From the NCBI GenBank assembly GCA_964422625.1, contig CAYRBN010000001.1:1-47226 (forward strand): a stretch of 47,226 bases of DNA, in the 5' to 3' direction. Shown here one piece after another: positions 1 through 47,226 of the stretch (positions within the stretch are counted from its first letter, which is position 1; every line of letters starts with the position of its first letter). The notes under the pieces are model-generated. The model was given only the letters and a program-made list of their open reading frames with translations, was not told the origin of the DNA and did no database searches. The position numbers were made by a program, and so were the translations under genes. The stretch is from an uncultured bacterium. GTDB taxonomy: Bacteria; Hydrothermota; UBA3073.

Positions 1-67
1 GAAGGGCAAAAAAACCATCAATATATGCTTCCCATACTTTCTTCATTCTCTTAAAGTTATCTGTCAT
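1..67 (-). CDS. 5' end of an unidentified ORF running off the window (MTDNFKRMKKVWEAYIDGFFAL...)
   Basis: ATG at 67 lies 17 nt downstream of the zinc-ribbon ORF stop on the same strand. Only 22 codons are visible and nothing is recognisable. Confidence 0.2.
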   Translation of the reverse strand, partial: MTDNFKRMKKVWEAYIDGFFAL

Positions 68-84
68 TTCAAGAACTTCGTAAC

Positions 85-315
85 CTATAATAAATCCTGT
101 GCTATTGAAACAATTTCATCAAAATCATATTCATCAAGATCAGTGTAACATTTTGAACATTTAAAATAGTTTGTTTCCCCGTCATCGGGATAAGCAGTAT
201 CTCTCTTTCTCACAATCCCATCCTCAATTTCGAAAATAGTATTTCTCCGTTCCGATAGACTAAAACAAAAATCTCTACTCCCGCACTTTTTACAGACATA
301 TTCTACCTTATTCAT
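85..315 (-). CDS. small zinc-ribbon protein (two CxxC pairs), third gene of the R-M-like operon
   Basis: CKKC...CSKC pairs in 76 aa. ATG at 315 is 2 nt after the Mrr-like stop (318-320), with GGAGG inside the last codons of the upstream gene. Confidence 0.55.
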   Translation of the reverse strand: MNKVEYVCKKCGSRDFCFSLSERRNTIFEIEDGIVRKRDTAYPDDGETNYFKCSKCYTDLDEYDFDEIVSIAQDLL

Positions 316-317
316 AA

Positions 318-1334
318 TTACCTCCGTTTAGGTCTCAATCTATCTAAGGGTAATTCTTCGCCTGTCTTTAGATCCTTATACTTCCAAAAACGCCACCCAT
401 TAACAGGTAAACCATTCTGCACAGCCCTACCCGCTCCAGAAGGTGAGCGAAAAACTTGATTATTATATATTACTTTATTCGGCGAAAAATAAACAGCATA
501 GTATAATTTACCTTTATAGTGAGCAAATATCTCTATCCCTTCACTTTCATCAAAAATTTCTCTGGAAGGAATGGCTTTAATTAAATCCTCAGGTGAAATT
601 CTTAAAAGAGCAATTTCATCTTTTATAACCCCTATTCCATTTTCACACATTAATTCAACAAGTTCCTTCCCATTCATTAGCGAAATAGGAGCTTTGTATA
701 GGTCACTTGCTTCTTCTTGGGCAGGATTAGAAAAATCTGAAGTTGTAATTATTAGTCCTTGTTCGTGAGGGCCTAAACTTCCTCGTAATTGAGCAATAGT
801 CGAACTTTGGACATTATTACGCCACCGTTTTACCTGTATGCAGACTTTTGTTCTAATAACATCCCCAACAACGAGTTCACCCTTTACATCTATTCCTCCA
901 TCTCCTGTTCTTCCCACAATCTCAACATTTTCGAAACCTAAATTTCTTAACACTTCACCAGTTAATTCCTCGAATTTTGTTGGATCGATAGAGAGCAAAA
1001 TTTCTAAAAGCTGGCTTTTAACTTGGTTGTTTTTATTCCTAATATCCGCAAATATTCCCTTGGGCTCAAACTCAGTTAAAGAATAATACCCCTTACCGTA
1101 AGAAATAAATCTAGACTCTTCTCCTGTCCTTCGGGTTTTTCTTATTTCAGAATTTATTACAGATGATAGGTTGCCCGCTGTTATCAAATCATTAGAGTCT
1201 AATAATCCTTCTTCAAATGCTTTATTTGCAATTTCTCTGTAATCCATGGGTTTTTTATCACTAAATTCCTTTAGAATTTTATAGGCAATCTCAACATAAC
1301 TCAGAGCATTCAGTTTGTGGTGATTTTCATTCAT
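318..1334 (-). CDS. Mrr-family restriction endonuclease with N-terminal winged-helix (HARE-HTH/Mrr_N-like) and C-terminal RAMA/DUF4357-like domain
   Basis: Mrr_cat signature (FEELTGEVLRNLGF...GDGGIDVKG...IQVKRW...GLIITTSDFS). C-terminal motif SPSGAGRAVQNGLPVNGWRFWKY. Start moved to ATG 1334 (MNENHH), which overlaps the methylase stop by 8 nt (ATGAATGA) and follows GGGAGGA. Confidence 0.8.
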   Translation of the reverse strand: MNENHHKLNALSYVEIAYKILKEFSDKKPMDYREIANKAFEEGLLDSNDLITAGNLSSVINSEIRKTRRTGEESRFISYGKGYYSLTEFEPKGIFADIRNKNNQVKSQLLEILLSIDPTKFEELTGEVLRNLGFENVEIVGRTGDGGIDVKGELVVGDVIRTKVCIQVKRWRNNVQSSTIAQLRGSLGPHEQGLIITTSDFSNPAQEEASDLYKAPISLMNGKELVELMCENGIGVIKDEIALLRISPEDLIKAIPSREIFDESEGIEIFAHYKGKLYYAVYFSPNKVIYNNQVFRSPSGAGRAVQNGLPVNGWRFWKYKDLKTGEELPLDRLRPKRR

Positions 1335-2649
1335 TGAGTCCTCCCATCTCATGACCCAAATCATTTTTTTCAAGTTTACTAACAGAATCAAAAGTTTTTA
1401 TCCTATTACTCTCTTTTTTCTTATTCTTTATAAAAAGCAATATCGGATAAACCGAGATATTTTTGAAAATTTCAAGGTTTGAAATGTCCACTATTTCCTC
1501 AATACTGAAATTGTCCAGGATACATTTCCTTAACCATCTTGCTGATTTCAAAACTTGAACCTTATTTGGAATAATATATCCAAACATACCAGTTGCATTT
1601 AGTAAATCCAATGCCATTTTAATAAAACAAAAATATAGATCAAACGCTCCCTTTGCAACTTCAGGAAAGTTTTCTCTACATACTTTTTTCAACTCACCGG
1701 GCATCTTCTTTGCCTCTAAATACGGAGGATTTCCAATAACAAAATCAAATCCACCTTTGAATTCTCGCATCTTATTTTTTAGGCAGAATACGGTTTCATT
1801 ATCACTGGAGTCTCTTTTGTTCACCGAGTTAGTCAAAAATAAATTAAATCCTTTAGTCTTAAATGTCGGATTGGTTTTCTTGATCTCTTCTAATATGTCA
1901 AAAGTAGCCAATAGCAGATTTAATTCAGATAGTTTAAGTGAAAATGGATTTATATCTAACCCCCATATATTGTTCTGCAGTATCTCAAAAATGGAAGAAT
2001 AACTATATTTTTTTCTTTTTAGATTTTTAATTAAAATGTTAGCTGCTCGTAAAATAAATGCACCACTACCACAAGAGATGTCTATTATTTTTTTATTCTT
2101 TAAATCAGCACTTATGGTATATCCTACACGAGTCAAAATATAATCTATAATTTCATCTGGAGTATAAACTTGCCCAAGCAATATTCTTTCTTCTTTGCTA
2201 ATAAATTGCTCATAAAGTTTTCCTATCAAATCAGTATCTACATCTCTAAAATCGTATTTATTAAGTAAATCTAATAGTTGCAACTCAAGATGTCGTGGTG
2301 GGACATAATAGGTATATACCTCATCGTTAGCAAGATTGAAATACCTATCTTCAAAGTGTTCATAAAATTCATTCATAGACTCATATAAATCATTTTTTAA
2401 TGGAACAGATAGAAAATCATTATCGATGCAATACTTCATAAAAATTGCTTTACCAAAATAAAGAATAATTGCTTCCAACATAAATTTGTTCCTGTCAGTT
2501 ATTCCTGTGGTTTCCAAAAATATTTGGGTATTGGATGATTTTTGGGCGTTATCTATAAATGTTTTTAATAAGTCATGGAATTCTTTCAAAATTATATTGA
2601 AAACTTGCTTATCAGAAAAATTAATTTTGTGTTTAAATAAATACGCCAT
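1327..2649 (-). CDS. gamma-class N6-adenine DNA methyltransferase (Eco57I/TaqI-like catalytic core)
   Basis: Motif I DISCGSGAFIL lies upstream of motif IV VIGNPPY. Only about 130 aa follow NPPY, so no obvious TRD. Confidence 0.85.
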   Translation of the reverse strand: MAYLFKHKINFSDKQVFNIILKEFHDLLKTFIDNAQKSSNTQIFLETTGITDRNKFMLEAIILYFGKAIFMKYCIDNDFLSVPLKNDLYESMNEFYEHFEDRYFNLANDEVYTYYVPPRHLELQLLDLLNKYDFRDVDTDLIGKLYEQFISKEERILLGQVYTPDEIIDYILTRVGYTISADLKNKKIIDISCGSGAFILRAANILIKNLKRKKYSYSSIFEILQNNIWGLDINPFSLKLSELNLLLATFDILEEIKKTNPTFKTKGFNLFLTNSVNKRDSSDNETVFCLKNKMREFKGGFDFVIGNPPYLEAKKMPGELKKVCRENFPEVAKGAFDLYFCFIKMALDLLNATGMFGYIIPNKVQVLKSARWLRKCILDNFSIEEIVDISNLEIFKNISVYPILLFIKNKKKESNRIKTFDSVSKLEKNDLGHEMGGLNE

Positions 2650-3002
2650 TTTTCACATTCTCCTTCTTATACATAGCGACTTCTGTATAAGATTTACATT
2701 CAACACTAATTCTAAATTTGAGACTCAAGAATAGCCCCTTTATATTTGGACTGAATCTCTTTAACGCTTAACATCTTTCTGCCTCCTTAATTTTTTGCAC
2801 CATTATGGCGTCTAACTTCTTGTATTCACGAAGTCCAACTCTCTAAGCCTCTTTATGAGAATAGGACCTTCCGCCCCCTCACCCTTTGCAACTACTATTA
2901 TGCAACCTGCATACAGCATAGAGGGCTGGATTTTGTGATTACAACATTTCAAAGTCTGTTCCTGACAGGCTCAGGAATGAAAACCTGTTCCTGACAGAAC
3001 CT

Positions 3003-3022
3003 GCCCCGGCGAAAGCCGGGGC
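3003..3022. repeat. GC-rich hairpin GCCCCGGC-GAAA-GCCGGGGC (8-bp stem, GNRA loop)
   Basis: Perfect inverted repeat read directly from the sequence. No flanking T-run on either strand. Confidence 0.6.
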
Positions 3023-3066
3023 TCAGAAATTGCGAAGTGCAAATTTACAACCTTAACCGCATTGGA

Positions 3067-3126
3067 GGTCTGCGGACAGGGACAAGCCCTGTCCCTACAA
3101 TGTCCGCAGGGTTATTTTTGCACAGC
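3067..3126 (+). repeat. GGACA-family compound hairpin (short variant of the element at 25868-25948)
   Basis: Outer stem CTGCGGACA/TGTCCGCAG encloses GGGACA-agccc-TGTCCC. Flanks ggt... and ...gggttatttttgcacagc are shared with the 25868 copy. Confidence 0.7.
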
Positions 3127-3179
3127 CTCAGTAGCTTGCTACTGCTTGCATTACCAAGGTAATGCACTCCATTGAAACT

Positions 3180-3345
3180 GACACCTGACCAAAGACGGTT
3201 ATCAGTTATCGGTTATCGGTAAAGACCAACATCAAAGACAGTTATTAGTTATTGGTTATTAGGGCAATGGGGTACTTCATCCTTTTTCCTTTATCCCCCT
3301 ACCACCTGCCACCTAACAAACTAACTAACCAACTAACTACCTGCC
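3180..3345 (-). repeat. concatenated tandem-heptamer arrays downstream of acs
   Basis: Read on the minus strand: gttagtt-type, ggataaa-type, aataacc-type (ctaataaccaataactaataac), ccgataa-type and caggtgt-type units, each in 2-4 degenerate copies. Confidence 0.85.
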
Positions 3346-3352
3346 ACCTGAA

Positions 3353-5344
3353 CTACCCCTCCCTACCTGCAATCAAGGAATCCACTACTGATGGGTCTGC
3401 TAATGTAGAGGTATCACCTATGGCAGAAATCTCGCCCTCGGCTATCTTTCTCAAGATTCTACGCATTATCTTGCCAGAACGGGTCTTTGGTAGGGCATCA
3501 GTAAACTGTATCCTGTCCGGGGTTACAATAGGCCCCAGCTCCGTTCTAATATGTTTAATAAGGGTCTTTTTAAGGTCATCCGATGGCTCCATACCCTGCT
3601 TCAGGGTAACATAACAGTAGATACCCTGTCCCTTAATCTCGTGTGGGAAACCTGCTACTGCTGCCTCTGTTACTGATGGATGGGAGACAAGCGCACTCTC
3701 TACCTCAGCAGTGCTGATTCTATGACCAGAGACATTCATCACATCATCAATCCGCCCCAAGATCCAGTGGAACCCATCTTTATCTATCCGACATCCGTCA
3801 GCACTCCAATATTTGCCCGGGTACATTGAGAAGTAGACCTTCTTTATAAGCTCGTTCTTTTTGTCACCATATACCCCACGAAGCATGCCAGGCCAGGGAC
3901 CCGTAATTACCAGAGACCCCCCTTCATCTATATCTGCAACTGTTCCATCAGTCCTTAAGACCTCGGTTTTCACCCCAAAGAAAGGCATTCCTGCTGAGCC
4001 TGGTTTGGTTGGGATAGCACCTGGAAGTGATGTGAGCATATGTCCACCGGTCTCAGTCTGCCACCAGGTATCCATTATCGGACATCGCTCCTTCCCAATC
4101 ACTCTATAATACCAGATCCATGCCTCTGGATTGATGGGCTCTCCAACCGTTCCAAGAACTCTGAGGCTTGAGAGATTATGCCTATCAGGCCATTCCTCCC
4201 CATATCTCATAAGCGCCCTTATGGCTGTGGGTGCCGTATAGAAGATATTGACCTTATAATTCTCAACTATGTTCCAGAATCTGTCAGGCTCAGGCCAGTC
4301 AGGCACACCCTCAAACATAAGGGATGTTGTCCCGTTTGACAGGGGACCATAGACAATGTATGAATGCCCTGTTATCCAGCCAATATCTGCTGTGCACCAG
4401 AAGATATCGTCATCCTTAATATCAAATACCAATTTAGTGGTAAGGTGTGTATATAGAAGATACCCAGCAGTTGTATGCAAGACCCCTTTTGGCTTACCAG
4501 TTGTACCACTGGTATAGAGAATAAAGAGAGGGTCTTCTGATGACATCTCTTCACACTGACAGGTGTTCTCAATATCATCCGCCTTTATCTCATCATTCCA
4601 CCAAAGGTCTCGCCCTGCTGTCATATTCGGGCTGGTATTCCCTCTGTTATAGACAATGACCTTCTCCACATCAGGACACCCCTGTAGGGCAGAATCTACC
4701 TTACCCTTAATATCTATCGCCTTTCCTCTACGGGACCCTGCATCTGCTGTTATAACAAATTTAGAGTCAGAGTCGAGTATTCGGCTCTTTAATGCCTCTG
4801 CACTGAATGCAGAGAAGACAACAGAGTGTATGGCTCCAATCCTTGCACAGGCTAAAAGGGCAATAGCCAACTCAGGAATCATAGGCAGAAAGATAGTCAC
4901 CACATCCCCTTTTTTTACCCCAGATTTTTTTAACAGATTGGCAAATCTACAGACCTCTGTGTGCAGCTCTTGATAGGTGAGCCTCCTTTTCTCATCCTCT
5001 TTTTCTCCCTGCCAGAGGATTGCTACCTTATCTTTTTTAGACGAAAGATGTCTATCGAGGCAGTTATAGGAGACATTGAGTCGTGCCCCAGAGAAGAATT
5101 TGAGATAAGGTTCCTCAACCTCCCCTATCTTTGAAAAGTCGTGCTCCATCACCTTATCCCATTTCTTAAACCAGACAAGGTTCTCATCTGCCTGTCTTGC
5201 CCAGAATTTTTCAGGAGCATCTATGGACTCCTTATAGAGTCTCTTGTACTCCTCCATACTCCTGATATGTGCCTTCTCACTTATCTCTTTGGGAGGATAA
5301 AATATCCTATCCTCTTTCATCATAGCTTTCATTCCCTTTGCCAT
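3353..5344 (-). CDS. acs: acetyl-CoA synthetase
   Basis: 663 aa with AMP-binding motif [11 protein letters not shown] and Acs-typical length and termini. RBS CAGGAGGGAGAA precedes ATG 5344. Confidence 0.95.
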
Positions 5345-5504
5345 TTCTCCCTCCTGGTATAGTACTCATAGACAGTTTTATTACCTATGAGTATTGGTTA
5401 AGTAAGTAAGTCAAATACCCTAATAATTTACTGATCTATACAGATGTCAAAAAGCAATCGTTCTTTGTAGAATAGAAAAGGTGGTTTGGCAGAGCCTCTC
5501 TGTT

Positions 5505-6689
5505 CTATTGAAGACTACCAAACGGTGAGATTGCTCTCAGTTTTTGAACAATCCGTGGCAAAACCTCCATAACATAGTCTATATCCTCTTCTGTATTATC
5601 CTTGCCAAAGCTGAATCTGATAGACCCCTGGGCTATCTCCGGTGAAATTCCAAGAGACAGAAGAACAGGGGAAGGCTCTAATGAGTCAGATGAGCAGGCA
5701 CTTCCACTGGATACTGCAATACCTTCATAATCCAGATTGAGTACCATTGACTCTCCCTCTACATATCTGACACAGATACTTAATGTCCCACCAAGTCTCT
5801 TTTCTGGATGCCCATTTATTAAACAGTCATCTATCTTCTCTACAATAGCCTGCTCTAATCTATCTCTCAAAGCCTTCAGTCTTTCCTCATCCTGTTTTTG
5901 CATAGCAATTTCACAAGCCCGACCTAATCCAACAATGCCAGGTATATTCTCGGTCCCTGCTCTTCTCCCCCTCTCGTGATGCCCCCCGTGTATGAGGCTC
6001 TCAATCTCTGTTCCCTTTCGGATAAAGAGAGCTCCAATTCCCTTTGGACCATAAAATTTGTGAGAGGATAGTGACAGGAGGTCAACTCCAAGGTCTCTCA
6101 CATCTGTATTAAGTTTTCCAACTGTCTGAACTGCATCAGTATGAAAATAGATCCCTGGTCTGTTCTTCGTTCTTCTATCTTCGTTCACTTTCTGAAGGAG
6201 TTCGCCAATTTCCTTGATGGGTTGGATCGTTCCTATCACATTATTTGCATGCATAATAGTGACTAAGACTGTCTTATCAGTAATAGCGTCTCTAAGGGCA
6301 TCCAGATCCACAATCCCATATTTATCAACACCGATGTATGTTAGATTAAATCCCTGTCTCTCAAGCCACTTACAGGTATTAACCGCTGCAGGATGTTCTA
6401 TTCTGGAGCTTATTATATGATTGCCTCTCTCTCTAACAGCAACCCCTTTGATTGCAAGATTGATTGCCTCTGTGCCTCCTGATGTGAAAAAGATCTCTTC
6501 TGGTTTGGCATTGAGGATTTTTGCAACCTTCTCTCGTGCCTGTTCTCGTGCCTCCTGTGCCTGTTGTGCGAATTGATAGATACTTGAAGGGTTACCATAC
6601 AACTCATTGAAATACGGGGTCATTGCCCTTACTACATCTGGGTCTGTGGGAGTGGTTGCGTTATGGTCCAGATATATAAACTTTCTCAT
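5505..6689 (-). CDS. nifS: cysteine desulfurase (NifS/IscS class V aminotransferase)
   Basis: PLP-lysine context SSHKFYGPKGIGAL and active-site loop SGSACSS. 394 aa. Confidence 0.9.
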   Translation of the reverse strand: MRKFIYLDHNATTPTDPDVVRAMTPYFNELYGNPSSIYQFAQQAQEAREQAREKVAKILNAKPEEIFFTSGGTEAINLAIKGVAVRERGNHIISSRIEHPAAVNTCKWLERQGFNLTYIGVDKYGIVDLDALRDAITDKTVLVTIMHANNVIGTIQPIKEIGELLQKVNEDRRTKNRPGIYFHTDAVQTVGKLNTDVRDLGVDLLSLSSHKFYGPKGIGALFIRKGTEIESLIHGGHHERGRRAGTENIPGIVGLGRACEIAMQKQDEERLKALRDRLEQAIVEKIDDCLINGHPEKRLGGTLSICVRYVEGESMVLNLDYEGIAVSSGSACSSDSLEPSPVLLSLGISPEIAQGSIRFSFGKDNTEEDIDYVMEVLPRIVQKLRAISPFGSLQ

Positions 6690-6779
6690 AGTCCACCTCC
6701 TGTTAACGGTTTGCGTGTTTGCGAAATTAAAGAAACTTAATAATCTACGAAAACCTGCGTCCTAAAAAGAGAGCATTTT

Positions 6780-7865
6780 TCAATTTTCATTTTTCATTTT
6801 GCATTGAGCAATGGTCCCTCCCCCCACCACTATTTCACCATCATAAAAGACTATTGCCTGCCCTGGAGTGATCGCCATCTGTGGTTCTACGAATTTTACC
6901 AGAATATTCTTTCCATCAAGAGGTGAAATCTCTGCGGGGATCTCTTTGTGACGATATCGTATCTTTGCCTTTAATTTAACTGGCGCTTTTAATTCTTTTA
7001 TAGCTATCCAGTTCAGATCAGAGGCTATAAGCTCATCTCCAAATAAATCCTCTCTTTTGCCCACCATAATAGCATTTCGCAGATAATTCATAGCAATCAC
7101 ATATAATCGCTCTATTGATTTTGATAGATTTAGCCCTTTACGTTGTCCTATAGTATAAAATGGGATTCCCCGGTGTTCACCAATAATCTTGCCCTCTTTA
7201 TCCAATATAGGTCCTGGCTTGGACGCAAAAAACTGGGAATAACCTCCAGCAATGAAATCCTGACTCTCCTGTCTCTCATCAACACCAAGCCCGAGGTCTT
7301 TTGCTATTTTCCTTGTCTCTTCTTTGGTGTAAATGCCCAGAGGAAAAAGAGAGAATCCAAGCTGCTCCTGAGATAAGGAGTAAAGGAAATAAGACTGGTC
7401 TTTGTTTTCATCCACACCCTTTTTTAGGAGATGTCCATCTCCTGTTTTATTCTGTTCTATTCGGGCATAATGACCTGTCGCGAAATAATCAAACGAACCC
7501 TTGAGCCTTTCAATCAAAGCACCAAATTTCACCAAGCAGTTACACCTGATGCAAGGGTTAGGAGTTCTTCCTATGAGGTATTCCTTATAGAAATAGTCCA
7601 AAACATAGCTCTTATACTCCTGTTTCATATCAATTATATTGAGTGGGATATCTAATCTCTCTGCCACCTTTCTGGCATCTAATATATCTTCTCTCTCTCC
7701 TGGTCCATAGCATGCATGCCGAAGCCCTTCCTTGCAAGTGCTCTCCCCATCCCATATCTTCATTGTTACTCCGGAGAGTTGATACCCCTCTTCTTTAAGT
7801 AGAGCGGCGGCAACGGATGAATCCACGCCTCCACTCATTGCTATGACAACCCGCAATTTAGACAT
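6780..7865 (-). CDS. mnmA: tRNA 2-thiouridine(34) synthase
   Basis: PP-loop VVIAMSGGVDSSVAA, the CIRCN cysteine and the MnmA C-terminal barrel region. 361 aa. Confidence 0.9.
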   Translation of the reverse strand: MSKLRVVIAMSGGVDSSVAAALLKEEGYQLSGVTMKIWDGESTCKEGLRHACYGPGEREDILDARKVAERLDIPLNIIDMKQEYKSYVLDYFYKEYLIGRTPNPCIRCNCLVKFGALIERLKGSFDYFATGHYARIEQNKTGDGHLLKKGVDENKDQSYFLYSLSQEQLGFSLFPLGIYTKEETRKIAKDLGLGVDERQESQDFIAGGYSQFFASKPGPILDKEGKIIGEHRGIPFYTIGQRKGLNLSKSIERLYVIAMNYLRNAIMVGKREDLFGDELIASDLNWIAIKELKAPVKLKAKIRYRHKEIPAEISPLDGKNILVKFVEPQMAITPGQAIVFYDGEIVVGGGTIAQCKMKNEN

Positions 7866-8062
7866 ACTTAGTTATAGTGAAAAAATGCTAAAACCACAAT
7901 CAATATGGATATTCCTTTTTGGGGCGGATCTAAAGATCCGCTACTACATTAGCTTTGGATATCCATCCCGTGTAGTAGCGTAGCTTTAGCTACGCAAAAA
8001 CGAATTATTCACCGGTAACTACTTAGTTATAGTGAAAAAGTTGAAAATCACTTGGAATTTGT
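7866..8062. repeat. structured spacer bounded by a 19-nt direct repeat, containing two hairpins
   Basis: acttagttatagtgaaaaa occurs at 7866-7884 and 8021-8039. Hairpins are GCGGATC-taaa-GATCCGC+tactac (7923-7946) and gtagta+GCGTAGC-ttt-AGCTACGC (7972-7995). Confidence 0.8.
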
Positions 8063-8959
8063 TCATAAATTGAGCATTCTGTTTAATGCCCTTTGGGCAG
8101 AGTTAATGGTCTCCTCTGGTAGCTCTATTGCATAATGTTCCTCTTTCAGGGCAAGATATACATCATACAAGGTGGTTATCTTCATCTGTAGGCATGACCT
8201 GGCTATGCCTGCGGTATAAAACTCCTTCATGGGGTTCTCCCTCTTCAGTCTATAGATAAGTCCCTCTTCTGTTCCTATGAGAAACCTCTTATTGGATGAT
8301 TTCCTAGCATAGTTCAGCATACCACTGGTTGAGAGGACCTCATCAGCAAGGTCGACAACAGAGGGGACACACTCTGGATGGACAAGTAGAAGGGCATCTG
8401 GAAGCCTTTCTTTTGCAAGAACAACCTCTTCCTCTCTTATCCTTGCATGGACATAGCAGAAACCATCCCAGGGAATTATCTCTTTGTCTACGAATCTCTG
8501 GCAGTATGATGCAAGATTTCTATCAGGGATGAAAATAATCCTGTCCGCAGAAATACTCTTCGTCACCTGTATTGCATTTGCTGATGTACAGCAGACATCG
8601 GATTCACTCTTCACATCTGCGTTGGTATTTACATAAGAGACCACCTTGGCATCAGAATATCTCTTTTTCAGCTTTAGTAACCCTTCTTTATTTACCATAT
8701 CCGCCATTGGACAGCTTGCTTCTTTTTTCGGAAGGAGAACAGTTTTATTAGGCGAGAGTATTTTCGCCGTCTCTGCCATAAACCGAACACCGCAGAATAC
8801 TATTATCCGTGCATCTATGTTTACTGACTTTTTCGCCAGCTCAAGTGAATCACCCCAGAAATCTGCAATGTTCTGCACCTCTGGGATCTGATAGTTGTGA
8901 ACCAGAATGATGGCATTTTTTTCTCTCTTTAACCTCTCAACCTCCGCTATAAGAGTCAT
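8063..8959 (-). CDS. nadA: quinolinate synthase
   Basis: 298 aa. N-terminal KREKNAIILVHNYQ and overall NadA pattern with conserved Cys positions. Confidence 0.9.
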   Translation of the reverse strand: MTLIAEVERLKREKNAIILVHNYQIPEVQNIADFWGDSLELAKKSVNIDARIIVFCGVRFMAETAKILSPNKTVLLPKKEASCPMADMVNKEGLLKLKKRYSDAKVVSYVNTNADVKSESDVCCTSANAIQVTKSISADRIIFIPDRNLASYCQRFVDKEIIPWDGFCYVHARIREEEVVLAKERLPDALLLVHPECVPSVVDLADEVLSTSGMLNYARKSSNKRFLIGTEEGLIYRLKRENPMKEFYTAGIARSCLQMKITTLYDVYLALKEEHYAIELPEETINSAQRALNRMLNL

Positions 8960-9052
8960 GTTAAAGTCCGAAGTCCAATGTTAACCCTGTGAAGCATCTT
9001 GCTCCACACTGATGCAAGGTGCCTCACCTATTTCTATGAAAATATTAAAAAT

Positions 9053-9640
9053 TTACTTGACAAGATCTTTGCAATATTCTTCTCCCAGTCTAATGATTTT
9101 CTCTGTAACCTCTACTGCGGACCTACCAATCAAGACCGATATGGGCTCTTTGCCAACTGCGCCAGTTCCATAAGCAATATCAGGGACCCGTCCGCCTACA
9201 GAGATTATTACCGTAGCCGCTTTCCATGCCATAGAATTGCCTTCTCTCCCTCTCTTCTCCTCGGGTTCCTTTGATCTATCTGTGCAAGCAAGGAGGAGAT
9301 TATTTTTAGCACAGTATTCCTTGAGCCATCTCCCGAACTGCTCATTATGGATAAAATTAATTCCAGCCCTCATTTCTGGGTTCGTCTTCATTATCTCAAT
9401 GATAAATCGTGCCATATGGGATGATGCACCGAATTTAGGGAATCCAGAGGCTCTGGGGAATCCATTTACTACCGTTATTCTACCCTCTATTCCAGCCACA
9501 TCTTCCCTTGATTTTGCGTATGGAAGGGCATATACCATGTTTGTCCTCACCTCGGGGATGAGGTGGGCAAACGGGCTGAAACTCTCAAGCAGGGTTATTG
9601 CCTTGAGCATATTTCCCAGAACCCCATCTTTCTCATTCAT
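9053..9640 (-). CDS. thiN: ThiN-type thiamine-phosphate synthase domain protein
   Basis: PEVRTNMVYALPYA...GIEGRITVV...FGASSHMAR pattern typical of ThiN (COG1992-like). Start set to ATG 9640, preceded by AGGAG at 9648-9652. Confidence 0.6.
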   Translation of the reverse strand: MNEKDGVLGNMLKAITLLESFSPFAHLIPEVRTNMVYALPYAKSREDVAGIEGRITVVNGFPRASGFPKFGASSHMARFIIEIMKTNPEMRAGINFIHNEQFGRWLKEYCAKNNLLLACTDRSKEPEEKRGREGNSMAWKAATVIISVGGRVPDIAYGTGAVGKEPISVLIGRSAVEVTEKIIRLGEEYCKDLVK

Positions 9641-9671
9641 ATTTAGTCTCCTATAAATACAGTTTCCTCTC

Positions 9672-10649
9672 CTATCCACCCCAGATATTGGGGCAATCCT
9701 CGCTCAACCTTGTATGAGCTACTCCCTTACATTCTATCCTCACTTTTACCATGCCAGAATTGCAATCACTATATCTTGCACAGATTGATGCAGCAGTTCT
9801 GATATCTTTCTTCTTGTAAGTTCCCTTCAATATTGTTAGGGGACTACCAAATCCAATTACTTCCATCAACAGATCATTCTGTTCTGCAAGTCTATTAAGT
9901 ATTCCATTCTCCTCCTCATTTCTACCAACTACTACCTTGGCACCACTATCTAATCTAATATGCCTTCCATATCTTAAAAGATGTATATGCTGGACACTAT
10001 CTTCGTTATACTCAAATGCCTCTCTAATCCTTTTTGCAAACTGTGGATCGGTTAATCTACAACCACCTGCCGGGGAGGCATAATCTCTTATGCCCAGTTC
10101 TTCTGCTAACCTCATCTGGGGCTTTCTCGACCGTCCTTCTATTCCGAGCAGTTTCTCCCTATCTATCAATCCTTTTTTCTCTGGGACCGTTGGTGGAAGA
10201 AATTGGCTAGAGAGTGGCCTCAGTATCAATCCTTCTAATTCAGCCTCTTTTTCTATAAGCATCATCGCCTCTCTTCTTTGGGACATTGGACGCTGGCCCA
10301 GGACCTCTCCTGTGAACAGAAAAGATGCCCCCACTTCTTCCATATATTCGCTTGCTTTTTTCAACATGTATATCTTGCAATCTATGCATGGGTTCATATT
10401 CTTCCCATAACCATGCTTTGGGTTCTTTATTATCTTGATGTAATCTTCAGCCCCAACAACCACTTTTATCTCAACTCCAATCTTCTTTGCTATCAGAGTT
10501 GCGGAATGCGGACAACCATTTTTTGTGCAGGAGAAGAAAGGCGTGATAAGATTAAAGAGCATCACTTCAATGCCCTGTTTCAGCATTAATTCTACTGCTA
10601 ATATGCTGTCCAGTCCACCAGATAGTAAGCCAATAGCCTTTGTCATCAC
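9672..10649 (-). CDS. PP-loop ATP pyrophosphatase, ThiI/MnmA-like tRNA sulfurtransferase without THUMP domain
   Basis: LLSGGLDSILA PP-loop, CIDCK cysteines and a ThiI-like GEVLGQRPMSQ motif. Confidence 0.6.
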   Translation of the reverse strand: MMTKAIGLLSGGLDSILAVELMLKQGIEVMLFNLITPFFSCTKNGCPHSATLIAKKIGVEIKVVVGAEDYIKIIKNPKHGYGKNMNPCIDCKIYMLKKASEYMEEVGASFLFTGEVLGQRPMSQRREAMMLIEKEAELEGLILRPLSSQFLPPTVPEKKGLIDREKLLGIEGRSRKPQMRLAEELGIRDYASPAGGCRLTDPQFAKRIREAFEYNEDSVQHIHLLRYGRHIRLDSGAKVVVGRNEEENGILNRLAEQNDLLMEVIGFGSPLTILKGTYKKKDIRTAASICARYSDCNSGMVKVRIECKGVAHTRLSEDCPNIWGG

Positions 10650-10878
10650 TTATCCCCTCAAGCGATTCTCTGTATTGTCAAAAAACTGATAATAGGCTAC
10701 TAGTGCCCTGTATACTAATGTGTGCAACATTTCTATTACAAAACTGTAGGGGGGGCTCTCCCCGATAATATTGTCGGAACTGAAAAGCCCCTTCTACAAA
10801 ATCTACATTTAGCCCCCAAAAAGGTACAGATGTTTATTAACACAGCACCAGACTGAAGATAAGGGAAAAAACATGAGA

Positions 10879-11226
10879 TTAACGACACCTGGGTCCCCGC
10901 TCTTTAGCCTCATCGTCGCAGTCACATGTGCATGCATCATCTCTGTACTTCCCTTCATCGCAGTCATATGTGCATTCAGCGTCTTTGAATTTCTCTTCAT
11001 ACCTTGCTGCGTATTCCTGGATCAGTTTGACTACATCAGGGTTATTCGATGTAATCTTGATGAGAACACCGTTTTCAACATCGCTGATATCAACTTCTAC
11101 ATCCTTTATCCATTCCGGATGTCTGCGATGTCTGTCCTGACACCTACATTCTTCATTATGTGTAGCAGTTAGAAATACGACTCCGACAACGCATGCTAGC
11201 ATAGGCACTATCAAGAATTTATGCAT
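10879..11226 (-). CDS. small secreted Cys/Asp-rich protein, function unknown
   Basis: ATG 11226 follows GGAGGTGA. Hydrophobic signal-like N-terminus (FLIVPMLACVVGVVFL). C-terminus is CTYDCDEG...CTCDCDD. Confidence 0.45.
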   Translation of the reverse strand: MHKFLIVPMLACVVGVVFLTATHNEECRCQDRHRRHPEWIKDVEVDISDVENGVLIKITSNNPDVVKLIQEYAARYEEKFKDAECTYDCDEGKYRDDACTCDCDDEAKERGPRCR

Positions 11227-11241
11227 CTCCCTCACCTCCTT

Positions 11242-11658
11242 TCAATCTTCCAATCTATATGTATATCTTATCTCAGACCCTTTCTCAAGCATTGCTGATA
11301 TACAGCAGTACTTCTCTTTTGAAAGTCGAATAGCCTTTTGAACATTCTCCTCAATAATCTTCTCCCCTTTCAGTATGTATTTTATCTCTATTAATCTGTA
11401 AACCTTTGGGTCCGTTTCTTCTCTCTCGCCTCTCAGCTCAATCTCAAACAGATCTATTCTACTCCCCATTTTCAAAAGGATAGAGACTATATCCATCCCT
11501 GTACAGCCACCGAGAGCGGCAAGAAGAACCTCTATCGGCGTAGGTGCGGCCCCCTTGCCTCCAAACTTCGGCATGGCATCCATAGTTACCGGGTGTTCAC
11601 TATCAATTGCCCCTATAAACTCCATACCACCTTGCCATCTCACTTTTGTCTCAATCAT
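11242..11658 (-). CDS. OsmC/Ohr family peroxiredoxin-like protein
   Basis: GGKGAAPTPIEVLLAALGGCTGMD motif. Start set to ATG 11658, with GGAGG at 11664-11668. Confidence 0.8.
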   Translation of the reverse strand: MIETKVRWQGGMEFIGAIDSEHPVTMDAMPKFGGKGAAPTPIEVLLAALGGCTGMDIVSILLKMGSRIDLFEIELRGEREETDPKVYRLIEIKYILKGEKIIEENVQKAIRLSKEKYCCISAMLEKGSEIRYTYRLED

Positions 11659-11769
11659 GCCCGCCTCCTTTACAGGTGTTATATGTCGGGGTAACTCACA
11701 ATTCCCACTTATTATAACAGATATAAGATATTTTGTCAAGAAAAAAAAAATAAATCCTGTTAATCCTGT

Positions 11770-13752
11770 CTAAAAATCCTGGATATGCTCCCCTATGTTT
11801 GAGGCATGGAAATTTATCCGCTCAAGGTCTGAAATAAGGTCAAGATGCACGGTGCTGGTCTCTATCGATTCCGGAATCCTCTTCCTCAAGCGATCAAGAT
11901 GTCTATCATGGTATTTTGATAAAAGTTTCCTTCCCTCTCTGCCTCTTTTGACAACCTCCATAGCTAAAGCAGTGTCAGATGTAGCAAGTGCATTTATTGC
12001 CATTCCAAGCGTCTCTTTTGAAAACTCTGTAAATTCCTCTAACTCCATGAACCCCTTTTCTGAAAACAGAAACCCCTTTTTTATCTTCTTTTCCGCGTAG
12101 ATCATAAGACTCTTGGAGACAATATCCCCTATATGTTCAAACTGGTCCACTATATGGAGTAATTTTGCACTTCTCTTTGAAAGTTCCAGCGATACCTCCT
12201 CTTGTGACATCTTGATGAGATAGAGGGTTATATTCTCCTCCATGGCATCAACCCTATCATCATCCTTAACAAGCCTTGCCCTCTCGGTCTCCTCGTCTGT
12301 TCTGATCACTTCTATAGAGCGGGAAAGCATTGAGTGAACAATATCTGCCATTCTCAATATCTCCCTCAGTGCCTGTGCAATTGCGATTGTTGGTGATGAG
12401 AGTAGTGTATAATCAAGATAACGGGGTTGAAACTCGGTCTTTTTCTTGGGGATAAGTCGCTTTATCAATCTTGCATAAGGCATGAGCAGTGGTAAGAACA
12501 ATAAAGCAGAGAAGAGATTGAAGAGCGTATGTGCATTTGCAACCTGTCTTGGAGCAGAGCCAGGTATGTATCCCACAAGGGTGGCAAACTGGGGTATAAA
12601 TGGGAGGAAGATAGCCGCCATAATAACCCTGAATAGTATATGTGCAATGGCTACTCGCTTTGCCTCCACGCTTCTGCCGAGAGAGGCAAGTAAGGCTGTT
12701 ATTGATGTTCCTATATTTGCACCCAATATGATTGCTATAGCAGTTTGAAGATTTATCAACCCCTCAAATGAGAGTGCAAGGACAATTGCCATCGTAGCTC
12801 CTGATGCCTGGATTACGGCACTGAATAGGCTTGAGAGAACAAGCAGGGAAATATGATATTCTCCGATGCTCATAAGCTTATCAGTAACTCCGGGGAGGAA
12901 TGTGAGTGGATGAATTGCATCTGTCATAAGCTTCATGCCAAAGAATATGAGCCCAAATGAGAATATAACCCTGCCTGCATAGTGAATCCTTTTACCCTTT
13001 CCAAGTATCATCATAAAAAAACCGCCCGCAATAATGAGAAGTGCTATATCAAACACCTTAAATGCAATCAGTTGCACAGTCAATGTGGTTCCTATCCCTG
13101 CTCCAAGAATAACGCCAAGTGTCTGGACAAAATTTACAAGCCCTGCCTCGGCAAATGAGACAAGCATAACCGTTGTCGCTGAACTTGACTGCGTAAGTAT
13201 CGTGATGAATATACCAACAGCCACCCCAACAACAGGATTCTTTGTCATCCTCCACAGAAGCTCCCTTAACTTACCACCTGCTATTCTTGTGAGTGCCTTG
13301 CCACCAAAGTTGAGCCCATACATAAACAGAGCAAAGCCCCCTAACAGGCCAATTATTAGAAAGAAGAGAAAACCAGACCTCATCGCAATGTAGGAAAGCC
13401 TGACACCCTCCTCTGATAGAGGAGAGGTTGCAGAAAGCCAGTATTCACCCTCCATGTCTCCAGCCCCAAGAGAGAATATTGCATAGCCTCTTGAGTCTGT
13501 TGTTGCAGTGAAGATGGTGTTCAGGTATCCCTTATCTACCCCAGGCGGAGCAGATATAATTCTCAGGCTTACAGGAACTTCCTTCTGGGGAACACCCTCG
13601 TTATCTGTCACCTCAATAATCATAGGAGAGGGAAGTTTCGCACCCACGGTTGCCACCATCCCATCTCCTGATATATCATCTCCTCTTGCATCCCTTGCCC
13701 TTGTAAGGTAGAAAGGGTGAAGAAGAAGTATTATACATAGAAGACCGCTCAT
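11770..13752 (-). CDS. Na/Pi cotransporter family protein with C-terminal PhoU-like domains and an N-terminal Ig-like extension
   Basis: Multi-TM NaPi core (QSSSATT...) plus a PhoU-like helical tail. Start moved to ATG 13752 (MSGLLC...) because the track's TTG start lies on top of a consensus promoter. Confidence 0.85.
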   Translation of the reverse strand: MSGLLCIILLLHPFYLTRARDARGDDISGDGMVATVGAKLPSPMIIEVTDNEGVPQKEVPVSLRIISAPPGVDKGYLNTIFTATTDSRGYAIFSLGAGDMEGEYWLSATSPLSEEGVRLSYIAMRSGFLFFLIIGLLGGFALFMYGLNFGGKALTRIAGGKLRELLWRMTKNPVVGVAVGIFITILTQSSSATTVMLVSFAEAGLVNFVQTLGVILGAGIGTTLTVQLIAFKVFDIALLIIAGGFFMMILGKGKRIHYAGRVIFSFGLIFFGMKLMTDAIHPLTFLPGVTDKLMSIGEYHISLLVLSSLFSAVIQASGATMAIVLALSFEGLINLQTAIAIILGANIGTSITALLASLGRSVEAKRVAIAHILFRVIMAAIFLPFIPQFATLVGYIPGSAPRQVANAHTLFNLFSALLFLPLLMPYARLIKRLIPKKKTEFQPRYLDYTLLSSPTIAIAQALREILRMADIVHSMLSRSIEVIRTDEETERARLVKDDDRVDAMEENITLYLIKMSQEEVSLELSKRSAKLLHIVDQFEHIGDIVSKSLMIYAEKKIKKGFLFSEKGFMELEEFTEFSKETLGMAINALATSDTALAMEVVKRGREGRKLLSKYHDRHLDRLRKRIPESIETSTVHLDLISDLERINFHASNIGEHIQDF

Positions 13753-13762
13753 AGAGGCTCTT

Positions 13763-13791
13763 ATTATACTATACCTTTCCTGATATGTCAA
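13763..13791 (-). promoter_or_regulatory. sigma70-type promoter TTGACA-17-TATAAT, 10 nt before the Na/Pi ATG (near-leaderless)
   Basis: -35 at 13786-13791 and -10 at 13763-13768, read on the minus strand. No SD between -10 and the ATG. Confidence 0.7.
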
Positions 13792-13848
13792 GGGATTTTT
13801 AATTAGATTAGTCAACAGGTGGAGTGGCTTGCTCCATCTGTTATTGCT

Positions 13849-13985
13849 AATATTAGCACACAGATTTACACAGATAAAACTGATTTACACAAATATAATT
13901 CATTATAAAGATTTTTTTAAATCTGTGCCTATCTATTCAATCTGTGTAAATCTGTGTGCTTCTCCTCTTTTTTCCTTGACTTTTT
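13849..13985 (+). repeat. palindromic MITE-like element, copy 1, carrying an outward TTGACT box
   Basis: Perfect 21-nt terminal inverted repeats AGCACACAGATTTACACAGAT (13855-13875 / 13940-13960). About 137 bp near-identical to 24753-24891, including ...cttgacttttt. Confidence 0.85.
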
Positions 13986-14004
13986 ATAAAGAATGTGTTA
14001 AAAT
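13976..14004 (+). promoter_or_regulatory. promoter TTGACT-17-TAAAAT facing the DegT gene
   Basis: -35 at 13976-13981 (inside the repeat element) and -10 at 13999-14004. The CDS starts about 480 nt downstream, with a MITE in between. Confidence 0.55.
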
Positions 14005-14104
14005 AAGTTGTAACTTGAGGGGTAGAGAAAGAGAAGATGCTTCCGATGAATACCGGGACAGAGGCTGTAGAGACCGCAAGAAAATGGGGATACCTTATAA
14101 AAGG

Positions 14105-14386
14105 GGTTCTTCGCGCTTTTAGTTGGTTCAAATGCCGACCAAATGCTATAGGGATTTGAGAATATGGCTTATTGTATTTAAGAGGTAATACCTTTTTCGT
14201 TTTATAAGTAGGAGCTTTCTAAAAAACGGCTTTCAAAAATGTAGGCACGATTTCAAATCGTGCTAGCACAAATTGAATTTGTGCCTACAAATGCTCTAGG
14301 TGAACAGTCTTATATACAAATATGCAAAGAGCGCAAATTCAAGGAGGTTTGTCCATATATTCTACCAACTAAAAGAGCGAAGAACC
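14105..14386. mobile_element. non-autonomous MITE: 23-bp TIRs and 8-bp target-site duplication
   Basis: GGTTCTTCGCGCTTTTAGTTGGT (14105-14127) matches the reverse complement of 14364-14386 at 22/23. ATAAAAGG occurs directly on both sides (14097-14104 and 14387-14394). No ORF inside. Confidence 0.85.
14240..14289 (+). repeat. 50-nt double-hairpin element (copy inside the MITE)
   Basis: TGTAGG-[GCACGATTtcaaATCGTGC]-ta-[GCACAAATTgAATTTGTGC]-CTACA. A reverse-complement copy lies at 36067-36116. Confidence 0.85.
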
Positions 14387-14489
14387 ATAAAAGGAAAGAG
14401 GAGGAAGAGATAGGTGGATAACCTGAAGACTGCCTAACAGTCTATTATCAGTTTTTTTAACAATACTGATTATTAGAAAAGGGGAGAAT

Positions 14490-15578
14490 ATGATAAGATT
14501 GATAGACCTGTGTGAAGAGTATGAGGTGATAAAAGAGGAGATAGATGAGGGTATACGAGAGATAGTCACAAACCAACAGTTCATTGATGGAGGGCATATT
14601 GGAGGATTTGAGAAGGAGTTTGCAGACTATCTCGGTGTTAAACACTGTATTGGGGTAGGGTCCGGGTCTTGTGCCCTTGACCTTGCACTCCTTGCCCTCG
14701 GTATTGGTGACGGTGATGAGGTGATAGTCCCAAGCTTTACATTCATCGCGACTGCTGAGGCGGTCTCACATATCGGGGCAAAACCAGTATTTATTGATTC
14801 AGACTACAAAACCCAGAACATAGATGTTGATAAGATAAAATCTCTTATGACCACTAAAACAAAGGCTGTTATCCCTGTCCATCTCTATGGAAACCCCTGT
14901 GATATGGATAATCTTATCAGGGTTACAGAAGAGAATGGGCTCAAGATTGTAGAAGATTCTGCCCAGGCACAGGGAGCCGTATATAATGGGAAAAAGGTAT
15001 CCACAATTGGTGATGTGGGTGCTTTCAGTTTCTACCCTGCCAAAAATCTTGGGGCTTATGGACACGCAGGAGCTGTGGTAACAGATGACGATGAGATTGC
15101 CGAGAGGATAAGACTTCTTGCAAATCATGGTAGAACAACCCACTATGCCCATATGATACCAGGATACAATTACAGAATGGATTCTATTCAGGCAAAGGTT
15201 CTCTCTATAAAACTTCAGCACCTGAATGAATGGAATAGAAGAAGAAGAGAGATTGCAGATATCTACTCATCTGCTCTTAATGACCTACCTATTCAACTGC
15301 CAGAGGATAATGGTTCTGTATATCATCTTTATGTTATAAGAACAGAAAAGAGAGAGGAACTTGCAGACTGGCTCAAAGAGAAGGGTATAGAAACGAGAAT
15401 TCACTATCCTCTTCCTCTACATCTGCAACCTGCATATAGAGACCTCGGGTATAAGGAGGGAGATCTTCCGGTCTCAGAAAGGCTTGCAAAAGAGGTTCTA
15501 TCTCTACCTCTCTATCCATATCTTAAGAAGGATAGGGTCTGGACAGTGATAGAGAGAGTGAAGGAGTTCTTCTCATAG
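14490..15578 (+). CDS. DegT/DnrJ/EryC1/StrS family sugar aminotransferase
   Basis: 362 aa with family-typical FE.EFA.YLG, IVPSFTFIAT and FYPAKNLGA motifs. RBS is GGGGAG. Confidence 0.9.
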   Translation: MIRLIDLCEEYEVIKEEIDEGIREIVTNQQFIDGGHIGGFEKEFADYLGVKHCIGVGSGSCALDLALLALGIGDGDEVIVPSFTFIATAEAVSHIGAKPVFIDSDYKTQNIDVDKIKSLMTTKTKAVIPVHLYGNPCDMDNLIRVTEENGLKIVEDSAQAQGAVYNGKKVSTIGDVGAFSFYPAKNLGAYGHAGAVVTDDDEIAERIRLLANHGRTTHYAHMIPGYNYRMDSIQAKVLSIKLQHLNEWNRRRREIADIYSSALNDLPIQLPEDNGSVYHLYVIRTEKREELADWLKEKGIETRIHYPLPLHLQPAYRDLGYKEGDLPVSERLAKEVLSLPLYPYLKKDRVWTVIERVKEFFS

Positions 15579-16388
15579 GGGGGTGTTCAGGAACTCCTTA
15601 AGTCCTTGAGGGAGAGCGAAAGCCCCTGTGTGGATTTCAGAAGTGTAATATTTTAAGAGGGGTGGCGGGGGTCTAAATATGGCGGGGGATCTCTGTGATG
15701 CTATGAGAAAAGACCATATCCCCCCTGGATATGTTGGTATTGGAGCAAGGTAGAGTTGGACAGATCTAAATAGCGATCTGAGAGTCTTTATCTGGTTTTT
15801 TATAAACTCTCTATCGTAGAATGGAGACTGGGATTGTGCAATAAATATTCCCCTATCTCCCAGAACCTCTTTACATCTTGAAAGGAACTCTTTTTTTGCA
15901 AGAGAGAGAGCCGAACCTTCCGGGTCTGTTGAATCAACAAAGATAATATCTGCCTTATCAGTTTTCTTTATCCATTTTGCACCATCCTCATAGTAGATTT
16001 TCACCCTTGGGTCAGAAAGCCAGGGACATCCAAATATCTTTCTTGAGACCGCAGTAACCCTTTCATCTATCTCTACAAGAGAGACCCTGTCCACATCATA
16101 TTTTAGGACCTCACGAACTGAAAATCCATCTCCACCACCTATTATAACTATATCCTTTGGAGAGGAATGAGAGAGCATAGCGGGATGAATCAACATCTCA
16201 TGGTATATATACTCATCTCTTTCCGTGAGCATAACCTTGCCCGAAAGAAGCAATACCTTATCAAACTCATAAGTATCAATAACCTCTATCTCCTGAAATC
16301 CACTTTTCTCCCTGTGGAGCAGGCCCTTCACCCGCATAACAATCCCTACATTAGGTGTATGAGGTTCTATAAAGAGAAATCCCTCCAT
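15573..16388 (-). CDS. speE: spermidine synthase (polyamine aminopropyltransferase)
   Basis: IIGGGDGFSVREVLKY and VDSTDPEG motifs. Start set to ATG 16388. Confidence 0.9.
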   Translation of the reverse strand: MEGFLFIEPHTPNVGIVMRVKGLLHREKSGFQEIEVIDTYEFDKVLLLSGKVMLTERDEYIYHEMLIHPAMLSHSSPKDIVIIGGGDGFSVREVLKYDVDRVSLVEIDERVTAVSRKIFGCPWLSDPRVKIYYEDGAKWIKKTDKADIIFVDSTDPEGSALSLAKKEFLSRCKEVLGDRGIFIAQSQSPFYDREFIKNQIKTLRSLFRSVQLYLAPIPTYPGGIWSFLIASQRSPAIFRPPPPLLKYYTSEIHTGAFALPQGLKEFLNTPL

Positions 16389-16389
16389 T

Positions 16390-16415
16390 CTACTCACTAC
16401 TCACTACTCGCTACT
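16390..16415 (-). repeat. gtgagta heptamer array spanning the speD stop and the speD-speE spacer
   Basis: Minus strand reads agtagcgagtagtgagtagtgagtag. It encodes the last speD codons (..SSE) and the stop. Confidence 0.85.
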
Positions 16416-16769
16416 CATATCCACAACCCCTCTCTTAATGAAGGATATTTTGACATGCTCTGGCCGAAATGTGGTTTTCAAATGTTCTATAGCGATGTCT
16501 ACATCAATACTATCACTGCACGAGAAAAAATCTATTGCAGCATAGTTGTGCTCTGGCCAGGTGTGCACCGAGAAGTGAGATTCTGCTATTATTACAACGC
16601 CTGATACACCATAAGGTTTGAAATGATGAAATCTGGAGGTTATTACTCTGGCATGAGATAGGCAGGCTGCTTCAAGAAATGCCTCCTCTACTTTTCCTGA
16701 GTCAGAAATTAGAGATGGCAAACACCCATAGAACTCTATAATGGTATGTCTCCCTAATATCTTTTCCAC
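16404..16769 (-). CDS. speD: S-adenosylmethionine decarboxylase proenzyme (small bacterial/archaeal type)
   Basis: Self-cleavage and active-site context IIAESHFSVHTWPE. 121 aa, GTG start. Confidence 0.85.
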   Translation of the reverse strand: MEKILGRHTIIEFYGCLPSLISDSGKVEEAFLEAACLSHARVITSRFHHFKPYGVSGVVIIAESHFSVHTWPEHNYAAIDFFSCSDSIDVDIAIEHLKTTFRPEHVKISFIKRGVVDMSSE

Positions 16770-16829
16770 TCTCTATTATCTGTTGACTGTCAGGGTCATC
16801 ACCCATAAAAAGCCTCCATAAGTTATCTT

Positions 16830-16858
16830 ATTGTAACAGAAAAATTCTTTTTTGTCAA
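16830..16858 (-). promoter_or_regulatory. promoter TTGACA-17-TACAAT for speD-speE
   Basis: -35 at 16853-16858 and -10 at 16830-16835 on the minus strand, preceded by the T-run tttttttc. Confidence 0.65.
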
Positions 16859-16929
16859 GAAAAAAATTCGCTAACTATACGAATAGAAATCAATAGAAAT
16901 TTAGTGAGATTAGTGGACGCACTTTTTTC

Positions 16930-16957
16930 TTGACTTTCTCTATTTCTGTGTTATAAT
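16930..16957 (+). promoter_or_regulatory. promoter TTGACT-16-TATAAT for sppA (divergent from the speD promoter)
   Basis: -35 at 16930-16935 and -10 at 16952-16957. The upstream block agtgagattagtggacgcacttttttc resembles the one at 34870-34903. Confidence 0.65.
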
Positions 16958-17123
16958 CAGAAGGAGTGGTGAGTTGAGCAATTGCGTATAAAAGGGGTAT
17001 AATGTTCAAAACAGAGAAGTTTAGCATTTGGATATTGTCTGTAATTTGGTGCTTGAGATTTGGAATTTAGAGTATGAGGGTATTTAAGGAGGTATTTTTG
17101 ACAATCTTTGACCAGGAGGTTGT

Positions 17124-19325
17124 ATGTACATCGTACTACTAAGCCTGGTCACATTCCTGTTTGATGGGGGTGTGGCAACAGTAGGGAGGTCTTATGCCCC
17201 GTTCGTAAATCCAGCAGGCATTGCAATATCGCCGGGGTTGGAGACCTCATATCTATTAGGTATAAATGGAGGGGAGGCGACCCATACCATTGGTCTATCT
17301 ATGGGAGGTATCGGGTTCGGAACAGAGATTAGAGGCGCAGAACGGAATTTTATCTTATCAAGTGGGCTTCGGATAAAAGACTGGATATATTTTGGTTCAG
17401 GATATAGATTTGGCGACATTGGGGGATATAACATTGGGACTATCATAAGACCGCACAGGTTTCTCTCCATTGGAGTGGTGGGAGATAAGATTGATGATAG
17501 ATATCTGGTCTCATCAGGGATTGGGGTGAGACCAGGGACAGACAGGATAACCCTCACCATTGATGGTGTCCTTGAACAGGATAAGGTGCCTGATTATAGA
17601 TTTGGGGCGAGGCTTGAACCAGTTGATGGAATATTTATAGAGGGCTATTGGGATGAAGACATCTGGAGGGCAGGTATCTCCCTATCTCTTGGCAATATTG
17701 GATTTGGTGGTAACATTGACGGAGCAGACAATTATAACGCGGGTATGGTGTTTTCAAGAGAGAGACACCCTACATTCAAAAAACCTGCCACAAGGTTTGC
17801 CGAGCTCATACTAAAGGGCTCTTATCCAGAACTTGAGAGGAGTGGTATCTTCTTTGAGAAGGTAACTGCACCTTTCTATAAACTACTTTCAAGGATAGAA
17901 GAGCTATCAAAAGAGGATGCCTGTAATGGCATACTTCTAGAACTGAAAGGTGCCCGGATGCGTATGAGCCAGTGGGAGGAGCTAAGAGACGCACTCGTTG
18001 ATTTCAAGGCAGAGGGCAAAAAGGTATATATCTATGGAACCCATTATGGATTTGGCTCTCTCTATCTCGCATCTGTGGCAGATTCAGTATTCCTTCATCC
18101 AGCAGGAATGGTCTTTATTCCGGGGATCCAGGCAAGGATGATATACATAAAAGGGACGATGGAGAAACTTGGAATAGAGGCACAGATAGAGAGGATTGGG
18201 AGGTTCAAATCCGCATCAGAACCATTTGAGAGAGAAGATATGTCAGAAGAGGATAGTCTCCAGCTTATGGAGTATCTCAGGGACATATACTATCCAACAA
18301 TAGAGACAATTGCAGAGGCAAGGGATATCTCACCAGACAGTCTAAAGAGACTGATAAACGAGGGGATCTTCTTTACAGGAGAGTCTGCACGAGAAGCAGG
18401 ACTCATAGATGCAGTCTGGGAGAAGAATAGAGTTGATTCCCTTGTTTTTGGAGAAAAGAGAGATAGATTCAGGAAAGAGAGGGAAGTGAAGAGAGGATGG
18501 AGAGAAGATAAAGAGAAGGAGAAGATAGCACTGATAATTGCAGAAGGGGGTATCATAGAGGGCAGATCATCAGACGGGTGGATAGGCTCAGATGATATGG
18601 TGAAGACACTTGAAAAGGTGAGGGATGATAAGAGCATAAAGGCGGTTGTGTTCAGAGTGAACTCTGGAGGAGGTTCTGCCATTGCATCAGAGATGATTGG
18701 CAAGGCGCTCAAGGATGTAGCAGGAGAGAAACCTGTTGTTGTCTCTATGGGGAGTGTTGCTGCTTCTGGTGGATATTATATATCTGCTTATGGAGACAAG
18801 ATATACGCAAATAACTCTACACTCACAGGTTCAATCGGGGTGATATGGGCTGGCTTTCTTTTCAAGGGGCTTTATGACAAGATTGGGATCTCCTGGGACA
18901 TAGTAAAATTGGGTAGGCATGCTGATATACTCTCTGACATCCGTGAGTGGGATGACTATGAACGGGAAAAGATAAGGGGAGCTACGGAGTGGTTCTATGA
19001 TAGATTCACATCTACGGTTGCGGATGGAAGAGATACGACAGCTGAATACATACACTCGATTGGAGAGGGAAGGATATGGAGCGGAGTGGATGCAAAGGAG
19101 ATTGGACTGGTTGATGAGATAGGCGGGATGTTTGCCGCACTGAAATCTGCTCAAGAGATGGCAGATATTGAAGAGAGAGATGTTGTGATATACCCAAAAC
19201 CAGAAAGGGGGTTCCGCTTTGACCCTACATTTGGGATCAGTAGTTCTCTATCATCTATCAAATCTCTTCTCTCATCAGAATATCTCTACATTATGCCATA
19301 TAAGATAGATGTGGAGGTGAGGTGA
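17124..19325 (+). CDS. sppA: signal peptide peptidase SppA (67K type, two S49 domains) with about 230-aa beta-rich N-terminal extension
   Basis: VVFRVNSGGGSAIASE and SMGSVAASGGYYIS motifs. RBS context is GGAGGTTGTATG. Confidence 0.85.
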   Translation: MYIVLLSLVTFLFDGGVATVGRSYAPFVNPAGIAISPGLETSYLLGINGGEATHTIGLSMGGIGFGTEIRGAERNFILSSGLRIKDWIYFGSGYRFGDIGGYNIGTIIRPHRFLSIGVVGDKIDDRYLVSSGIGVRPGTDRITLTIDGVLEQDKVPDYRFGARLEPVDGIFIEGYWDEDIWRAGISLSLGNIGFGGNIDGADNYNAGMVFSRERHPTFKKPATRFAELILKGSYPELERSGIFFEKVTAPFYKLLSRIEELSKEDACNGILLELKGARMRMSQWEELRDALVDFKAEGKKVYIYGTHYGFGSLYLASVADSVFLHPAGMVFIPGIQARMIYIKGTMEKLGIEAQIERIGRFKSASEPFEREDMSEEDSLQLMEYLRDIYYPTIETIAEARDISPDSLKRLINEGIFFTGESAREAGLIDAVWEKNRVDSLVFGEKRDRFRKEREVKRGWREDKEKEKIALIIAEGGIIEGRSSDGWIGSDDMVKTLEKVRDDKSIKAVVFRVNSGGGSAIASEMIGKALKDVAGEKPVVVSMGSVAASGGYYISAYGDKIYANNSTLTGSIGVIWAGFLFKGLYDKIGISWDIVKLGRHADILSDIREWDDYEREKIRGATEWFYDRFTSTVADGRDTTAEYIHSIGEGRIWSGVDAKEIGLVDEIGGMFAALKSAQEMADIEERDVVIYPKPERGFRFDPTFGISSSLSSIKSLLSSEYLYIMPYKIDVEVR

Positions 19326-19500
19326 AGGGAAAAGGAAAAAGGATAAAGGATAAAGGATAAAGGATGAAGGAGTGAGGCGTAGGGCGTAGGGCGTAAGGAG
19401 TAGGGCGTAATTGATAATCAGTTCCCTGACACCTAACACCTGACACCTGATTTGACCTAATAACCAATAACTAATAACAAATAACCAAGCTTACTGCTTA
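19326..19500 (+). repeat. concatenated tandem-heptamer arrays downstream of sppA
   Basis: Successive blocks: ggataaa x4, gcgtagg x4, acacctg x3-4, aataacc x4 (ctaataaccaataactaataac, identical to the acs-side copy) and cttactg x2. Confidence 0.9.
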
Positions 19501-19520
19501 CTGATAAAGGGGGGGGTTGT

Positions 19521-19742
19521 ATGGAAGAGGCAAGAATAAAAAGTGCAATAGGCAAAATAAGACCAGCAATCCAGAGAGATGGAGGAGATGTGAAGTTTCT
19601 CTCCTTTGATGGCGAAACGGTCAAGGTCAAGCTTATCGGTGCCTGCTCATGCTGTCCAATGGCTGGAATGACCCTGAAGAATACAATAGAAAAAGCGATA
19701 AAGAGTGAAGTGCCATCTGTGAAGAAGGTTGTTGCGGTATAG
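19521..19742 (+). CDS. NifU C-terminal-domain (Nfu-type) Fe-S cluster carrier
   Basis: 73 aa with IRPAIQRDGGDV...GACSCCPMAGMTLK. RBS is a G8 run. Confidence 0.8.
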   Translation: MEEARIKSAIGKIRPAIQRDGGDVKFLSFDGETVKVKLIGACSCCPMAGMTLKNTIEKAIKSEVPSVKKVVAV

Positions 19743-19859
19743 GAAGGTCAAAAAGTCAAAAGATCTAAAGGTCATCCTTAATGACATGGTAACCCATTAA
19801 CCTGATTACTGATAACCGATTACTGATAACTGGTTACTAACTACTGCTTACTGATAGGG
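19743..19859 (+). repeat. tandem-heptamer arrays between nfu and tRNA-Ala
   Basis: gtcaaaa-type units are followed by eight units of gattact/gataacc/ggttact/gcttact. Confidence 0.85.
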
Positions 19860-19935
<76 letters not shown>

Positions 19936-20282
19936 TAATGAATTTGTTATAATACAGCGAACAGTCTGGAATATCATAAGATAGGCTTTCTAATCTTGAA
20001 GGTATGACCTTTCATACTATTACGAAAATTGAGGAAGGGGTCCCACCAGACTAAAGAATTGAGACCATTAAAAAAAAACAGGTTATTCTCCAATTTAGTT
20101 ATGGACTCTGCGAGTTGGTTTAAACAGTAACCTTTATACTGGATAGTTCTAATAATATAGCTTTTTGTATTTAAGAAGTAATCTATTTTCGGAGAATAAG
20201 CATAATTATTTAAGACAATAGGGGATAAAGTAGATTTTAAGTCCACTGTGTCTACCTATTCCATCATCTTGGCACATGGGTC

Positions 20283-21958
20283 TCATCTCAAAATAACTAT
20301 CTTTTGAGTCATTGCTTCTGTTCCCGTAGTCAATTTTACAAAGTATACTCCCGTAGCTATATCTTTCACACTCCATATCACACTCTCTTCACCTGCAGGT
20401 AACCTTCCATTTATAAGTTCTGTAACCATCTGCCCCAACAGATTATAGATTCTGAGTGAGACATCAGCCTCTTCTTTTAGCATAAACGAAATCCGGGCAT
20501 TATCTTTGATTGGCTTTTCTATCTCTAAGATAGAAAAGGTATAGCTATATTCTTCCACCCCAACAGTGATGATGTCTCCCAGGTCTCCGGGCAGGATCTG
20601 ATAACTACCATCATAAGGTGGTTCATTATCGTTCTGGTCTAAAATTCCTACTACACTTATGGGCCAGGAGGGTTCTTCACTGCCATCTATATTTGTGTTA
20701 TTATATATCCTTAATGTAACGGTATCTATTCCATCTTCATCTGTTATAAGTATGTTGGCACTCACCCCTGAAGGGGGCCAGGGTGTGGCATCCGCCCTGT
20801 TCACACTGTCAACCCTGATGAGTCTCCCCTCATAGGTTTCCTCAAAGTCTGATAGGAGAATCAAGGATGGTGAGGGAACACGGTTAGAGCCTAATCTTTT
20901 TAGCCTTTCTATACCCCTTATCTGGGTCATTCCAAAAGACTGATATACTTCTCCTGCAACCCTTATTGAATCCCCCCTCCATATCTCTGGGTCATATCTT
21001 GGGATCCATACCATAATCCCGGCTTCTCCATCCTGGAGGAAAATGCTGTGTGGTGATACAATATACCATTCAACAGTCGCAACCCCCTCAATCATTACCA
21101 TCTCACCCTTCTTATCGGGAATAAAGTCAGCATCTCCATCAACTTTTACGGAGGAAATCGTGGATATATCTCCCCAGAACCAGGCAGTATCAGTAATCAT
21201 AAGATTACCAGCAAGGTCATTTAATCCAGAGACAACAAGTCTATAGAAGAGATTAGATTGTGGGGATGTAGTGAGATGAACAAGCATAGGATCAACTGGA
21301 TCAAGTTGAGCAGATGTTATGCTTATTCCCTGGTCAATGCTATAATTGGCTGTGTCCTCTGCAGAGGCCTTGATTAATGGCTCATTGAATCTGATATTTA
21401 CAGAATCCTCTCCCCAGGAGAAAGCAGTTATTATGTAAGGTGGGGTAATATCTGGACCACCTGTAACGAATGCGGAATCTACATAGACACTGGCAGAGAT
21501 AATAGTATCCCCCCAGTCTACATCATATACCCTTATCTCTACATGCACGGTCTCGGCCTCTAAAGGGGCAAGCGCAGATAGGGCTAATCCCTGCCAATCT
21601 GTGCTATCAACGGAATAATCTGTATTATCGTTTGATATCCAACTGCCATCACCCCTAAACCACCTCACGGTGCCTCTCACTCTCCCGTAAGGGTCATTAT
21701 CATATACCCAGAAAGTATATGCATAGATTGCGGCAGCAGTGGCAGGAAGTTTCTGGTATATCCAGCGTGTAGGCGTTGTAGCCCACAGGAGTTTGCAGGC
21801 ATATATTCCTGTGTAGATTATACTATCTTCTTGCTCTGCTGTGAGGCCCGGACCTGATGTGCTCCAGTCATCCAGTACCCCGGCTGTCCATTCCTCAGGT
21901 GGTTTTGTCCACTGGTAACTCCCGAAAGGAGAGATAGAATCAATATCAGCTCACACAT
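20283..21958 (-). pseudogene. T9SS-sorted surface protein (Ig-like/SbsA-type domain plus Por C-terminal domain) with a frame break after the signal peptide
   Basis: GGAGG+ATG 21958 gives signal peptide MCELILILSLLSGVTSGQ in one frame, which stops at 21818. The mature region is open in the -1 frame from 21950 to 20283 with no start before GTG 21680. The C-terminus VSLRIYNLLGQ...GVYFVKL is a T9SS CTD. Confidence 0.6.
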
Positions 21959-22100
21959 ACAACCTCCAGGTTTAGATTGAAGATAACAGATGGAACATCT
22001 TACTCTATTTTTTCATACTCTTTTTATGATAACATATCAACCGGAAATTTGCAAGTAAAAAATTGTTAAGATTTTATTAAGGGTGAACCATTTTTTACTC

Positions 22101-22129
22101 TTGACATTTTGGGATTTATGCAGTATAAT
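22101..22129 (+). promoter_or_regulatory. consensus promoter TTGACA-17-TATAAT, 9 nt before the nfo ATG (near-leaderless)
   Basis: -35 at 22101-22106 and -10 at 22124-22129. No SD before ATG 22139. Confidence 0.7.
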
Positions 22130-22138
22130 AGATATGAG

Positions 22139-22981
22139 ATGCGATTTGGATTTCATATATCCATAGCAGGTGGATTTGGGAGGGTTACAGATAGGGCAGA
22201 GAAGAAGGGATGTGAGACCCTCCAACTATTCTCCCGTAACCCGAGAGGGTGGCATTGTCCCCCACTTAACGATATAGATGTGGCAAAGTTCAGAGAGGAT
22301 ATAAAGCAAGCAGGGATATCTCCTGTATTCGTTCATCTTCCCTACTTGCCAAACCTTGCCTCGCCCAAAGACGACCTCTTGAGCACTTCAATATCCTCCC
22401 TTGAGGAGGAACTTCATCGGGCAGAGATACTTGGTGCAGATTTTGTGATAGCACATATGGGTAAAAGAATTGACTCTCCTCTCCAGGATGCAATAGAGAG
22501 AATGGCTTTTTCAATAAACACTGCTCTTGGTAATGTGAAGAATGATACAATTCTTCTTCTTGAAAATACAGCAGGACAGGGCTCTGAGATAGGAGATAAG
22601 TTCTCGGTGATAGGATATGTTATAGATAGGATTGTTGAAAAAAGTAGGTTAGGTGTCTGCCTTGATACAGCACATGCGTTTGAGGCTGGATACGATATAT
22701 CAAAAAAAGATGGGATTGATCATATCCTGAAAGAGATCCAGAATATAATAGGATTGGAAAGACTCTACCTGCTACATCTGAACGATTCAAAAACTCCACT
22801 CGGTTCCCACATAGACCGTCACTGGCATATAGGAGAGGGGTATATAGGGCTTTCTGGTTTTGAGACTATAATAAACCATCCACTCCTATGCCATCTACCC
22901 AGTATTATGGAGACCCCAAGAAAGGCTGATGAGGATGATACAGGGAATATGGAGGTGATAAGGAGACTGGTAAAGAAATGA
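22139..22981 (+). CDS. nfo: endonuclease IV (AP endonuclease)
   Basis: MRFGFHISIAGG..., HLNDSK and DRHWHIGEG motifs. The track start 22109 overlaps the promoter, so ATG 22139 is used. Confidence 0.9.
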   Translation: MRFGFHISIAGGFGRVTDRAEKKGCETLQLFSRNPRGWHCPPLNDIDVAKFREDIKQAGISPVFVHLPYLPNLASPKDDLLSTSISSLEEELHRAEILGADFVIAHMGKRIDSPLQDAIERMAFSINTALGNVKNDTILLLENTAGQGSEIGDKFSVIGYVIDRIVEKSRLGVCLDTAHAFEAGYDISKKDGIDHILKEIQNIIGLERLYLLHLNDSKTPLGSHIDRHWHIGEGYIGLSGFETIINHPLLCHLPSIMETPRKADEDDTGNMEVIRRLVKK

Positions 22982-23134
22982 CAAAAAACTTTAATCACGA
23001 AGGCACAAAGACACGAAATGCAGGTGATCAGTTATCGGTGGTCGGTAATCTGAAATCTTGGTGCCTCTGCCTTATGTAATAACAATCTGTGATTCATATT
23101 ACACAGGGTGAATGTCCTGGCGGTGAATAAAAAC

Positions 23135-23176
23135 ATTTGCAATTTGCATTTTACAATTTGCAATTTGCATTTTACA
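23135..23176 (+). repeat. exact 2 x 21-bp tandem repeat (atttgcaatttgcattttaca)
   Basis: Units at 23135-23155 and 23156-23176 are identical. Confidence 0.9.
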
Positions 23177-23178
23177 AT
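23150..23178 (+). promoter_or_regulatory. candidate promoter TTTACA-17-TACAAT generated by the 21-bp duplication
   Basis: -35 (23150-23155) comes from unit 1 and -10 (23173-23178) from unit 2. It sits about 25 nt before ATG 23203, which has a GGGGG RBS. Confidence 0.45.
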
Positions 23179-23202
23179 GGAGCGAAGCGACCTGGGGGTT
23201 AT

Positions 23203-24606
23203 ATGGAATATATCTCTCCACAACCAAAAGAGAAGAGCCGAAAGTTGATTGAGAGGGATAGAAGGTTGATGTTTTCTGCACATACACGTTCAGATGAGCT
23301 TCCTCTTGCAGTAGATTATGCAAAGGGGGTCAGGATATGGGACATTGATGGAGATAGCTATCTTGACTTTACTGCGGGATATGCTGTCTGTGCAACAGGA
23401 CACTGCAATGAGGAGATTATCAGGGCTGTGGAAGAACAGACCCGTAGGCTGATTCATATCGGGGGTAGCGACTTCTACTATGAACCCCAGGTTACTCTTG
23501 CAGAAAAACTGATAGAGATTACTCCTGGTTCTTATGATAAGAGGATCTATTTTGGAAACTCTGGGGCAGAGTCCCTGGAAGCAGCTCTAAAGATAGCAAG
23601 ATATTTCACAAGACGACCACAAGTTATCTCATTCTTCGATGGGTTTCACGGAAGAACATATGTTGGAATGTCACTTTCAGGAAGTAAAAAAGTTCAAAAA
23701 GCACACTTCTCTCCCCTTATCCCAGAGGTTACCCATACATTCTATCCATACTGTTATAGATGTCCACTCAATCTTACATATCCAGGATGTATTAAGGAAG
23801 AATTTGAGGGGGTTCCACTTATCTCTTGTGTGGACTTTCTTCTGAATACAATATTTAAACAGATCTGTGACCCTGAAGATGTTGGGGCAATATTTGTTGA
23901 ACCTATCCAGGGAGCGGGAGGATATATAGTTCCACCAGAGGAGTTTCTTTTACTCCTCTCTATGATAGCAAAAAAATGGGGTATTATTCTTGTTATGGAC
24001 GAGATACAATCAGGGCTTGGAAGGACAGGAAAGTGGTTTGCCTCTGACCATTTTGGGGTTGAGCCTGATATAGTATGTATAGCAAAGGCATTGGGAGCAG
24101 GGTTGCCAATATCTGCAACGGTTGGACGGGCAGATCTTATGGATGCGGCTGTGGATAAGAGGGCATGGGTTAAAGGTTCTCACGGTTCCACATTTGGAGG
24201 CAATCCGGTTGCTTGTGCAGCAGGCATAAAGACACTTGAACTGCTTGAGGGAGGAGTGATGGAGAATGCAGGCTCTGTGGGCAGTTTCATAATGGAGAGA
24301 TTAAAAGAGATAAAAGAGAAACATAGGATTATAGGGGAAGTGAGGGGCAAGGGACTTATGATAGGGATAGAACTGGTGAAGGATAAGAAGACAAAGGAGA
24401 GGTTCCCAGAAAATCTTACAGGTGATGGAAAGGGGATAAAAGAGGTTGTGATTGGTTCCTGTTTCAAGAAGGGCTTATTCGTTCTTGGATGTGGCAGAGA
24501 TACAATAAGGTTCTCACCACCGCTCGTATTAAGAGAAGAAGAGGCAGAGGAAGGACTTTCAATATTTGAGAGCGCGATTGAAGAGATAGAGGGATTAGTT
24601 GGTTAG
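23203..24606 (+). CDS. class-III (ArgD/GabT-like) PLP aminotransferase
   Basis: GNSGAESLEAALK, DEIQSGLGRTGKWFA and STFGGNP motifs. Start set at MEYISPQ. Confidence 0.85.
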   Translation: MEYISPQPKEKSRKLIERDRRLMFSAHTRSDELPLAVDYAKGVRIWDIDGDSYLDFTAGYAVCATGHCNEEIIRAVEEQTRRLIHIGGSDFYYEPQVTLAEKLIEITPGSYDKRIYFGNSGAESLEAALKIARYFTRRPQVISFFDGFHGRTYVGMSLSGSKKVQKAHFSPLIPEVTHTFYPYCYRCPLNLTYPGCIKEEFEGVPLISCVDFLLNTIFKQICDPEDVGAIFVEPIQGAGGYIVPPEEFLLLLSMIAKKWGIILVMDEIQSGLGRTGKWFASDHFGVEPDIVCIAKALGAGLPISATVGRADLMDAAVDKRAWVKGSHGSTFGGNPVACAAGIKTLELLEGGVMENAGSVGSFIMERLKEIKEKHRIIGEVRGKGLMIGIELVKDKKTKERFPENLTGDGKGIKEVVIGSCFKKGLFVLGCGRDTIRFSPPLVLREEEAEEGLSIFESAIEEIEGLVG

Positions 24607-24690
24607 GTAGTTAGTTTGTTAGTTGGTTAGTCAGTTACAAGTTACAAGTTACGAGTAACAAGTCAAACAAGAAACTCGTTACTTGTTACT
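24595..24690 (+). repeat. tandem-heptamer arrays (gttagtt-type, then gttacaa-type) starting inside the last codons of the aminotransferase
   Basis: ttagttggttaggtagttagtttgttagttggttag is followed by gttacaagttacaagttacgagtaacaagt. Confidence 0.85.
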
Positions 24691-24752
24691 GTTCGTATTG
24701 TGGGAGGCATCTCCTGATGCCGATGGTCAAGGTCAGGAGACCTTTCCCACAT

Positions 24753-24891
24753 AATATTAGCACACAGATTTTCACAGATAAAACTGATTTACACAAATAT
24801 AATTCATTATAAAGATTTTTTTTGAAATCTGTGCCTATCTATTCAATCTGTGAAATCTGTGTGCTTTTCCTCTTTTTTTTCTTGACTTTTT
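24753..24891 (+). repeat. palindromic MITE-like element, copy 2, carrying the holA -35 box
   Basis: TIRs are AGCACACAGATTTTCACAGAT (24759-24779) and ATCTGTGAAATCTGTGTGCT (24846-24865). The interior is near-identical to copy 1. Confidence 0.85.
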
Positions 24892-24909
24892 GACTTTATT
24901 TATTATAAT
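24882..24909 (+). promoter_or_regulatory. promoter TTGACT-16-TATAAT, 6 nt before the holA ATG (leaderless)
   Basis: -35 at 24882-24887, -10 at 24904-24909 and ATG at 24916. There is no room for an SD. Confidence 0.7.
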
Positions 24910-24915
24910 ATAAGT

Positions 24916-25866
24916 ATGGGGAGTATAGACTACCTGAAGGCAAAAAAAGAGATAGAGAGGGGAGTTATCAAAAATAGTTACCTTCTTGCCGGAGAGAACG
25001 AGTTTCTTAAAGAGGAGATTATAACTCTCCTTGAGGAAACTCTTATAAATAAGAAGACAAGGCTATTTGACAGGACAAAGTTTTATGGGGATGAACTTCC
25101 AGACAATCTCCACAGGCAGATAACTTCTCTACCTATCTCCTCTAAAAGGCACCTGAGTATAATTCGGAGTGTAGATAAGATAAAGAAAGAGAAAGGGAAA
25201 AAGGAGATAAAAAAACTTCTAAAGTTGTCCTCTCCATACCTGTGTATTGTTCTGACAGATGGAAAACAGAAGAAAAAAAGATCTCAGTTTTTGAACTGGC
25301 TCCTTTCTAATACAGAAACTGTTTGGTGCAAGAATTTTTCAGAAGATGCTATCAAGAGATGGGTGTCTGATAAGGTGAAAGACCGAGGAAGAGATATTTC
25401 CAGGGATGCAGTCTCGCTATTGGTTGATTTTGTTGGTGATGATATGTATTCACTCTCATCAGAGATAAGAAAACTTCTCTCATTTAAGTCAGAAGGAAGA
25501 GTTGATAGAGAAGATATTGAAAAGATTGTAGGAATAGATAGATTGTCCTCTGTTTATGAACTTGAATCCGCTATTTGCAGGAAGAATATTAAGAAAGGGA
25601 TGAAGGCACTAAACAACCTTCTCCTCTGGGGCGAAAAGCCAGGGGCTATACTTTACAGACTCGGGAAATGGCTGATGGCATCATCTTCAGGTAGACCATG
25701 GAAGAACGGACTTGAGTTCAGAGATGCTGCAATTGGTCTCTCTACACTGACAGAAATAGAGGTAGAGATAAGAGAGGGACGAATAGACGACAGGTTTGCA
25801 GTTGAGGAATTTGTATATAAACTTTGCAAAACCGAGTGCAAAAAGTCAGTTTACCCTGTTAAATAG
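24916..25866 (+). CDS. holA: DNA polymerase III delta subunit
   Basis: 316 aa. N-terminal NSYLLAGENEFLKEEI and C-terminal LLLWGEKPGAILYRLGKW match the HolA pattern. Confidence 0.75.
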   Translation: MGSIDYLKAKKEIERGVIKNSYLLAGENEFLKEEIITLLEETLINKKTRLFDRTKFYGDELPDNLHRQITSLPISSKRHLSIIRSVDKIKKEKGKKEIKKLLKLSSPYLCIVLTDGKQKKKRSQFLNWLLSNTETVWCKNFSEDAIKRWVSDKVKDRGRDISRDAVSLLVDFVGDDMYSLSSEIRKLLSFKSEGRVDREDIEKIVGIDRLSSVYELESAICRKNIKKGMKALNNLLLWGEKPGAILYRLGKWLMASSSGRPWKNGLEFRDAAIGLSTLTEIEVEIREGRIDDRFAVEEFVYKLCKTECKKSVYPVK

Positions 25867-25867
25867 A

Positions 25868-25948
25868 GGTCTGCGGACAGGGATAAATCCTGTCCCTACA
25901 TTGTAGGGACAACCCTTGTGGTTGTCCGCAGGGTTGTTTTTGCGCAGC
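25868..25948 (+). terminator. GGACA-family multi-hairpin followed by a T-run; candidate intrinsic terminator of holA
   Basis: Outer stem CTGCGGACA/TGTCCGCAG encloses GGACAGG-gataaat-CCTGTCC and GGACAACC-cttgt-GGTTGTCC. It is followed by ggttgttttt. Confidence 0.5.
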
Positions 25949-26001
25949 TTCTTACGCTGGTTCAATAAAAAGGAAAAAGGATAAAGGATAATGAGGAGCT
26001 T

Positions 26002-28098
26002 ATGATTTTTCTTTATTTAGTCATTTTAGCCATCCCTGTATGGTCTACTGATACCTGGGATGGAGGAGGGGGACAGTTCATCTGGAATGATACAAGTATG
26101 TATCTATATTCAGAGGGGTTATGTGGAGGAAGATTCCATGGCAAGATTGTACTCTATACCCCTTACCTTTCAGAACCACATTTTGTCAATCTTGAGGGAC
26201 TGAAGGAACTACATGTCATTATCCAATTACCTGATGGGAGGATACTTATAGCAGGGGAAAAGAATAATAGCGGAGTTATATATCTGAGTGAGGATGGAGG
26301 ATATACATGGAGTGAAGCAGTGCTACCCCCAGATATTCTCTCTGTCAGATCTCTAACTTATTATGATGGAAAATTTATTGCAGGAGTTACAGATATTCAT
26401 AATCGGGGATATATACTCCTTTCAGATAATGGGATAAGCTGGACACTAGAGAGTGGACATATGGAACATTCTATTTTGTCTCTCCTTGTAAGGGCGGATG
26501 GATACGGGTTTGCAGGAACAGGAAATCGCGGATGGCTGTACTGGACAAATTTTGCAAAGGATTGGAGTGGGCTAACAGTGATAGGATTATTAGGTATCAG
26601 AACCATAAACCATCTTTACCAGACATCCTCTGGCAGGATATATGCGGCAACAAGATCTACAACCAATGAGGGAAGGGTGTTCTATTCTGATATTGGTGGA
26701 ACAGGTGGATGGGAACTTATCCCTTCTATATTTGGACAGTCTGCATACTCTATAGCAGAGGATGATAAAGGGAATCTATATGTGGGAACAGGAGATTTTG
26801 ATGGAAGGGTATTTGTGATACGGGAAGATATTGTGAGTGGGACCCCTGCGACCGGAACCCAGAGGGTCAATTCTGTCCTCTCTGATTTTGATGGAGATAT
26901 ATACATTGGAGCAACCTCTTTTGAGGGTGGAGTCAATGTTGGAAGAATCCTCGTCTTCTCTAATGGTGACTGGGTCCACTCGGTCAAGGTGGACACATTG
27001 AGAGCAATAAGGGTTATTTTCATCACCCAGGATGGGAAGTTGGTCTTTGGTGGTGAAGGTAGCTATATCGGGGTTTACGGACATAGGAGAGAGGGTTTTC
27101 TGGTCTCTTCAATCTATGATGTTGGCACTGATAATGGGAGTGTCCGATACCGCTATATTGATTGGGATGGTACCCTAAACGGTGGAGCGATCACGGTAAG
27201 GGTAAGGACAGGAACATCCACTGATACATCCCAATATCTCCCCTGGGAATACTGCCCCCCACTGGAGAAAGGACAGTTCCTTGAGGGTGTAAATGGTATC
27301 AATCCTGGGGATAGATATATCCAGTACAGAGTGGACATCTCATCGCCCTCATCTGCCCTGACACCGCTATTTCATAATATTAGGGTATTTTACACGATAG
27401 ATACTGTTGGTCCTATAATTACGAGTACGGAAGTATTTATGGAACCAGAATCATATCCATATATAGATTCTTTAGACCTTGTATTCAGTGAACCGACAAA
27501 CCGTCCTGATATATATATAGGAAACATTGACAGGGTTCTATCTCTCTCAAATAATCACTCATGGCTTTCAAGTGATGGGTTTATAGGAGGGATTGGCTGG
27601 GTCTCTGATGAGAGACTCCGAATAAGGCTTCTCTTCTTTGGTGACACGCCTGCAACAGTGCGTATTGGGGATATGATATATCCCGACTCATCCACAATAA
27701 GGGATGAATATGAAAATCCAAGTGTTAGGCCTGTTGCTATTAAACAGATCGGTATAGAAGAGAGAGAAAAATTAAGAATTACGAATTATGAATTAAGAAT
27801 TTATCCAAATCCGTTCAGAGGCTTCGTGCGTATAGCGTATAGCGTAATGCGTAATGCGTCAGAGAAACACTCTACGCCTAACGCTCTACGCCCTACGCCT
27901 TACGCTTTACGCATCTACGACCTCTCAGCCCGCCTCATCCGCACCATACCGATTACCGAACACCGATTACCGATTACCGAAGTAACCTGGGATGGCAGGG
28001 ATAAACAGGGAAACGAGGTAAAGTCAGGGGTATATTTTATAAGATTGGAGGGGACCTCTTTCCAGGAGATAACAGAAAAGGTTATACTGATCCGATAA
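26002..28098 (+). CDS. secreted BNR/beta-propeller protein with T9SS C-terminal sorting domain
   Basis: Signal peptide, BNR motifs (SEDGGYTWS, SDNGISWT) and a C-terminus IYPNPF...LRIYDL...VTWDGRDKQGNEVKSGVYFIRL. Confidence 0.8.
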   Translation: MIFLYLVILAIPVWSTDTWDGGGGQFIWNDTSMYLYSEGLCGGRFHGKIVLYTPYLSEPHFVNLEGLKELHVIIQLPDGRILIAGEKNNSGVIYLSEDGGYTWSEAVLPPDILSVRSLTYYDGKFIAGVTDIHNRGYILLSDNGISWTLESGHMEHSILSLLVRADGYGFAGTGNRGWLYWTNFAKDWSGLTVIGLLGIRTINHLYQTSSGRIYAATRSTTNEGRVFYSDIGGTGGWELIPSIFGQSAYSIAEDDKGNLYVGTGDFDGRVFVIREDIVSGTPATGTQRVNSVLSDFDGDIYIGATSFEGGVNVGRILVFSNGDWVHSVKVDTLRAIRVIFITQDGKLVFGGEGSYIGVYGHRREGFLVSSIYDVGTDNGSVRYRYIDWDGTLNGGAITVRVRTGTSTDTSQYLPWEYCPPLEKGQFLEGVNGINPGDRYIQYRVDISSPSSALTPLFHNIRVFYTIDTVGPIITSTEVFMEPESYPYIDSLDLVFSEPTNRPDIYIGNIDRVLSLSNNHSWLSSDGFIGGIGWVSDERLRIRLLFFGDTPATVRIGDMIYPDSSTIRDEYENPSVRPVAIKQIGIEEREKLRITNYELRIYPNPFRGFVRIAYSVMRNASEKHSTPNALRPTPYALRIYDLSARLIRTIPITEHRLPITEVTWDGRDKQGNEVKSGVYFIRLEGTSFQEITEKVILIR
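27769..27980 (+). repeat. four heptamer arrays embedded in-frame inside the T9SS CTD coding region
   Basis: aattaag x4 (27769-27802), gcgtata/gcgtaat x4 (27828-27859), the inverse word ctacgcc x5-6 (27872-27912) and ccgatta x4 (27949-27980). Confidence 0.85.
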
Positions 28099-28121
28099 CA
28101 GGTGGAGCATCTTGCTCCACA
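28097..28121 (+). repeat. 25-nt hairpin repeat aacagGTGGAGCAtcttGCTCCACa
   Basis: Identical 25-mer at 36122-36146. Degenerate copies at 13815-13841 and 8989-9007. It begins inside the stop codon of the upstream gene and has no T-run. Confidence 0.8.
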
Positions 28122-28149
28122 GAAAGGAAAGTTGATAAGAGGAGCCATT

Positions 28150-29571
28150 ATGAAATTTAGACAGATTGATAATATCAGATGGGAACTGGAGAAATCTGGC
28201 GGTATGAGGGTGGCAGGTCTTATATATGCGGACAGGGAGCCTCTCGGGCATATTGAGGAAGAGAATGTGGCAGAACAGGTTGCAAAGGTTGCACACCTTC
28301 CAGGTATTGTTGGCTATTCACTTGGAATGCCTGATATCCACTGGGGATACGGATTTCCCATAGGAGGGGTCGCTGGAACGAGAATGAGTGATGGCGTCAT
28401 CTCCCCTGGAGGTGTTGGTTATGATATAAACTGTGGAGTGAGATTGCTGAGAACAGGGCTTACAGAGGATGATGTCAGACCAAGACTTGGACAGCTTCTT
28501 GATATGATATATAACAATATCCCCTGTGGAGTCGGTTCAAAAGGCAAACTGAGATTGACACAGGGAGAACTTGAATCTGTCCTGATGCTGGGCGCAAGAT
28601 GGATGGTGGAGAACGGTTTTGGAAAGAAGGATGACTTGCTTGTATTAGAGGAGGAAGGATGCCTGAAATATGCAGACACCGCGAAAGTGAGCAAGAGGGC
28701 ACTTGAGAGGGGAAGACCACAGCTTGGCACACTCGGTGCTGGCAACCATTTTCTTGAAGTTCAGGTAGTTGATAAAATCTATAATCCAGCAGTTGCAGAT
28801 CTGTTCGGGCTCATTGAAGGTGAGATAACTTGTATGATTCACACAGGTTCAAGGGGATTTGGGCATCAGGTATGTGATGACTATCTCAGGGTCTGTGAGT
28901 CTGCGGTGAAGAAGTATCATATAAACCTTCCTGATAAGGAACTCTCCTGCGCTCCCATAGATTCAAAAGAGGGAAGGGACTATCTTGCTGCTATGGGCTG
29001 TGCTGCAAACTTTGCATGGGCAAATCGGCAGTGCATAACCCACTGGATAAGAGAGTCATTTATTAGTTTATTTAGAAATGTCCAACTGGATATAATATAT
29101 GATCTTGCCCATAATATAGCAAAAATTGAGAAACATAAAGTGGATGGAAAAACTTATGAGATCTGCGTGCATCGTAAAGGGGCTACAAGGGCGTTTCCAA
29201 AGGGACATAAAGATATCCCAGAGATATATAGAGATGTTGGTCAGCCAGTTCTTATCCCTGGTGATATGGGGACACACTCTTATATACTGGTAGGGACTGA
29301 TATCGCAATGGAAGAAACATTCGGTTCCACCTGTCACGGTGCAGGGAGAAAAATGTCAAGACATAAGGCAGTAAAACTGTCAAAAGGAAGGAAGATTGAC
29401 AAAGAACTTAAAGAGAAGGGAATTCTGGTGCGCGCAAAGTCCTATAGGACACTTATGGAAGAGATGTCTGATGCCTATAAAGATATAAATAGGGTGGTAG
29501 ATGTTGTGGAGCGTGCAGGAATTTCAAGAAAGATTGCCAGGATGAGTCCCATAGGAGTTGTAAAGGGATGA
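28150..29571 (+). CDS. rtcB: RNA-splicing ligase RtcB
   Basis: GYDINCGVR, HTGSRGFGHQV and CHGAGR motifs. Start at MKFRQID, preceded by AGAGGAG. Confidence 0.95.
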   Translation: MKFRQIDNIRWELEKSGGMRVAGLIYADREPLGHIEEENVAEQVAKVAHLPGIVGYSLGMPDIHWGYGFPIGGVAGTRMSDGVISPGGVGYDINCGVRLLRTGLTEDDVRPRLGQLLDMIYNNIPCGVGSKGKLRLTQGELESVLMLGARWMVENGFGKKDDLLVLEEEGCLKYADTAKVSKRALERGRPQLGTLGAGNHFLEVQVVDKIYNPAVADLFGLIEGEITCMIHTGSRGFGHQVCDDYLRVCESAVKKYHINLPDKELSCAPIDSKEGRDYLAAMGCAANFAWANRQCITHWIRESFISLFRNVQLDIIYDLAHNIAKIEKHKVDGKTYEICVHRKGATRAFPKGHKDIPEIYRDVGQPVLIPGDMGTHSYILVGTDIAMEETFGSTCHGAGRKMSRHKAVKLSKGRKIDKELKEKGILVRAKSYRTLMEEMSDAYKDINRVVDVVERAGISRKIARMSPIGVVKG

Positions 29572-29576
29572 ATATA

Positions 29577-29615
29577 GTAGTGAGTAGTGAGTAGCGAGTA
29601 GTGAGTAGTGAGTAG
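29577..29615 (+). repeat. gtgagta heptamer array just after the rtcB stop
   Basis: The sequence reads gtagtgagtagtgagtagcgagtagtgagtagtgagtag. Confidence 0.9.
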
Positions 29616-29655
29616 GGCTAACCCTTGCGGTTACCCAAAGAGTAGAGAGTTTAGT

Positions 29656-30618
29656 ATGCTTAAGATTGGTATAACAGGGATACCAGGTAGTGGCAAGAGC
29701 ACGATATTTACCGCCATTACCGGCAAGGAGGCTACATATAGCTCAACACCAGATGTTTCGGTGGTACCGATACCAGATGAGAGACTGGACTATCTTGCGC
29801 ATAGCCTAAAAAAAGAGAGAATCGTTTACGAGACTATGGAGTTTGTAGATGTGAAGAGGGAGAGTAACCTTTTGAAATCAATGGATGTTCTACTTCTGGT
29901 TATTCCATTGTTTTTAGGGTCTGGCTCTCTTGAAGGATACATAAAAAATATTGAAGATGAATTTATTCTTGGAGATATGGTTCTGTGTGAGGAGAGATGT
30001 AAGAGGATTGAAAAGACTAAAAAAGAGGAGATAAAGGGAGAGATGGCACTTTTAAGCAGATTGAAAACCTCCCTTGAGCGAGGCATACCGCTTCGGAATC
30101 TAAAATTGGTATCAGGTGATGCCAGGGTTATAAAAGGCTTCACATTCCTATCAATAAAACCTTGTATCTATATCCTGAACCTTGATGAAAAACAGAAAGA
30201 GCCCGAACTAAAGCCAGCGTCAGTTCATAATATCAGGGTCTATGGTGAGATTGAAAAGGAGGTTGTGCTTGCAGGGGATGAAGAGGGGATGAGAATGGAA
30301 TTCGGACTTCATGCCCCTCTGAGAAAGCGGGTCAGAGATGTTATCTATGATCTCAAAAATATAATAACATTCTATACTGTTGTAGGTAAGGAGGCAAGGG
30401 CATGGAATGTTGAAGAGGGAACGGTTGCAATTGAGGCAGCAGAAAGGATACACTCAGATATTGCACATGGTTTTATAAAGGCAGAGGTTATCTGCTATGA
30501 TGCGATAAAGGATCTGGGGGATTTTTCCCTAGCACTAAAGAAGGGTAGGGTTATACTTGAGGGAAAGGGGTACAGGATAAGAGATGGGGATGTGATAAAG
30601 TTCCGATTCAATCTATAA
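29656..30618 (+). CDS. ychF: YchF/OLA1-like P-loop ATPase (shortened)
   Basis: Walker A GIPGSGKST. YchF C-terminal domain signature RAWNVEEGTVAIEAAERIHSDIAHGFIKAEVI. Confidence 0.75.
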   Translation: MLKIGITGIPGSGKSTIFTAITGKEATYSSTPDVSVVPIPDERLDYLAHSLKKERIVYETMEFVDVKRESNLLKSMDVLLLVIPLFLGSGSLEGYIKNIEDEFILGDMVLCEERCKRIEKTKKEEIKGEMALLSRLKTSLERGIPLRNLKLVSGDARVIKGFTFLSIKPCIYILNLDEKQKEPELKPASVHNIRVYGEIEKEVVLAGDEEGMRMEFGLHAPLRKRVRDVIYDLKNIITFYTVVGKEARAWNVEEGTVAIEAAERIHSDIAHGFIKAEVICYDAIKDLGDFSLALKKGRVILEGKGYRIRDGDVIKFRFNL

Positions 30619-30695
30619 TATCATGGACCACTGTGATTCAGACAGTGGACAGTGAAATAGAAAGCAAGTTTAGAACACGAAGTGTCTGTAACATT

Positions 30696-30749
30696 GGAAT
30701 TTAGGATTTTGAAATTGTTTAGGATTTAGAGTTTAGGATTTAGAATTTG
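30696..30749 (+). repeat. gaattta/ggattta heptamer array
   Basis: The sequence reads ggaatttaggattttgaaattgtttaggatttagagtttaggatttagaatttg. Confidence 0.85.
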
Positions 30750-30772
30750 TCCTTTATACAGTGGGACTTAAT

Positions 30773-32278
30773 ATGGTAAAATGTGTCTTTTGTAGTAGCG
30801 AAATTAGGAATATATTCCTTTTTTGCCCTTATTGTGGCAAAAAACAAAAAATTTCCTGTCCAGGTTGTGGTGAAAAGATTCCCGTGGATTCTTCTGTATG
30901 TGAATTTTGTGAAATACAGGTGGGGGGGTTTGAGTCTGCAAAAGTTATATGGGACGAAACAGAAAAATTGATGGAGAGATGCGACTACGATGAGGCAAGA
31001 ATAAGGGTTGAAGAGCTTATCACCAACAAGACTTACAAAGATAAGGCAAGAAAGATGATGGATGAGATAGATAGAAGAATAAAGACATACAAAGAGAGTA
31101 TCAAAATGGGTGATAATTATCTGAAACAGGGCAGACTGGTAAGAGCAAGGGATGCCTTTAAGAATGCACTCAAGGGAAACCCCAGTGACCATCGTTCCTA
31201 TCTTAAGCTTACAGAGATAGAGAAGAGATTAAAGGGTAGAAGATTGAAGAGGGTTTTTTTGGTTATAACTATTCTGCTTCTATCTTCTATAGCCTACTAC
31301 CATCATTACAGAAACAGGCTGGATATAATAGCAATCACCCAACTTGAATCACTTCTTGATAGTGACTATGAAGATATAAGAGAGGCATCTGCACTGACAC
31401 TTGGATGGATGGGAAATAGAAGGAGTGTCCCTCTATTGAAGGAGATGCTTCACACAGATAATGAGACAAAGAAGATCTACGCCTTATCAGCCCTTGCAAT
31501 GGCAGGTGAAAGACGGGTAATCGCACCCCTTCTCATCCTGATAGATGAGGGAGAAGAACCATCCCGCATAGCGGCTCTCTATTCTATCTATAGAGCATTG
31601 GGAGACTTGAGGACTGTCTCGGTAGAGGAGGGAGATTCATTGGTTATTCTTGGCAAGGCTTTATTAAACCTATCCCTTGGAGATACGACTCAGATTGGTC
31701 TAATAAGGAGGAGCCTCATCTCAGATGATACAGAGGTATTTACAACCCTCTACCTTCTTATGCTTCTTGGAGATGCGAAGATGATATCTTCTCTTATTTC
31801 TGATATAAGTTCTCATCTTGAATCGGATGACAGAGAGATAAGAACCATTGCAGCGCTTATCTTACAGGAGGCAGGTGTCCCGGATGTACCCGAGACCAAA
31901 CGAATTCTGTGGGAATCGCTCATCACAGAGAGAGATGAATCAAAATACGGGTGTTCTGTGCGTAGACTTGCTCTCTTGCGGAATATTATATATATGCGAG
32001 GGGATGAGGAGTTTTTAGTCATGCCTGACATTGCATCCCTTCGCGAGAGGCTTCACCACTTACTCTCTATTTATGAACTTGGTAGCCTAAATAGAGAGGA
32101 TGATATTATACCACTTCTCTCAAGCACCGATATATATGATAACTTAATAGCAAATCTCTATCTGTTTATTATAGAGAGAGAAAGAGGTTCAAAGGAGGTT
32201 CTTGAAACATTCTTGAGGCATGACAACAAGAGAGTCAGGTTTGCCACTGCGAAGCTGATATTAAATTTTCTCTTATGA
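30773..32278 (+). CDS. double-zinc-ribbon / TPR-like / single-TM / HEAT-repeat protein (paralog 1)
   Basis: CVFC..CPYC..CPGC..CEFC at the N-terminus, TM segment VFLVITILLLSSIAYY, then HEAT-like repeats (DIREASALTLGWMGNRRSVPLL...). Confidence 0.6.
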   Translation: MVKCVFCSSEIRNIFLFCPYCGKKQKISCPGCGEKIPVDSSVCEFCEIQVGGFESAKVIWDETEKLMERCDYDEARIRVEELITNKTYKDKARKMMDEIDRRIKTYKESIKMGDNYLKQGRLVRARDAFKNALKGNPSDHRSYLKLTEIEKRLKGRRLKRVFLVITILLLSSIAYYHHYRNRLDIIAITQLESLLDSDYEDIREASALTLGWMGNRRSVPLLKEMLHTDNETKKIYALSALAMAGERRVIAPLLILIDEGEEPSRIAALYSIYRALGDLRTVSVEEGDSLVILGKALLNLSLGDTTQIGLIRRSLISDDTEVFTTLYLLMLLGDAKMISSLISDISSHLESDDREIRTIAALILQEAGVPDVPETKRILWESLITERDESKYGCSVRRLALLRNIIYMRGDEEFLVMPDIASLRERLHHLLSIYELGSLNREDDIIPLLSSTDIYDNLIANLYLFIIERERGSKEVLETFLRHDNKRVRFATAKLILNFLL

Positions 32279-33276
32279 TCTGCTTCTATCTGATACTGAC
32301 TATTCTCCTCTCTTCTGATACCGTTTTAGAGGACACAATAATACGAGATTTTTTTGAAATCCCCATCTCTCGTATTGCAAAGGAAGAGAGCTTTATAAGA
32401 ATGGCAATCAAGGAGGGGATAGTAAGAGATAGACCTTTAATACTTCTGAAACCAGAGGAACTCAAGCCTGTAAAATTTACGAGGGAGAGGGAGAGAGAGA
32501 GACTTATCCATCAGGACTTCTTATTAGAGGAAGAGCGAGAGGTCCCTTCTATAATTGAGGTACCAGAAAGGCATAAGATAGAGATAAGACCAACCGAGGA
32601 GCTGGTAAGGATAGAGATAGAGCCAGAGCTGAGGGATGAGGAACTTATTCTTGGTGAGGAGATAGAGGTGCTAAGAATGGATGTAATTAGGGTTTTAGAA
32701 AAGGGGAAGAGAGATTTCACCCCTCTTATCTCTACTGCCATTTCTGTCGGCACTGTCCCTGTCAAGATAAGTGCAATCAAGGCCCTGGAGTCAGAAGAGC
32801 CCAGCATTGCCATACCTATGTTGAAAGAGGCATTAAGTGACCAGGCATGGAAGGTCCGACTTGAGGCGGCAAAAGGACTTGCCAGACGGGGTGAGGAAGA
32901 TGGATACAGGGAGATGAGGGCAGCGCTTCTGATAGAAGAGCCAGAGGCAAAGAGTGAGGCGGCAAGGGTGCTTGGTGAGATTGGTGATGTCAGATCATTA
33001 CCTGAGTTGAGAAGGTATATCTCCCATCCTAACCCGGATGTGAGAAAGCAGGCGATCATCTCACTTGGGATACTGAAGGACCAAGCATCTGTCCTTCTAA
33101 TAGAGTCTGCCCTATCAGATCCAGATGTGGAGGTGAGAGGCTCAGCCGCAAGAGCGCTTGGGGAGATAGGTGATTCTACTGCCATTCCAGCTCTCAAGAG
33201 AGTTATGCTTTCTGATGAGTGTTCAGTTATCAGGGTCTTTGCTGCGGAAGCCATATTGAGAATAGAACAAAAGTAG
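32275..33276 (+). CDS. membrane-anchored Glu-rich / HEAT-repeat (PBS-lyase HEAT-like) protein (paralog 2)
   Basis: ATGA overlap with the upstream stop. N-terminal anchor and E-rich repeats. Clear HEAT units such as DPDVEVRGSAARALGEIGDSTAIPALK. Confidence 0.6.
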   Translation: MICFYLILTILLSSDTVLEDTIIRDFFEIPISRIAKEESFIRMAIKEGIVRDRPLILLKPEELKPVKFTRERERERLIHQDFLLEEEREVPSIIEVPERHKIEIRPTEELVRIEIEPELRDEELILGEEIEVLRMDVIRVLEKGKRDFTPLISTAISVGTVPVKISAIKALESEEPSIAIPMLKEALSDQAWKVRLEAAKGLARRGEEDGYREMRAALLIEEPEAKSEAARVLGEIGDVRSLPELRRYISHPNPDVRKQAIISLGILKDQASVLLIESALSDPDVEVRGSAARALGEIGDSTAIPALKRVMLSDECSVIRVFAAEAILRIEQK

Positions 33277-33305
33277 AGAGTAGAGAGTTAAACAGGAGGC
33301 GTTAG

Positions 33306-34130
33306 ATGGTCTGTCCACAATGTAGAAACGCTATTGAACAAAATTGGTTCTTCTGCGCATGGTGCGGAGTAAACATTGTATATTATCATAAAGCGCTAGA
33401 GTACATAGACCATGGAAAACATCTTGAGGAGATATATAGATACGATGAGGCACTCACATCTTATCAGAAAGCAGTTTCATTTGGTATAGCATCAGATACT
33501 GTCGATCCTTTACTGGAAAAAGTATCTAAATTGCTTGATAGGTTTATCTATCTGAGTGACAAAGGTAGATCACTGAAAAGGAAGGGAAAGTGGAGAGCTG
33601 CTTATCTATCACTCAGGAAGGCATCTTTATTAAATCCGATAGATGATTCGATCAAAAGAGATTTAACTTTTCTTAAGGACAAGTTACAGAAAAGGTTACG
33701 GAGAAAGATTATATATATAGTAACAATTTTCACTCTTCTTGTTGTTGGAGGAACTAGTTATCTCTGGTATATCAATACTCCACAGTATTTAGCAAGAAAG
33801 ACACTGATAAAATCCACATATTCTACAAATGCAGTTGTCCGCAGGAGAGCAATTGAGGCAATGGGCAATGTGGGGGACAGGAGATTCCTTCCGATTATAA
33901 GAGAGTACCTTGCGGATTCGGATACCTATGTAAGACAAGAGGCAATAAGGGCTTTGTTCAAGATTGAAGATACTGCAAGTGTGGAGTATATAAGACCCCT
34001 TATGAAGGACGATGATGAGAGAGTGAGGATAACCGCTGCAAAACTACTCGCAGATATGGGTGATTCCTCTGCAATGAACTATTTGAGAAGATTCGTGAAT
34101 AGAGGAGAGAGAAGTGAGAGTAGTGAGTAG
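33306..34130 (+). CDS. zinc-ribbon / TPR-like / single-TM / HEAT-repeat protein (paralog 3)
   Basis: CPQC...CAWC, TM segment IIYIVTIFTLLVVGG and HEAT units (VRRRAIEAMGNVGDRRFLPII..., DERVRITAAKLLADMGD). RBS is AGGAGG. Confidence 0.6.
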   Translation: MVCPQCRNAIEQNWFFCAWCGVNIVYYHKALEYIDHGKHLEEIYRYDEALTSYQKAVSFGIASDTVDPLLEKVSKLLDRFIYLSDKGRSLKRKGKWRAAYLSLRKASLLNPIDDSIKRDLTFLKDKLQKRLRRKIIYIVTIFTLLVVGGTSYLWYINTPQYLARKTLIKSTYSTNAVVRRRAIEAMGNVGDRRFLPIIREYLADSDTYVRQEAIRALFKIEDTASVEYIRPLMKDDDERVRITAAKLLADMGDSSAMNYLRRFVNRGERSESSE

Positions 34131-34350
34131 TGAGTAGTGAGTAGAGCGTAAGGCGTAGAGCGTAGGAAGTAGAGCGTAGGGCGTAATCGGTTATCAGTAA
34201 TCGGTAAAAACCAGACCTCCCTCAGTCATTAATCTTGACCTTTGACTTTTAGACTTTTACACCTGGCACCTGACACCTGGCACCTATAACTTATTTGAAT
34301 TTGTGATTTGGAATTTGTTTGTGATTTGTGATTTGAAATTTGGAATTTGT
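34113..34350 (+). repeat. long concatenation of heptamer arrays (six or more words)
   Basis: In order: gtgagta, gcgtaga/gcgtagg, cggttat/cagtaat, cttgacc/tttgact, acacctg/gcacctg and gaatttg/tgatttg blocks. The first block encodes the last codons of the upstream ORF. Confidence 0.9.
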
Positions 34351-34367
34351 CTTAACCAGGGGGTATT

Positions 34368-34730
34368 ATGGAGTTTCTCTTGCTCGGAGGCATGATACTA
34401 TTGATGGGACTTACTGATAAGGTGAAAGCCTTTAAGAGCGCTAACAAGGCACTTATAGGCTTAAAGATTCCAATAGGTATAGTTGTATTCCTGGTCGGTG
34501 TTGTTCTCCTCACCACAGGTGGGATATATATACAGAGTATTAGCAGGGCAAGACTTGTATTTCCTGGACTTATGGGGATGATAGCTGGGGTCTTTCTTAT
34601 TATTGACTTGTTTAAGCTTATCCCACAGGCACAGGAGTCAATAGACAGAGTGACAAACGGCATAAATGCATTTCAGATCCCTATTGGAATCATAACAATA
34701 ATAGCTGCGATTACGGGGATGTTCCAATAA
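34368..34730 (+). CDS. small integral membrane protein (3-4 predicted TM helices)
   Basis: 120 aa, strongly hydrophobic segments, RBS GGGGGT. Confidence 0.5.
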   Translation: MEFLLLGGMILLMGLTDKVKAFKSANKALIGLKIPIGIVVFLVGVVLLTTGGIYIQSISRARLVFPGLMGMIAGVFLIIDLFKLIPQAQESIDRVTNGINAFQIPIGIITIIAAITGMFQ

Positions 34731-34903
34731 GTTCCCGGTCAAGAAAAATCTCTCTCGCCCCAGTTAAATAAAAACCAAAGACATTTAACGGGGTAAACAA
34801 AGACGCAAAGTCGCAAAGAAGTCTAAACCAGTACTGTCAGGAGGTAACTCCTGACACCACAGTATTCGTGTAGATTAGTGAAATTCGTGGACGCATTTCT
34901 TTC

Positions 34904-34932
34904 TTGACAAAATCTCTTTTAAGGAGTATAAT
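34904..34932 (+). promoter_or_regulatory. orphan consensus promoter TTGACA-17-TATAAT
   Basis: -35 at 34904-34909 and -10 at 34927-34932, followed by aaaaATGTAA. The next plausible ORF is the decayed PIN gene about 310 nt downstream. Confidence 0.6.
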
Positions 34933-35247
34933 AAAAATGTAACAGCTCTTCCTTGCAATTTCTATTTGCATGTTATTTGAAAGGGAGAGAGCGGACTCCC
35001 TGTAAAGTGGAAGAAGGAGTATTATGCTGATCCATATAAGACCACTTCATCAATACGAATGCGGCACAGAAGCCGTTTATAAACAATGGCCTGGACGCGC
35101 TCTTGCCACGCTTTCCTGAGCATCTTATATTGCAAACTATCCATGACGGGGTATTATATGGATCCACATAATCATTGTTAGGTGCTTGCAAATAGAGGAA
35201 GTGCATGTAGATCGAAATAAGTTGTATTCCGAAAGGGGAATATAAAC

Positions 35248-35511
35248 ATGTTTACAATTGACACTAATATTCTGATTTATGCACACAATGAGGATTCTGA
35301 ATTTAACAAAAAAGCCTCTGAATTTATGGAAAACGTAATGAATGAGAGGGATGAAAGCGGCAATCTATTAGTTTGTATACTGCCACAAGTTTTAATGGAA
35401 TTTGTAAATGTCATTACTCGCCAAAACATAGATAAACCCCTTTCACTTTCAGATGCGATAAATGTTGTTCATGATTATTTAGAAACAGGCATATCGGAAA
35501 AAGATATTTGA
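35248..35511 (+). pseudogene. decayed PIN-domain (VapC-like) toxin gene
   Basis: PIN N-terminus MFTIDTNILIYA. The ORF stops after 87 aa. The next frame reads FDVALAATLKDT, which resembles the third acidic PIN motif (D..AA). No intact antitoxin ORF lies upstream. Confidence 0.55.
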
Positions 35512-35572
35512 TGTAGCGCTTGCCGCCACACTTAAAGATACTTGACATTAAGCAATTATCCCAGAATATGCG

Positions 35573-35739
35573 TTAGCCACAGAACTTCATTCACCCCGCA
35601 CCTATGCATAGGTGCGGGGCAGGAAAAAACACAGAAATAGATTAAATCTTTGAAAAATCTATTTTCACCCAAAAGGTGAAGGATGGCTTTTTATGTACAT
35701 CTATGATATTTCAGTGAAATTCTGTGTTATTCTGTGGCT
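35573..35739. repeat. inverted-repeat-bounded element with internal 26-nt perfect palindrome
   Basis: AGCCACAGAA (35575-35584) pairs with TTCTGTGGCT (35730-35739). CCCCGCACCTATGCATAGGTGCGGGG lies at 35594-35619. It sits directly after the PIN remnant. Confidence 0.55.
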
Positions 35740-36066
35740 TTATGCATTATTTGGGATTATCAAATGATGTTGTTTTGAAGAGATGATATCTTTTGATGTT
35801 TAGATAATTATCTAAATGTCTAAATGAAGAAATAAAGCCCAGAAAGAAATGTTTGACAATTCTATAATTCTAACATTCTAGAATGATCGAATGATGCAGT
35901 TGTAGTCTTGGAATATGCATTATTGAAAGGGTAGAATCTATGCTAAAAAACAGGCACCCTGCCAACAGGATGCCTGTCTTCTCAAAAAAGCCTTCTGTTC
36001 TCATTGCATCTTACCAGTTTTCTAAATAGAATATCCTCTGCTAATCAACATCTATCATTCCTTACC

Positions 36067-36116
36067 TGTAGGCACAAATTCAATTTGTGCTGGTACGATT
36101 TGAAATCGTGCCTACA
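36067..36116 (-). repeat. 50-nt double-hairpin element (inverted copy)
   Basis: Reverse complement of 14240-14289 with 2 mismatches. Confidence 0.85.
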
Positions 36117-36121
36117 TTCCT

Positions 36122-36146
36122 AACAGGTGGAGCATCTTGCTCCACA
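36122..36146 (+). repeat. 25-nt hairpin repeat (identical to 28097-28121)
   Basis: The sequence is aacaggtggagcatcttgctccaca. Confidence 0.85.
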
Positions 36147-36190
36147 ACCTTAACCGTGGAAAAGGTCTCCTGACCTTGAATAGTAGCAGG

Positions 36191-36296
36191 GTAGGGACAA
36201 CCCTTGTGGTTGTCCGTCTATCGGACAGGAACAAGCCCTCTCTCGACAATGGTTGTCGATCGGACAGGGATAAACCCTGTCCCTACATATCGAGGG
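36191..36296. repeat. cluster of GGACA-family hairpins
   Basis: GGACAACC-cttgt-GGTTGTCC, CGACAA-tgg-TTGTCG and GGACAGGG-ataaa-CCCTGTCC occur in series. Confidence 0.8.
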
Positions 36297-36340
36297 CAGG
36301 AGGTTTCTCCCACAATGGAGATACCTCCCACATTCGCTAA

Positions 36341-36391
36341 TCAGTTATCAGTAACCGGTAAAGACCAACTAACAAACTAACCAACTAATTA
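36341..36391 (-). repeat. heptamer arrays downstream of the M23 peptidase gene
   Basis: accaactaacaaactaaccaactaatt is identical over 27 nt to 46591-46617 at the gmk 3' end. Confidence 0.85.
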
Positions 36392-36420
36392 CCTGTTAAT
36401 CCTGTCTGAAAGCTGATTTA

Positions 36421-37302
36421 TCAGTATAGGACTTTACCAAACAGTATATAATTGATGGGGTTTAAATCCCTCCCATACTTTTGTACTATGTAGTGAAGAT
36501 GTGGGCCTGTTGACCTACCTGTTGATCCCATATATCCTATTATATCTCTTCTCTCTACTCTATCATAAAGTTCCACAGCGAAACTTTTAAGATGTCCATA
36601 AAGTGTTGTATAGCCATAACCATGATTAATTTTTACAGTGAGTCCAAGACGTCCCATCCTGCCTACATAAACCACCTCACCCGATGCAGTAGCAATCACA
36701 GGTGTCCCCGCTCTGTTGGCTATATCTAGCCCGTTATGGAATGCTCTCCTGCCTGTAAAAGGATCGTTTCTCCAGCCAAAGCCTGAGGTTATCCTTCCCC
36801 ATGTGGGCATAATAGAGGGAATATGCTTTAACTGTTTTCGGGAGCTCCTAAGATTATAGTCAACTTCAGCCAGACTCTCTTCAGTTTTTGCTACCCCTCT
36901 TTTTATCAGTTCAAGTCTCTTATTTAGTGCACCCCCTTTACTCTCCAGAATTCTGCCACCTTTACTCGGATGATATCTCCCTCCAGTTCCGAACATTTTT
37001 ATATCATCACTTTGGGGAATATTCAAAGTCAGTCTCATCGTTTCATCAAGCCTAAATATTCTCGAATGTCTTCTCTCAACCTCGTTGATCAGGCGATTAA
37101 TCTCTGTGAGCTCTCTCATGTAGAATCTCTTTTCTCTGTACACCCGAGATCTGTTTATGTTGATTATAGCGGAATGTATGATCTCTCCATAAGAGTAGAT
37201 GGAGAAAGAGAGAACACAAAAGACTGGTAGGAGCAGGAGAAAGGCCTGCAATTTAGATATAGTGAAGTCCCTTTTACCTATGATAATTGTCCACTTTTGC
37301 AT
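36421..37302 (-). CDS. M23 family metallopeptidase (murein endopeptidase-like) with N-terminal TM anchor
   Basis: FHNGLDIA, GHLKSF and GSTGRSTGPHLHY motifs. Start moved to ATG 37302 (MQKWTI) because the track start overlaps the promoter. Confidence 0.85.
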   Translation of the reverse strand: MQKWTIIIGKRDFTISKLQAFLLLLPVFCVLSFSIYSYGEIIHSAIININRSRVYREKRFYMRELTEINRLINEVERRHSRIFRLDETMRLTLNIPQSDDIKMFGTGGRYHPSKGGRILESKGGALNKRLELIKRGVAKTEESLAEVDYNLRSSRKQLKHIPSIMPTWGRITSGFGWRNDPFTGRRAFHNGLDIANRAGTPVIATASGEVVYVGRMGRLGLTVKINHGYGYTTLYGHLKSFAVELYDRVERRDIIGYMGSTGRSTGPHLHYIVQKYGRDLNPINYILFGKVLY

Positions 37303-37309
37303 AGAAATT

Positions 37310-37338
37310 ATTATACACCAAAAAATTGTTTTTGTCAA
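37310..37338 (-). promoter_or_regulatory. consensus promoter TTGACA-17-TATAAT, 7 nt before the M23 ATG (leaderless)
   Basis: -35 at 37333-37338 and -10 at 37310-37315 on the minus strand. ATG at 37302. Confidence 0.7.
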
Positions 37339-37346
37339 GAAAAAAA

Positions 37347-38075
37347 TTAAGTTCTACCCAACTTCAGAAAGTATTGCACCATAGGATTGTCTATGGTCTT
37401 TACCTCTGTAGGTGTTCCCTCAAACAGAATTTTTCCATCATGGAGCATTGCAATCCTATCAGCAACATAGAATGCGCTCTCCATATCGTGTGTAACAATA
37501 ATTGTTGTTATTCCGAGTCTCTTTTTTAGACGCAGGATGAGCTCATTTATGGTGCTTGCAGTTATCGGGTCAAGTGCTGTAGTAGGTTCGTCATAGAGTA
37601 TATATGATGGATTACAAGCAAGCGCCCTGGCTAGCCCCACCCTTTTTTTCATACCTCCTGAAAGCTCTGATATTCTTTTATCTTCAATCCCCTCAAGATC
37701 TACCAGGGACAATTTTTCCCTTACTATCTCTCTTATCTTCTTTTCAGAGATTCTCTTATGCTCTATAAGCCCAAGGGCAACATTCCCAGCCACCGAGAGA
37801 GAGTCAAGCAAAGCAGAAGCCTGAAATAAAACGCCTATTTTAAGTCTGAGCTTATATAACTCACCCTTTGGAAGATTAGCTACATTCCCTCCATCTATCC
37901 ATATATTACCCTTATCTGGTTTCAAAAGCCCTATTAGAAGTTTCAGCAAGACACTCTTTCCACAACCACTCCTACCTATCACTGCAAGAGTTTCTCCTTT
38001 ATTAATCTCGAGAGAAATTTCATTCAATACCTTATTTCCATTAAAGGACTTATAAAGATTTTCTACCTTTATCAT
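37347..38075 (-). CDS. mlaF: ABC transporter ATP-binding protein, MlaF-like
   Basis: Walker A GRSGCGKS, signature LSGGMKKRVGLARAL, MlaF-like length and C-terminus. Confidence 0.85.
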   Translation of the reverse strand: MIKVENLYKSFNGNKVLNEISLEINKGETLAVIGRSGCGKSVLLKLLIGLLKPDKGNIWIDGGNVANLPKGELYKLRLKIGVLFQASALLDSLSVAGNVALGLIEHKRISEKKIREIVREKLSLVDLEGIEDKRISELSGGMKKRVGLARALACNPSYILYDEPTTALDPITASTINELILRLKKRLGITTIIVTHDMESAFYVADRIAMLHDGKILFEGTPTEVKTIDNPMVQYFLKLGRT

Positions 38076-38081
38076 ACTATT

Positions 38082-38822
38082 CTAAAAGACAATCCACGCT
38101 ACAAGAAGGTCAAAAAAGAGAATGAGTATGGAAGAAGAGACTACTGCATTTGTTGCGGCTCTGCCAACTCCCTCTGCCCCTCCATCTGCCATAAAGCCAT
38201 GGTATGTTCCCATAACTGCTATTACAAGTCCAAAGCAGAGTGCTTTCAGTAACCCTCCACCCAATTCATAGGGAAGATAGTTGATTCTGAGCCCTTCAAT
38301 ATAGACTATGGGGCTAATATTAGCAATAAAGATAGCATATAGACCTCCACCAAAACAGCCAACAAGCACTGATACTATTGTCAAGAGTGGGAGCGAAATT
38401 AATCCTGAAACAAATCTTGGCATCGCAAGATACCGTATTGGGTCTATTGCAAGACTCTCAAGTGCGTCTATCTGCTCTGTAATCTTCATAGTGCCTATCT
38501 CGGCGGCATACGATGAACTGATCCTTCCAGATATTATCAGTCCTGTTATAAGTGGGCAGAGTTGTATCATAAGTGTCTTTGCAACCACCATACCAAAATA
38601 GGGTTCCGGTACATAGCCACCGACCTGATGGGCTACCTGATGAGCAGTAACCATCCCCAAAAAGAGAGAGACGATTACAACGATGGGAAGGGAGTTAACT
38701 CCCGTATATAAGACCTGATCTACTATCAAACTGAACGATCTCGGAATCTGGTGTAGTTTTGCTATTATTGCCCAGAAAAAGAGACAGACCCTGCCTATAT
38801 AACCGAATATTGACTCTACCAT
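38082..38822 (-). CDS. mlaE: ABC transporter permease, MlaE-like
   Basis: MlaE-type polytopic pattern. ATG 38822 is 1 nt after the dnaB stop, with AAGGGAG inside the dnaB 3' end. Confidence 0.85.
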   Translation of the reverse strand: MVESIFGYIGRVCLFFWAIIAKLHQIPRSFSLIVDQVLYTGVNSLPIVVIVSLFLGMVTAHQVAHQVGGYVPEPYFGMVVAKTLMIQLCPLITGLIISGRISSSYAAEIGTMKITEQIDALESLAIDPIRYLAMPRFVSGLISLPLLTIVSVLVGCFGGGLYAIFIANISPIVYIEGLRINYLPYELGGGLLKALCFGLVIAVMGTYHGFMADGGAEGVGRAATNAVVSSSILILFFDLLVAWIVF

Positions 38823-38823
38823 C

Positions 38824-40146
38824 TTACTCCCTTGCACAGTCTTCAAACTTTGTATATTCTCCCAAGAATGTGAGGTTTATACTACCGCCGGAAGGCCCGT
38901 TTCGCTGTTTGCCAATCATTATCTCTGCCACACTGGCATCTTCATCCTCTCCTGCTCTATCTTTTTCATGTCTGTGTATAAATATCACCACATCTGCATC
39001 CTGCTCTATTGCCCCTGATTCTCTTAGGTCTGAGAGTATTGGTCTTCTGGATTCTCTCTTTTCTACTGCCCTTGAGAGCTGGGAGACTGCTATGATAGGA
39101 AGTCCCAGTTCTTTGGCAAGCCCTTTTAGCGACCTTGAGATTGCAGATATCTCCTGCTGTCTGTTTTCTACAGATCTGGGTCCCTGGATAAGCTGTAAGT
39201 AATCTACAAGAATCAATTGTGCATTATATTGTGCTCGCAACCTTCTTGCCTTTGCTCTCAGTTCAAGGATTGGTAACCCAGCTGTATCATCTATAAATAT
39301 ATCTGCCTCGGAGAGTGTGCCAGCTGATGTTGTAAGTCTTCTCAACTCCTCTTCTGATATATAACCTGTCCTCACTTTTCGGATTGGAACCCTTGCTTCT
39401 GTGCAGAGCATCCTTTGAACAAGCTGTTCCTTTGACATCTCAAGGCTAAATATTCCAACAGGCATCCCATGTCTTGAGGCTGCATACTGTGCAATATTGA
39501 GGGCGAAAGATGTTTTACCCGTTGCCGGTCTACCTGCAACCACTATAAAATCAGAAGCCTGGAAACCAAAAGTGAGACGGTCAAGATCTTTCCAGCCCGA
39601 AGGAACACCTGTTATATATTTCTTATTCGTAGTCATCTTATCTATAACCTCAAATCTTTCCATAACAAGGGTCCTCAAAGGGATAAACCCGGTTTTTACC
39701 CTTGCCTCTTTTATACTAAATACAAGTTGTTCTGACTTATCTAATAGTTCATCTACATCCCCAGAGGCCTCGTATCCTGCCTCAAGGATCTTACCAGCTG
39801 TCTGTATCAGTTTTCTAAGCGTTGCCTTCTCCTGAACAATCTTGGCATAATATTCTATATGGGAAGGAGTTGTTGTAAGATCTACAATCTCGGCAAGATA
39901 AGCTGCACCCCCTACCTTGTCAAGATCCTTTCTCTTTTTTAAGATTTCACTCAGAGTAACAAGGTCAACCGGTAAATTCTTGTCATAGAGAGAGACAATT
40001 GCCCTAAATATCTTCTTATGTGAATCAAAATAGAAACAGGACTCATCAATTATCTCTATCGCCCTTCCTATGGCATCTCGTTGAAGCATGATAGCGCCAA
40101 GGACATTCTGTTCTGCCTCTATTGATTGTGGCTCCTTCCTTTCCAT
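38824..40146 (-). CDS. dnaB: replicative DNA helicase
   Basis: 440 aa. N-terminal PQSIEAEQNVLGAIM and Walker A GRPATGKTSFALN. RecA-like C-terminal domain. Confidence 0.95.
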   Translation of the reverse strand: MERKEPQSIEAEQNVLGAIMLQRDAIGRAIEIIDESCFYFDSHKKIFRAIVSLYDKNLPVDLVTLSEILKKRKDLDKVGGAAYLAEIVDLTTTPSHIEYYAKIVQEKATLRKLIQTAGKILEAGYEASGDVDELLDKSEQLVFSIKEARVKTGFIPLRTLVMERFEVIDKMTTNKKYITGVPSGWKDLDRLTFGFQASDFIVVAGRPATGKTSFALNIAQYAASRHGMPVGIFSLEMSKEQLVQRMLCTEARVPIRKVRTGYISEEELRRLTTSAGTLSEADIFIDDTAGLPILELRAKARRLRAQYNAQLILVDYLQLIQGPRSVENRQQEISAISRSLKGLAKELGLPIIAVSQLSRAVEKRESRRPILSDLRESGAIEQDADVVIFIHRHEKDRAGEDEDASVAEIMIGKQRNGPSGGSINLTFLGEYTKFEDCARE

Positions 40147-40259
40147 AATACACCTCTTGTTGTTATTGGACGCAGATGGACGCTGATTAACACTGATTTT
40201 TTAATTTCGTTTTTGTATAAATTCCCTATTTATGAAATCCTTGACTCACTTTGTAATTA

Positions 40260-40502
40260 TCAGCACCTTTGAAACCGCTGTATAGGTTTTTTTATTGCAA
40301 GACTGAAATTTCTTTTTAACTCCCAGCTCTTTTCAGGATTTTTAGTATCGGCAATTATTAAGAATACTCTATTATTATCCCCAAATCTCTGAGCTCCTTG
40401 TAATTCATAAAGATATTTCTCTACTTCAACAAACAGGACTTTTGAGTAAGCTATATTTACCCCAATATCCTTTTCTCTGCAAGTTTGCAATAATCTTTGC
40501 AA
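40260..40502 (-). CDS. hypothetical ORF (possibly a gene fragment)
   Basis: TTG start immediately after an in-frame TAA and no RBS. AT-rich like the neighbouring island. Confidence 0.25.
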   Translation of the reverse strand: MQRLLQTCREKDIGVNIAYSKVLFVEVEKYLYELQGAQRFGDNNRVFLIIADTKNPEKSWELKRNFSLAIKKPIQRFQRC

Positions 40503-40575
40503 TTATCTATAAGTATAAAACTTCTATTAAGTTTTTTAGAAAATGGGAACTTTTTACTAATATGGCAGCATCTCA

Positions 40576-40746
40576 TTAATCTATTGCTTTTAGTTTCTTA
40601 AAAACAGTCTGCAACTCTTTATCTGTAATTTCAACTCCTTCCCATTTCAAGTAATCTATGATTTGCTCCTTAATAGGTCTCATCCATCCAGCAGAAATTC
40701 TACTCTCTAAATCTACAATTAGGTCTTTTAATTCTTCTTTTAACAT
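40576..40746 (-). CDS. 56-aa ORF overlapping the methylase stop (TAATG); absent from the ORF track
   Basis: Hand translation: MLKEELKDLIVDLESRISAGWMRPIKEQIIDYLKWEGVEITDKELQTVFKKLKAID, stop at 40576-40578. ATG 40746 shares one base with the methylase TAA (40746-40748). Confidence 0.4.
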   Translation of the reverse strand: MLKEELKDLIVDLESRISAGWMRPIKEQIIDYLKWEGVEITDKELQTVFKKLKAID

Positions 40747-41513
40747 TATGAGCTGCTTCCTTTCAGAGACATAGTATTACCTATCCTATCTTCTGCGATT
40801 TTGCAATATTCTTTACAATTATCGATAAGAACGAAGTTACGTCCAAGTTTCTTTGCTACAACTCCTACAGTTCCACTTCCTGCAAACATATCTAAAACTA
40901 TATTATCTTGATAGGAATAAAACTTAATTAATCTATATACAAGTTCTTCCGGAAATGGCGCAGGATGTCCTATTTTTTTTCTACTTTCTGGTGTAAAAGT
41001 CCATATACTCCTTGTATATTTCATAAATTCTTCAGATGTCAAATCACATCTATCTTTATCACCCTCTAACCTAAATTTATCTTTAGAGAATATAATAATA
41101 TATTCGTGTCTTGGCACTATATGAGGGTTGCTACAAGATTTCCAACTTCCCCAGGCACAATGTTTCGCTGCGCTATTCTTATTCCAAATTATTGTTCCTC
41201 TATATAACATTTCCAACTCTATACACTGTCGAGTAAAAGCACTATATGGTGGGTATGTTATATCTTGTCTTTTATTTTCTCCATAATTTATACACAATCT
41301 TCCACCATTTACTAAAATTCTCTTTGTTGCTTTCCATATTTGATACATCCACTCAAAATATTCATTATAGTCCTTTCTATCTTTATAATTTATGTAAGGT
41401 TTATCTAAATTGTATGGTGGTGAAGTAATAACTAAATGGATAAAATTATCAGGTACCTTCCTTAAAATTTCTAATGCATCTCCACAGATTACTTTATTCA
41501 TTTCTACCATCAT
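40746..41513 (-). CDS. beta-class DNA methyltransferase (N4-cytosine or N6-adenine; SPPY type)
   Basis: Motif IV LVITSPPYNL is N-terminal and motif I DMFAGSGTVG is C-terminal. RBS is GAGGTAG. Confidence 0.85.
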   Translation of the reverse strand: MMVEMNKVICGDALEILRKVPDNFIHLVITSPPYNLDKPYINYKDRKDYNEYFEWMYQIWKATKRILVNGGRLCINYGENKRQDITYPPYSAFTRQCIELEMLYRGTIIWNKNSAAKHCAWGSWKSCSNPHIVPRHEYIIIFSKDKFRLEGDKDRCDLTSEEFMKYTRSIWTFTPESRKKIGHPAPFPEELVYRLIKFYSYQDNIVLDMFAGSGTVGVVAKKLGRNFVLIDNCKEYCKIAEDRIGNTMSLKGSSS

Positions 41514-41523
41514 AGTGGCTACC

Positions 41524-42597
41524 TCAATAATTTGTTATCTCAAATTTTATTGTATTATTATCAATTGTGTATGTTACAAATATTGGCTTTCTTAAACTTA
41601 ATGAATAATTCTTTGCTCTTTCTATTGCTGAAGGATGTATCTCTTTTCCAATAAAAATGGGTTGTATCACATCTAAATTATTATTTGTTAAATTTTTCGA
41701 TGCCCATTTTACATATTCTTCTAATTGTATCACATCCGCTTGGGAAGGTATATTTTTTATTGAGTCTTTTTTGAGTTCTATTATTGATATTTTATATCTA
41801 ATATTTTTGTTATTCACTTTCCTGGTGTGATACACAAGAACATCTATGTTCCCACCTGCAACAGTAACAGGCACATAATTAGCAAACCATTCTATATCAT
41901 CTAAAGGCCCTAAAAATTTTTCTGTTCCCACTGACTCATCATCAATATGTTGAATCAACCATCCCTCTAAAATTTTTTCGTATTTTACACAGCTATTCTC
42001 ATCAGGCTCAAGGTCAAATTTTATAGGTTCTTTTCTAATAGGAAGATAAGGTTGGAAACTTTTGAGTTCTTGCATACCATCATTTGCTTTTAGCAAAAGT
42101 TCTATCAATTCATTCTCTTCCTCTGGAGATAAATGAGTAATACTTTTTCCTCTTTGCAATGTTTTTCTATAAAAGAGCGATCTTAATTTTATTGAGGCGA
42201 GAAGTTCGCCAAATGCTTTCATCTCTGATATGGGATTTTTCAAATACATATACGGCCTGATCTGTATCCTTGTAGGATATATTAACTGTCCTTCCACATA
42301 GTGAGGATTTTCTTTGCTTCCACAGATAAACTCATCAGAAAACGCATCAATTCCATTGAATTCTTCTTCATCAATAAACGGTTCACTTATTGCTTTATAA
42401 ATACCGTGAAATCCTACAGTTTGTTCATAGAAAAATATCTTATCATCTCTTCTGACACAACACATATCAGAACAAAGATCTGCTTTTGTTTTCTCTGACA
42501 ATTTCTTAGTTACATCTTCACCAATAATAGCTGCAATTCCCCTATCTCTTACAATAGGAAAAGTTTCTGGGGTAACAATAAAAACGTGCGCTGCCAT
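41524..42597 (-). CDS. candidate restriction nuclease: N-terminal PUA/EVE-like fold plus C-terminal NucS/PD-(D/E)xK-like nuclease
   Basis: The C-terminus has E(KILEGW)...GNIDVLVY...ISIIELKKD...QLEEY, a D..ExK arrangement. The N-terminus HVFIVTPETFP...DDKIFFYE..GFHGIYKAIS resembles a PUA-like barrel. Assignment is by motif only. Confidence 0.5.
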   Translation of the reverse strand: MAAHVFIVTPETFPIVRDRGIAAIIGEDVTKKLSEKTKADLCSDMCCVRRDDKIFFYEQTVGFHGIYKAISEPFIDEEEFNGIDAFSDEFICGSKENPHYVEGQLIYPTRIQIRPYMYLKNPISEMKAFGELLASIKLRSLFYRKTLQRGKSITHLSPEEENELIELLLKANDGMQELKSFQPYLPIRKEPIKFDLEPDENSCVKYEKILEGWLIQHIDDESVGTEKFLGPLDDIEWFANYVPVTVAGGNIDVLVYHTRKVNNKNIRYKISIIELKKDSIKNIPSQADVIQLEEYVKWASKNLTNNNLDVIQPIFIGKEIHPSAIERAKNYSLSLRKPIFVTYTIDNNTIKFEITNY

Positions 42598-42611
42598 TCT
42601 GTCCCTCCTTT

Positions 42612-42845
42612 TTAATAATTTTCCTCAATTATTTTTCTGACAGCATTGTCATTATAGAAATCTACATAATCAAAACAACCTATCAGCTTACTAGAAGAAG
42701 AATAAATTTCTATCCCAGGTATATCTCCTCTTATAACTTCAAAACTTTGTCCTGTTTCTAAATCAATACTTAATTCTCTTGTATCGATATCAAGATAATT
42801 TCTCACCCTAAATTTTTCTCCTTCATACAGAATAAATTTCTCCAT
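42612..42845 (-). CDS. 77-aa protein of unknown function, first gene of the island
   Basis: Strong RBS AAAGGGGGA 4 nt before ATG 42845. No recognisable motif. Confidence 0.45.
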   Translation of the reverse strand: MEKFILYEGEKFRVRNYLDIDTRELSIDLETGQSFEVIRGDIPGIEIYSSSSKLIGCFDYVDFYNDNAVRKIIEENY

Positions 42846-42958
42846 AAATTCCCCCTTTTATTTTTTGACACTACAATTTTATTGTTATTCTAAGCATTGC
42901 TTGATGAGAGACAGGATAGAGATACAATCCTAATTGTTCTCTAACTGTCCTTATCACC

Positions 42959-43723
42959 TCACCGGGTTTTTCTGTCTCTCTCTTTTTTGGTGTCTGTCTT
43001 GTTGCCATCTTGATTACCTCCTTTCAATATAACCTCATCATACAATCTTCTTGCAAACCTGAGGTCATCCCATGCACCATGCTTCCAGCTCTCATGATAG
43101 AGAAGAGCAGCGGGATGATATGTGGGAATTACCTTTATATTATTGTAATACAAAATATTTCCCCTTATAGAAGATAGAGAGCCGTCATAACCAAGCAAAA
43201 GATTGATGGCATGCCTGCCAAGTGCAAGTATAAGCTCAGGATTTATAATCTCTATCTGTCTTTTGAGATGCATCTTGCAAGACTCTACCTCATCTGGTTC
43301 TGGGTCTCTGTTACCAGGAGGTCTACACTTGAGAACATTGGCTATATACACATCATCCCTCGTTAATTCTATTGCCTCTAACATCTTTGTAAGCAGCTTT
43401 CCAGCCCTACCAACAAATGGCTCACCCTTTATATCCTCTTCCTCTCCCGGCGCCTCTCCAATAAGCATCATAATTGCATGTTCATCACCTTTTCCAAATA
43501 CCGTATTTTTTCTTGTCTTGTGGAGTTGGCATCGTTTACATTCCTTGCAAAGCGCTTCTAATTCCCTTAGGGAACTCACCACTTTATATGGCTTTTTTTC
43601 TTGCGTAGCTGAAGCTACGCTACTACTTGGTAAAGAAACCCTGTCAAAGAACAGAAACTCCTCTCCAAGCATCTCTATCTCTTTTAGATAGTTCAAAACA
43701 AGTGTTCTCAGGCTATCTCGCAT
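42959..43723 (-). CDS. udg: family-4 uracil-DNA glycosylase (Fe-S type) with N- and C-terminal extensions
   Basis: CKRCQL...GEAPGEEEDIKGEPFVGRAGKLL and HPAALL motifs. Confidence 0.85.
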   Translation of the reverse strand: MRDSLRTLVLNYLKEIEMLGEEFLFFDRVSLPSSSVASATQEKKPYKVVSSLRELEALCKECKRCQLHKTRKNTVFGKGDEHAIMMLIGEAPGEEEDIKGEPFVGRAGKLLTKMLEAIELTRDDVYIANVLKCRPPGNRDPEPDEVESCKMHLKRQIEIINPELILALGRHAINLLLGYDGSLSSIRGNILYYNNIKVIPTYHPAALLYHESWKHGAWDDLRFARRLYDEVILKGGNQDGNKTDTKKERDRKTR

Positions 43724-43731
43724 ACTCCATC

Positions 43732-43774
43732 CCCTTCCCTTTTTCCTTTATCCTTTTTCCTTTATCCTTTTTTT
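43732..43774 (-). repeat. ggataaa/ggaaaaa heptamer array spanning the coaBC stop and the coaBC-udg spacer
   Basis: The minus strand reads aaaaaaaggataaaggaaaaaggataaaggaaaaagggaaggg and encodes ..KKRIKEKG-stop. Confidence 0.85.
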
Positions 43775-44920
43775 ATACAACCTCTCAACTCTGTCAAGTA
43801 TTATACAGGATGCTTTTTTTTTGCTCATAAGAGGATATGTAGTCTGACTGCCATCCCTTTTTATTATAGTAAATGTTGTATCTTTTTCCCCTATCACAGA
43901 AGGTGCATTTGCTACAATCATATCAAGTGATTTTTCATAGAGCTTTTTCTTGGAGTTCTCTATAAGTTCACCGTCTTCAAGAGAAAAGCCTATCAGTATC
44001 TTCTCCCTCCCCTTTTTTCTCAATTTTTTGAGAATGTCCTCGGTTGGCTCCATCCGCAGGGTGAGAGTGCCATTTCTCCTTTCTATTTTGGTCTTACTTA
44101 TCTTTTGGGGTCTGAAGTCTGATACTGCCGCAGCCATTATAACTATATCATTATCAGGAAGAAGTTCTAAAAGTTTCTCTTCAAGCTCTTTTGCATTGTG
44201 CACCCTTATACCCCACGATATCGGAAAATCAGTTGCTCCCTTCACAAGAGTAACACTTCCCCCCCTTCTCCTTATCTCTTTTGCTATCTCATACCCCATA
44301 AGTCCCGAAGATCTGTTTGTGACAACCCTCACAGAGTCTATATTCTCCTCAGTTCGCCCTGTGGTAACCAGGATTTTCACCCCCAGGAGGGAAGAGGACT
44401 TTTTCATAATATCATAGACATATTCTACTATTGTTTCAGGCTCAGCCAGCCTTCCTTCTCCCTTATCTCCACATGCAACCTCACCCTCCTCCGGGGGTAT
44501 GATAAAATAGCCAAGATCCTTTAGTCTATTGATATTATTTTGTATTATGGGATTATTCCACATAGCAGGATTCATAGCAGGAGCAATCACCACAGGACAT
44601 CTTGCAGCGGCAACCACAGATGTCAAAAGGTCATCTGCAACACCTGCGATTATCTTACCTATTATATTGTAGCTTGCAGGGGCTATCAGTATGAGGTCAT
44701 TATGTGCAAGGCTTATATGAAGCAACTTCTCTTCTGGGATAAATGAGCCCTTAAATATTTTATGTTCTGACAATACAGAGAGTGTTAATGGGGATACAAA
44801 ATACTCCGCAGAAGAGGTGAGCACACAGAATAGATCCTCACCTTTCTTCTTAAATTCTCTCAAGATATGTATTGCCTTATAGGCAGATATACTGCCTGTT
44901 ATGCCGAGAGTGATTTTCAT
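43748..44920 (-). CDS. coaBC: bifunctional phosphopantothenoylcysteine decarboxylase/synthetase
   Basis: 390 aa. Flavoprotein N-domain (ITLGITGSISAYK) plus the CoaB C-domain. ATGA overlap with the rpoZ stop. Confidence 0.95.
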   Translation of the reverse strand: MKITLGITGSISAYKAIHILREFKKKGEDLFCVLTSSAEYFVSPLTLSVLSEHKIFKGSFIPEEKLLHISLAHNDLILIAPASYNIIGKIIAGVADDLLTSVVAAARCPVVIAPAMNPAMWNNPIIQNNINRLKDLGYFIIPPEEGEVACGDKGEGRLAEPETIVEYVYDIMKKSSSLLGVKILVTTGRTEENIDSVRVVTNRSSGLMGYEIAKEIRRRGGSVTLVKGATDFPISWGIRVHNAKELEEKLLELLPDNDIVIMAAAVSDFRPQKISKTKIERRNGTLTLRMEPTEDILKKLRKKGREKILIGFSLEDGELIENSKKKLYEKSLDMIVANAPSVIGEKDTTFTIIKRDGSQTTYPLMSKKKASCIILDRVERLYKKRIKEKG

Positions 44921-45111
44921 TTATGGGGCTCTTCATATTCAACCTCTCCACTAATAAATCTATCCAGAGCTAAAACAATGGGGCTTTTCTCGGTCTCTGG
45001 AGCAAATTGCTGTATCCTCTTTGCCTCTTTCCCAATAACGACAATTGCCTTGTATTTATTTTCTGCGATCTTCCAGACATCTTCTGTGGGTATAAGGTAT
45101 TCTCTTTCCAT
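44917..45111 (-). CDS. rpoZ: RNA polymerase omega subunit
   Basis: 64 aa with NKYKAIVVIGKEAKRIQQ (RpoZ helix pattern). RBS is GAGGGGGA. Conserved position upstream of coaBC. Confidence 0.8.
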   Translation of the reverse strand: MEREYLIPTEDVWKIAENKYKAIVVIGKEAKRIQQFAPETEKSPIVLALDRFISGEVEYEEPHK

Positions 45112-45917
45112 GTTCCCCCTCTGTTATAAGGTAAGGTATTACGAATCTCTTTGTTATTTTTAGGTTGGGTTCCACTCTTTACATTACATTCAATTCCATT
45201 ATTTCCAAAAAACTGAGTCACTACATCAGCACAATCTTCATAAAAATCTTTACTACCACTGAATTGACTTGATGGGCTACTATAGTTTAATTTTTCAAAA
45301 ATAATTTTATCCACAAAAGCAATCTCTTCTAAGATTTTTCGCAAATCTTGTTTTACTAAATTCGGTGTCGGATAAGGTTCCATACAAACCCATGTCTTCA
45401 ACCCCAGCCTATGTAAGCGGTTCAAGGCTTTTATCCTGTCCTTGTATCCCGCGGCATAAGGTTCATATCTTCTTCTGAAATCTTCGTCCAATGAGACTAA
45501 AGTGATTCCATACTGGTTATCTCTGCTGTATTCGGTTATCTCTTCTGGATAGATACCTTTTGTTAAAACCATACAAGGAATATTATTCTTATTTAATCTT
45601 TCAATTATAGTCAAGCTTAAATTTGATACTTCAGGATATTGATACATAAAAGGGTCGGTTGAAAAGCATAGATGGACAGATTTAATCTTCTGTCTGTATT
45701 TAGGAATTTCTCTCTCTAATAATTCTAATGTATTAGCCACAATTTTAGGTTCTATCCAATCTTTATAATCTTTTATGATCCCATATCTTTTTTTCATCAA
45801 CATTGCGTAGCAAGGAAATCTACATCCGTGAGCACATCCTTCTATATGATTTATGCAAAAATCAGCAGATTCAACTCTGCTCTGGTATAATAAAGTTTTA
45901 CGAACTATTGTCTTCAT
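44970..45917 (-). CDS. radical-SAM-like protein (COG1533/SplB-like) whose 3' end runs 142 nt out-of-frame into rpoZ
   Basis: GCAHGCRFPCYA cluster (CX3CX3C), LCFSTDPF and VLTKG motifs. AT-rich. ATG 45917 was chosen, with no clear RBS. Confidence 0.55.
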   Translation of the reverse strand: MKTIVRKTLLYQSRVESADFCINHIEGCAHGCRFPCYAMLMKKRYGIIKDYKDWIEPKIVANTLELLEREIPKYRQKIKSVHLCFSTDPFMYQYPEVSNLSLTIIERLNKNNIPCMVLTKGIYPEEITEYSRDNQYGITLVSLDEDFRRRYEPYAAGYKDRIKALNRLHRLGLKTWVCMEPYPTPNLVKQDLRKILEEIAFVDKIIFEKLNYSSPSSQFSGSKDFYEDCADVVTQFFGNNGIECNVKSGTQPKNNKEIRNTLPYNRGGTWKENTLYPQKMSGRSQKINTRQLSLLGKRQRGYSNLLQRPRKAPLF

Positions 45918-46005
45918 ACAGATAGAGTTCAGCGGCGGCGGATTTATCCAGCGGTCCACTGCAACGATTGGTTAGATGTCTTATTCTAACTATTGAAGTC
46001 TGTTG

Positions 46006-46386
46006 TCACTTGACCAGAGCATGAGGAATATTCGGACTCGCAGGATTTGGAGTTATAGTTTGTCTTGCGGGATCCAACACAAGATCCATATCCTCCATAG
46101 GCACAGCTCCCATTAGCACCGAATCACCAAGAACAAGAGCACCTGTAAAACATGTCCGCCCCTCAAAATTGATCTGGACTGGACCGACATACGATACCAC
46201 CATATTTCTTCCGTCAGCCGTTGTAATTTCTCGTTTCTCAATTTCCACAAGTTTGAGTTGGAGTGTAATATGTTCTGGTATGCACAAAGTTATTGCTCCT
46301 GTATCAACTAACGCATCGACCTCAACAGGTTTCAGATCAGACTCCCGAGGATTCGATAGTGCTATCTTTGCATGGATATATCCCAT
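46006..46386 (-). CDS. retropepsin-like (clan AA) aspartic protease
   Basis: ALVDTGAITLCIP (DTG active site) in a 126-aa single-lobe protein. RBS is AAGGAGGG. Confidence 0.75.
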   Translation of the reverse strand: MGYIHAKIALSNPRESDLKPVEVDALVDTGAITLCIPEHITLQLKLVEIEKREITTADGRNMVVSYVGPVQINFEGRTCFTGALVLGDSVLMGAVPMEDMDLVLDPARQTITPNPASPNIPHALVK

Positions 46387-46441
46387 TAAACCCTCCTTTT
46401 GTAATGTTAAGTATTGTGAAAAAACTTAACCACAGAGAAAA

Positions 46442-46483
46442 GAATTGAGAATTATAAATTAAGAATTGAGAATTGAAAATTGG
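46442..46483. repeat. gaattga/aaattaa heptamer array flanked by the short inverted repeat CACAGAGAAAA/TTTTCTCTGTG
   Basis: The sequence reads gaattgagaattataaattaagaattgagaattgaaaattgg. The same word family occurs inside the CDS at 27769-27802. Confidence 0.8.
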
Positions 46484-46589
46484 AGTTAGCTATTTTTCTC
46501 TGTGCACTCTTTTAGTGCAAAAATCCTCATTAAGATATACTACGACTTTTATATTAGAGAGCACAGAGAATCCTTTGAGAATCACAGAT

Positions 46590-46618
46590 AACCAACTAAC
46601 AAACTAACCAACTAATTT
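46590..46618 (-). repeat. gttagtt-type array forming the last codons and stop of gmk
   Basis: The minus strand reads aaattagttggttagtttgttagttggtt and encodes ..K-L-V-G-stop. Confidence 0.85.
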
Positions 46619-47170
46619 ACCCTGCTTCACTATTATCGCTGAAACCTCTCTTACTGCATCTTTCAGAGATTCATTTCTTACTGTCCAGTCAAATCTTCCT
46701 ATCTCATTCATTTCTCTCTCTACCTCTTTGATTCTTCTGTTTATTGTATCCATCCCATCGCCTCTCTCTATAAGTCTCTTCTTTAGCTCTTCTATGGAAG
46801 GCGGAGATAGGAAGATAGTAACTACATCCTCTCTTTTGGATTTCATAGTGAGAGCACCCTGGATATCAAGGTCAAGTATAACACTATAACCTTTATCTAA
46901 TAGCTCATCAACAGGTTCCCTGGGAGTGCCGTAGTAATCTCCGTAAACAACTGCCCACTCATAGAACCTATCTTCCTTAATCCATCTCTTAAATGTAGAA
47001 ACATCCAGAAAATAGTAGTCTCTACCGTCAAGCTCATTCTTTCTTAGTTTTCTCGTTGTAACAGATATTGAATATCTTATATCTTTGTGCAGTTTCAATA
47101 GCTCTTGCGCCACCGAGGTTTTGCCTACACCTGATGGACCTACTATAACTATCATAACTGGCTTGTTCAT
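46604..47170 (-). CDS. gmk: guanylate kinase
   Basis: GPSGVGKTS P-loop and TTRKLR...G.DYYF motif. 188 aa. Confidence 0.95.
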   Translation of the reverse strand: MNKPVMIVIVGPSGVGKTSVAQELLKLHKDIRYSISVTTRKLRKNELDGRDYYFLDVSTFKRWIKEDRFYEWAVVYGDYYGTPREPVDELLDKGYSVILDLDIQGALTMKSKREDVVTIFLSPPSIEELKKRLIERGDGMDTINRRIKEVEREMNEIGRFDWTVRNESLKDAVREVSAIIVKQGKLVG

Positions 47171-47226
47171 CCTAATTAGTTACCGGTGAAAAATTGCCAA
47201 AACTACAATCAATACCGATATTCCTT
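47171..47226 (-). repeat. about 50-nt block shared by the gmk and mnmA 5' regions
   Basis: 47176-47226 aligns with 7868-7915 at roughly 43 of 50 positions. In both cases the block abuts the start codon of a minus-strand gene. Confidence 0.7.

What the first reader, a model, noticed from the sequence alone, without database searches (positions are those of the whole stretch)
27769..27980. Four heptamer arrays are translated in-frame inside a T9SS C-terminal sorting domain
Within the CTD of ORF 26002-28098, the aattaag array encodes K-L-R-I-T-N-Y-E-L-R-I, a 21-nt, 7-aa peptide period.

The gcgtata/gcgtaat array and its inverse word ctacgcc encode ...AYSVMRNASEKHSTPNALRPTPYALR. The ccgatta array encodes PITEHRLPITE.

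The gcgtaat and ctacgcc arrays are mutually complementary, so the mRNA or DNA can form a long imperfect hairpin inside the CDS.

The other CTD in the window (20283-20540) has no such insert, and its strand-connecting loops are shorter. Only one frame is open across the segment. Intergenic words have evidently been exapted as coding sequence in loops of a secretion signal.
Basis: partly seen in the sequence, partly recalled or inferred. Interest (0 to 1): 0.62.

Follow-up and report, generated by a model that had tools for sequence, protein, structure and literature searches.

The report
Translated heptamer arrays in T9SS tag
Four short runs of 7-base DNA repeats are translated as real beta-strands and one extra loop of a secretion tag (the T9SS C-terminal domain) in a WOR-3 vent bacterium, and this turns out to be common: about half of related secretion tags in metagenomes are built the same way.

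Summary
Positions 27770-27983 carry four period-7 arrays, against about 1 expected by chance in the whole window. Only the frame of ORF 26002-28098 is open across them, and arrays 2 and 3 form a 36-nt imperfect hairpin (z -5.8). The ORF is intact, and its C-terminus is a T9SS type-A sorting domain by profile and by fold.

The interpretation needs correcting. The arrays are not confined to loops: in the AlphaFold model they encode beta1, beta2, beta3 and the beta4/beta5 turn. Only the beta2-beta3 loop is longer than usual, by about 13 aa. Wherever a consensus word would place a stop in frame, that unit is changed.

The same array-bearing module sits on two other cargo genes from the same samples, an S8 and a C25 peptidase. 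Its DNA is 83-100% identical there, while the 3' third of the domain is only about 52-62% identical.

In 80 related CTD loci from metagenomes, 40 carry period-7 arrays at the same sites with many different words (2.2/kb, against 0.35/kb outside long ORFs).

Best reading: a lineage-wide tendency to form heptamer repeats, a permissive beta-sandwich, selection on the reading frame, and sequence exchange among paralogous CTDs. I found no prior description.

The parts
26002..28098 (+). Intact cargo gene of 698 aa: an N-terminal hydrophobic leader, a beta-propeller (Reg_prop/BNR) region, a linker and a T9SS type-A C-terminal domain.
   Evidence: ORF listed; Pfam and NCBIfam hits. Full-length orthologues at 49-50% identity with 100% coverage. 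The 698-aa protein is the same in three other assemblies; the gene DNA is identical in two and differs by one synonymous base (27255 C>T) in the third.
27751..28095 (+). CTD module starting at the conserved GIEE boundary motif. Por_Secre_tail matches aa 600-695 (nt 27799-28086).
   Evidence: PF18962 scores 27.9 bits and TIGR04183 24.0 bits on the isolated domain. The AF2 model has pLDDT 84.6 and pTM 0.76 with seven strands. The top Foldseek hits are the PorU and PorZ structures and a T9SS-bound substrate chain.
27770..27804 (+). Array 1, AATTAAG-type, 5 units. It encodes KLRITNYELRI(Y), which is beta1 immediately before YPNPF.
   Evidence: strand at aa 12-20 of the modelled domain. The segment has the same length as in the orthologue.
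27787..27789 (+). Edited stop in array 1. The consensus TAA would be in frame only in unit 3, and there the codon is TAT.
   Evidence: Direct reading.
27828..27862 (+). Array 2, GCGTATA/GCGTAAT, 5 units. It encodes (V)RIAYSVMRNAS, which is beta2 and the start of the long loop, and forms the 5' arm of the hairpin.
   Evidence: The unit variants switch exactly where TAA or TAG would be in frame: 27838 tat, 27847 atg, 27859 tca.
27872..27913 (+). Array 3, CTACGCC/TTACGC, 6 units. It encodes STPNALRPTPYALRI, which is the second half of the low-confidence loop plus beta3, and forms the 3' arm of the hairpin.
   Evidence: The paralogue L033 has a purer (TTACGCC) x5.7 array of the same length.
27827..27913 (+). 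Imperfect hairpin inside the CDS, formed by arrays 2 and 3. No U-run follows it.
   Evidence: Arms of 36 nt, 78% complementary. MFE -47.2 kcal/mol, z -5.8.
27949..27983 (+). Array 4, CCGATTA, 5 units. It encodes PITEHRLPITE(V), which is the end of beta4, the turn and the start of beta5. The segment has the canonical length.
   Evidence: Both paralogues have the same 5 units at 89-97% nucleotide identity.
27984..28098 (+). Array-free 3' third of the CTD (WDG...SGVYF...VILIR and the stop codon).
   Evidence: No TRF rows here. It is only 52% and 62% identical at DNA level to the paralogues, against 83-100% (L033) upstream.
20283..20540 (-). Second T9SS CTD in the window, without arrays. It serves as an internal control.
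   Evidence: Por_Secre_tail 38.8 bits. No TRF rows. Alignment.
19331..19503 (.). Intergenic cluster of heptamer arrays, including GGCGTAG x4.9 (the reverse complement of the array 3 word).
34109..34349 (.). Intergenic cluster of heptamer arrays with GCGTAGG/GCGTAAG units, then gcgtaat and cggtaat (the reverse complement of ccgatta).

Best explanation
The segment is the 5' two-thirds of the coding sequence of a functional T9SS type-A sorting domain. In this WOR-3 lineage that part of the domain is built from short tandem heptanucleotide arrays.

Seven is not a multiple of three, so each array is read through all three phases and yields a 7-aa periodic peptide. These peptides supply the alternating-hydrophobic strands beta1, beta2 and beta3, the beta4/beta5 turn, and one lengthened, probably floppy, beta2-beta3 loop.

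**Shown**
- The arrays are translated within an intact CTD.
- Every in-frame consensus stop is edited out.
- The array lengths keep the reading frame.
- The module is shared with paralogous cargo genes.
- The same architecture, with different words, recurs in about half of related CTDs.

**Inferred**
- The arrays arise from a lineage-wide bias towards forming heptamer repeats (7-nt slippage). This bias also fills the intergenic spacers.
- They persist in the CTD because this cleaved-off beta-sandwich needs little more than strand pattern, segment length and a few motifs (YPNPF, IYDxxGR, WDG, SGVYF).
- Purifying selection removes stops and frameshifts.
- Gene conversion or module exchange among the many CTD paralogues spreads and homogenises array-bearing versions. 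That would explain why arrays are denser in CTDs than in spacers.
- The hairpin is a by-product of two complementary words lying side by side.
For: **Arrays and open frame**
- The arrays are real and far above chance: 29 period-7 rows against 1.1 expected.
- One frame of six is open across them.
- Stops are edited exactly where they would fall in frame: 27787, 27838, 27847, 27859. The same happens in an unrelated CTD, L040, where TAG becomes TAT or AAG.

**CTD identity**
- Pfam and TIGRFAM match.
- The AF2 model has pLDDT 84.6.
- Foldseek's best hits are PorU, PorZ and a T9SS-bound substrate chain.

**Stability**
- The gene and arrays are identical in 3 other assemblies.
- They are also identical in Logan contigs from 4 samples dated 2015-2024.

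**Paralogues**
- The S8 peptidase (L033) and C25 peptidase (L034) come from the same sample set. They have arrays at the same sites with the same unit counts.
- Nucleotide identity to L033 is 36/36, 36/42 and 33/37 in arrays 2, 3 and 4, against 60/115 in the 3' third.
- CTD variants do not follow cargo phylogeny. The 49%-identical orthologues carry a different, array-free CTD variant that is itself found on unrelated cargo.

**Generality**
- Lag-7 amino-acid identity is 0.12-0.15 at the three sites, against about 0.05 at other lags and 0.046 in the tail, in 92 CTD cluster representatives.
- 40 of 80 metagenomic CTD loci carry arrays, with dozens of different words.
- Array density is 2.17/kb in CTD DNA, 0.09/kb in other ORFs and 0.35/kb outside long ORFs.
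- 22 of 49 flank arrays sit in neighbouring CTD-like sequences.
- P0071 has one extra PITDYRS period, which is +3 units.
Against: - Passive tolerance alone predicts an array density no higher than in spacers. CTD DNA has about 6 times more. The proposed amplification by gene conversion is inferred from one trio of paralogues.
- At site 3 the arrays do not lengthen the segment: median 18.5 aa with arrays against 18 without. Simple expansion by slippage does not explain this.
- The higher nucleotide identity of the array-bearing part could instead reflect selection at the nucleic-acid level.
- There is no direct evidence of translation, secretion or CTD cleavage. RNA evidence is a single metatranscriptome contig over 27095-27522, outside the arrays.
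- The full-length protein falls below the curated Pfam and TIGRFAM cut-offs: 21.8 against 27, and 18.3 against 23.
- The 80 loci were ranked by similarity to an array-bearing query, which inflates the 50% figure somewhat: 24 of the top 40 loci carry arrays, against 16 of the lower 40.
Confidence: 0.55

Rival explanations
1. The arrays are kept by selection at the nucleic-acid level. The heptamer arrays, and here the hairpin, would be cis elements in the mRNA or DNA shared by T9SS cargo genes and by 5' leaders. Candidates are binding sites for an RNA-binding protein, or targets of antisense or small RNAs carrying the complementary arrays. The protein merely tolerates being encoded by them.
For: - The array-bearing part is 83-100% identical at DNA level between paralogues, while the rest of the CTD is about 52% identical.
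- CTD DNA is denser in arrays than DNA outside long ORFs.
- The same word families occur in arrays just upstream of start codons and in antisense orientation in intergenic clusters.
- The hairpin is strong, with z -5.8, and is conserved in L033 with z -6.0.
- MacGregor 2015 (PMC4679880) proposed a post-transcriptional role for TAACTGA arrays.
Against: - The words differ widely between lineages, and between sites within one CTD. A sequence-specific binder would have to co-vary each time.
- Hairpin propensity at site 2 is not general: mean z -0.63 against -0.39 for the control.
- Only 1 of 9 loci shares a word between its CTD arrays and its arrays outside long ORFs.
- No Rfam family matches.
- The units are freely edited to remove stops.
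Confidence: 0.2
2. A contingency (phase-variation) switch. Slipped-strand gain or loss of one 7-nt unit would shift the frame, destroy the CTD, and turn export of this cargo off.
For: - Heptanucleotide SSRs drive phase variation elsewhere, for example H. influenzae hmw1A (PMC8262952).
- T9SS cargo are surface or secreted proteins, the usual clients of contingency loci.
- A change of one unit is necessarily a frameshift.
- L033 carries a nearly pure (TTACGCC) x5.7 tract.
Against: - The arrays are short (about 5-6 units) and interrupted, and the units are edited to keep the frame open.
- Unit numbers are identical in 3 other assemblies, in contigs from 4 samples over 9 years, and in three paralogues.
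- In 73 of 78 unique CTDs all motifs are in one frame. The other five were motif-pattern misses or cut or truncated sequences, not frameshifts at arrays.
- The only length variant seen is +3 units.
- Caveat: Logan contigs drop minority variants, so low-frequency switching is not excluded.
Confidence: 0.1
3. A protein-level repeat. A 7-residue motif such as LPITDYR or ELRITNY would be selected because it makes good CTD strands or is recognised by the T9SS, and the DNA periodicity would be secondary.
For: - Peptides such as LPITD[YH]R[LS]PITEV recur at the same position on many unrelated cargo proteins.
- The segment length at site 3 is tightly conserved.
- The arrays fall on strands.
Against: - Selection on a peptide predicts a 21-nt period with synonymous drift. 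It does not predict a 7-nt sub-period in which the same heptamer is read in all three phases.
- The peptides are the literal translations of pure arrays.
- Dozens of unrelated words and peptides occupy the same sites.
- Array-free CTDs, including the one at 20283-20540, are common.
Confidence: 0.08
4. An artefact or pseudogene: a misassembled repeat region, or a decaying gene whose open frame is accidental.
For: - Repeats break short-read graphs. Logan unitigs end inside the arrays.
- The full-length profile scores fall below the curated cut-offs.
Against: - Three other assemblies carry the same 698-aa gene, and Logan unitigs from four samples reproduce 27500-28200 with 0 differences.
- The frame is open where the other frames carry 4-8 stops.
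- CTD motifs are in frame before, between and after the arrays.
- The fold is predicted with confidence.
- Two paralogues and 40 other loci have the same architecture.
Confidence: 0.02

Closest known systems
T9SS type-A C-terminal sorting domain (TIGR04183 / Pfam PF18962 Por_Secre_tail; the PorU structure 6ZA2, the PorZ structure 5M11 and the T9SS substrate-bound complex 8GLK)
   Same: - C-terminal position.
- Motif series YPNPF ... IYDxxGR ... WDG ... SGVYF ... K-x-hydrophobic tail.
- Seven-strand Ig-like sandwich.
- Attached to varied cargo: a beta-propeller protein, an S8 peptidase and a C25 peptidase.
   Different: - The N-terminal two-thirds is encoded by tandem heptanucleotide arrays.
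- The beta2-beta3 loop is about 13 aa longer than usual.
- There is a conserved G[IV]EE boundary followed by a periodic peptide before YPNPF.
- Profile scores are depressed, to the point that the full-length protein fails the curated cut-offs.
TAACTGA heptamer direct repeats of Beggiatoaceae, Cyanobacteria and Bacteroidetes (MacGregor 2015, PMC4679880)
   Same: - Tandem heptamers are abundant in intergenic DNA, often just upstream of start codons.
- A minority lie in ORFs, where the reverse orientation translates to a 7-aa period (LSVISYQ).
- The author noted that such in-ORF repeats sit at the periphery of proteins.
   Different: - That case involves one dominant word. Here there are many words per genome.
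- There the in-ORF cases are mostly hypothetical proteins or the extreme ends of proteins. Here the arrays form structural strands of a recognised domain, recur at three fixed sites, and are denser in that domain than in spacers.
[quoted passage not shown]
   Same: - A period of 7 nt is preferred over neighbouring periods, mainly in intergenic DNA.
- Polymerase slippage was proposed as the cause.
- In the window, period 7 gives 29 rows, against 1-8 for periods 6 and 8-12.
   Different: Those repeats are described as non-coding. They are not reported as building blocks of a protein domain.
SSR contingency loci (for example the heptanucleotide repeats controlling H. influenzae HMW1A, PMC8262952)
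   Same: A non-triplet repeat unit associated with a gene for a surface or secreted protein.
   Different: No unit-number polymorphism was seen. The tracts are short and interrupted and lie inside a structural domain rather than in a promoter or the 5' end of the coding region.
PARCELs, palindromic amphipathic repeat coding elements (PMC2996958)
   Same: Repeat DNA that is both self-complementary and translated, and is shared among unrelated genes (abstract only).
   Different: PARCELs are long repeat units spread horizontally. Here the units are 7 nt, and the palindrome arises from two adjacent complementary arrays. I did not read that paper beyond its abstract.

Membership tests
T9SS type-A C-terminal sorting domain (TIGR04183 / PF18962) | Profile HMM match at or above the curated cut-off | tested here: inconclusive
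   On the full-length protein, PF18962 scores 21.8 (cut-off 27) and TIGR04183 scores 18.3 (cut-off 23). On the isolated domain they score 27.9 and 24.0, both just above the cut-offs. The match spans 96 residues against 74 profile positions.
T9SS type-A C-terminal sorting domain (TIGR04183 / PF18962) | Located at the extreme C-terminus of a secreted cargo protein | tested here: met
   The domain ends 3 residues before the stop codon. The cargo is a beta-propeller protein with a hydrophobic N-terminal leader (by eye; no signal-peptide predictor was run).
T9SS type-A C-terminal sorting domain (TIGR04183 / PF18962) | Ig-like beta-sandwich fold like solved CTDs | tested here: met
   The AF2 model has pLDDT 84.6 and pTM 0.76 with 7 strands. 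The top Foldseek PDB hits are PorU 6za2 (E 6e-5, TMq 0.60) and PorZ 5m11. The T9SS substrate-bound complex 8glk_D ranks 11th.
T9SS type-A C-terminal sorting domain (TIGR04183 / PF18962) | Genome encodes the T9SS machinery (SprA/Sov, PorV, PorU and others), and the CTD is cleaved on export | not tested
   No machinery gene was sought. NCBI names relatives 'T9SS type A sorting domain-containing protein [candidate division WOR-3 bacterium]'. Cleavage cannot be tested with these tools.
Heptanucleotide tandem arrays (bacterial heptameric SSRs) | Head-to-tail copies of a 7-nt unit, in excess over chance and over neighbouring periods | tested here: met
   29 period-7 rows against 1.1 expected. Periods 6 and 8-12 give 1-8 rows. 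Four of the arrays lie within 212 nt of the CTD.
Heptanucleotide tandem arrays (bacterial heptameric SSRs) | Non-coding, intergenic location, as described in the literature | tested here: not met
   These four arrays are translated. 24 of the window's 29 arrays are intergenic or at gene ends.
SSR contingency (phase-variation) locus | Unit-number polymorphism within or between populations that toggles the reading frame | tested here: not met
   There are no indels in the arrays across 3 other assemblies or in contigs from 4 samples. Paralogues have equal unit counts. Raw reads were not available, so rare variants cannot be excluded.
SSR contingency (phase-variation) locus | Long, pure repeat tract | tested here: not met
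   The arrays have 5-6 units and 80-88% matches, and the units are interrupted.

The most novel reading that the evidence does not exclude
Heptamer arrays are not merely tolerated in T9SS sorting domains. They would be actively generated or maintained there.

On this reading, the 5' two-thirds of the CTD coding region is a recombination- or slippage-driven cassette that evolves in concert across all cargo genes of a genome. It shares its 7-nt word code with 5'-leader arrays.

The arrays would then act as a nucleic-acid-level address that couples expression of the whole T9SS secretome, through an RNA-binding protein or a complementary small RNA. Alternatively, they would serve as microhomology joints through which CTD cassettes are grafted onto new cargo genes.

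Either way, structural beta-strands of a conserved domain would routinely be born from non-triplet microsatellites.
Probability: 0.2. Interest if true: 0.85.

Novelty: new variant of a known kind. Interest (0 to 1): 0.66.

Why it matters
**Protein evolution.** Non-triplet microsatellites are normally thought to be excluded from coding DNA, or to act there only as frameshift switches. Here they supply folded beta-strands of a conserved secretion signal. This happens repeatedly and at fixed sites, in WOR-3 and in many unnamed metagenome contigs. That makes it a natural case of protein sequence being made directly from simple repeats.

**T9SS biology.** It shows how little sequence the N-terminal half of the T9SS signal needs. 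This is useful for defining the minimal signal and for designing tags.

**Annotation.** The arrays depress profile scores. The full-length protein here fails both curated cut-offs, so T9SS cargo inventories in these uncultured lineages are probably undercounted.

**Open mechanism.** Arrays are about 6 times denser in CTD DNA than in DNA outside long ORFs. The array-bearing part shows mosaic, near-identical DNA between paralogues. Both point to a mechanism (concerted evolution, or function at the nucleic-acid level) that can now be tested.

Tried and rejected
1. **CTD-only word-index search.** The protein search with the CTD alone gathered 14 candidates and was uninformative. The exhaustive HMMER search replaced it.
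2. **Hairpin as a general feature of the beta2-beta3 coding segment.** Rejected. Over 80 CTDs the mean z is -0.63, against -0.39 for cargo controls.
3. **CTD arrays favouring stop-free words.** Rejected. 74% of CTD words are stop-free, against 67% of flank words, and both are near the random expectation. Stops are instead removed by editing single units.
4. **Word sharing between CTD and spacer arrays in the survey.** The first count was 6 of 18 loci. It fell to 1 of 9 when restricted to DNA outside long ORFs. Many flank arrays turned out to lie in neighbouring CTDs. The shared-word claim therefore rests on the window itself.
5. **Read-level unit-number variation.** Only Logan contigs were available, not raw reads. 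No indel was seen, but rare variants cannot be seen this way.
6. **Expression.** One metatranscriptome contig covers 27095-27522, and nothing covers the arrays.
7. **L112 as an 'OFF' allele.** It looked like one, but it is a truncated CTD lacking beta1, and the break is not at an array.
8. **The window's own genome.** The genome-contig scan did not return it, so a full census of its CTDs was not possible.
9. **Rfam.** Only a tRNA-Ala was found.
10. **Literature.** Searches found no description of heptamer arrays in T9SS CTDs.
11. **Structure prediction of a loop-deleted construct.** Not run, because designed sequences are not accepted by the tool.
Full report
**Observation**

The segment 27769-27980 lies near the 3' end of ORF 26002-28098 (+, 698 aa). 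Tandem Repeats Finder reports four period-7 arrays there:
- 27770-27801, AATTAAG x4.6
- 27827-27859, TGCGTAA x4.7
- 27870-27919, CTCTACG x7.0
- 27947-27980, TACCGAT x4.9

Read unit by unit, they are:
- aattaag/aattacg/aattatg/aattaag/aatttat
- gcgtata/gcgtata/gcgtaat/gcgtaat/gcgtcag
- ctacgcc/taacgct/ctacgcc/ctacgcc/ttacgct/ttacgca
- ccgatta/ccgaaca/ccgatta/ccgatta/ccgaagt

The window holds 29 period-7 rows, against 1.1 per dinucleotide-preserving shuffle, and no other period stands out in this way. Of the six frames only the ORF frame is free of stops across the segment; the others have 4 to 8. Arrays 2 and 3 are complementary. The arms 27827-27862 and 27878-27913 are 36 nt long and 78% complementary. 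The RNA folds at -47.2 kcal/mol, z = -5.8. No U-run follows the hairpin, so it does not look like a terminator (direct reading).

**The gene and the domain**

The protein has a beta-propeller region (Reg_prop, BNR). Its C-terminus matches Por_Secre_tail (aa 600-695), FlgD_ig and TIGR04183. The scores are just above the curated cut-offs for the isolated domain and below them for the full-length protein.

Full-length orthologues at 49-50% identity exist in other candidate division WOR-3 MAGs. The 698-aa protein occurs unchanged in three other assemblies. Over up to 8 kb these differ from the window only by a one-base indel at 24872 and two SNPs, with no difference in any array. Logan contigs from four samples (2015-2024, hydrothermal vent and aquatic metagenomes) reproduce 27500-28200 with no differences and no indels. 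One metatranscriptome contig covers 27095-27522.

An AlphaFold2 model of residues 582-698 has mean pLDDT 84.6 and pTM 0.76 with seven strands. Its best PDB matches are the PorU and PorZ structures (ranks 1-3), and a T9SS substrate-bound complex also matches. This is an intact gene with a T9SS type-A sorting domain, not a pseudogene or a misassembly.

**Where the arrays sit**

Mapping nucleotides onto the model gives:
- Array 1 encodes KLRITNYELRI, which is strand beta1 immediately before YPNPF.
- Array 2 encodes VRIAYSVMRNAS, which is beta2 and the start of a loop.
- Array 3 encodes the second half of that loop (pLDDT about 54) and beta3 (YALRIY).
- Array 4 encodes the end of beta4, the turn and the start of beta5.

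Alignments with array-free homologues, including the second CTD of the window, show that only the beta2-beta3 segment is longer, by about 13 aa. The segments holding arrays 1 and 4 have the usual length. So the arrays are mostly not loop inserts. They encode canonical structural positions.

**Evidence of selection for the frame**

Two consensus words contain stops. In array 1, TAA would be in frame only in unit 3, and that unit reads TAT (27787). In array 2 the unit variant changes exactly where the other variant would give an in-frame stop:
- gcgtata at 27838, where gcgtaat would give TAA;
- gcgtaat at 27847, where gcgtata+g would give TAG;
- gcgtcag at 27859, where gcgtaat would give TAA.

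The same editing is seen in an unrelated CTD, L040. There an AGTAGTC array reads TAT and AAG where TAG would be in frame.

**The module is shared by paralogues**

An exhaustive HMMER search with the CTD found 11,883 hits (E <= 0.001). The closest is on an S8 peptidase (P0020, CTD 68% identical) and another is on a C25 peptidase (P0030, 55%). Both are annotated in WOR-3 and both come from the same BRAZ22 sample set as the window's scaffold.

Their DNA has arrays at the same sites with the same number of units. Array 2 is identical to the S8 copy (36/36). Array 3 is a purer (TTACGCC) x5.7 there. Array 4 is 33/37 and 36/37 identical to the two copies. In contrast, the 3' third of the domain is only 52% and 62% identical. 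The C25 copy lacks the hairpin arrays and uses GTTATCA/CGGTTAT for beta2, a word that also forms an intergenic array in the window at 3196-3220.

The orthologues of the window's gene carry a different, array-free CTD variant (loop ECINPIDAVTWSQHS). That variant in turn occurs on unrelated cargo. CTD variants therefore do not follow the cargo, and the array-bearing part looks exchanged or homogenised among paralogues.

**The phenomenon is general**

Among the best CTD hits, dozens of unrelated proteins carry 7-aa periodic peptides at the same three sites. Examples:
- LPITDYRLPITEVTWDG, the literal translation of (TTACCGA)n
- NSQLTISNYQLSIYPNPF
- IQDTRYMIQDTRYMIQD...IYD

In 92 such domains, amino-acid identity at lag 7 is 0.12-0.15 in the three variable segments. 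Other lags give about 0.05, and the tail after WDG gives 0.046.

A metagenome scan keyed on the motif IYD[LIA][STA]GR[LFV][VI][RK], not on the arrays, returned 80 loci. Forty have at least one period-7 array in the CTD. Most are at site 2 (36) and site 3 (19), and they use dozens of different words.

Array density:

| DNA class | Arrays per kb |
|---|---|
| CTD-coding DNA | 2.17 |
| Other long ORFs | 0.09 |
| DNA outside long ORFs | 0.35 |

Of the 49 flank arrays, 22 lie next to another CTD-like motif pair. At site 2, arrays go with longer segments (median 27 aa against 20). At site 3 they do not (18.5 against 18). In 73 of 78 unique CTDs all motifs are in one open frame. None of the five exceptions is a frameshift at an array. 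Arrays occur in contigs of 36-57% GC and are absent from the most GC-rich ones. One protein has an extra PITDYRS period, which is +3 units.

The ranking of the 80 loci by similarity to an array-bearing query biases the 50% figure upward to some extent: 24 of the top 40 carry arrays, against 16 of the lower 40.

**Interpretation**

- **Shown:** the arrays are translated parts of an intact sorting domain. They form strands as well as one long loop. They are kept in frame and free of stops. They belong to a module shared among cargo genes. The architecture recurs widely with different words.
- **Inferred:** these lineages have a bias towards forming 7-nt tandem repeats, as proposed for bacterial heptameric SSRs in general (PMC4692102). 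The CTD, a cleaved-off sandwich that needs little more than strand pattern, length and a few motifs, tolerates them. Exchange among the many paralogous CTDs spreads them.
- **Weak points:** the density in CTDs exceeds that in spacers. At site 3 the arrays replace sequence without lengthening it. The array part is more conserved at DNA level than the rest.

These weak points keep alive a rival in which the arrays have a function at the nucleic-acid level. That rival is helped by the fact that the same word families, some in antisense orientation, fill 5' leaders and intergenic clusters in the window. It is hurt by the diversity of words and by the lack of a general hairpin. A phase-variation switch is unlikely given short, interrupted, invariant tracts, but rare variants could not be examined.

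**Comparison with what is known**

Heptameric SSRs, STRR repeats and TAACTGA arrays are known. MacGregor (PMC4679880) noted a few in-ORF TAACTGA arrays translating to LSVISYQ at the edges of proteins. T9SS CTDs are well known. Searches of the held literature found no description of heptamer arrays as building blocks of T9SS CTDs. I rate this as a new variant of a known kind: translated non-triplet SSRs, here recurrent, site-specific and structural.

**Verdict**

The finding is one instance of a broader and apparently undescribed pattern. Interest 0.66.

Noticed in passing
window 25969-25991, 19331-19371, 43738-43770: AAAGGAT arrays (containing the Shine-Dalgarno-like AGGA) lie directly upstream of start codons. 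One sits 11 nt before the ATG at 26002. One follows the stop at 19325. One is on the minus strand before the start at 43723. This resembles the TAACTGA arrays upstream of start codons described by MacGregor 2015.
   Followed up: partly
window 19489-19522 and 19841-19860: Two intergenic array clusters end with the same junction, gcttactgcttactgata followed by a G-run. One precedes the ATG at 19523 of a small NifU-like ORF (about 72 aa, 19523-19741, too short for the ORF listings). The other runs into tRNA-Ala(CGC) at 19860-19935.
   Followed up: partly
window 13858-13891 and 13939-13957: Two period-10 arrays (ACACAGATTT x3.5 and AATCTGTGTA x1.9) are reverse complements of each other. They lie about 50 nt apart, just beyond the start of the gene at 11770-13815 (minus strand).
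   Followed up: no
window 6162-6186: Outside the CTD, this is the only period-7 array lying deep inside a long ORF: GTTCTTC x3.6 in ORF 5505-6689 (minus strand).
   Followed up: no
window 24872: Three other assemblies of the same organism (L001-L003) have one extra T here relative to the window. The position is in the spacer upstream of the holA-like gene at 24916-25866. It is the only indel across up to 8 kb.
   Followed up: no
L004 4282-4300 (orthologue CTD); also P0125 and P0137: The array-free CTD variant of the orthologues has its own perfect 8-bp hairpin (gctgtgac-atg-gtcacagc) in the same beta2-beta3 loop. The loop peptide, EC[IL]xxVDAVTxSQHS, recurs on unrelated cargo proteins.
   Followed up: partly
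L033 3248-3287: The S8-peptidase paralogue carries a nearly pure (TTACGCC) x5.7 tract where the window has a degenerate version with six substitutions. The window copy may therefore be the older or more diverged one.
   Followed up: partly
L112 500-960: A CTD lacking beta1 and the YPNPF motif, preceded by a cargo frame that ends in a stop inside what would be beta2. It is probably a broken or rearranged gene. The break is not at a heptamer array.
   Followed up: partly
L032 40-110 and 240-280 (P0014, a more GC-rich organism): An unrelated CTD has a 21-nt period (HDARCRV/HDARLTI) just before PNPF, and a CTCATTG x4 array encoding SLLVAHRSLLV just before TWDG. The pattern therefore extends beyond AT-rich WOR-3 genomes.
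   Followed up: partly
window 27764-28003, as seen in runs X1, X2, X3 and X6: Contig depth over the array words rises 10- to 60-fold above the flanking gene (for example 4617 against 79 in X2 at 27956-27979). Many other loci in these vent communities therefore carry the same heptamer arrays. One loose end continues into another CTD (...GIYDLTGRL).
   Followed up: partly

Follow-up and report, generated by a model that had tools for sequence, protein, structure and literature searches.

A candidate type II-like restriction-modification cassette with an EVE/NucS-type nuclease between udg and dnaB

Gene content and base composition of the island

The window analysed is a 47,226-nt stretch of one contig (CAYRBN010000001.1) of an uncultured bacterium; the island lies between udg and dnaB, and its features are collected in Table 1. 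Five minus-strand ORFs (orf77, the 357-aa nuclease, the methylase, orf56 and the 80-aa ORF) had been listed in a first-pass annotation made from the sequence, and their coordinates and lengths were reproduced exactly, together with the motifs quoted for them (GNIDVLVY, ISIIELKKD and QLEEY in the nuclease; ITSPPY in the methylase), the 10 nt between nuclease stop and methylase start, and the overlap of the methylase stop with the orf56 start (TAATG). The strong Shine-Dalgarno site ascribed to orf77 was found as GGGGG, 5 nt upstream; that of the nuclease is GGAGGG. No intrinsic terminators were found in the island; promoter-like matches were uninformative, the DNA being AT-rich.

Table 1. Features of the udg-dnaB island and of its nuclease, in order along the minus strand.
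Feature	Position	Strand	Length	Remark
45-aa ORF	42871..43008	-	45 aa	overlaps udg 3' end; probable second-methylase 5' stump
orf77	42612..42845	-	77 aa
Nuclease	41524..42597	-	357 aa
EVE (PUA-like) domain of nuclease, predicted	42208..42597	-	~residues 1-130
NucS/EndoMS-type PD-(D/E)xK domain of nuclease, predicted	41524..42000	-	~residues 200-357
Beta-class SPPY methylase	40746..41513	-	255 aa
orf56	40576..40746	-	56 aa	overlaps methylase stop
orf39	40457..40576	-	39 aa	probable methylase 3'-end remnant
orf80 remnant	40249..40502 (80-aa ORF 40260-40502)	-		probable pseudogene remnant

The island (40147-42958) has 31.3% G+C, the lowest value among 389 equal-sized windows, vs 41.2% in the rest of the window; the contrast noted earlier is real, but smaller than the hand-counted 23% vs 45%. 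Horizontal acquisition, as had been proposed, is supported by this low G+C and by the block of DNA holding orf56, which is 92.5% and 89.7% identical to loci L013 and L018, the flanks being 72-76% identical.

The nuclease, the methylase and orf77

N-terminal half of the nuclease: Single-sequence searches (Pfam, NCBIfam, PADLOC, PDB) returned only EVE at E 0.14 (PF01878; 12.6 bits vs a gathering cutoff of 23, below threshold), and annotation required a family profile and a structure model (pLDDT 94). The profile matched PH1033 (1wmm) and MJECL36 (2p5d) in PDB at E ~1e-6 (best 1.4e-6). Foldseek with the model found PH1033 (1wmm, 6e-7; TM 0.73 on the target) and the further EVE structures VcaM4I (6yex, 8e-5), THYN1 (5j3e), 2p5d and 2gbs; one homologue bears the NCBI name 'EVE domain-containing protein'. 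Profile and Foldseek thus agree with the earlier suggestion of a PUA/EVE-type barrel, and by its modelled fold this half is an EVE-type beta-barrel. Residues H4, T12, D44, D52, Y57, G65, R110 and E125 are conserved across loci, identical in methylase-linked and methylase-free members, and are candidates for the base pocket.

C-terminal half of the nuclease: Foldseek gave EndoMS (5gke) and NucS (2vld) with probability 1.0, and Can2 nuclease domains; in sequence the relation is weak (family profile vs 2vld, E 0.05). The NucS_C model of Pfam did not match the window nuclease at E ≤ 1 and was matched only in the L029 paralogue (4.5e-4). The NucS-like PD-(D/E)xK layout first read from motifs is upheld by family profile and Foldseek, and the structure model makes this half a NucS/EndoMS-type, RecB-like PD-(D/E)xK fold. 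The putative catalytic residues (E207, D252, E274, K276) are all intact; of the 125 full-length representatives of the family, all 125 retain D252 and E274, 123 have E207 and 110 have K276. As expected at first pass, no known type II endonuclease model fitted the nuclease in PADLOC, Pfam, NCBIfam or PDB-sequence searches.

Distribution of the nuclease: Homologues were found as 46 clusters (90% database) and as 736 clusters (50% library); the family is very patchy (pattern scan: 41 loci among 185,579 species genomes). Neither 50,697 phage records nor IMG/VR contained a match, and the sole plasmid match is a solitary Halobaculum gene; a phage or plasmid origin of the family was rejected on these searches.

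The nuclease resembles NucS/EndoMS in its layout: an N-terminal beta-barrel is joined to a C-terminal PD-(D/E)xK domain, whose fold is that of 5gke and 2vld. Among PD-(D/E)xK repair nucleases, Vsr and MutH work in functional association with methylases. The protein might by this precedent be a methylase-associated repair or strand-discrimination enzyme, its EVE domain reading a methylated or damaged base and its nuclease nicking nearby, with no role in defence. Such a function would agree with the nearness of the nuclease domain to mismatch-repair NucS/EndoMS, with synteny in several Dehalococcoidales loci (phosphoglycerate mutase - nuclease - aspartokinase) and with sequence conservation that is high for restriction enzymes; it is nevertheless very improbable. 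The N-terminal domain is predicted to be EVE and not the NucS N-domain, and NucS/EndoMS is a core repair gene, whereas the window nuclease is patchy, mobile and methylase-linked. The rarity given above, the low-G+C island with its DNA more alike between lineages than the flanks, and the co-occurrence of the family with restriction genes, C-proteins and type IV genes all argue against repair. Moreover, deamination of m4C yields uracil, which is already dealt with by UDG enzymes, the family of the neighbouring udg.

Methylase: The gene matched PF01555 (5e-49) and PADLOC MTase_II (2e-74); motif IV precedes motif I, with ITSPPY starting at residue 31 and FAGSGT at residue 210. Its nearest solved structures are TTHA0409 (2zie, 5e-30) and, among N4-cytosine methyltransferases, 8s9m/8s9n (5e-23); adenine methyltransferases score well behind these. 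Domain matches, motif order and solved relatives confirm the beta-class SPPY methylase named in the first reading; by sequence it is a complete amino-methyltransferase of this class, and motif and nearest relatives predict that its product is probably N4-methylcytosine.

orf77: The protein is acidic (pI 4.4). Its AF2 model (homologues from the protein database as input; pLDDT 89.9) is a four-strand beta-sheet with a C-terminal helix. No match was found in Pfam, NCBIfam or PADLOC. A single-sequence search yielded 2 proteins only and a profile was needed, with which at least 219 clusters of homologues were found in the protein database. orf77 aligns with ~75-aa ORFs directly 5' of the nuclease elsewhere (GEKF..FDID..GD..IY), and genes of the family often overlap the nuclease start, by 4 nt; in 20 of 60 loci the orf77 HMM found a member immediately 5' of the nuclease. 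Members also occur in methylase-free loci (L002, L003, L012, L020, L022, L031), and one adjoins, upstream, an unrelated NmeDI_C-type nuclease. Judging from these alignments, orf77 is a member of a real, unannotated small-protein family.

Two assignments of orf77 were rejected: a C-protein (no HTH family match; beta-rich model) and a known anti-restriction protein or DNA mimic (no structural match in PDB or BFVD; best E 0.04-0.2). Family searches, the orf77 model and Foldseek support the earlier statement that none of the small ORFs is an HTH controller; genuine HTH_3 controllers do exist in the related P0100 operon.

A small gene immediately 5' of a nuclease, frequently with a 4-nt overlap, is the typical layout of an antitoxin and its toxin. 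The two could form a toxin-antitoxin or abortive-infection-like pair, in which orf77 would keep the nuclease inhibited until the cell is infected or loses the cassette, the methylase being a second layer or a mere neighbour. The acidity of orf77, the methylase-free loci with orf77-family genes and the member before the NmeDI_C-type nuclease would fit such a pair. It is quite improbable, however: the small gene is present in only 20 of 60 nuclease loci, so that the nuclease can be carried in its absence; some cassettes consist of nuclease and methylase only; and the orf77 model is unlike any known antitoxin or DNA mimic.

Passengers and gene remnants at the udg-dnaB hotspot

orf56: Homologues were found only in L013 and L018 (86% amino-acid identity), confined to the udg-dnaB hotspot in WOR-3/Stahlbacteria, and no significant family match was obtained. 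From this distribution orf56 is taken to be a lineage-specific passenger outside the general module. The two copies of a direct repeat of 72 nt lie on either side of it, at 40466-40537 and 40782-40853 (74% identity).

orf39: By the 72-nt repeat, and by a translation (...FILIDNCKDYCKLAEKR) similar to the C-terminus of the methylase, the ORF reads as a diverged second copy of the 3' end of the beta-class methylase gene (its last ~37 codons).

orf80: In tblastn of a 195-aa protein of L013 against the window, residues 117-166 aligned with 40415-40266 (58%, E 5e-15), and residues 181-195 matched in another frame. The parent protein is intact in L004, L010 and L013 and contains GIDIFFNGQPFDLKVTY; its N-terminal catalytic part is missing from the window. 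It has no Pfam, PADLOC or PDB match and is called a putative nuclease solely from its PD..DxK-like motif. By this alignment orf80 is a pseudogene, in which only the 3' part of such a 195-aa PD..DxK-like gene is left, in degraded form; of the two earlier descriptions, 'ORF or fragment', the second holds.

45-aa ORF: Positions 43008-42913 aligned over 32 aa with a 60-aa stump of L013 (59%, E 5e-11), and the ORF also matched residues 1-39 of an intact 319-aa methylase of L018 (E 0.005); all three occupy the same place beside udg. The matches identify the ORF as what is probably left of the 5' end of another methylase, which differs from that of the cassette and is of the MHPPY type, with motif I ahead of motif IV. 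orf39 and the 45-aa ORF are two remnants absent from the first-pass annotation.

Together, orf39, orf80 and the 45-aa ORF appear to be the wreckage of earlier cassettes at the hotspot. The five-gene module originally proposed is to be replaced by three genes: orf77 is the sole conserved small partner, orf56 is local and orf80 is debris. These fragments, and the loss of the cassette from sister loci L013 and L018, would also be expected if the cassette itself were a decaying relic, currently inactive. That is most improbable, since orf77, nuclease and methylase are all of full length and have strong ribosome-binding sites, and the family-invariant residues and both methylase motifs are all intact.

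Linkage of nuclease and methylase and its interpretation

Close subfamily: An orthologous methylase adjoins the nuclease in 19/19 loci with readable downstream sequence (~14 non-redundant), mostly in tandem and convergently in L042, L043, L051, L058 and L059. The adjacent orthologues are 58-76% identical; the identity matrices of nuclease and methylase are correlated (Mantel r 0.77, p ~2e-4), the methylase being the more conserved partner (mean identity 68% vs 57%). In L062-L065 the two genes form a bare insert between housekeeping genes. In L055 the nuclease is frameshifted and the adjoining methylase intact, which matches the usual order of decay of restriction-modification systems, nuclease first. 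Genetically, the pair of the close subfamily behaves, as far as gene order and divergence tell, as an ordinary mobile restriction-modification unit. Of the four genes whose joint travel was to be compared, nuclease and methylase keep together in the close subfamily, orf77 does so in part (20/60) and orf56 does not. The remark that the arrangement is not textbook type II stands for the architecture of the nuclease; it does not stand for the logic of the system, because of the strict linkage, the two orientations, the co-divergence and the frameshifted nuclease of L055.

Other subfamilies: The class of methylase varies with the nuclease subfamily (SPPY beta-class; MHPPY, PADLOC MTase_II, 6e-110; Dam-like D12), and the P0088 and P0100 operons each hold two nucleases with two methylases. 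A distant subfamily (~33% identity) was covered by 39 genome loci. Only ~5 of them have a complete methylase beside the nuclease; in ~12 it is truncated before the catalytic motif, and in ~20 there is none; the nucleases retain every catalytic and EVE residue despite the broken or missing methylases. The missing catalytic half of these truncated methylases, which lie upstream, was sought downstream, e.g., in the 195-aa protein, and this was rejected (no HPPY, no intergenic room). In L013 the nuclease persists with both neighbouring methylases destroyed, and the remote member P0046 lies, without a methylase, among type IV genes (ScoMcrA-like, HSDR_N, DUF3427-helicase).

The reading that we favour, with a probability of roughly 0.55, is that of a type II-like restriction-modification cassette whose nuclease is unusual in bearing a reader domain. 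This reading is drawn from the linkage, the co-divergence, the decay in L055, the pairing of methylase class with nuclease subfamily, the intact catalytic residues and the pocket of VcaM4I, whose EVE domain hydrogen-bonds the N4 amine of a flipped cytosine and, with its linker, gates the nuclease (PMC7897488). The functional core would be a mobile operon, orf77 - EVE/NucS-type nuclease - SPPY methyltransferase, inserted at the udg-dnaB hotspot of a bacterium of candidate division WOR-3. The methylase would mark host DNA at an exocyclic amine, most likely N4 of cytosine, and the nuclease would cleave DNA without the mark. For this, the EVE domain would flip the target base into the conserved pocket; only an unmethylated base would fit, and the nuclease domain would then be released, the EVE domain acting as a 'negative reader' in a manner likened to the autoinhibition of VcaM4I by EVE domain and linker. 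orf77 may bind or tune the nuclease, delaying or damping its activity, and may so fill the role of a C-protein by a non-HTH route. The distant loci with truncated or absent methylases, L013 and P0046 are counted against restriction-modification; cleavage blocked by methylation, in particular, is put in doubt by distant nucleases that stay intact beside truncated methylases.

The same loci suit a modification-dependent (type IV/IIM-like) nuclease, in which EVE would read a foreign modified base (5mC, 5hmC or hypermodified) and license cleavage, the SPPY mark being ignored by the reader and the methylase co-travelling for another reason, e.g., protection from residual cutting of unmodified sites. 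The intact distant nucleases without a methylase (~20 loci) or with a truncated one (~12), P0046 among its type IV neighbours, the solitary Halobaculum plasmid copy and the EVE residues shared with or without a linked methylase all point in this direction. So does the architecture, EVE-PD(D/E)XK fusions having been catalogued as putative type IV/modification-dependent enzymes (Bell, Wolf and Koonin 2020, PMC7641849), and so do VcaM4I and MspJI as the closest solved two-domain analogues. This is the main alternative, though on the unlikely side. It is opposed by the 19/19 linkage of the window's own subfamily to an intact, co-diverging methylase, in both orientations and even as a bare two-gene cassette, and by the shift of methylase class along with nuclease subfamily. 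In published surveys <6% of PUA-nuclease fusions lie near a DNA methylase, so that linkage as close as this would not be expected of a type IV enzyme.

A further extension of the restriction-modification reading is that EVE is a negative reader, that one scaffold switches between methylation-blocked and modification-dependent or methylase-independent cleavage, and that the orf77 family is a new non-HTH class of regulator common to unrelated restriction nucleases; as a whole this is unlikely. If true, methylation sensitivity would be delegated to a separable reader module and not to the DNA contacts of the catalytic domain. The orf77 family accompanies at least two unrelated nuclease types and may represent a novel type of regulator or inhibitor of restriction.

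PUA-superfamily reader-nuclease fusions (SRA, EVE, YTH) are now taken as a signature of modification dependence, with a missing nearby methylase as support. A clade obligately paired with a methylase that looks active by sequence breaks this rule, and either exposes a risk of mis-annotation or would represent a reader domain sensing the absence of a mark. Methylase-linked, decayed-methylase and solitary members are natural contrasts within one scaffold, which makes a continuum between modification-blocked and modification-dependent enzymes directly testable.

Comparison with known systems: The restriction-modification cassette shares with type II systems having a beta-class N4-cytosine methylase (PvuII, TTHA0409-like) an adjoining methylase and a PD-(D/E)xK nuclease in tandem or convergent order, and, like classical ones, it moves between phyla as a unit, loses its nuclease first and lies in a low-G+C island. 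Unlike them, its nuclease carries a reader-type domain, fits none of their endonuclease models, is preceded by a small beta-rich protein and not by an HTH C-protein, and belongs to an unusually conserved family that includes methylase-free members. The EVE-PD(D/E)XK class and VcaM4I have the same N-terminal EVE sensor, helical linker and C-terminal nuclease; VcaM4I, the mechanistic model, is EVE-HNH, whereas the window nuclease is of NucS type. That class is defined by acting without a methylase: the window's subfamily is always methylase-linked, and about half of the distant subfamily and P0046 have no cognate methylase.

EcoRII (type IIE) and BfiI (type IIS) likewise join a beta-barrel DNA-binding domain to a catalytic domain and are methylase-protected, and the extra domain of EcoRII autoinhibits its nuclease. 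Their barrels are B3-like and read sequence, while that of the window is predicted to be EVE and not B3-like; no sequence or fold match to either enzyme was found. MspJI (SRA-like, type IIM) likewise has a PUA-superfamily reader fused to PD-(D/E)xK with a methylase gene alongside, and was once mistaken for an ordinary endonuclease owing to the adjacent inactive methylase (PMC3874153), a precedent for modification dependence. Its neighbour is thought inactive, whereas the window methylase appears intact and co-evolves with the nuclease; its reader is SRA and that of the window EVE, with a weak whole-chain Foldseek match between the two enzymes (probability ~0.6).

The udg–dnaB island and its nuclease

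The five minus-strand ORFs proposed in the first-pass annotation for the low-G+C island between udg and dnaB were found at exactly the positions assigned to them (Table), together with the claimed junctions (nuclease stop, 10 nt, methylase start; methylase stop and 56-aa ORF overlapping in TAATG) and the strong Shine–Dalgarno site of the 77-aa ORF; a strong site also precedes the nuclease. G+C content: 31.3% in the island versus 41.2% in the remaining window, the lowest value among 389 windows of equal size; GC3 0.17–0.27 within the island versus 0.36–0.37 for dnaB and udg. The contrast noted earlier is real, but the figures given for it (23% versus 45%) were too far apart. The host is a candidate division WOR-3 bacterium. 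A first AT-rich island (G+C 0.28–0.35) carries a second restriction-type pair in these 47 kb.

Positions of the features discussed (L numbers, collected loci of nuclease homologues; other positions refer to the window)
Feature	Position	Strand	Remark
udg–dnaB island	40147–42958		between dnaB start (40146) and udg stop (42959)
45-aa ORF	42871–43008	minus	
orf77	42612–42845	minus	77 aa
Nuclease	41524–42597	minus	357 aa
Methylase	40746–41513	minus	SPPY protein
orf56	40576–40746	minus	56 aa
orf39	40457–40576	minus	
orf80	40260–40502	minus	80 aa; remnant 40249–40502
First AT-rich island	318–2649	minus	
Eco57I/N6_Mtase-type methylase	1327–2649	minus	440 aa; first AT-rich island
Nuclease with HARE-HTH, Mrr_cat and RAMA domains	318–1391	minus	357 aa; adjoins Eco57I/N6_Mtase-type methylase
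Nucleases with altered K276	L037 7974–9038; L038 490–1548		
Second ~70-aa ORF, Dehalococcoidia	L005 7846–8061; L011 5751–5966; L017 9029–9241; L019 2741–2935		
225–284-aa proteins	L009 9038–9715; L029 1742–2596; L035 9305–10114		directly downstream of nuclease
Neighbourhood of P0046	L061 1–4871		
orf77-family member with NmeDI_C protein	L075/L076 3501–4497		
NTP_transf_2 and DUF4145 genes	L013 3886–5292		adjoin dnaB

A single-protein family search of the nuclease returned Pfam EVE only (E 0.14); no direct match was obtained in NCBIfam, PADLOC or PDB, and no characterised restriction enzyme matched it in Pfam, NCBIfam, PADLOC or PDB. Homologues: 46 clusters (90% database) and 736 in the 50% library (E ≤ 1e-3), 97 of which reach E ≤ 1e-30, nearly all of 330–420 aa and with the same two-domain span. 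The family profile matched the EVE proteins PH1033 and MJECL36 (E ~1e-6, residues 4–119) and, weakly, NucS across the C-terminus. The AlphaFold model (32 sequences; pLDDT 94.1, pTM 0.91) was submitted to Foldseek; N-terminal half: EVE structures 1wmm (6e-7, TM 0.73 on target), 2p5d and 2gbs, the EVE-HNH restriction enzyme VcaM4I and the 5mC-binding THYN1; C-terminal half: nuclease domains of EndoMS/NucS and Can2/Card1. All of the 125 full-length representatives compared have D252 and E274, 123 have E207 and 110 have K276; in the N-terminal region D44, D52, G65, R110 and K145 are near-invariant. On the strength of profile, Foldseek and residue conservation, the initial reading of the 357-aa protein as an EVE/PUA-like barrel with a NucS-like PD-(D/E)xK domain is therefore correct; the architecture itself is already catalogued. 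A Vsr/MutH-like repair role of the nuclease is considered very improbable.

Linkage to the methylase and proposed mechanism

The methylase was confirmed as a beta-class SPPY enzyme (PF01555, 5e-49; PADLOC MTase_II, 2e-74), motif IV (ITSPPY) preceding motif I (FAGSGT); such methylases are ordinary. Among solved proteins it comes closest to TTHA0409 and to two enzymes that bear the name DNA cytosine-N4 methyltransferase; MboIIA, RsrI and CcrM score far behind. The SPPY motif is a pointer to N4-cytosine methylation, and from it and these relatives the same product is predicted here.

Loci from genomes (41), metagenomes (18) and further contigs were compared, and the nuclease falls into two subfamilies. 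Within that of the window (45–65% identity), an orthologous SPPY methylase (58–76% identical) adjoins the nuclease in 19/19 loci with readable downstream sequence, window included (about 14 non-redundant), mostly in tandem and convergently in L042, L043, L051, L058 and L059; in L062–L065 the two genes form a bare insert with housekeeping genes on either side. Pairwise identities are correlated between nuclease and methylase (Mantel r 0.77, p about 2e-4), and of the two proteins the methylase is better conserved; in L055 the methylase is intact and the nuclease frameshifted. The linkage, orientations, bare inserts, co-divergence and L055 decay are together the genetic hallmark of a mobile restriction-modification unit.

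Folds, catalytic residues, methylase motifs, linkage and co-divergence are established directly; the best reading of them, made from genomes and given a probability of roughly 0.55, is a type II-like cassette. The methylase would put a mark on self DNA, the nuclease would cleave DNA without this mark, the EVE domain would inspect a flipped base and thereby gate the nuclease, and orf77 would modulate the latter. The gating idea is borrowed from VcaM4I, where the flipped cytosine is hydrogen-bonded by the EVE pocket at its N4 amine and the catalytic domain is blocked by the EVE domain and linker (PMC7897488); N-methylation of this amine would be expected to produce a clash. New is a clade of the reader-nuclease family with an obligate link to a methylase and, judged from genomic evidence, the behaviour of a type II cassette.

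Distant and remote family members

In the distant subfamily (about 33% identity, 39 loci) the methylase, where present, lies upstream of the nuclease and is of a different class (motif I, then MHPPY; PADLOC MTase_II PDLC03351, 6e-110). It is complete in only about 5 loci; in about a dozen it stops short of MHPPY, and about 20 lack it and have housekeeping genes on either side of the nuclease. All catalytic and EVE residues are retained by these nucleases except for K276 in L037 and L038; at these syntenic Dehalococcoidales loci it is replaced by R or N, the other conserved residues being kept, and the two proteins may be inactivated or repurposed. Breaks between motifs I and IV of the MHPPY methylase, upstream of an intact nuclease, were located in L004, L010, L017, L021, L029, L035, L045 and L057, with differing breakpoints and in several phyla; a conserved N-terminal domain of ~110 aa (LLNIDPNGDT...) is retained in the shortened proteins, which may be pseudogenes or have a new role.

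Remote members were sampled from the 736-cluster list: a Dam-like D12 methylase lies 8 nt upstream of one, an N6_N4 methylase overlaps another, a third stands alone on a Halobaculum plasmid, and a fourth (P0046) lies amid type IV genes with the methylase absent. Two more (P0088, P0100) belong to operons in which the EVE-nuclease is accompanied by an HTH controller, an IceA/NlaIII-like endonuclease and a pair of methylases; on their contigs (L071/L072, L073/L074) the methylases are of D12 and N6_N4 type, an HTH_3 controller is present in one case, and the two nucleases and two methylases are translationally coupled. This family-wide pairing of different methylase classes with different nuclease subfamilies, solitary members alongside, is new.

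The main rival explanation, a modification-dependent nuclease, is possible though unlikely. It is consistent with the classing of EVE + PD-(D/E)xK architecture as putative type IV (PMC7641849), with the many intact nucleases beside dead or absent methylases, with the type IV neighbourhood of P0046 and with the MspJI precedent (PMC3874153); the strict, co-evolving methylase linkage in the window's clade argues against it, in contrast to PUA-nuclease fusions, of which fewer than 6% are reported to lie near a DNA methylase (PMC6765204).

Locus L061 holds ScoMcrA-SBD/HNH, HSDR_N and HIT-helicase-DUF3427 genes upstream of P0046 and MazE, CcdAB and Uma2 genes downstream, a type IV/toxin-antitoxin island without methylase. 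In Dehalococcoidia a second ~70-aa ORF (DLDWG..GHIPN.GDRF.HP) overlaps the nuclease stop; on BLAST clustering it groups with the 225–284-aa proteins that lie directly downstream in other loci, of which that of L029 matches Pfam NucS_C and those of L029 and L035 match the C-terminal domain of the nuclease. The ORF looks like another recurrent partner.

Small ORFs and the udg–dnaB site

The 77-aa protein orf77 aligns convincingly with ~75-aa ORFs (GEKF...FDID...GD...IY) that lie directly upstream of the nuclease elsewhere, often overlapping it by 4 nt. The family was detected (HMM) in 20/60 loci, of both subfamilies and methylase-free ones too; the profile search gave at least 219 clusters (63–145 aa, almost all 70–90), none with a Pfam domain and the few source-named ones being hypothetical proteins. 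It is acidic (pI 4.4), and its model (pLDDT 89.9), a four-stranded sheet with a C-terminal helix, has no structural relatives in PDB or BFVD. Alignment, HMM, profile and model therefore make orf77 a genuine accessory of the nuclease and no HTH controller, in line with the remark that none of the small ORFs looks like a C-protein HTH; this unannotated small partner family is new. A toxin-antitoxin-like pair of orf77 and nuclease is very improbable. In L075/L076 a family member stands upstream of an unrelated 243-aa protein with an NmeDI_C restriction-endonuclease domain, the EVE-nuclease being absent, so that the small protein is not confined to a single family of nucleases.

As to the small ORFs forming a module, the first-pass annotation was right for the recurrent orf77 and wrong for the others: orf56 occurs in L013 and L018 only, and orf80 is what remains, in degraded form, of the 3' part of a 195-aa gene; L004, L010 and L013 have this gene intact, with a PD..DxK-like motif. 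The ORF orf39 is a duplicated 3' end of the methylase, and a 72-nt repeat brackets orf56; the 45-aa ORF is the 5' stump of an MHPPY-class methylase.

The same udg-island-dnaB locus is found in L013 (WOR-3 UBA3073) and L018 (Stahlbacteria). Order of genes (1, window type; 2, second type, its methylase of MHPPY class): window – methylase-2 stump, orf77, nuclease-1, methylase-1, orf56, orf39, orf80; L018 – intact methylase-2/small protein/nuclease-2 module, last 64 nt of methylase-1, orf56, orf39; L013 – 60-aa methylase-2 stump, nuclease-2, orf77, C-terminal third of methylase-1, orf56, orf39, intact 195-aa gene. Flank DNA is 72–76% identical, and window 41029–40484 is 92.5% identical to L013 and 40810–40484 89.7% to L018. 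Island DNA more alike than its flanks, in three differing versions, marks the site as a recombination hotspot at which cassettes are swapped and eroded. Of the three loci, only the window has cassette 1 (orf77, nuclease-1, methylase-1) intact; that it is a dead relic is the least probable of the explanations. The minimal nucleotidyltransferase (NTP_transf_2, 113 aa) and DUF4145 protein (177 aa) of L013 are further defence- or toxin-antitoxin-like cargo of the same hotspot.
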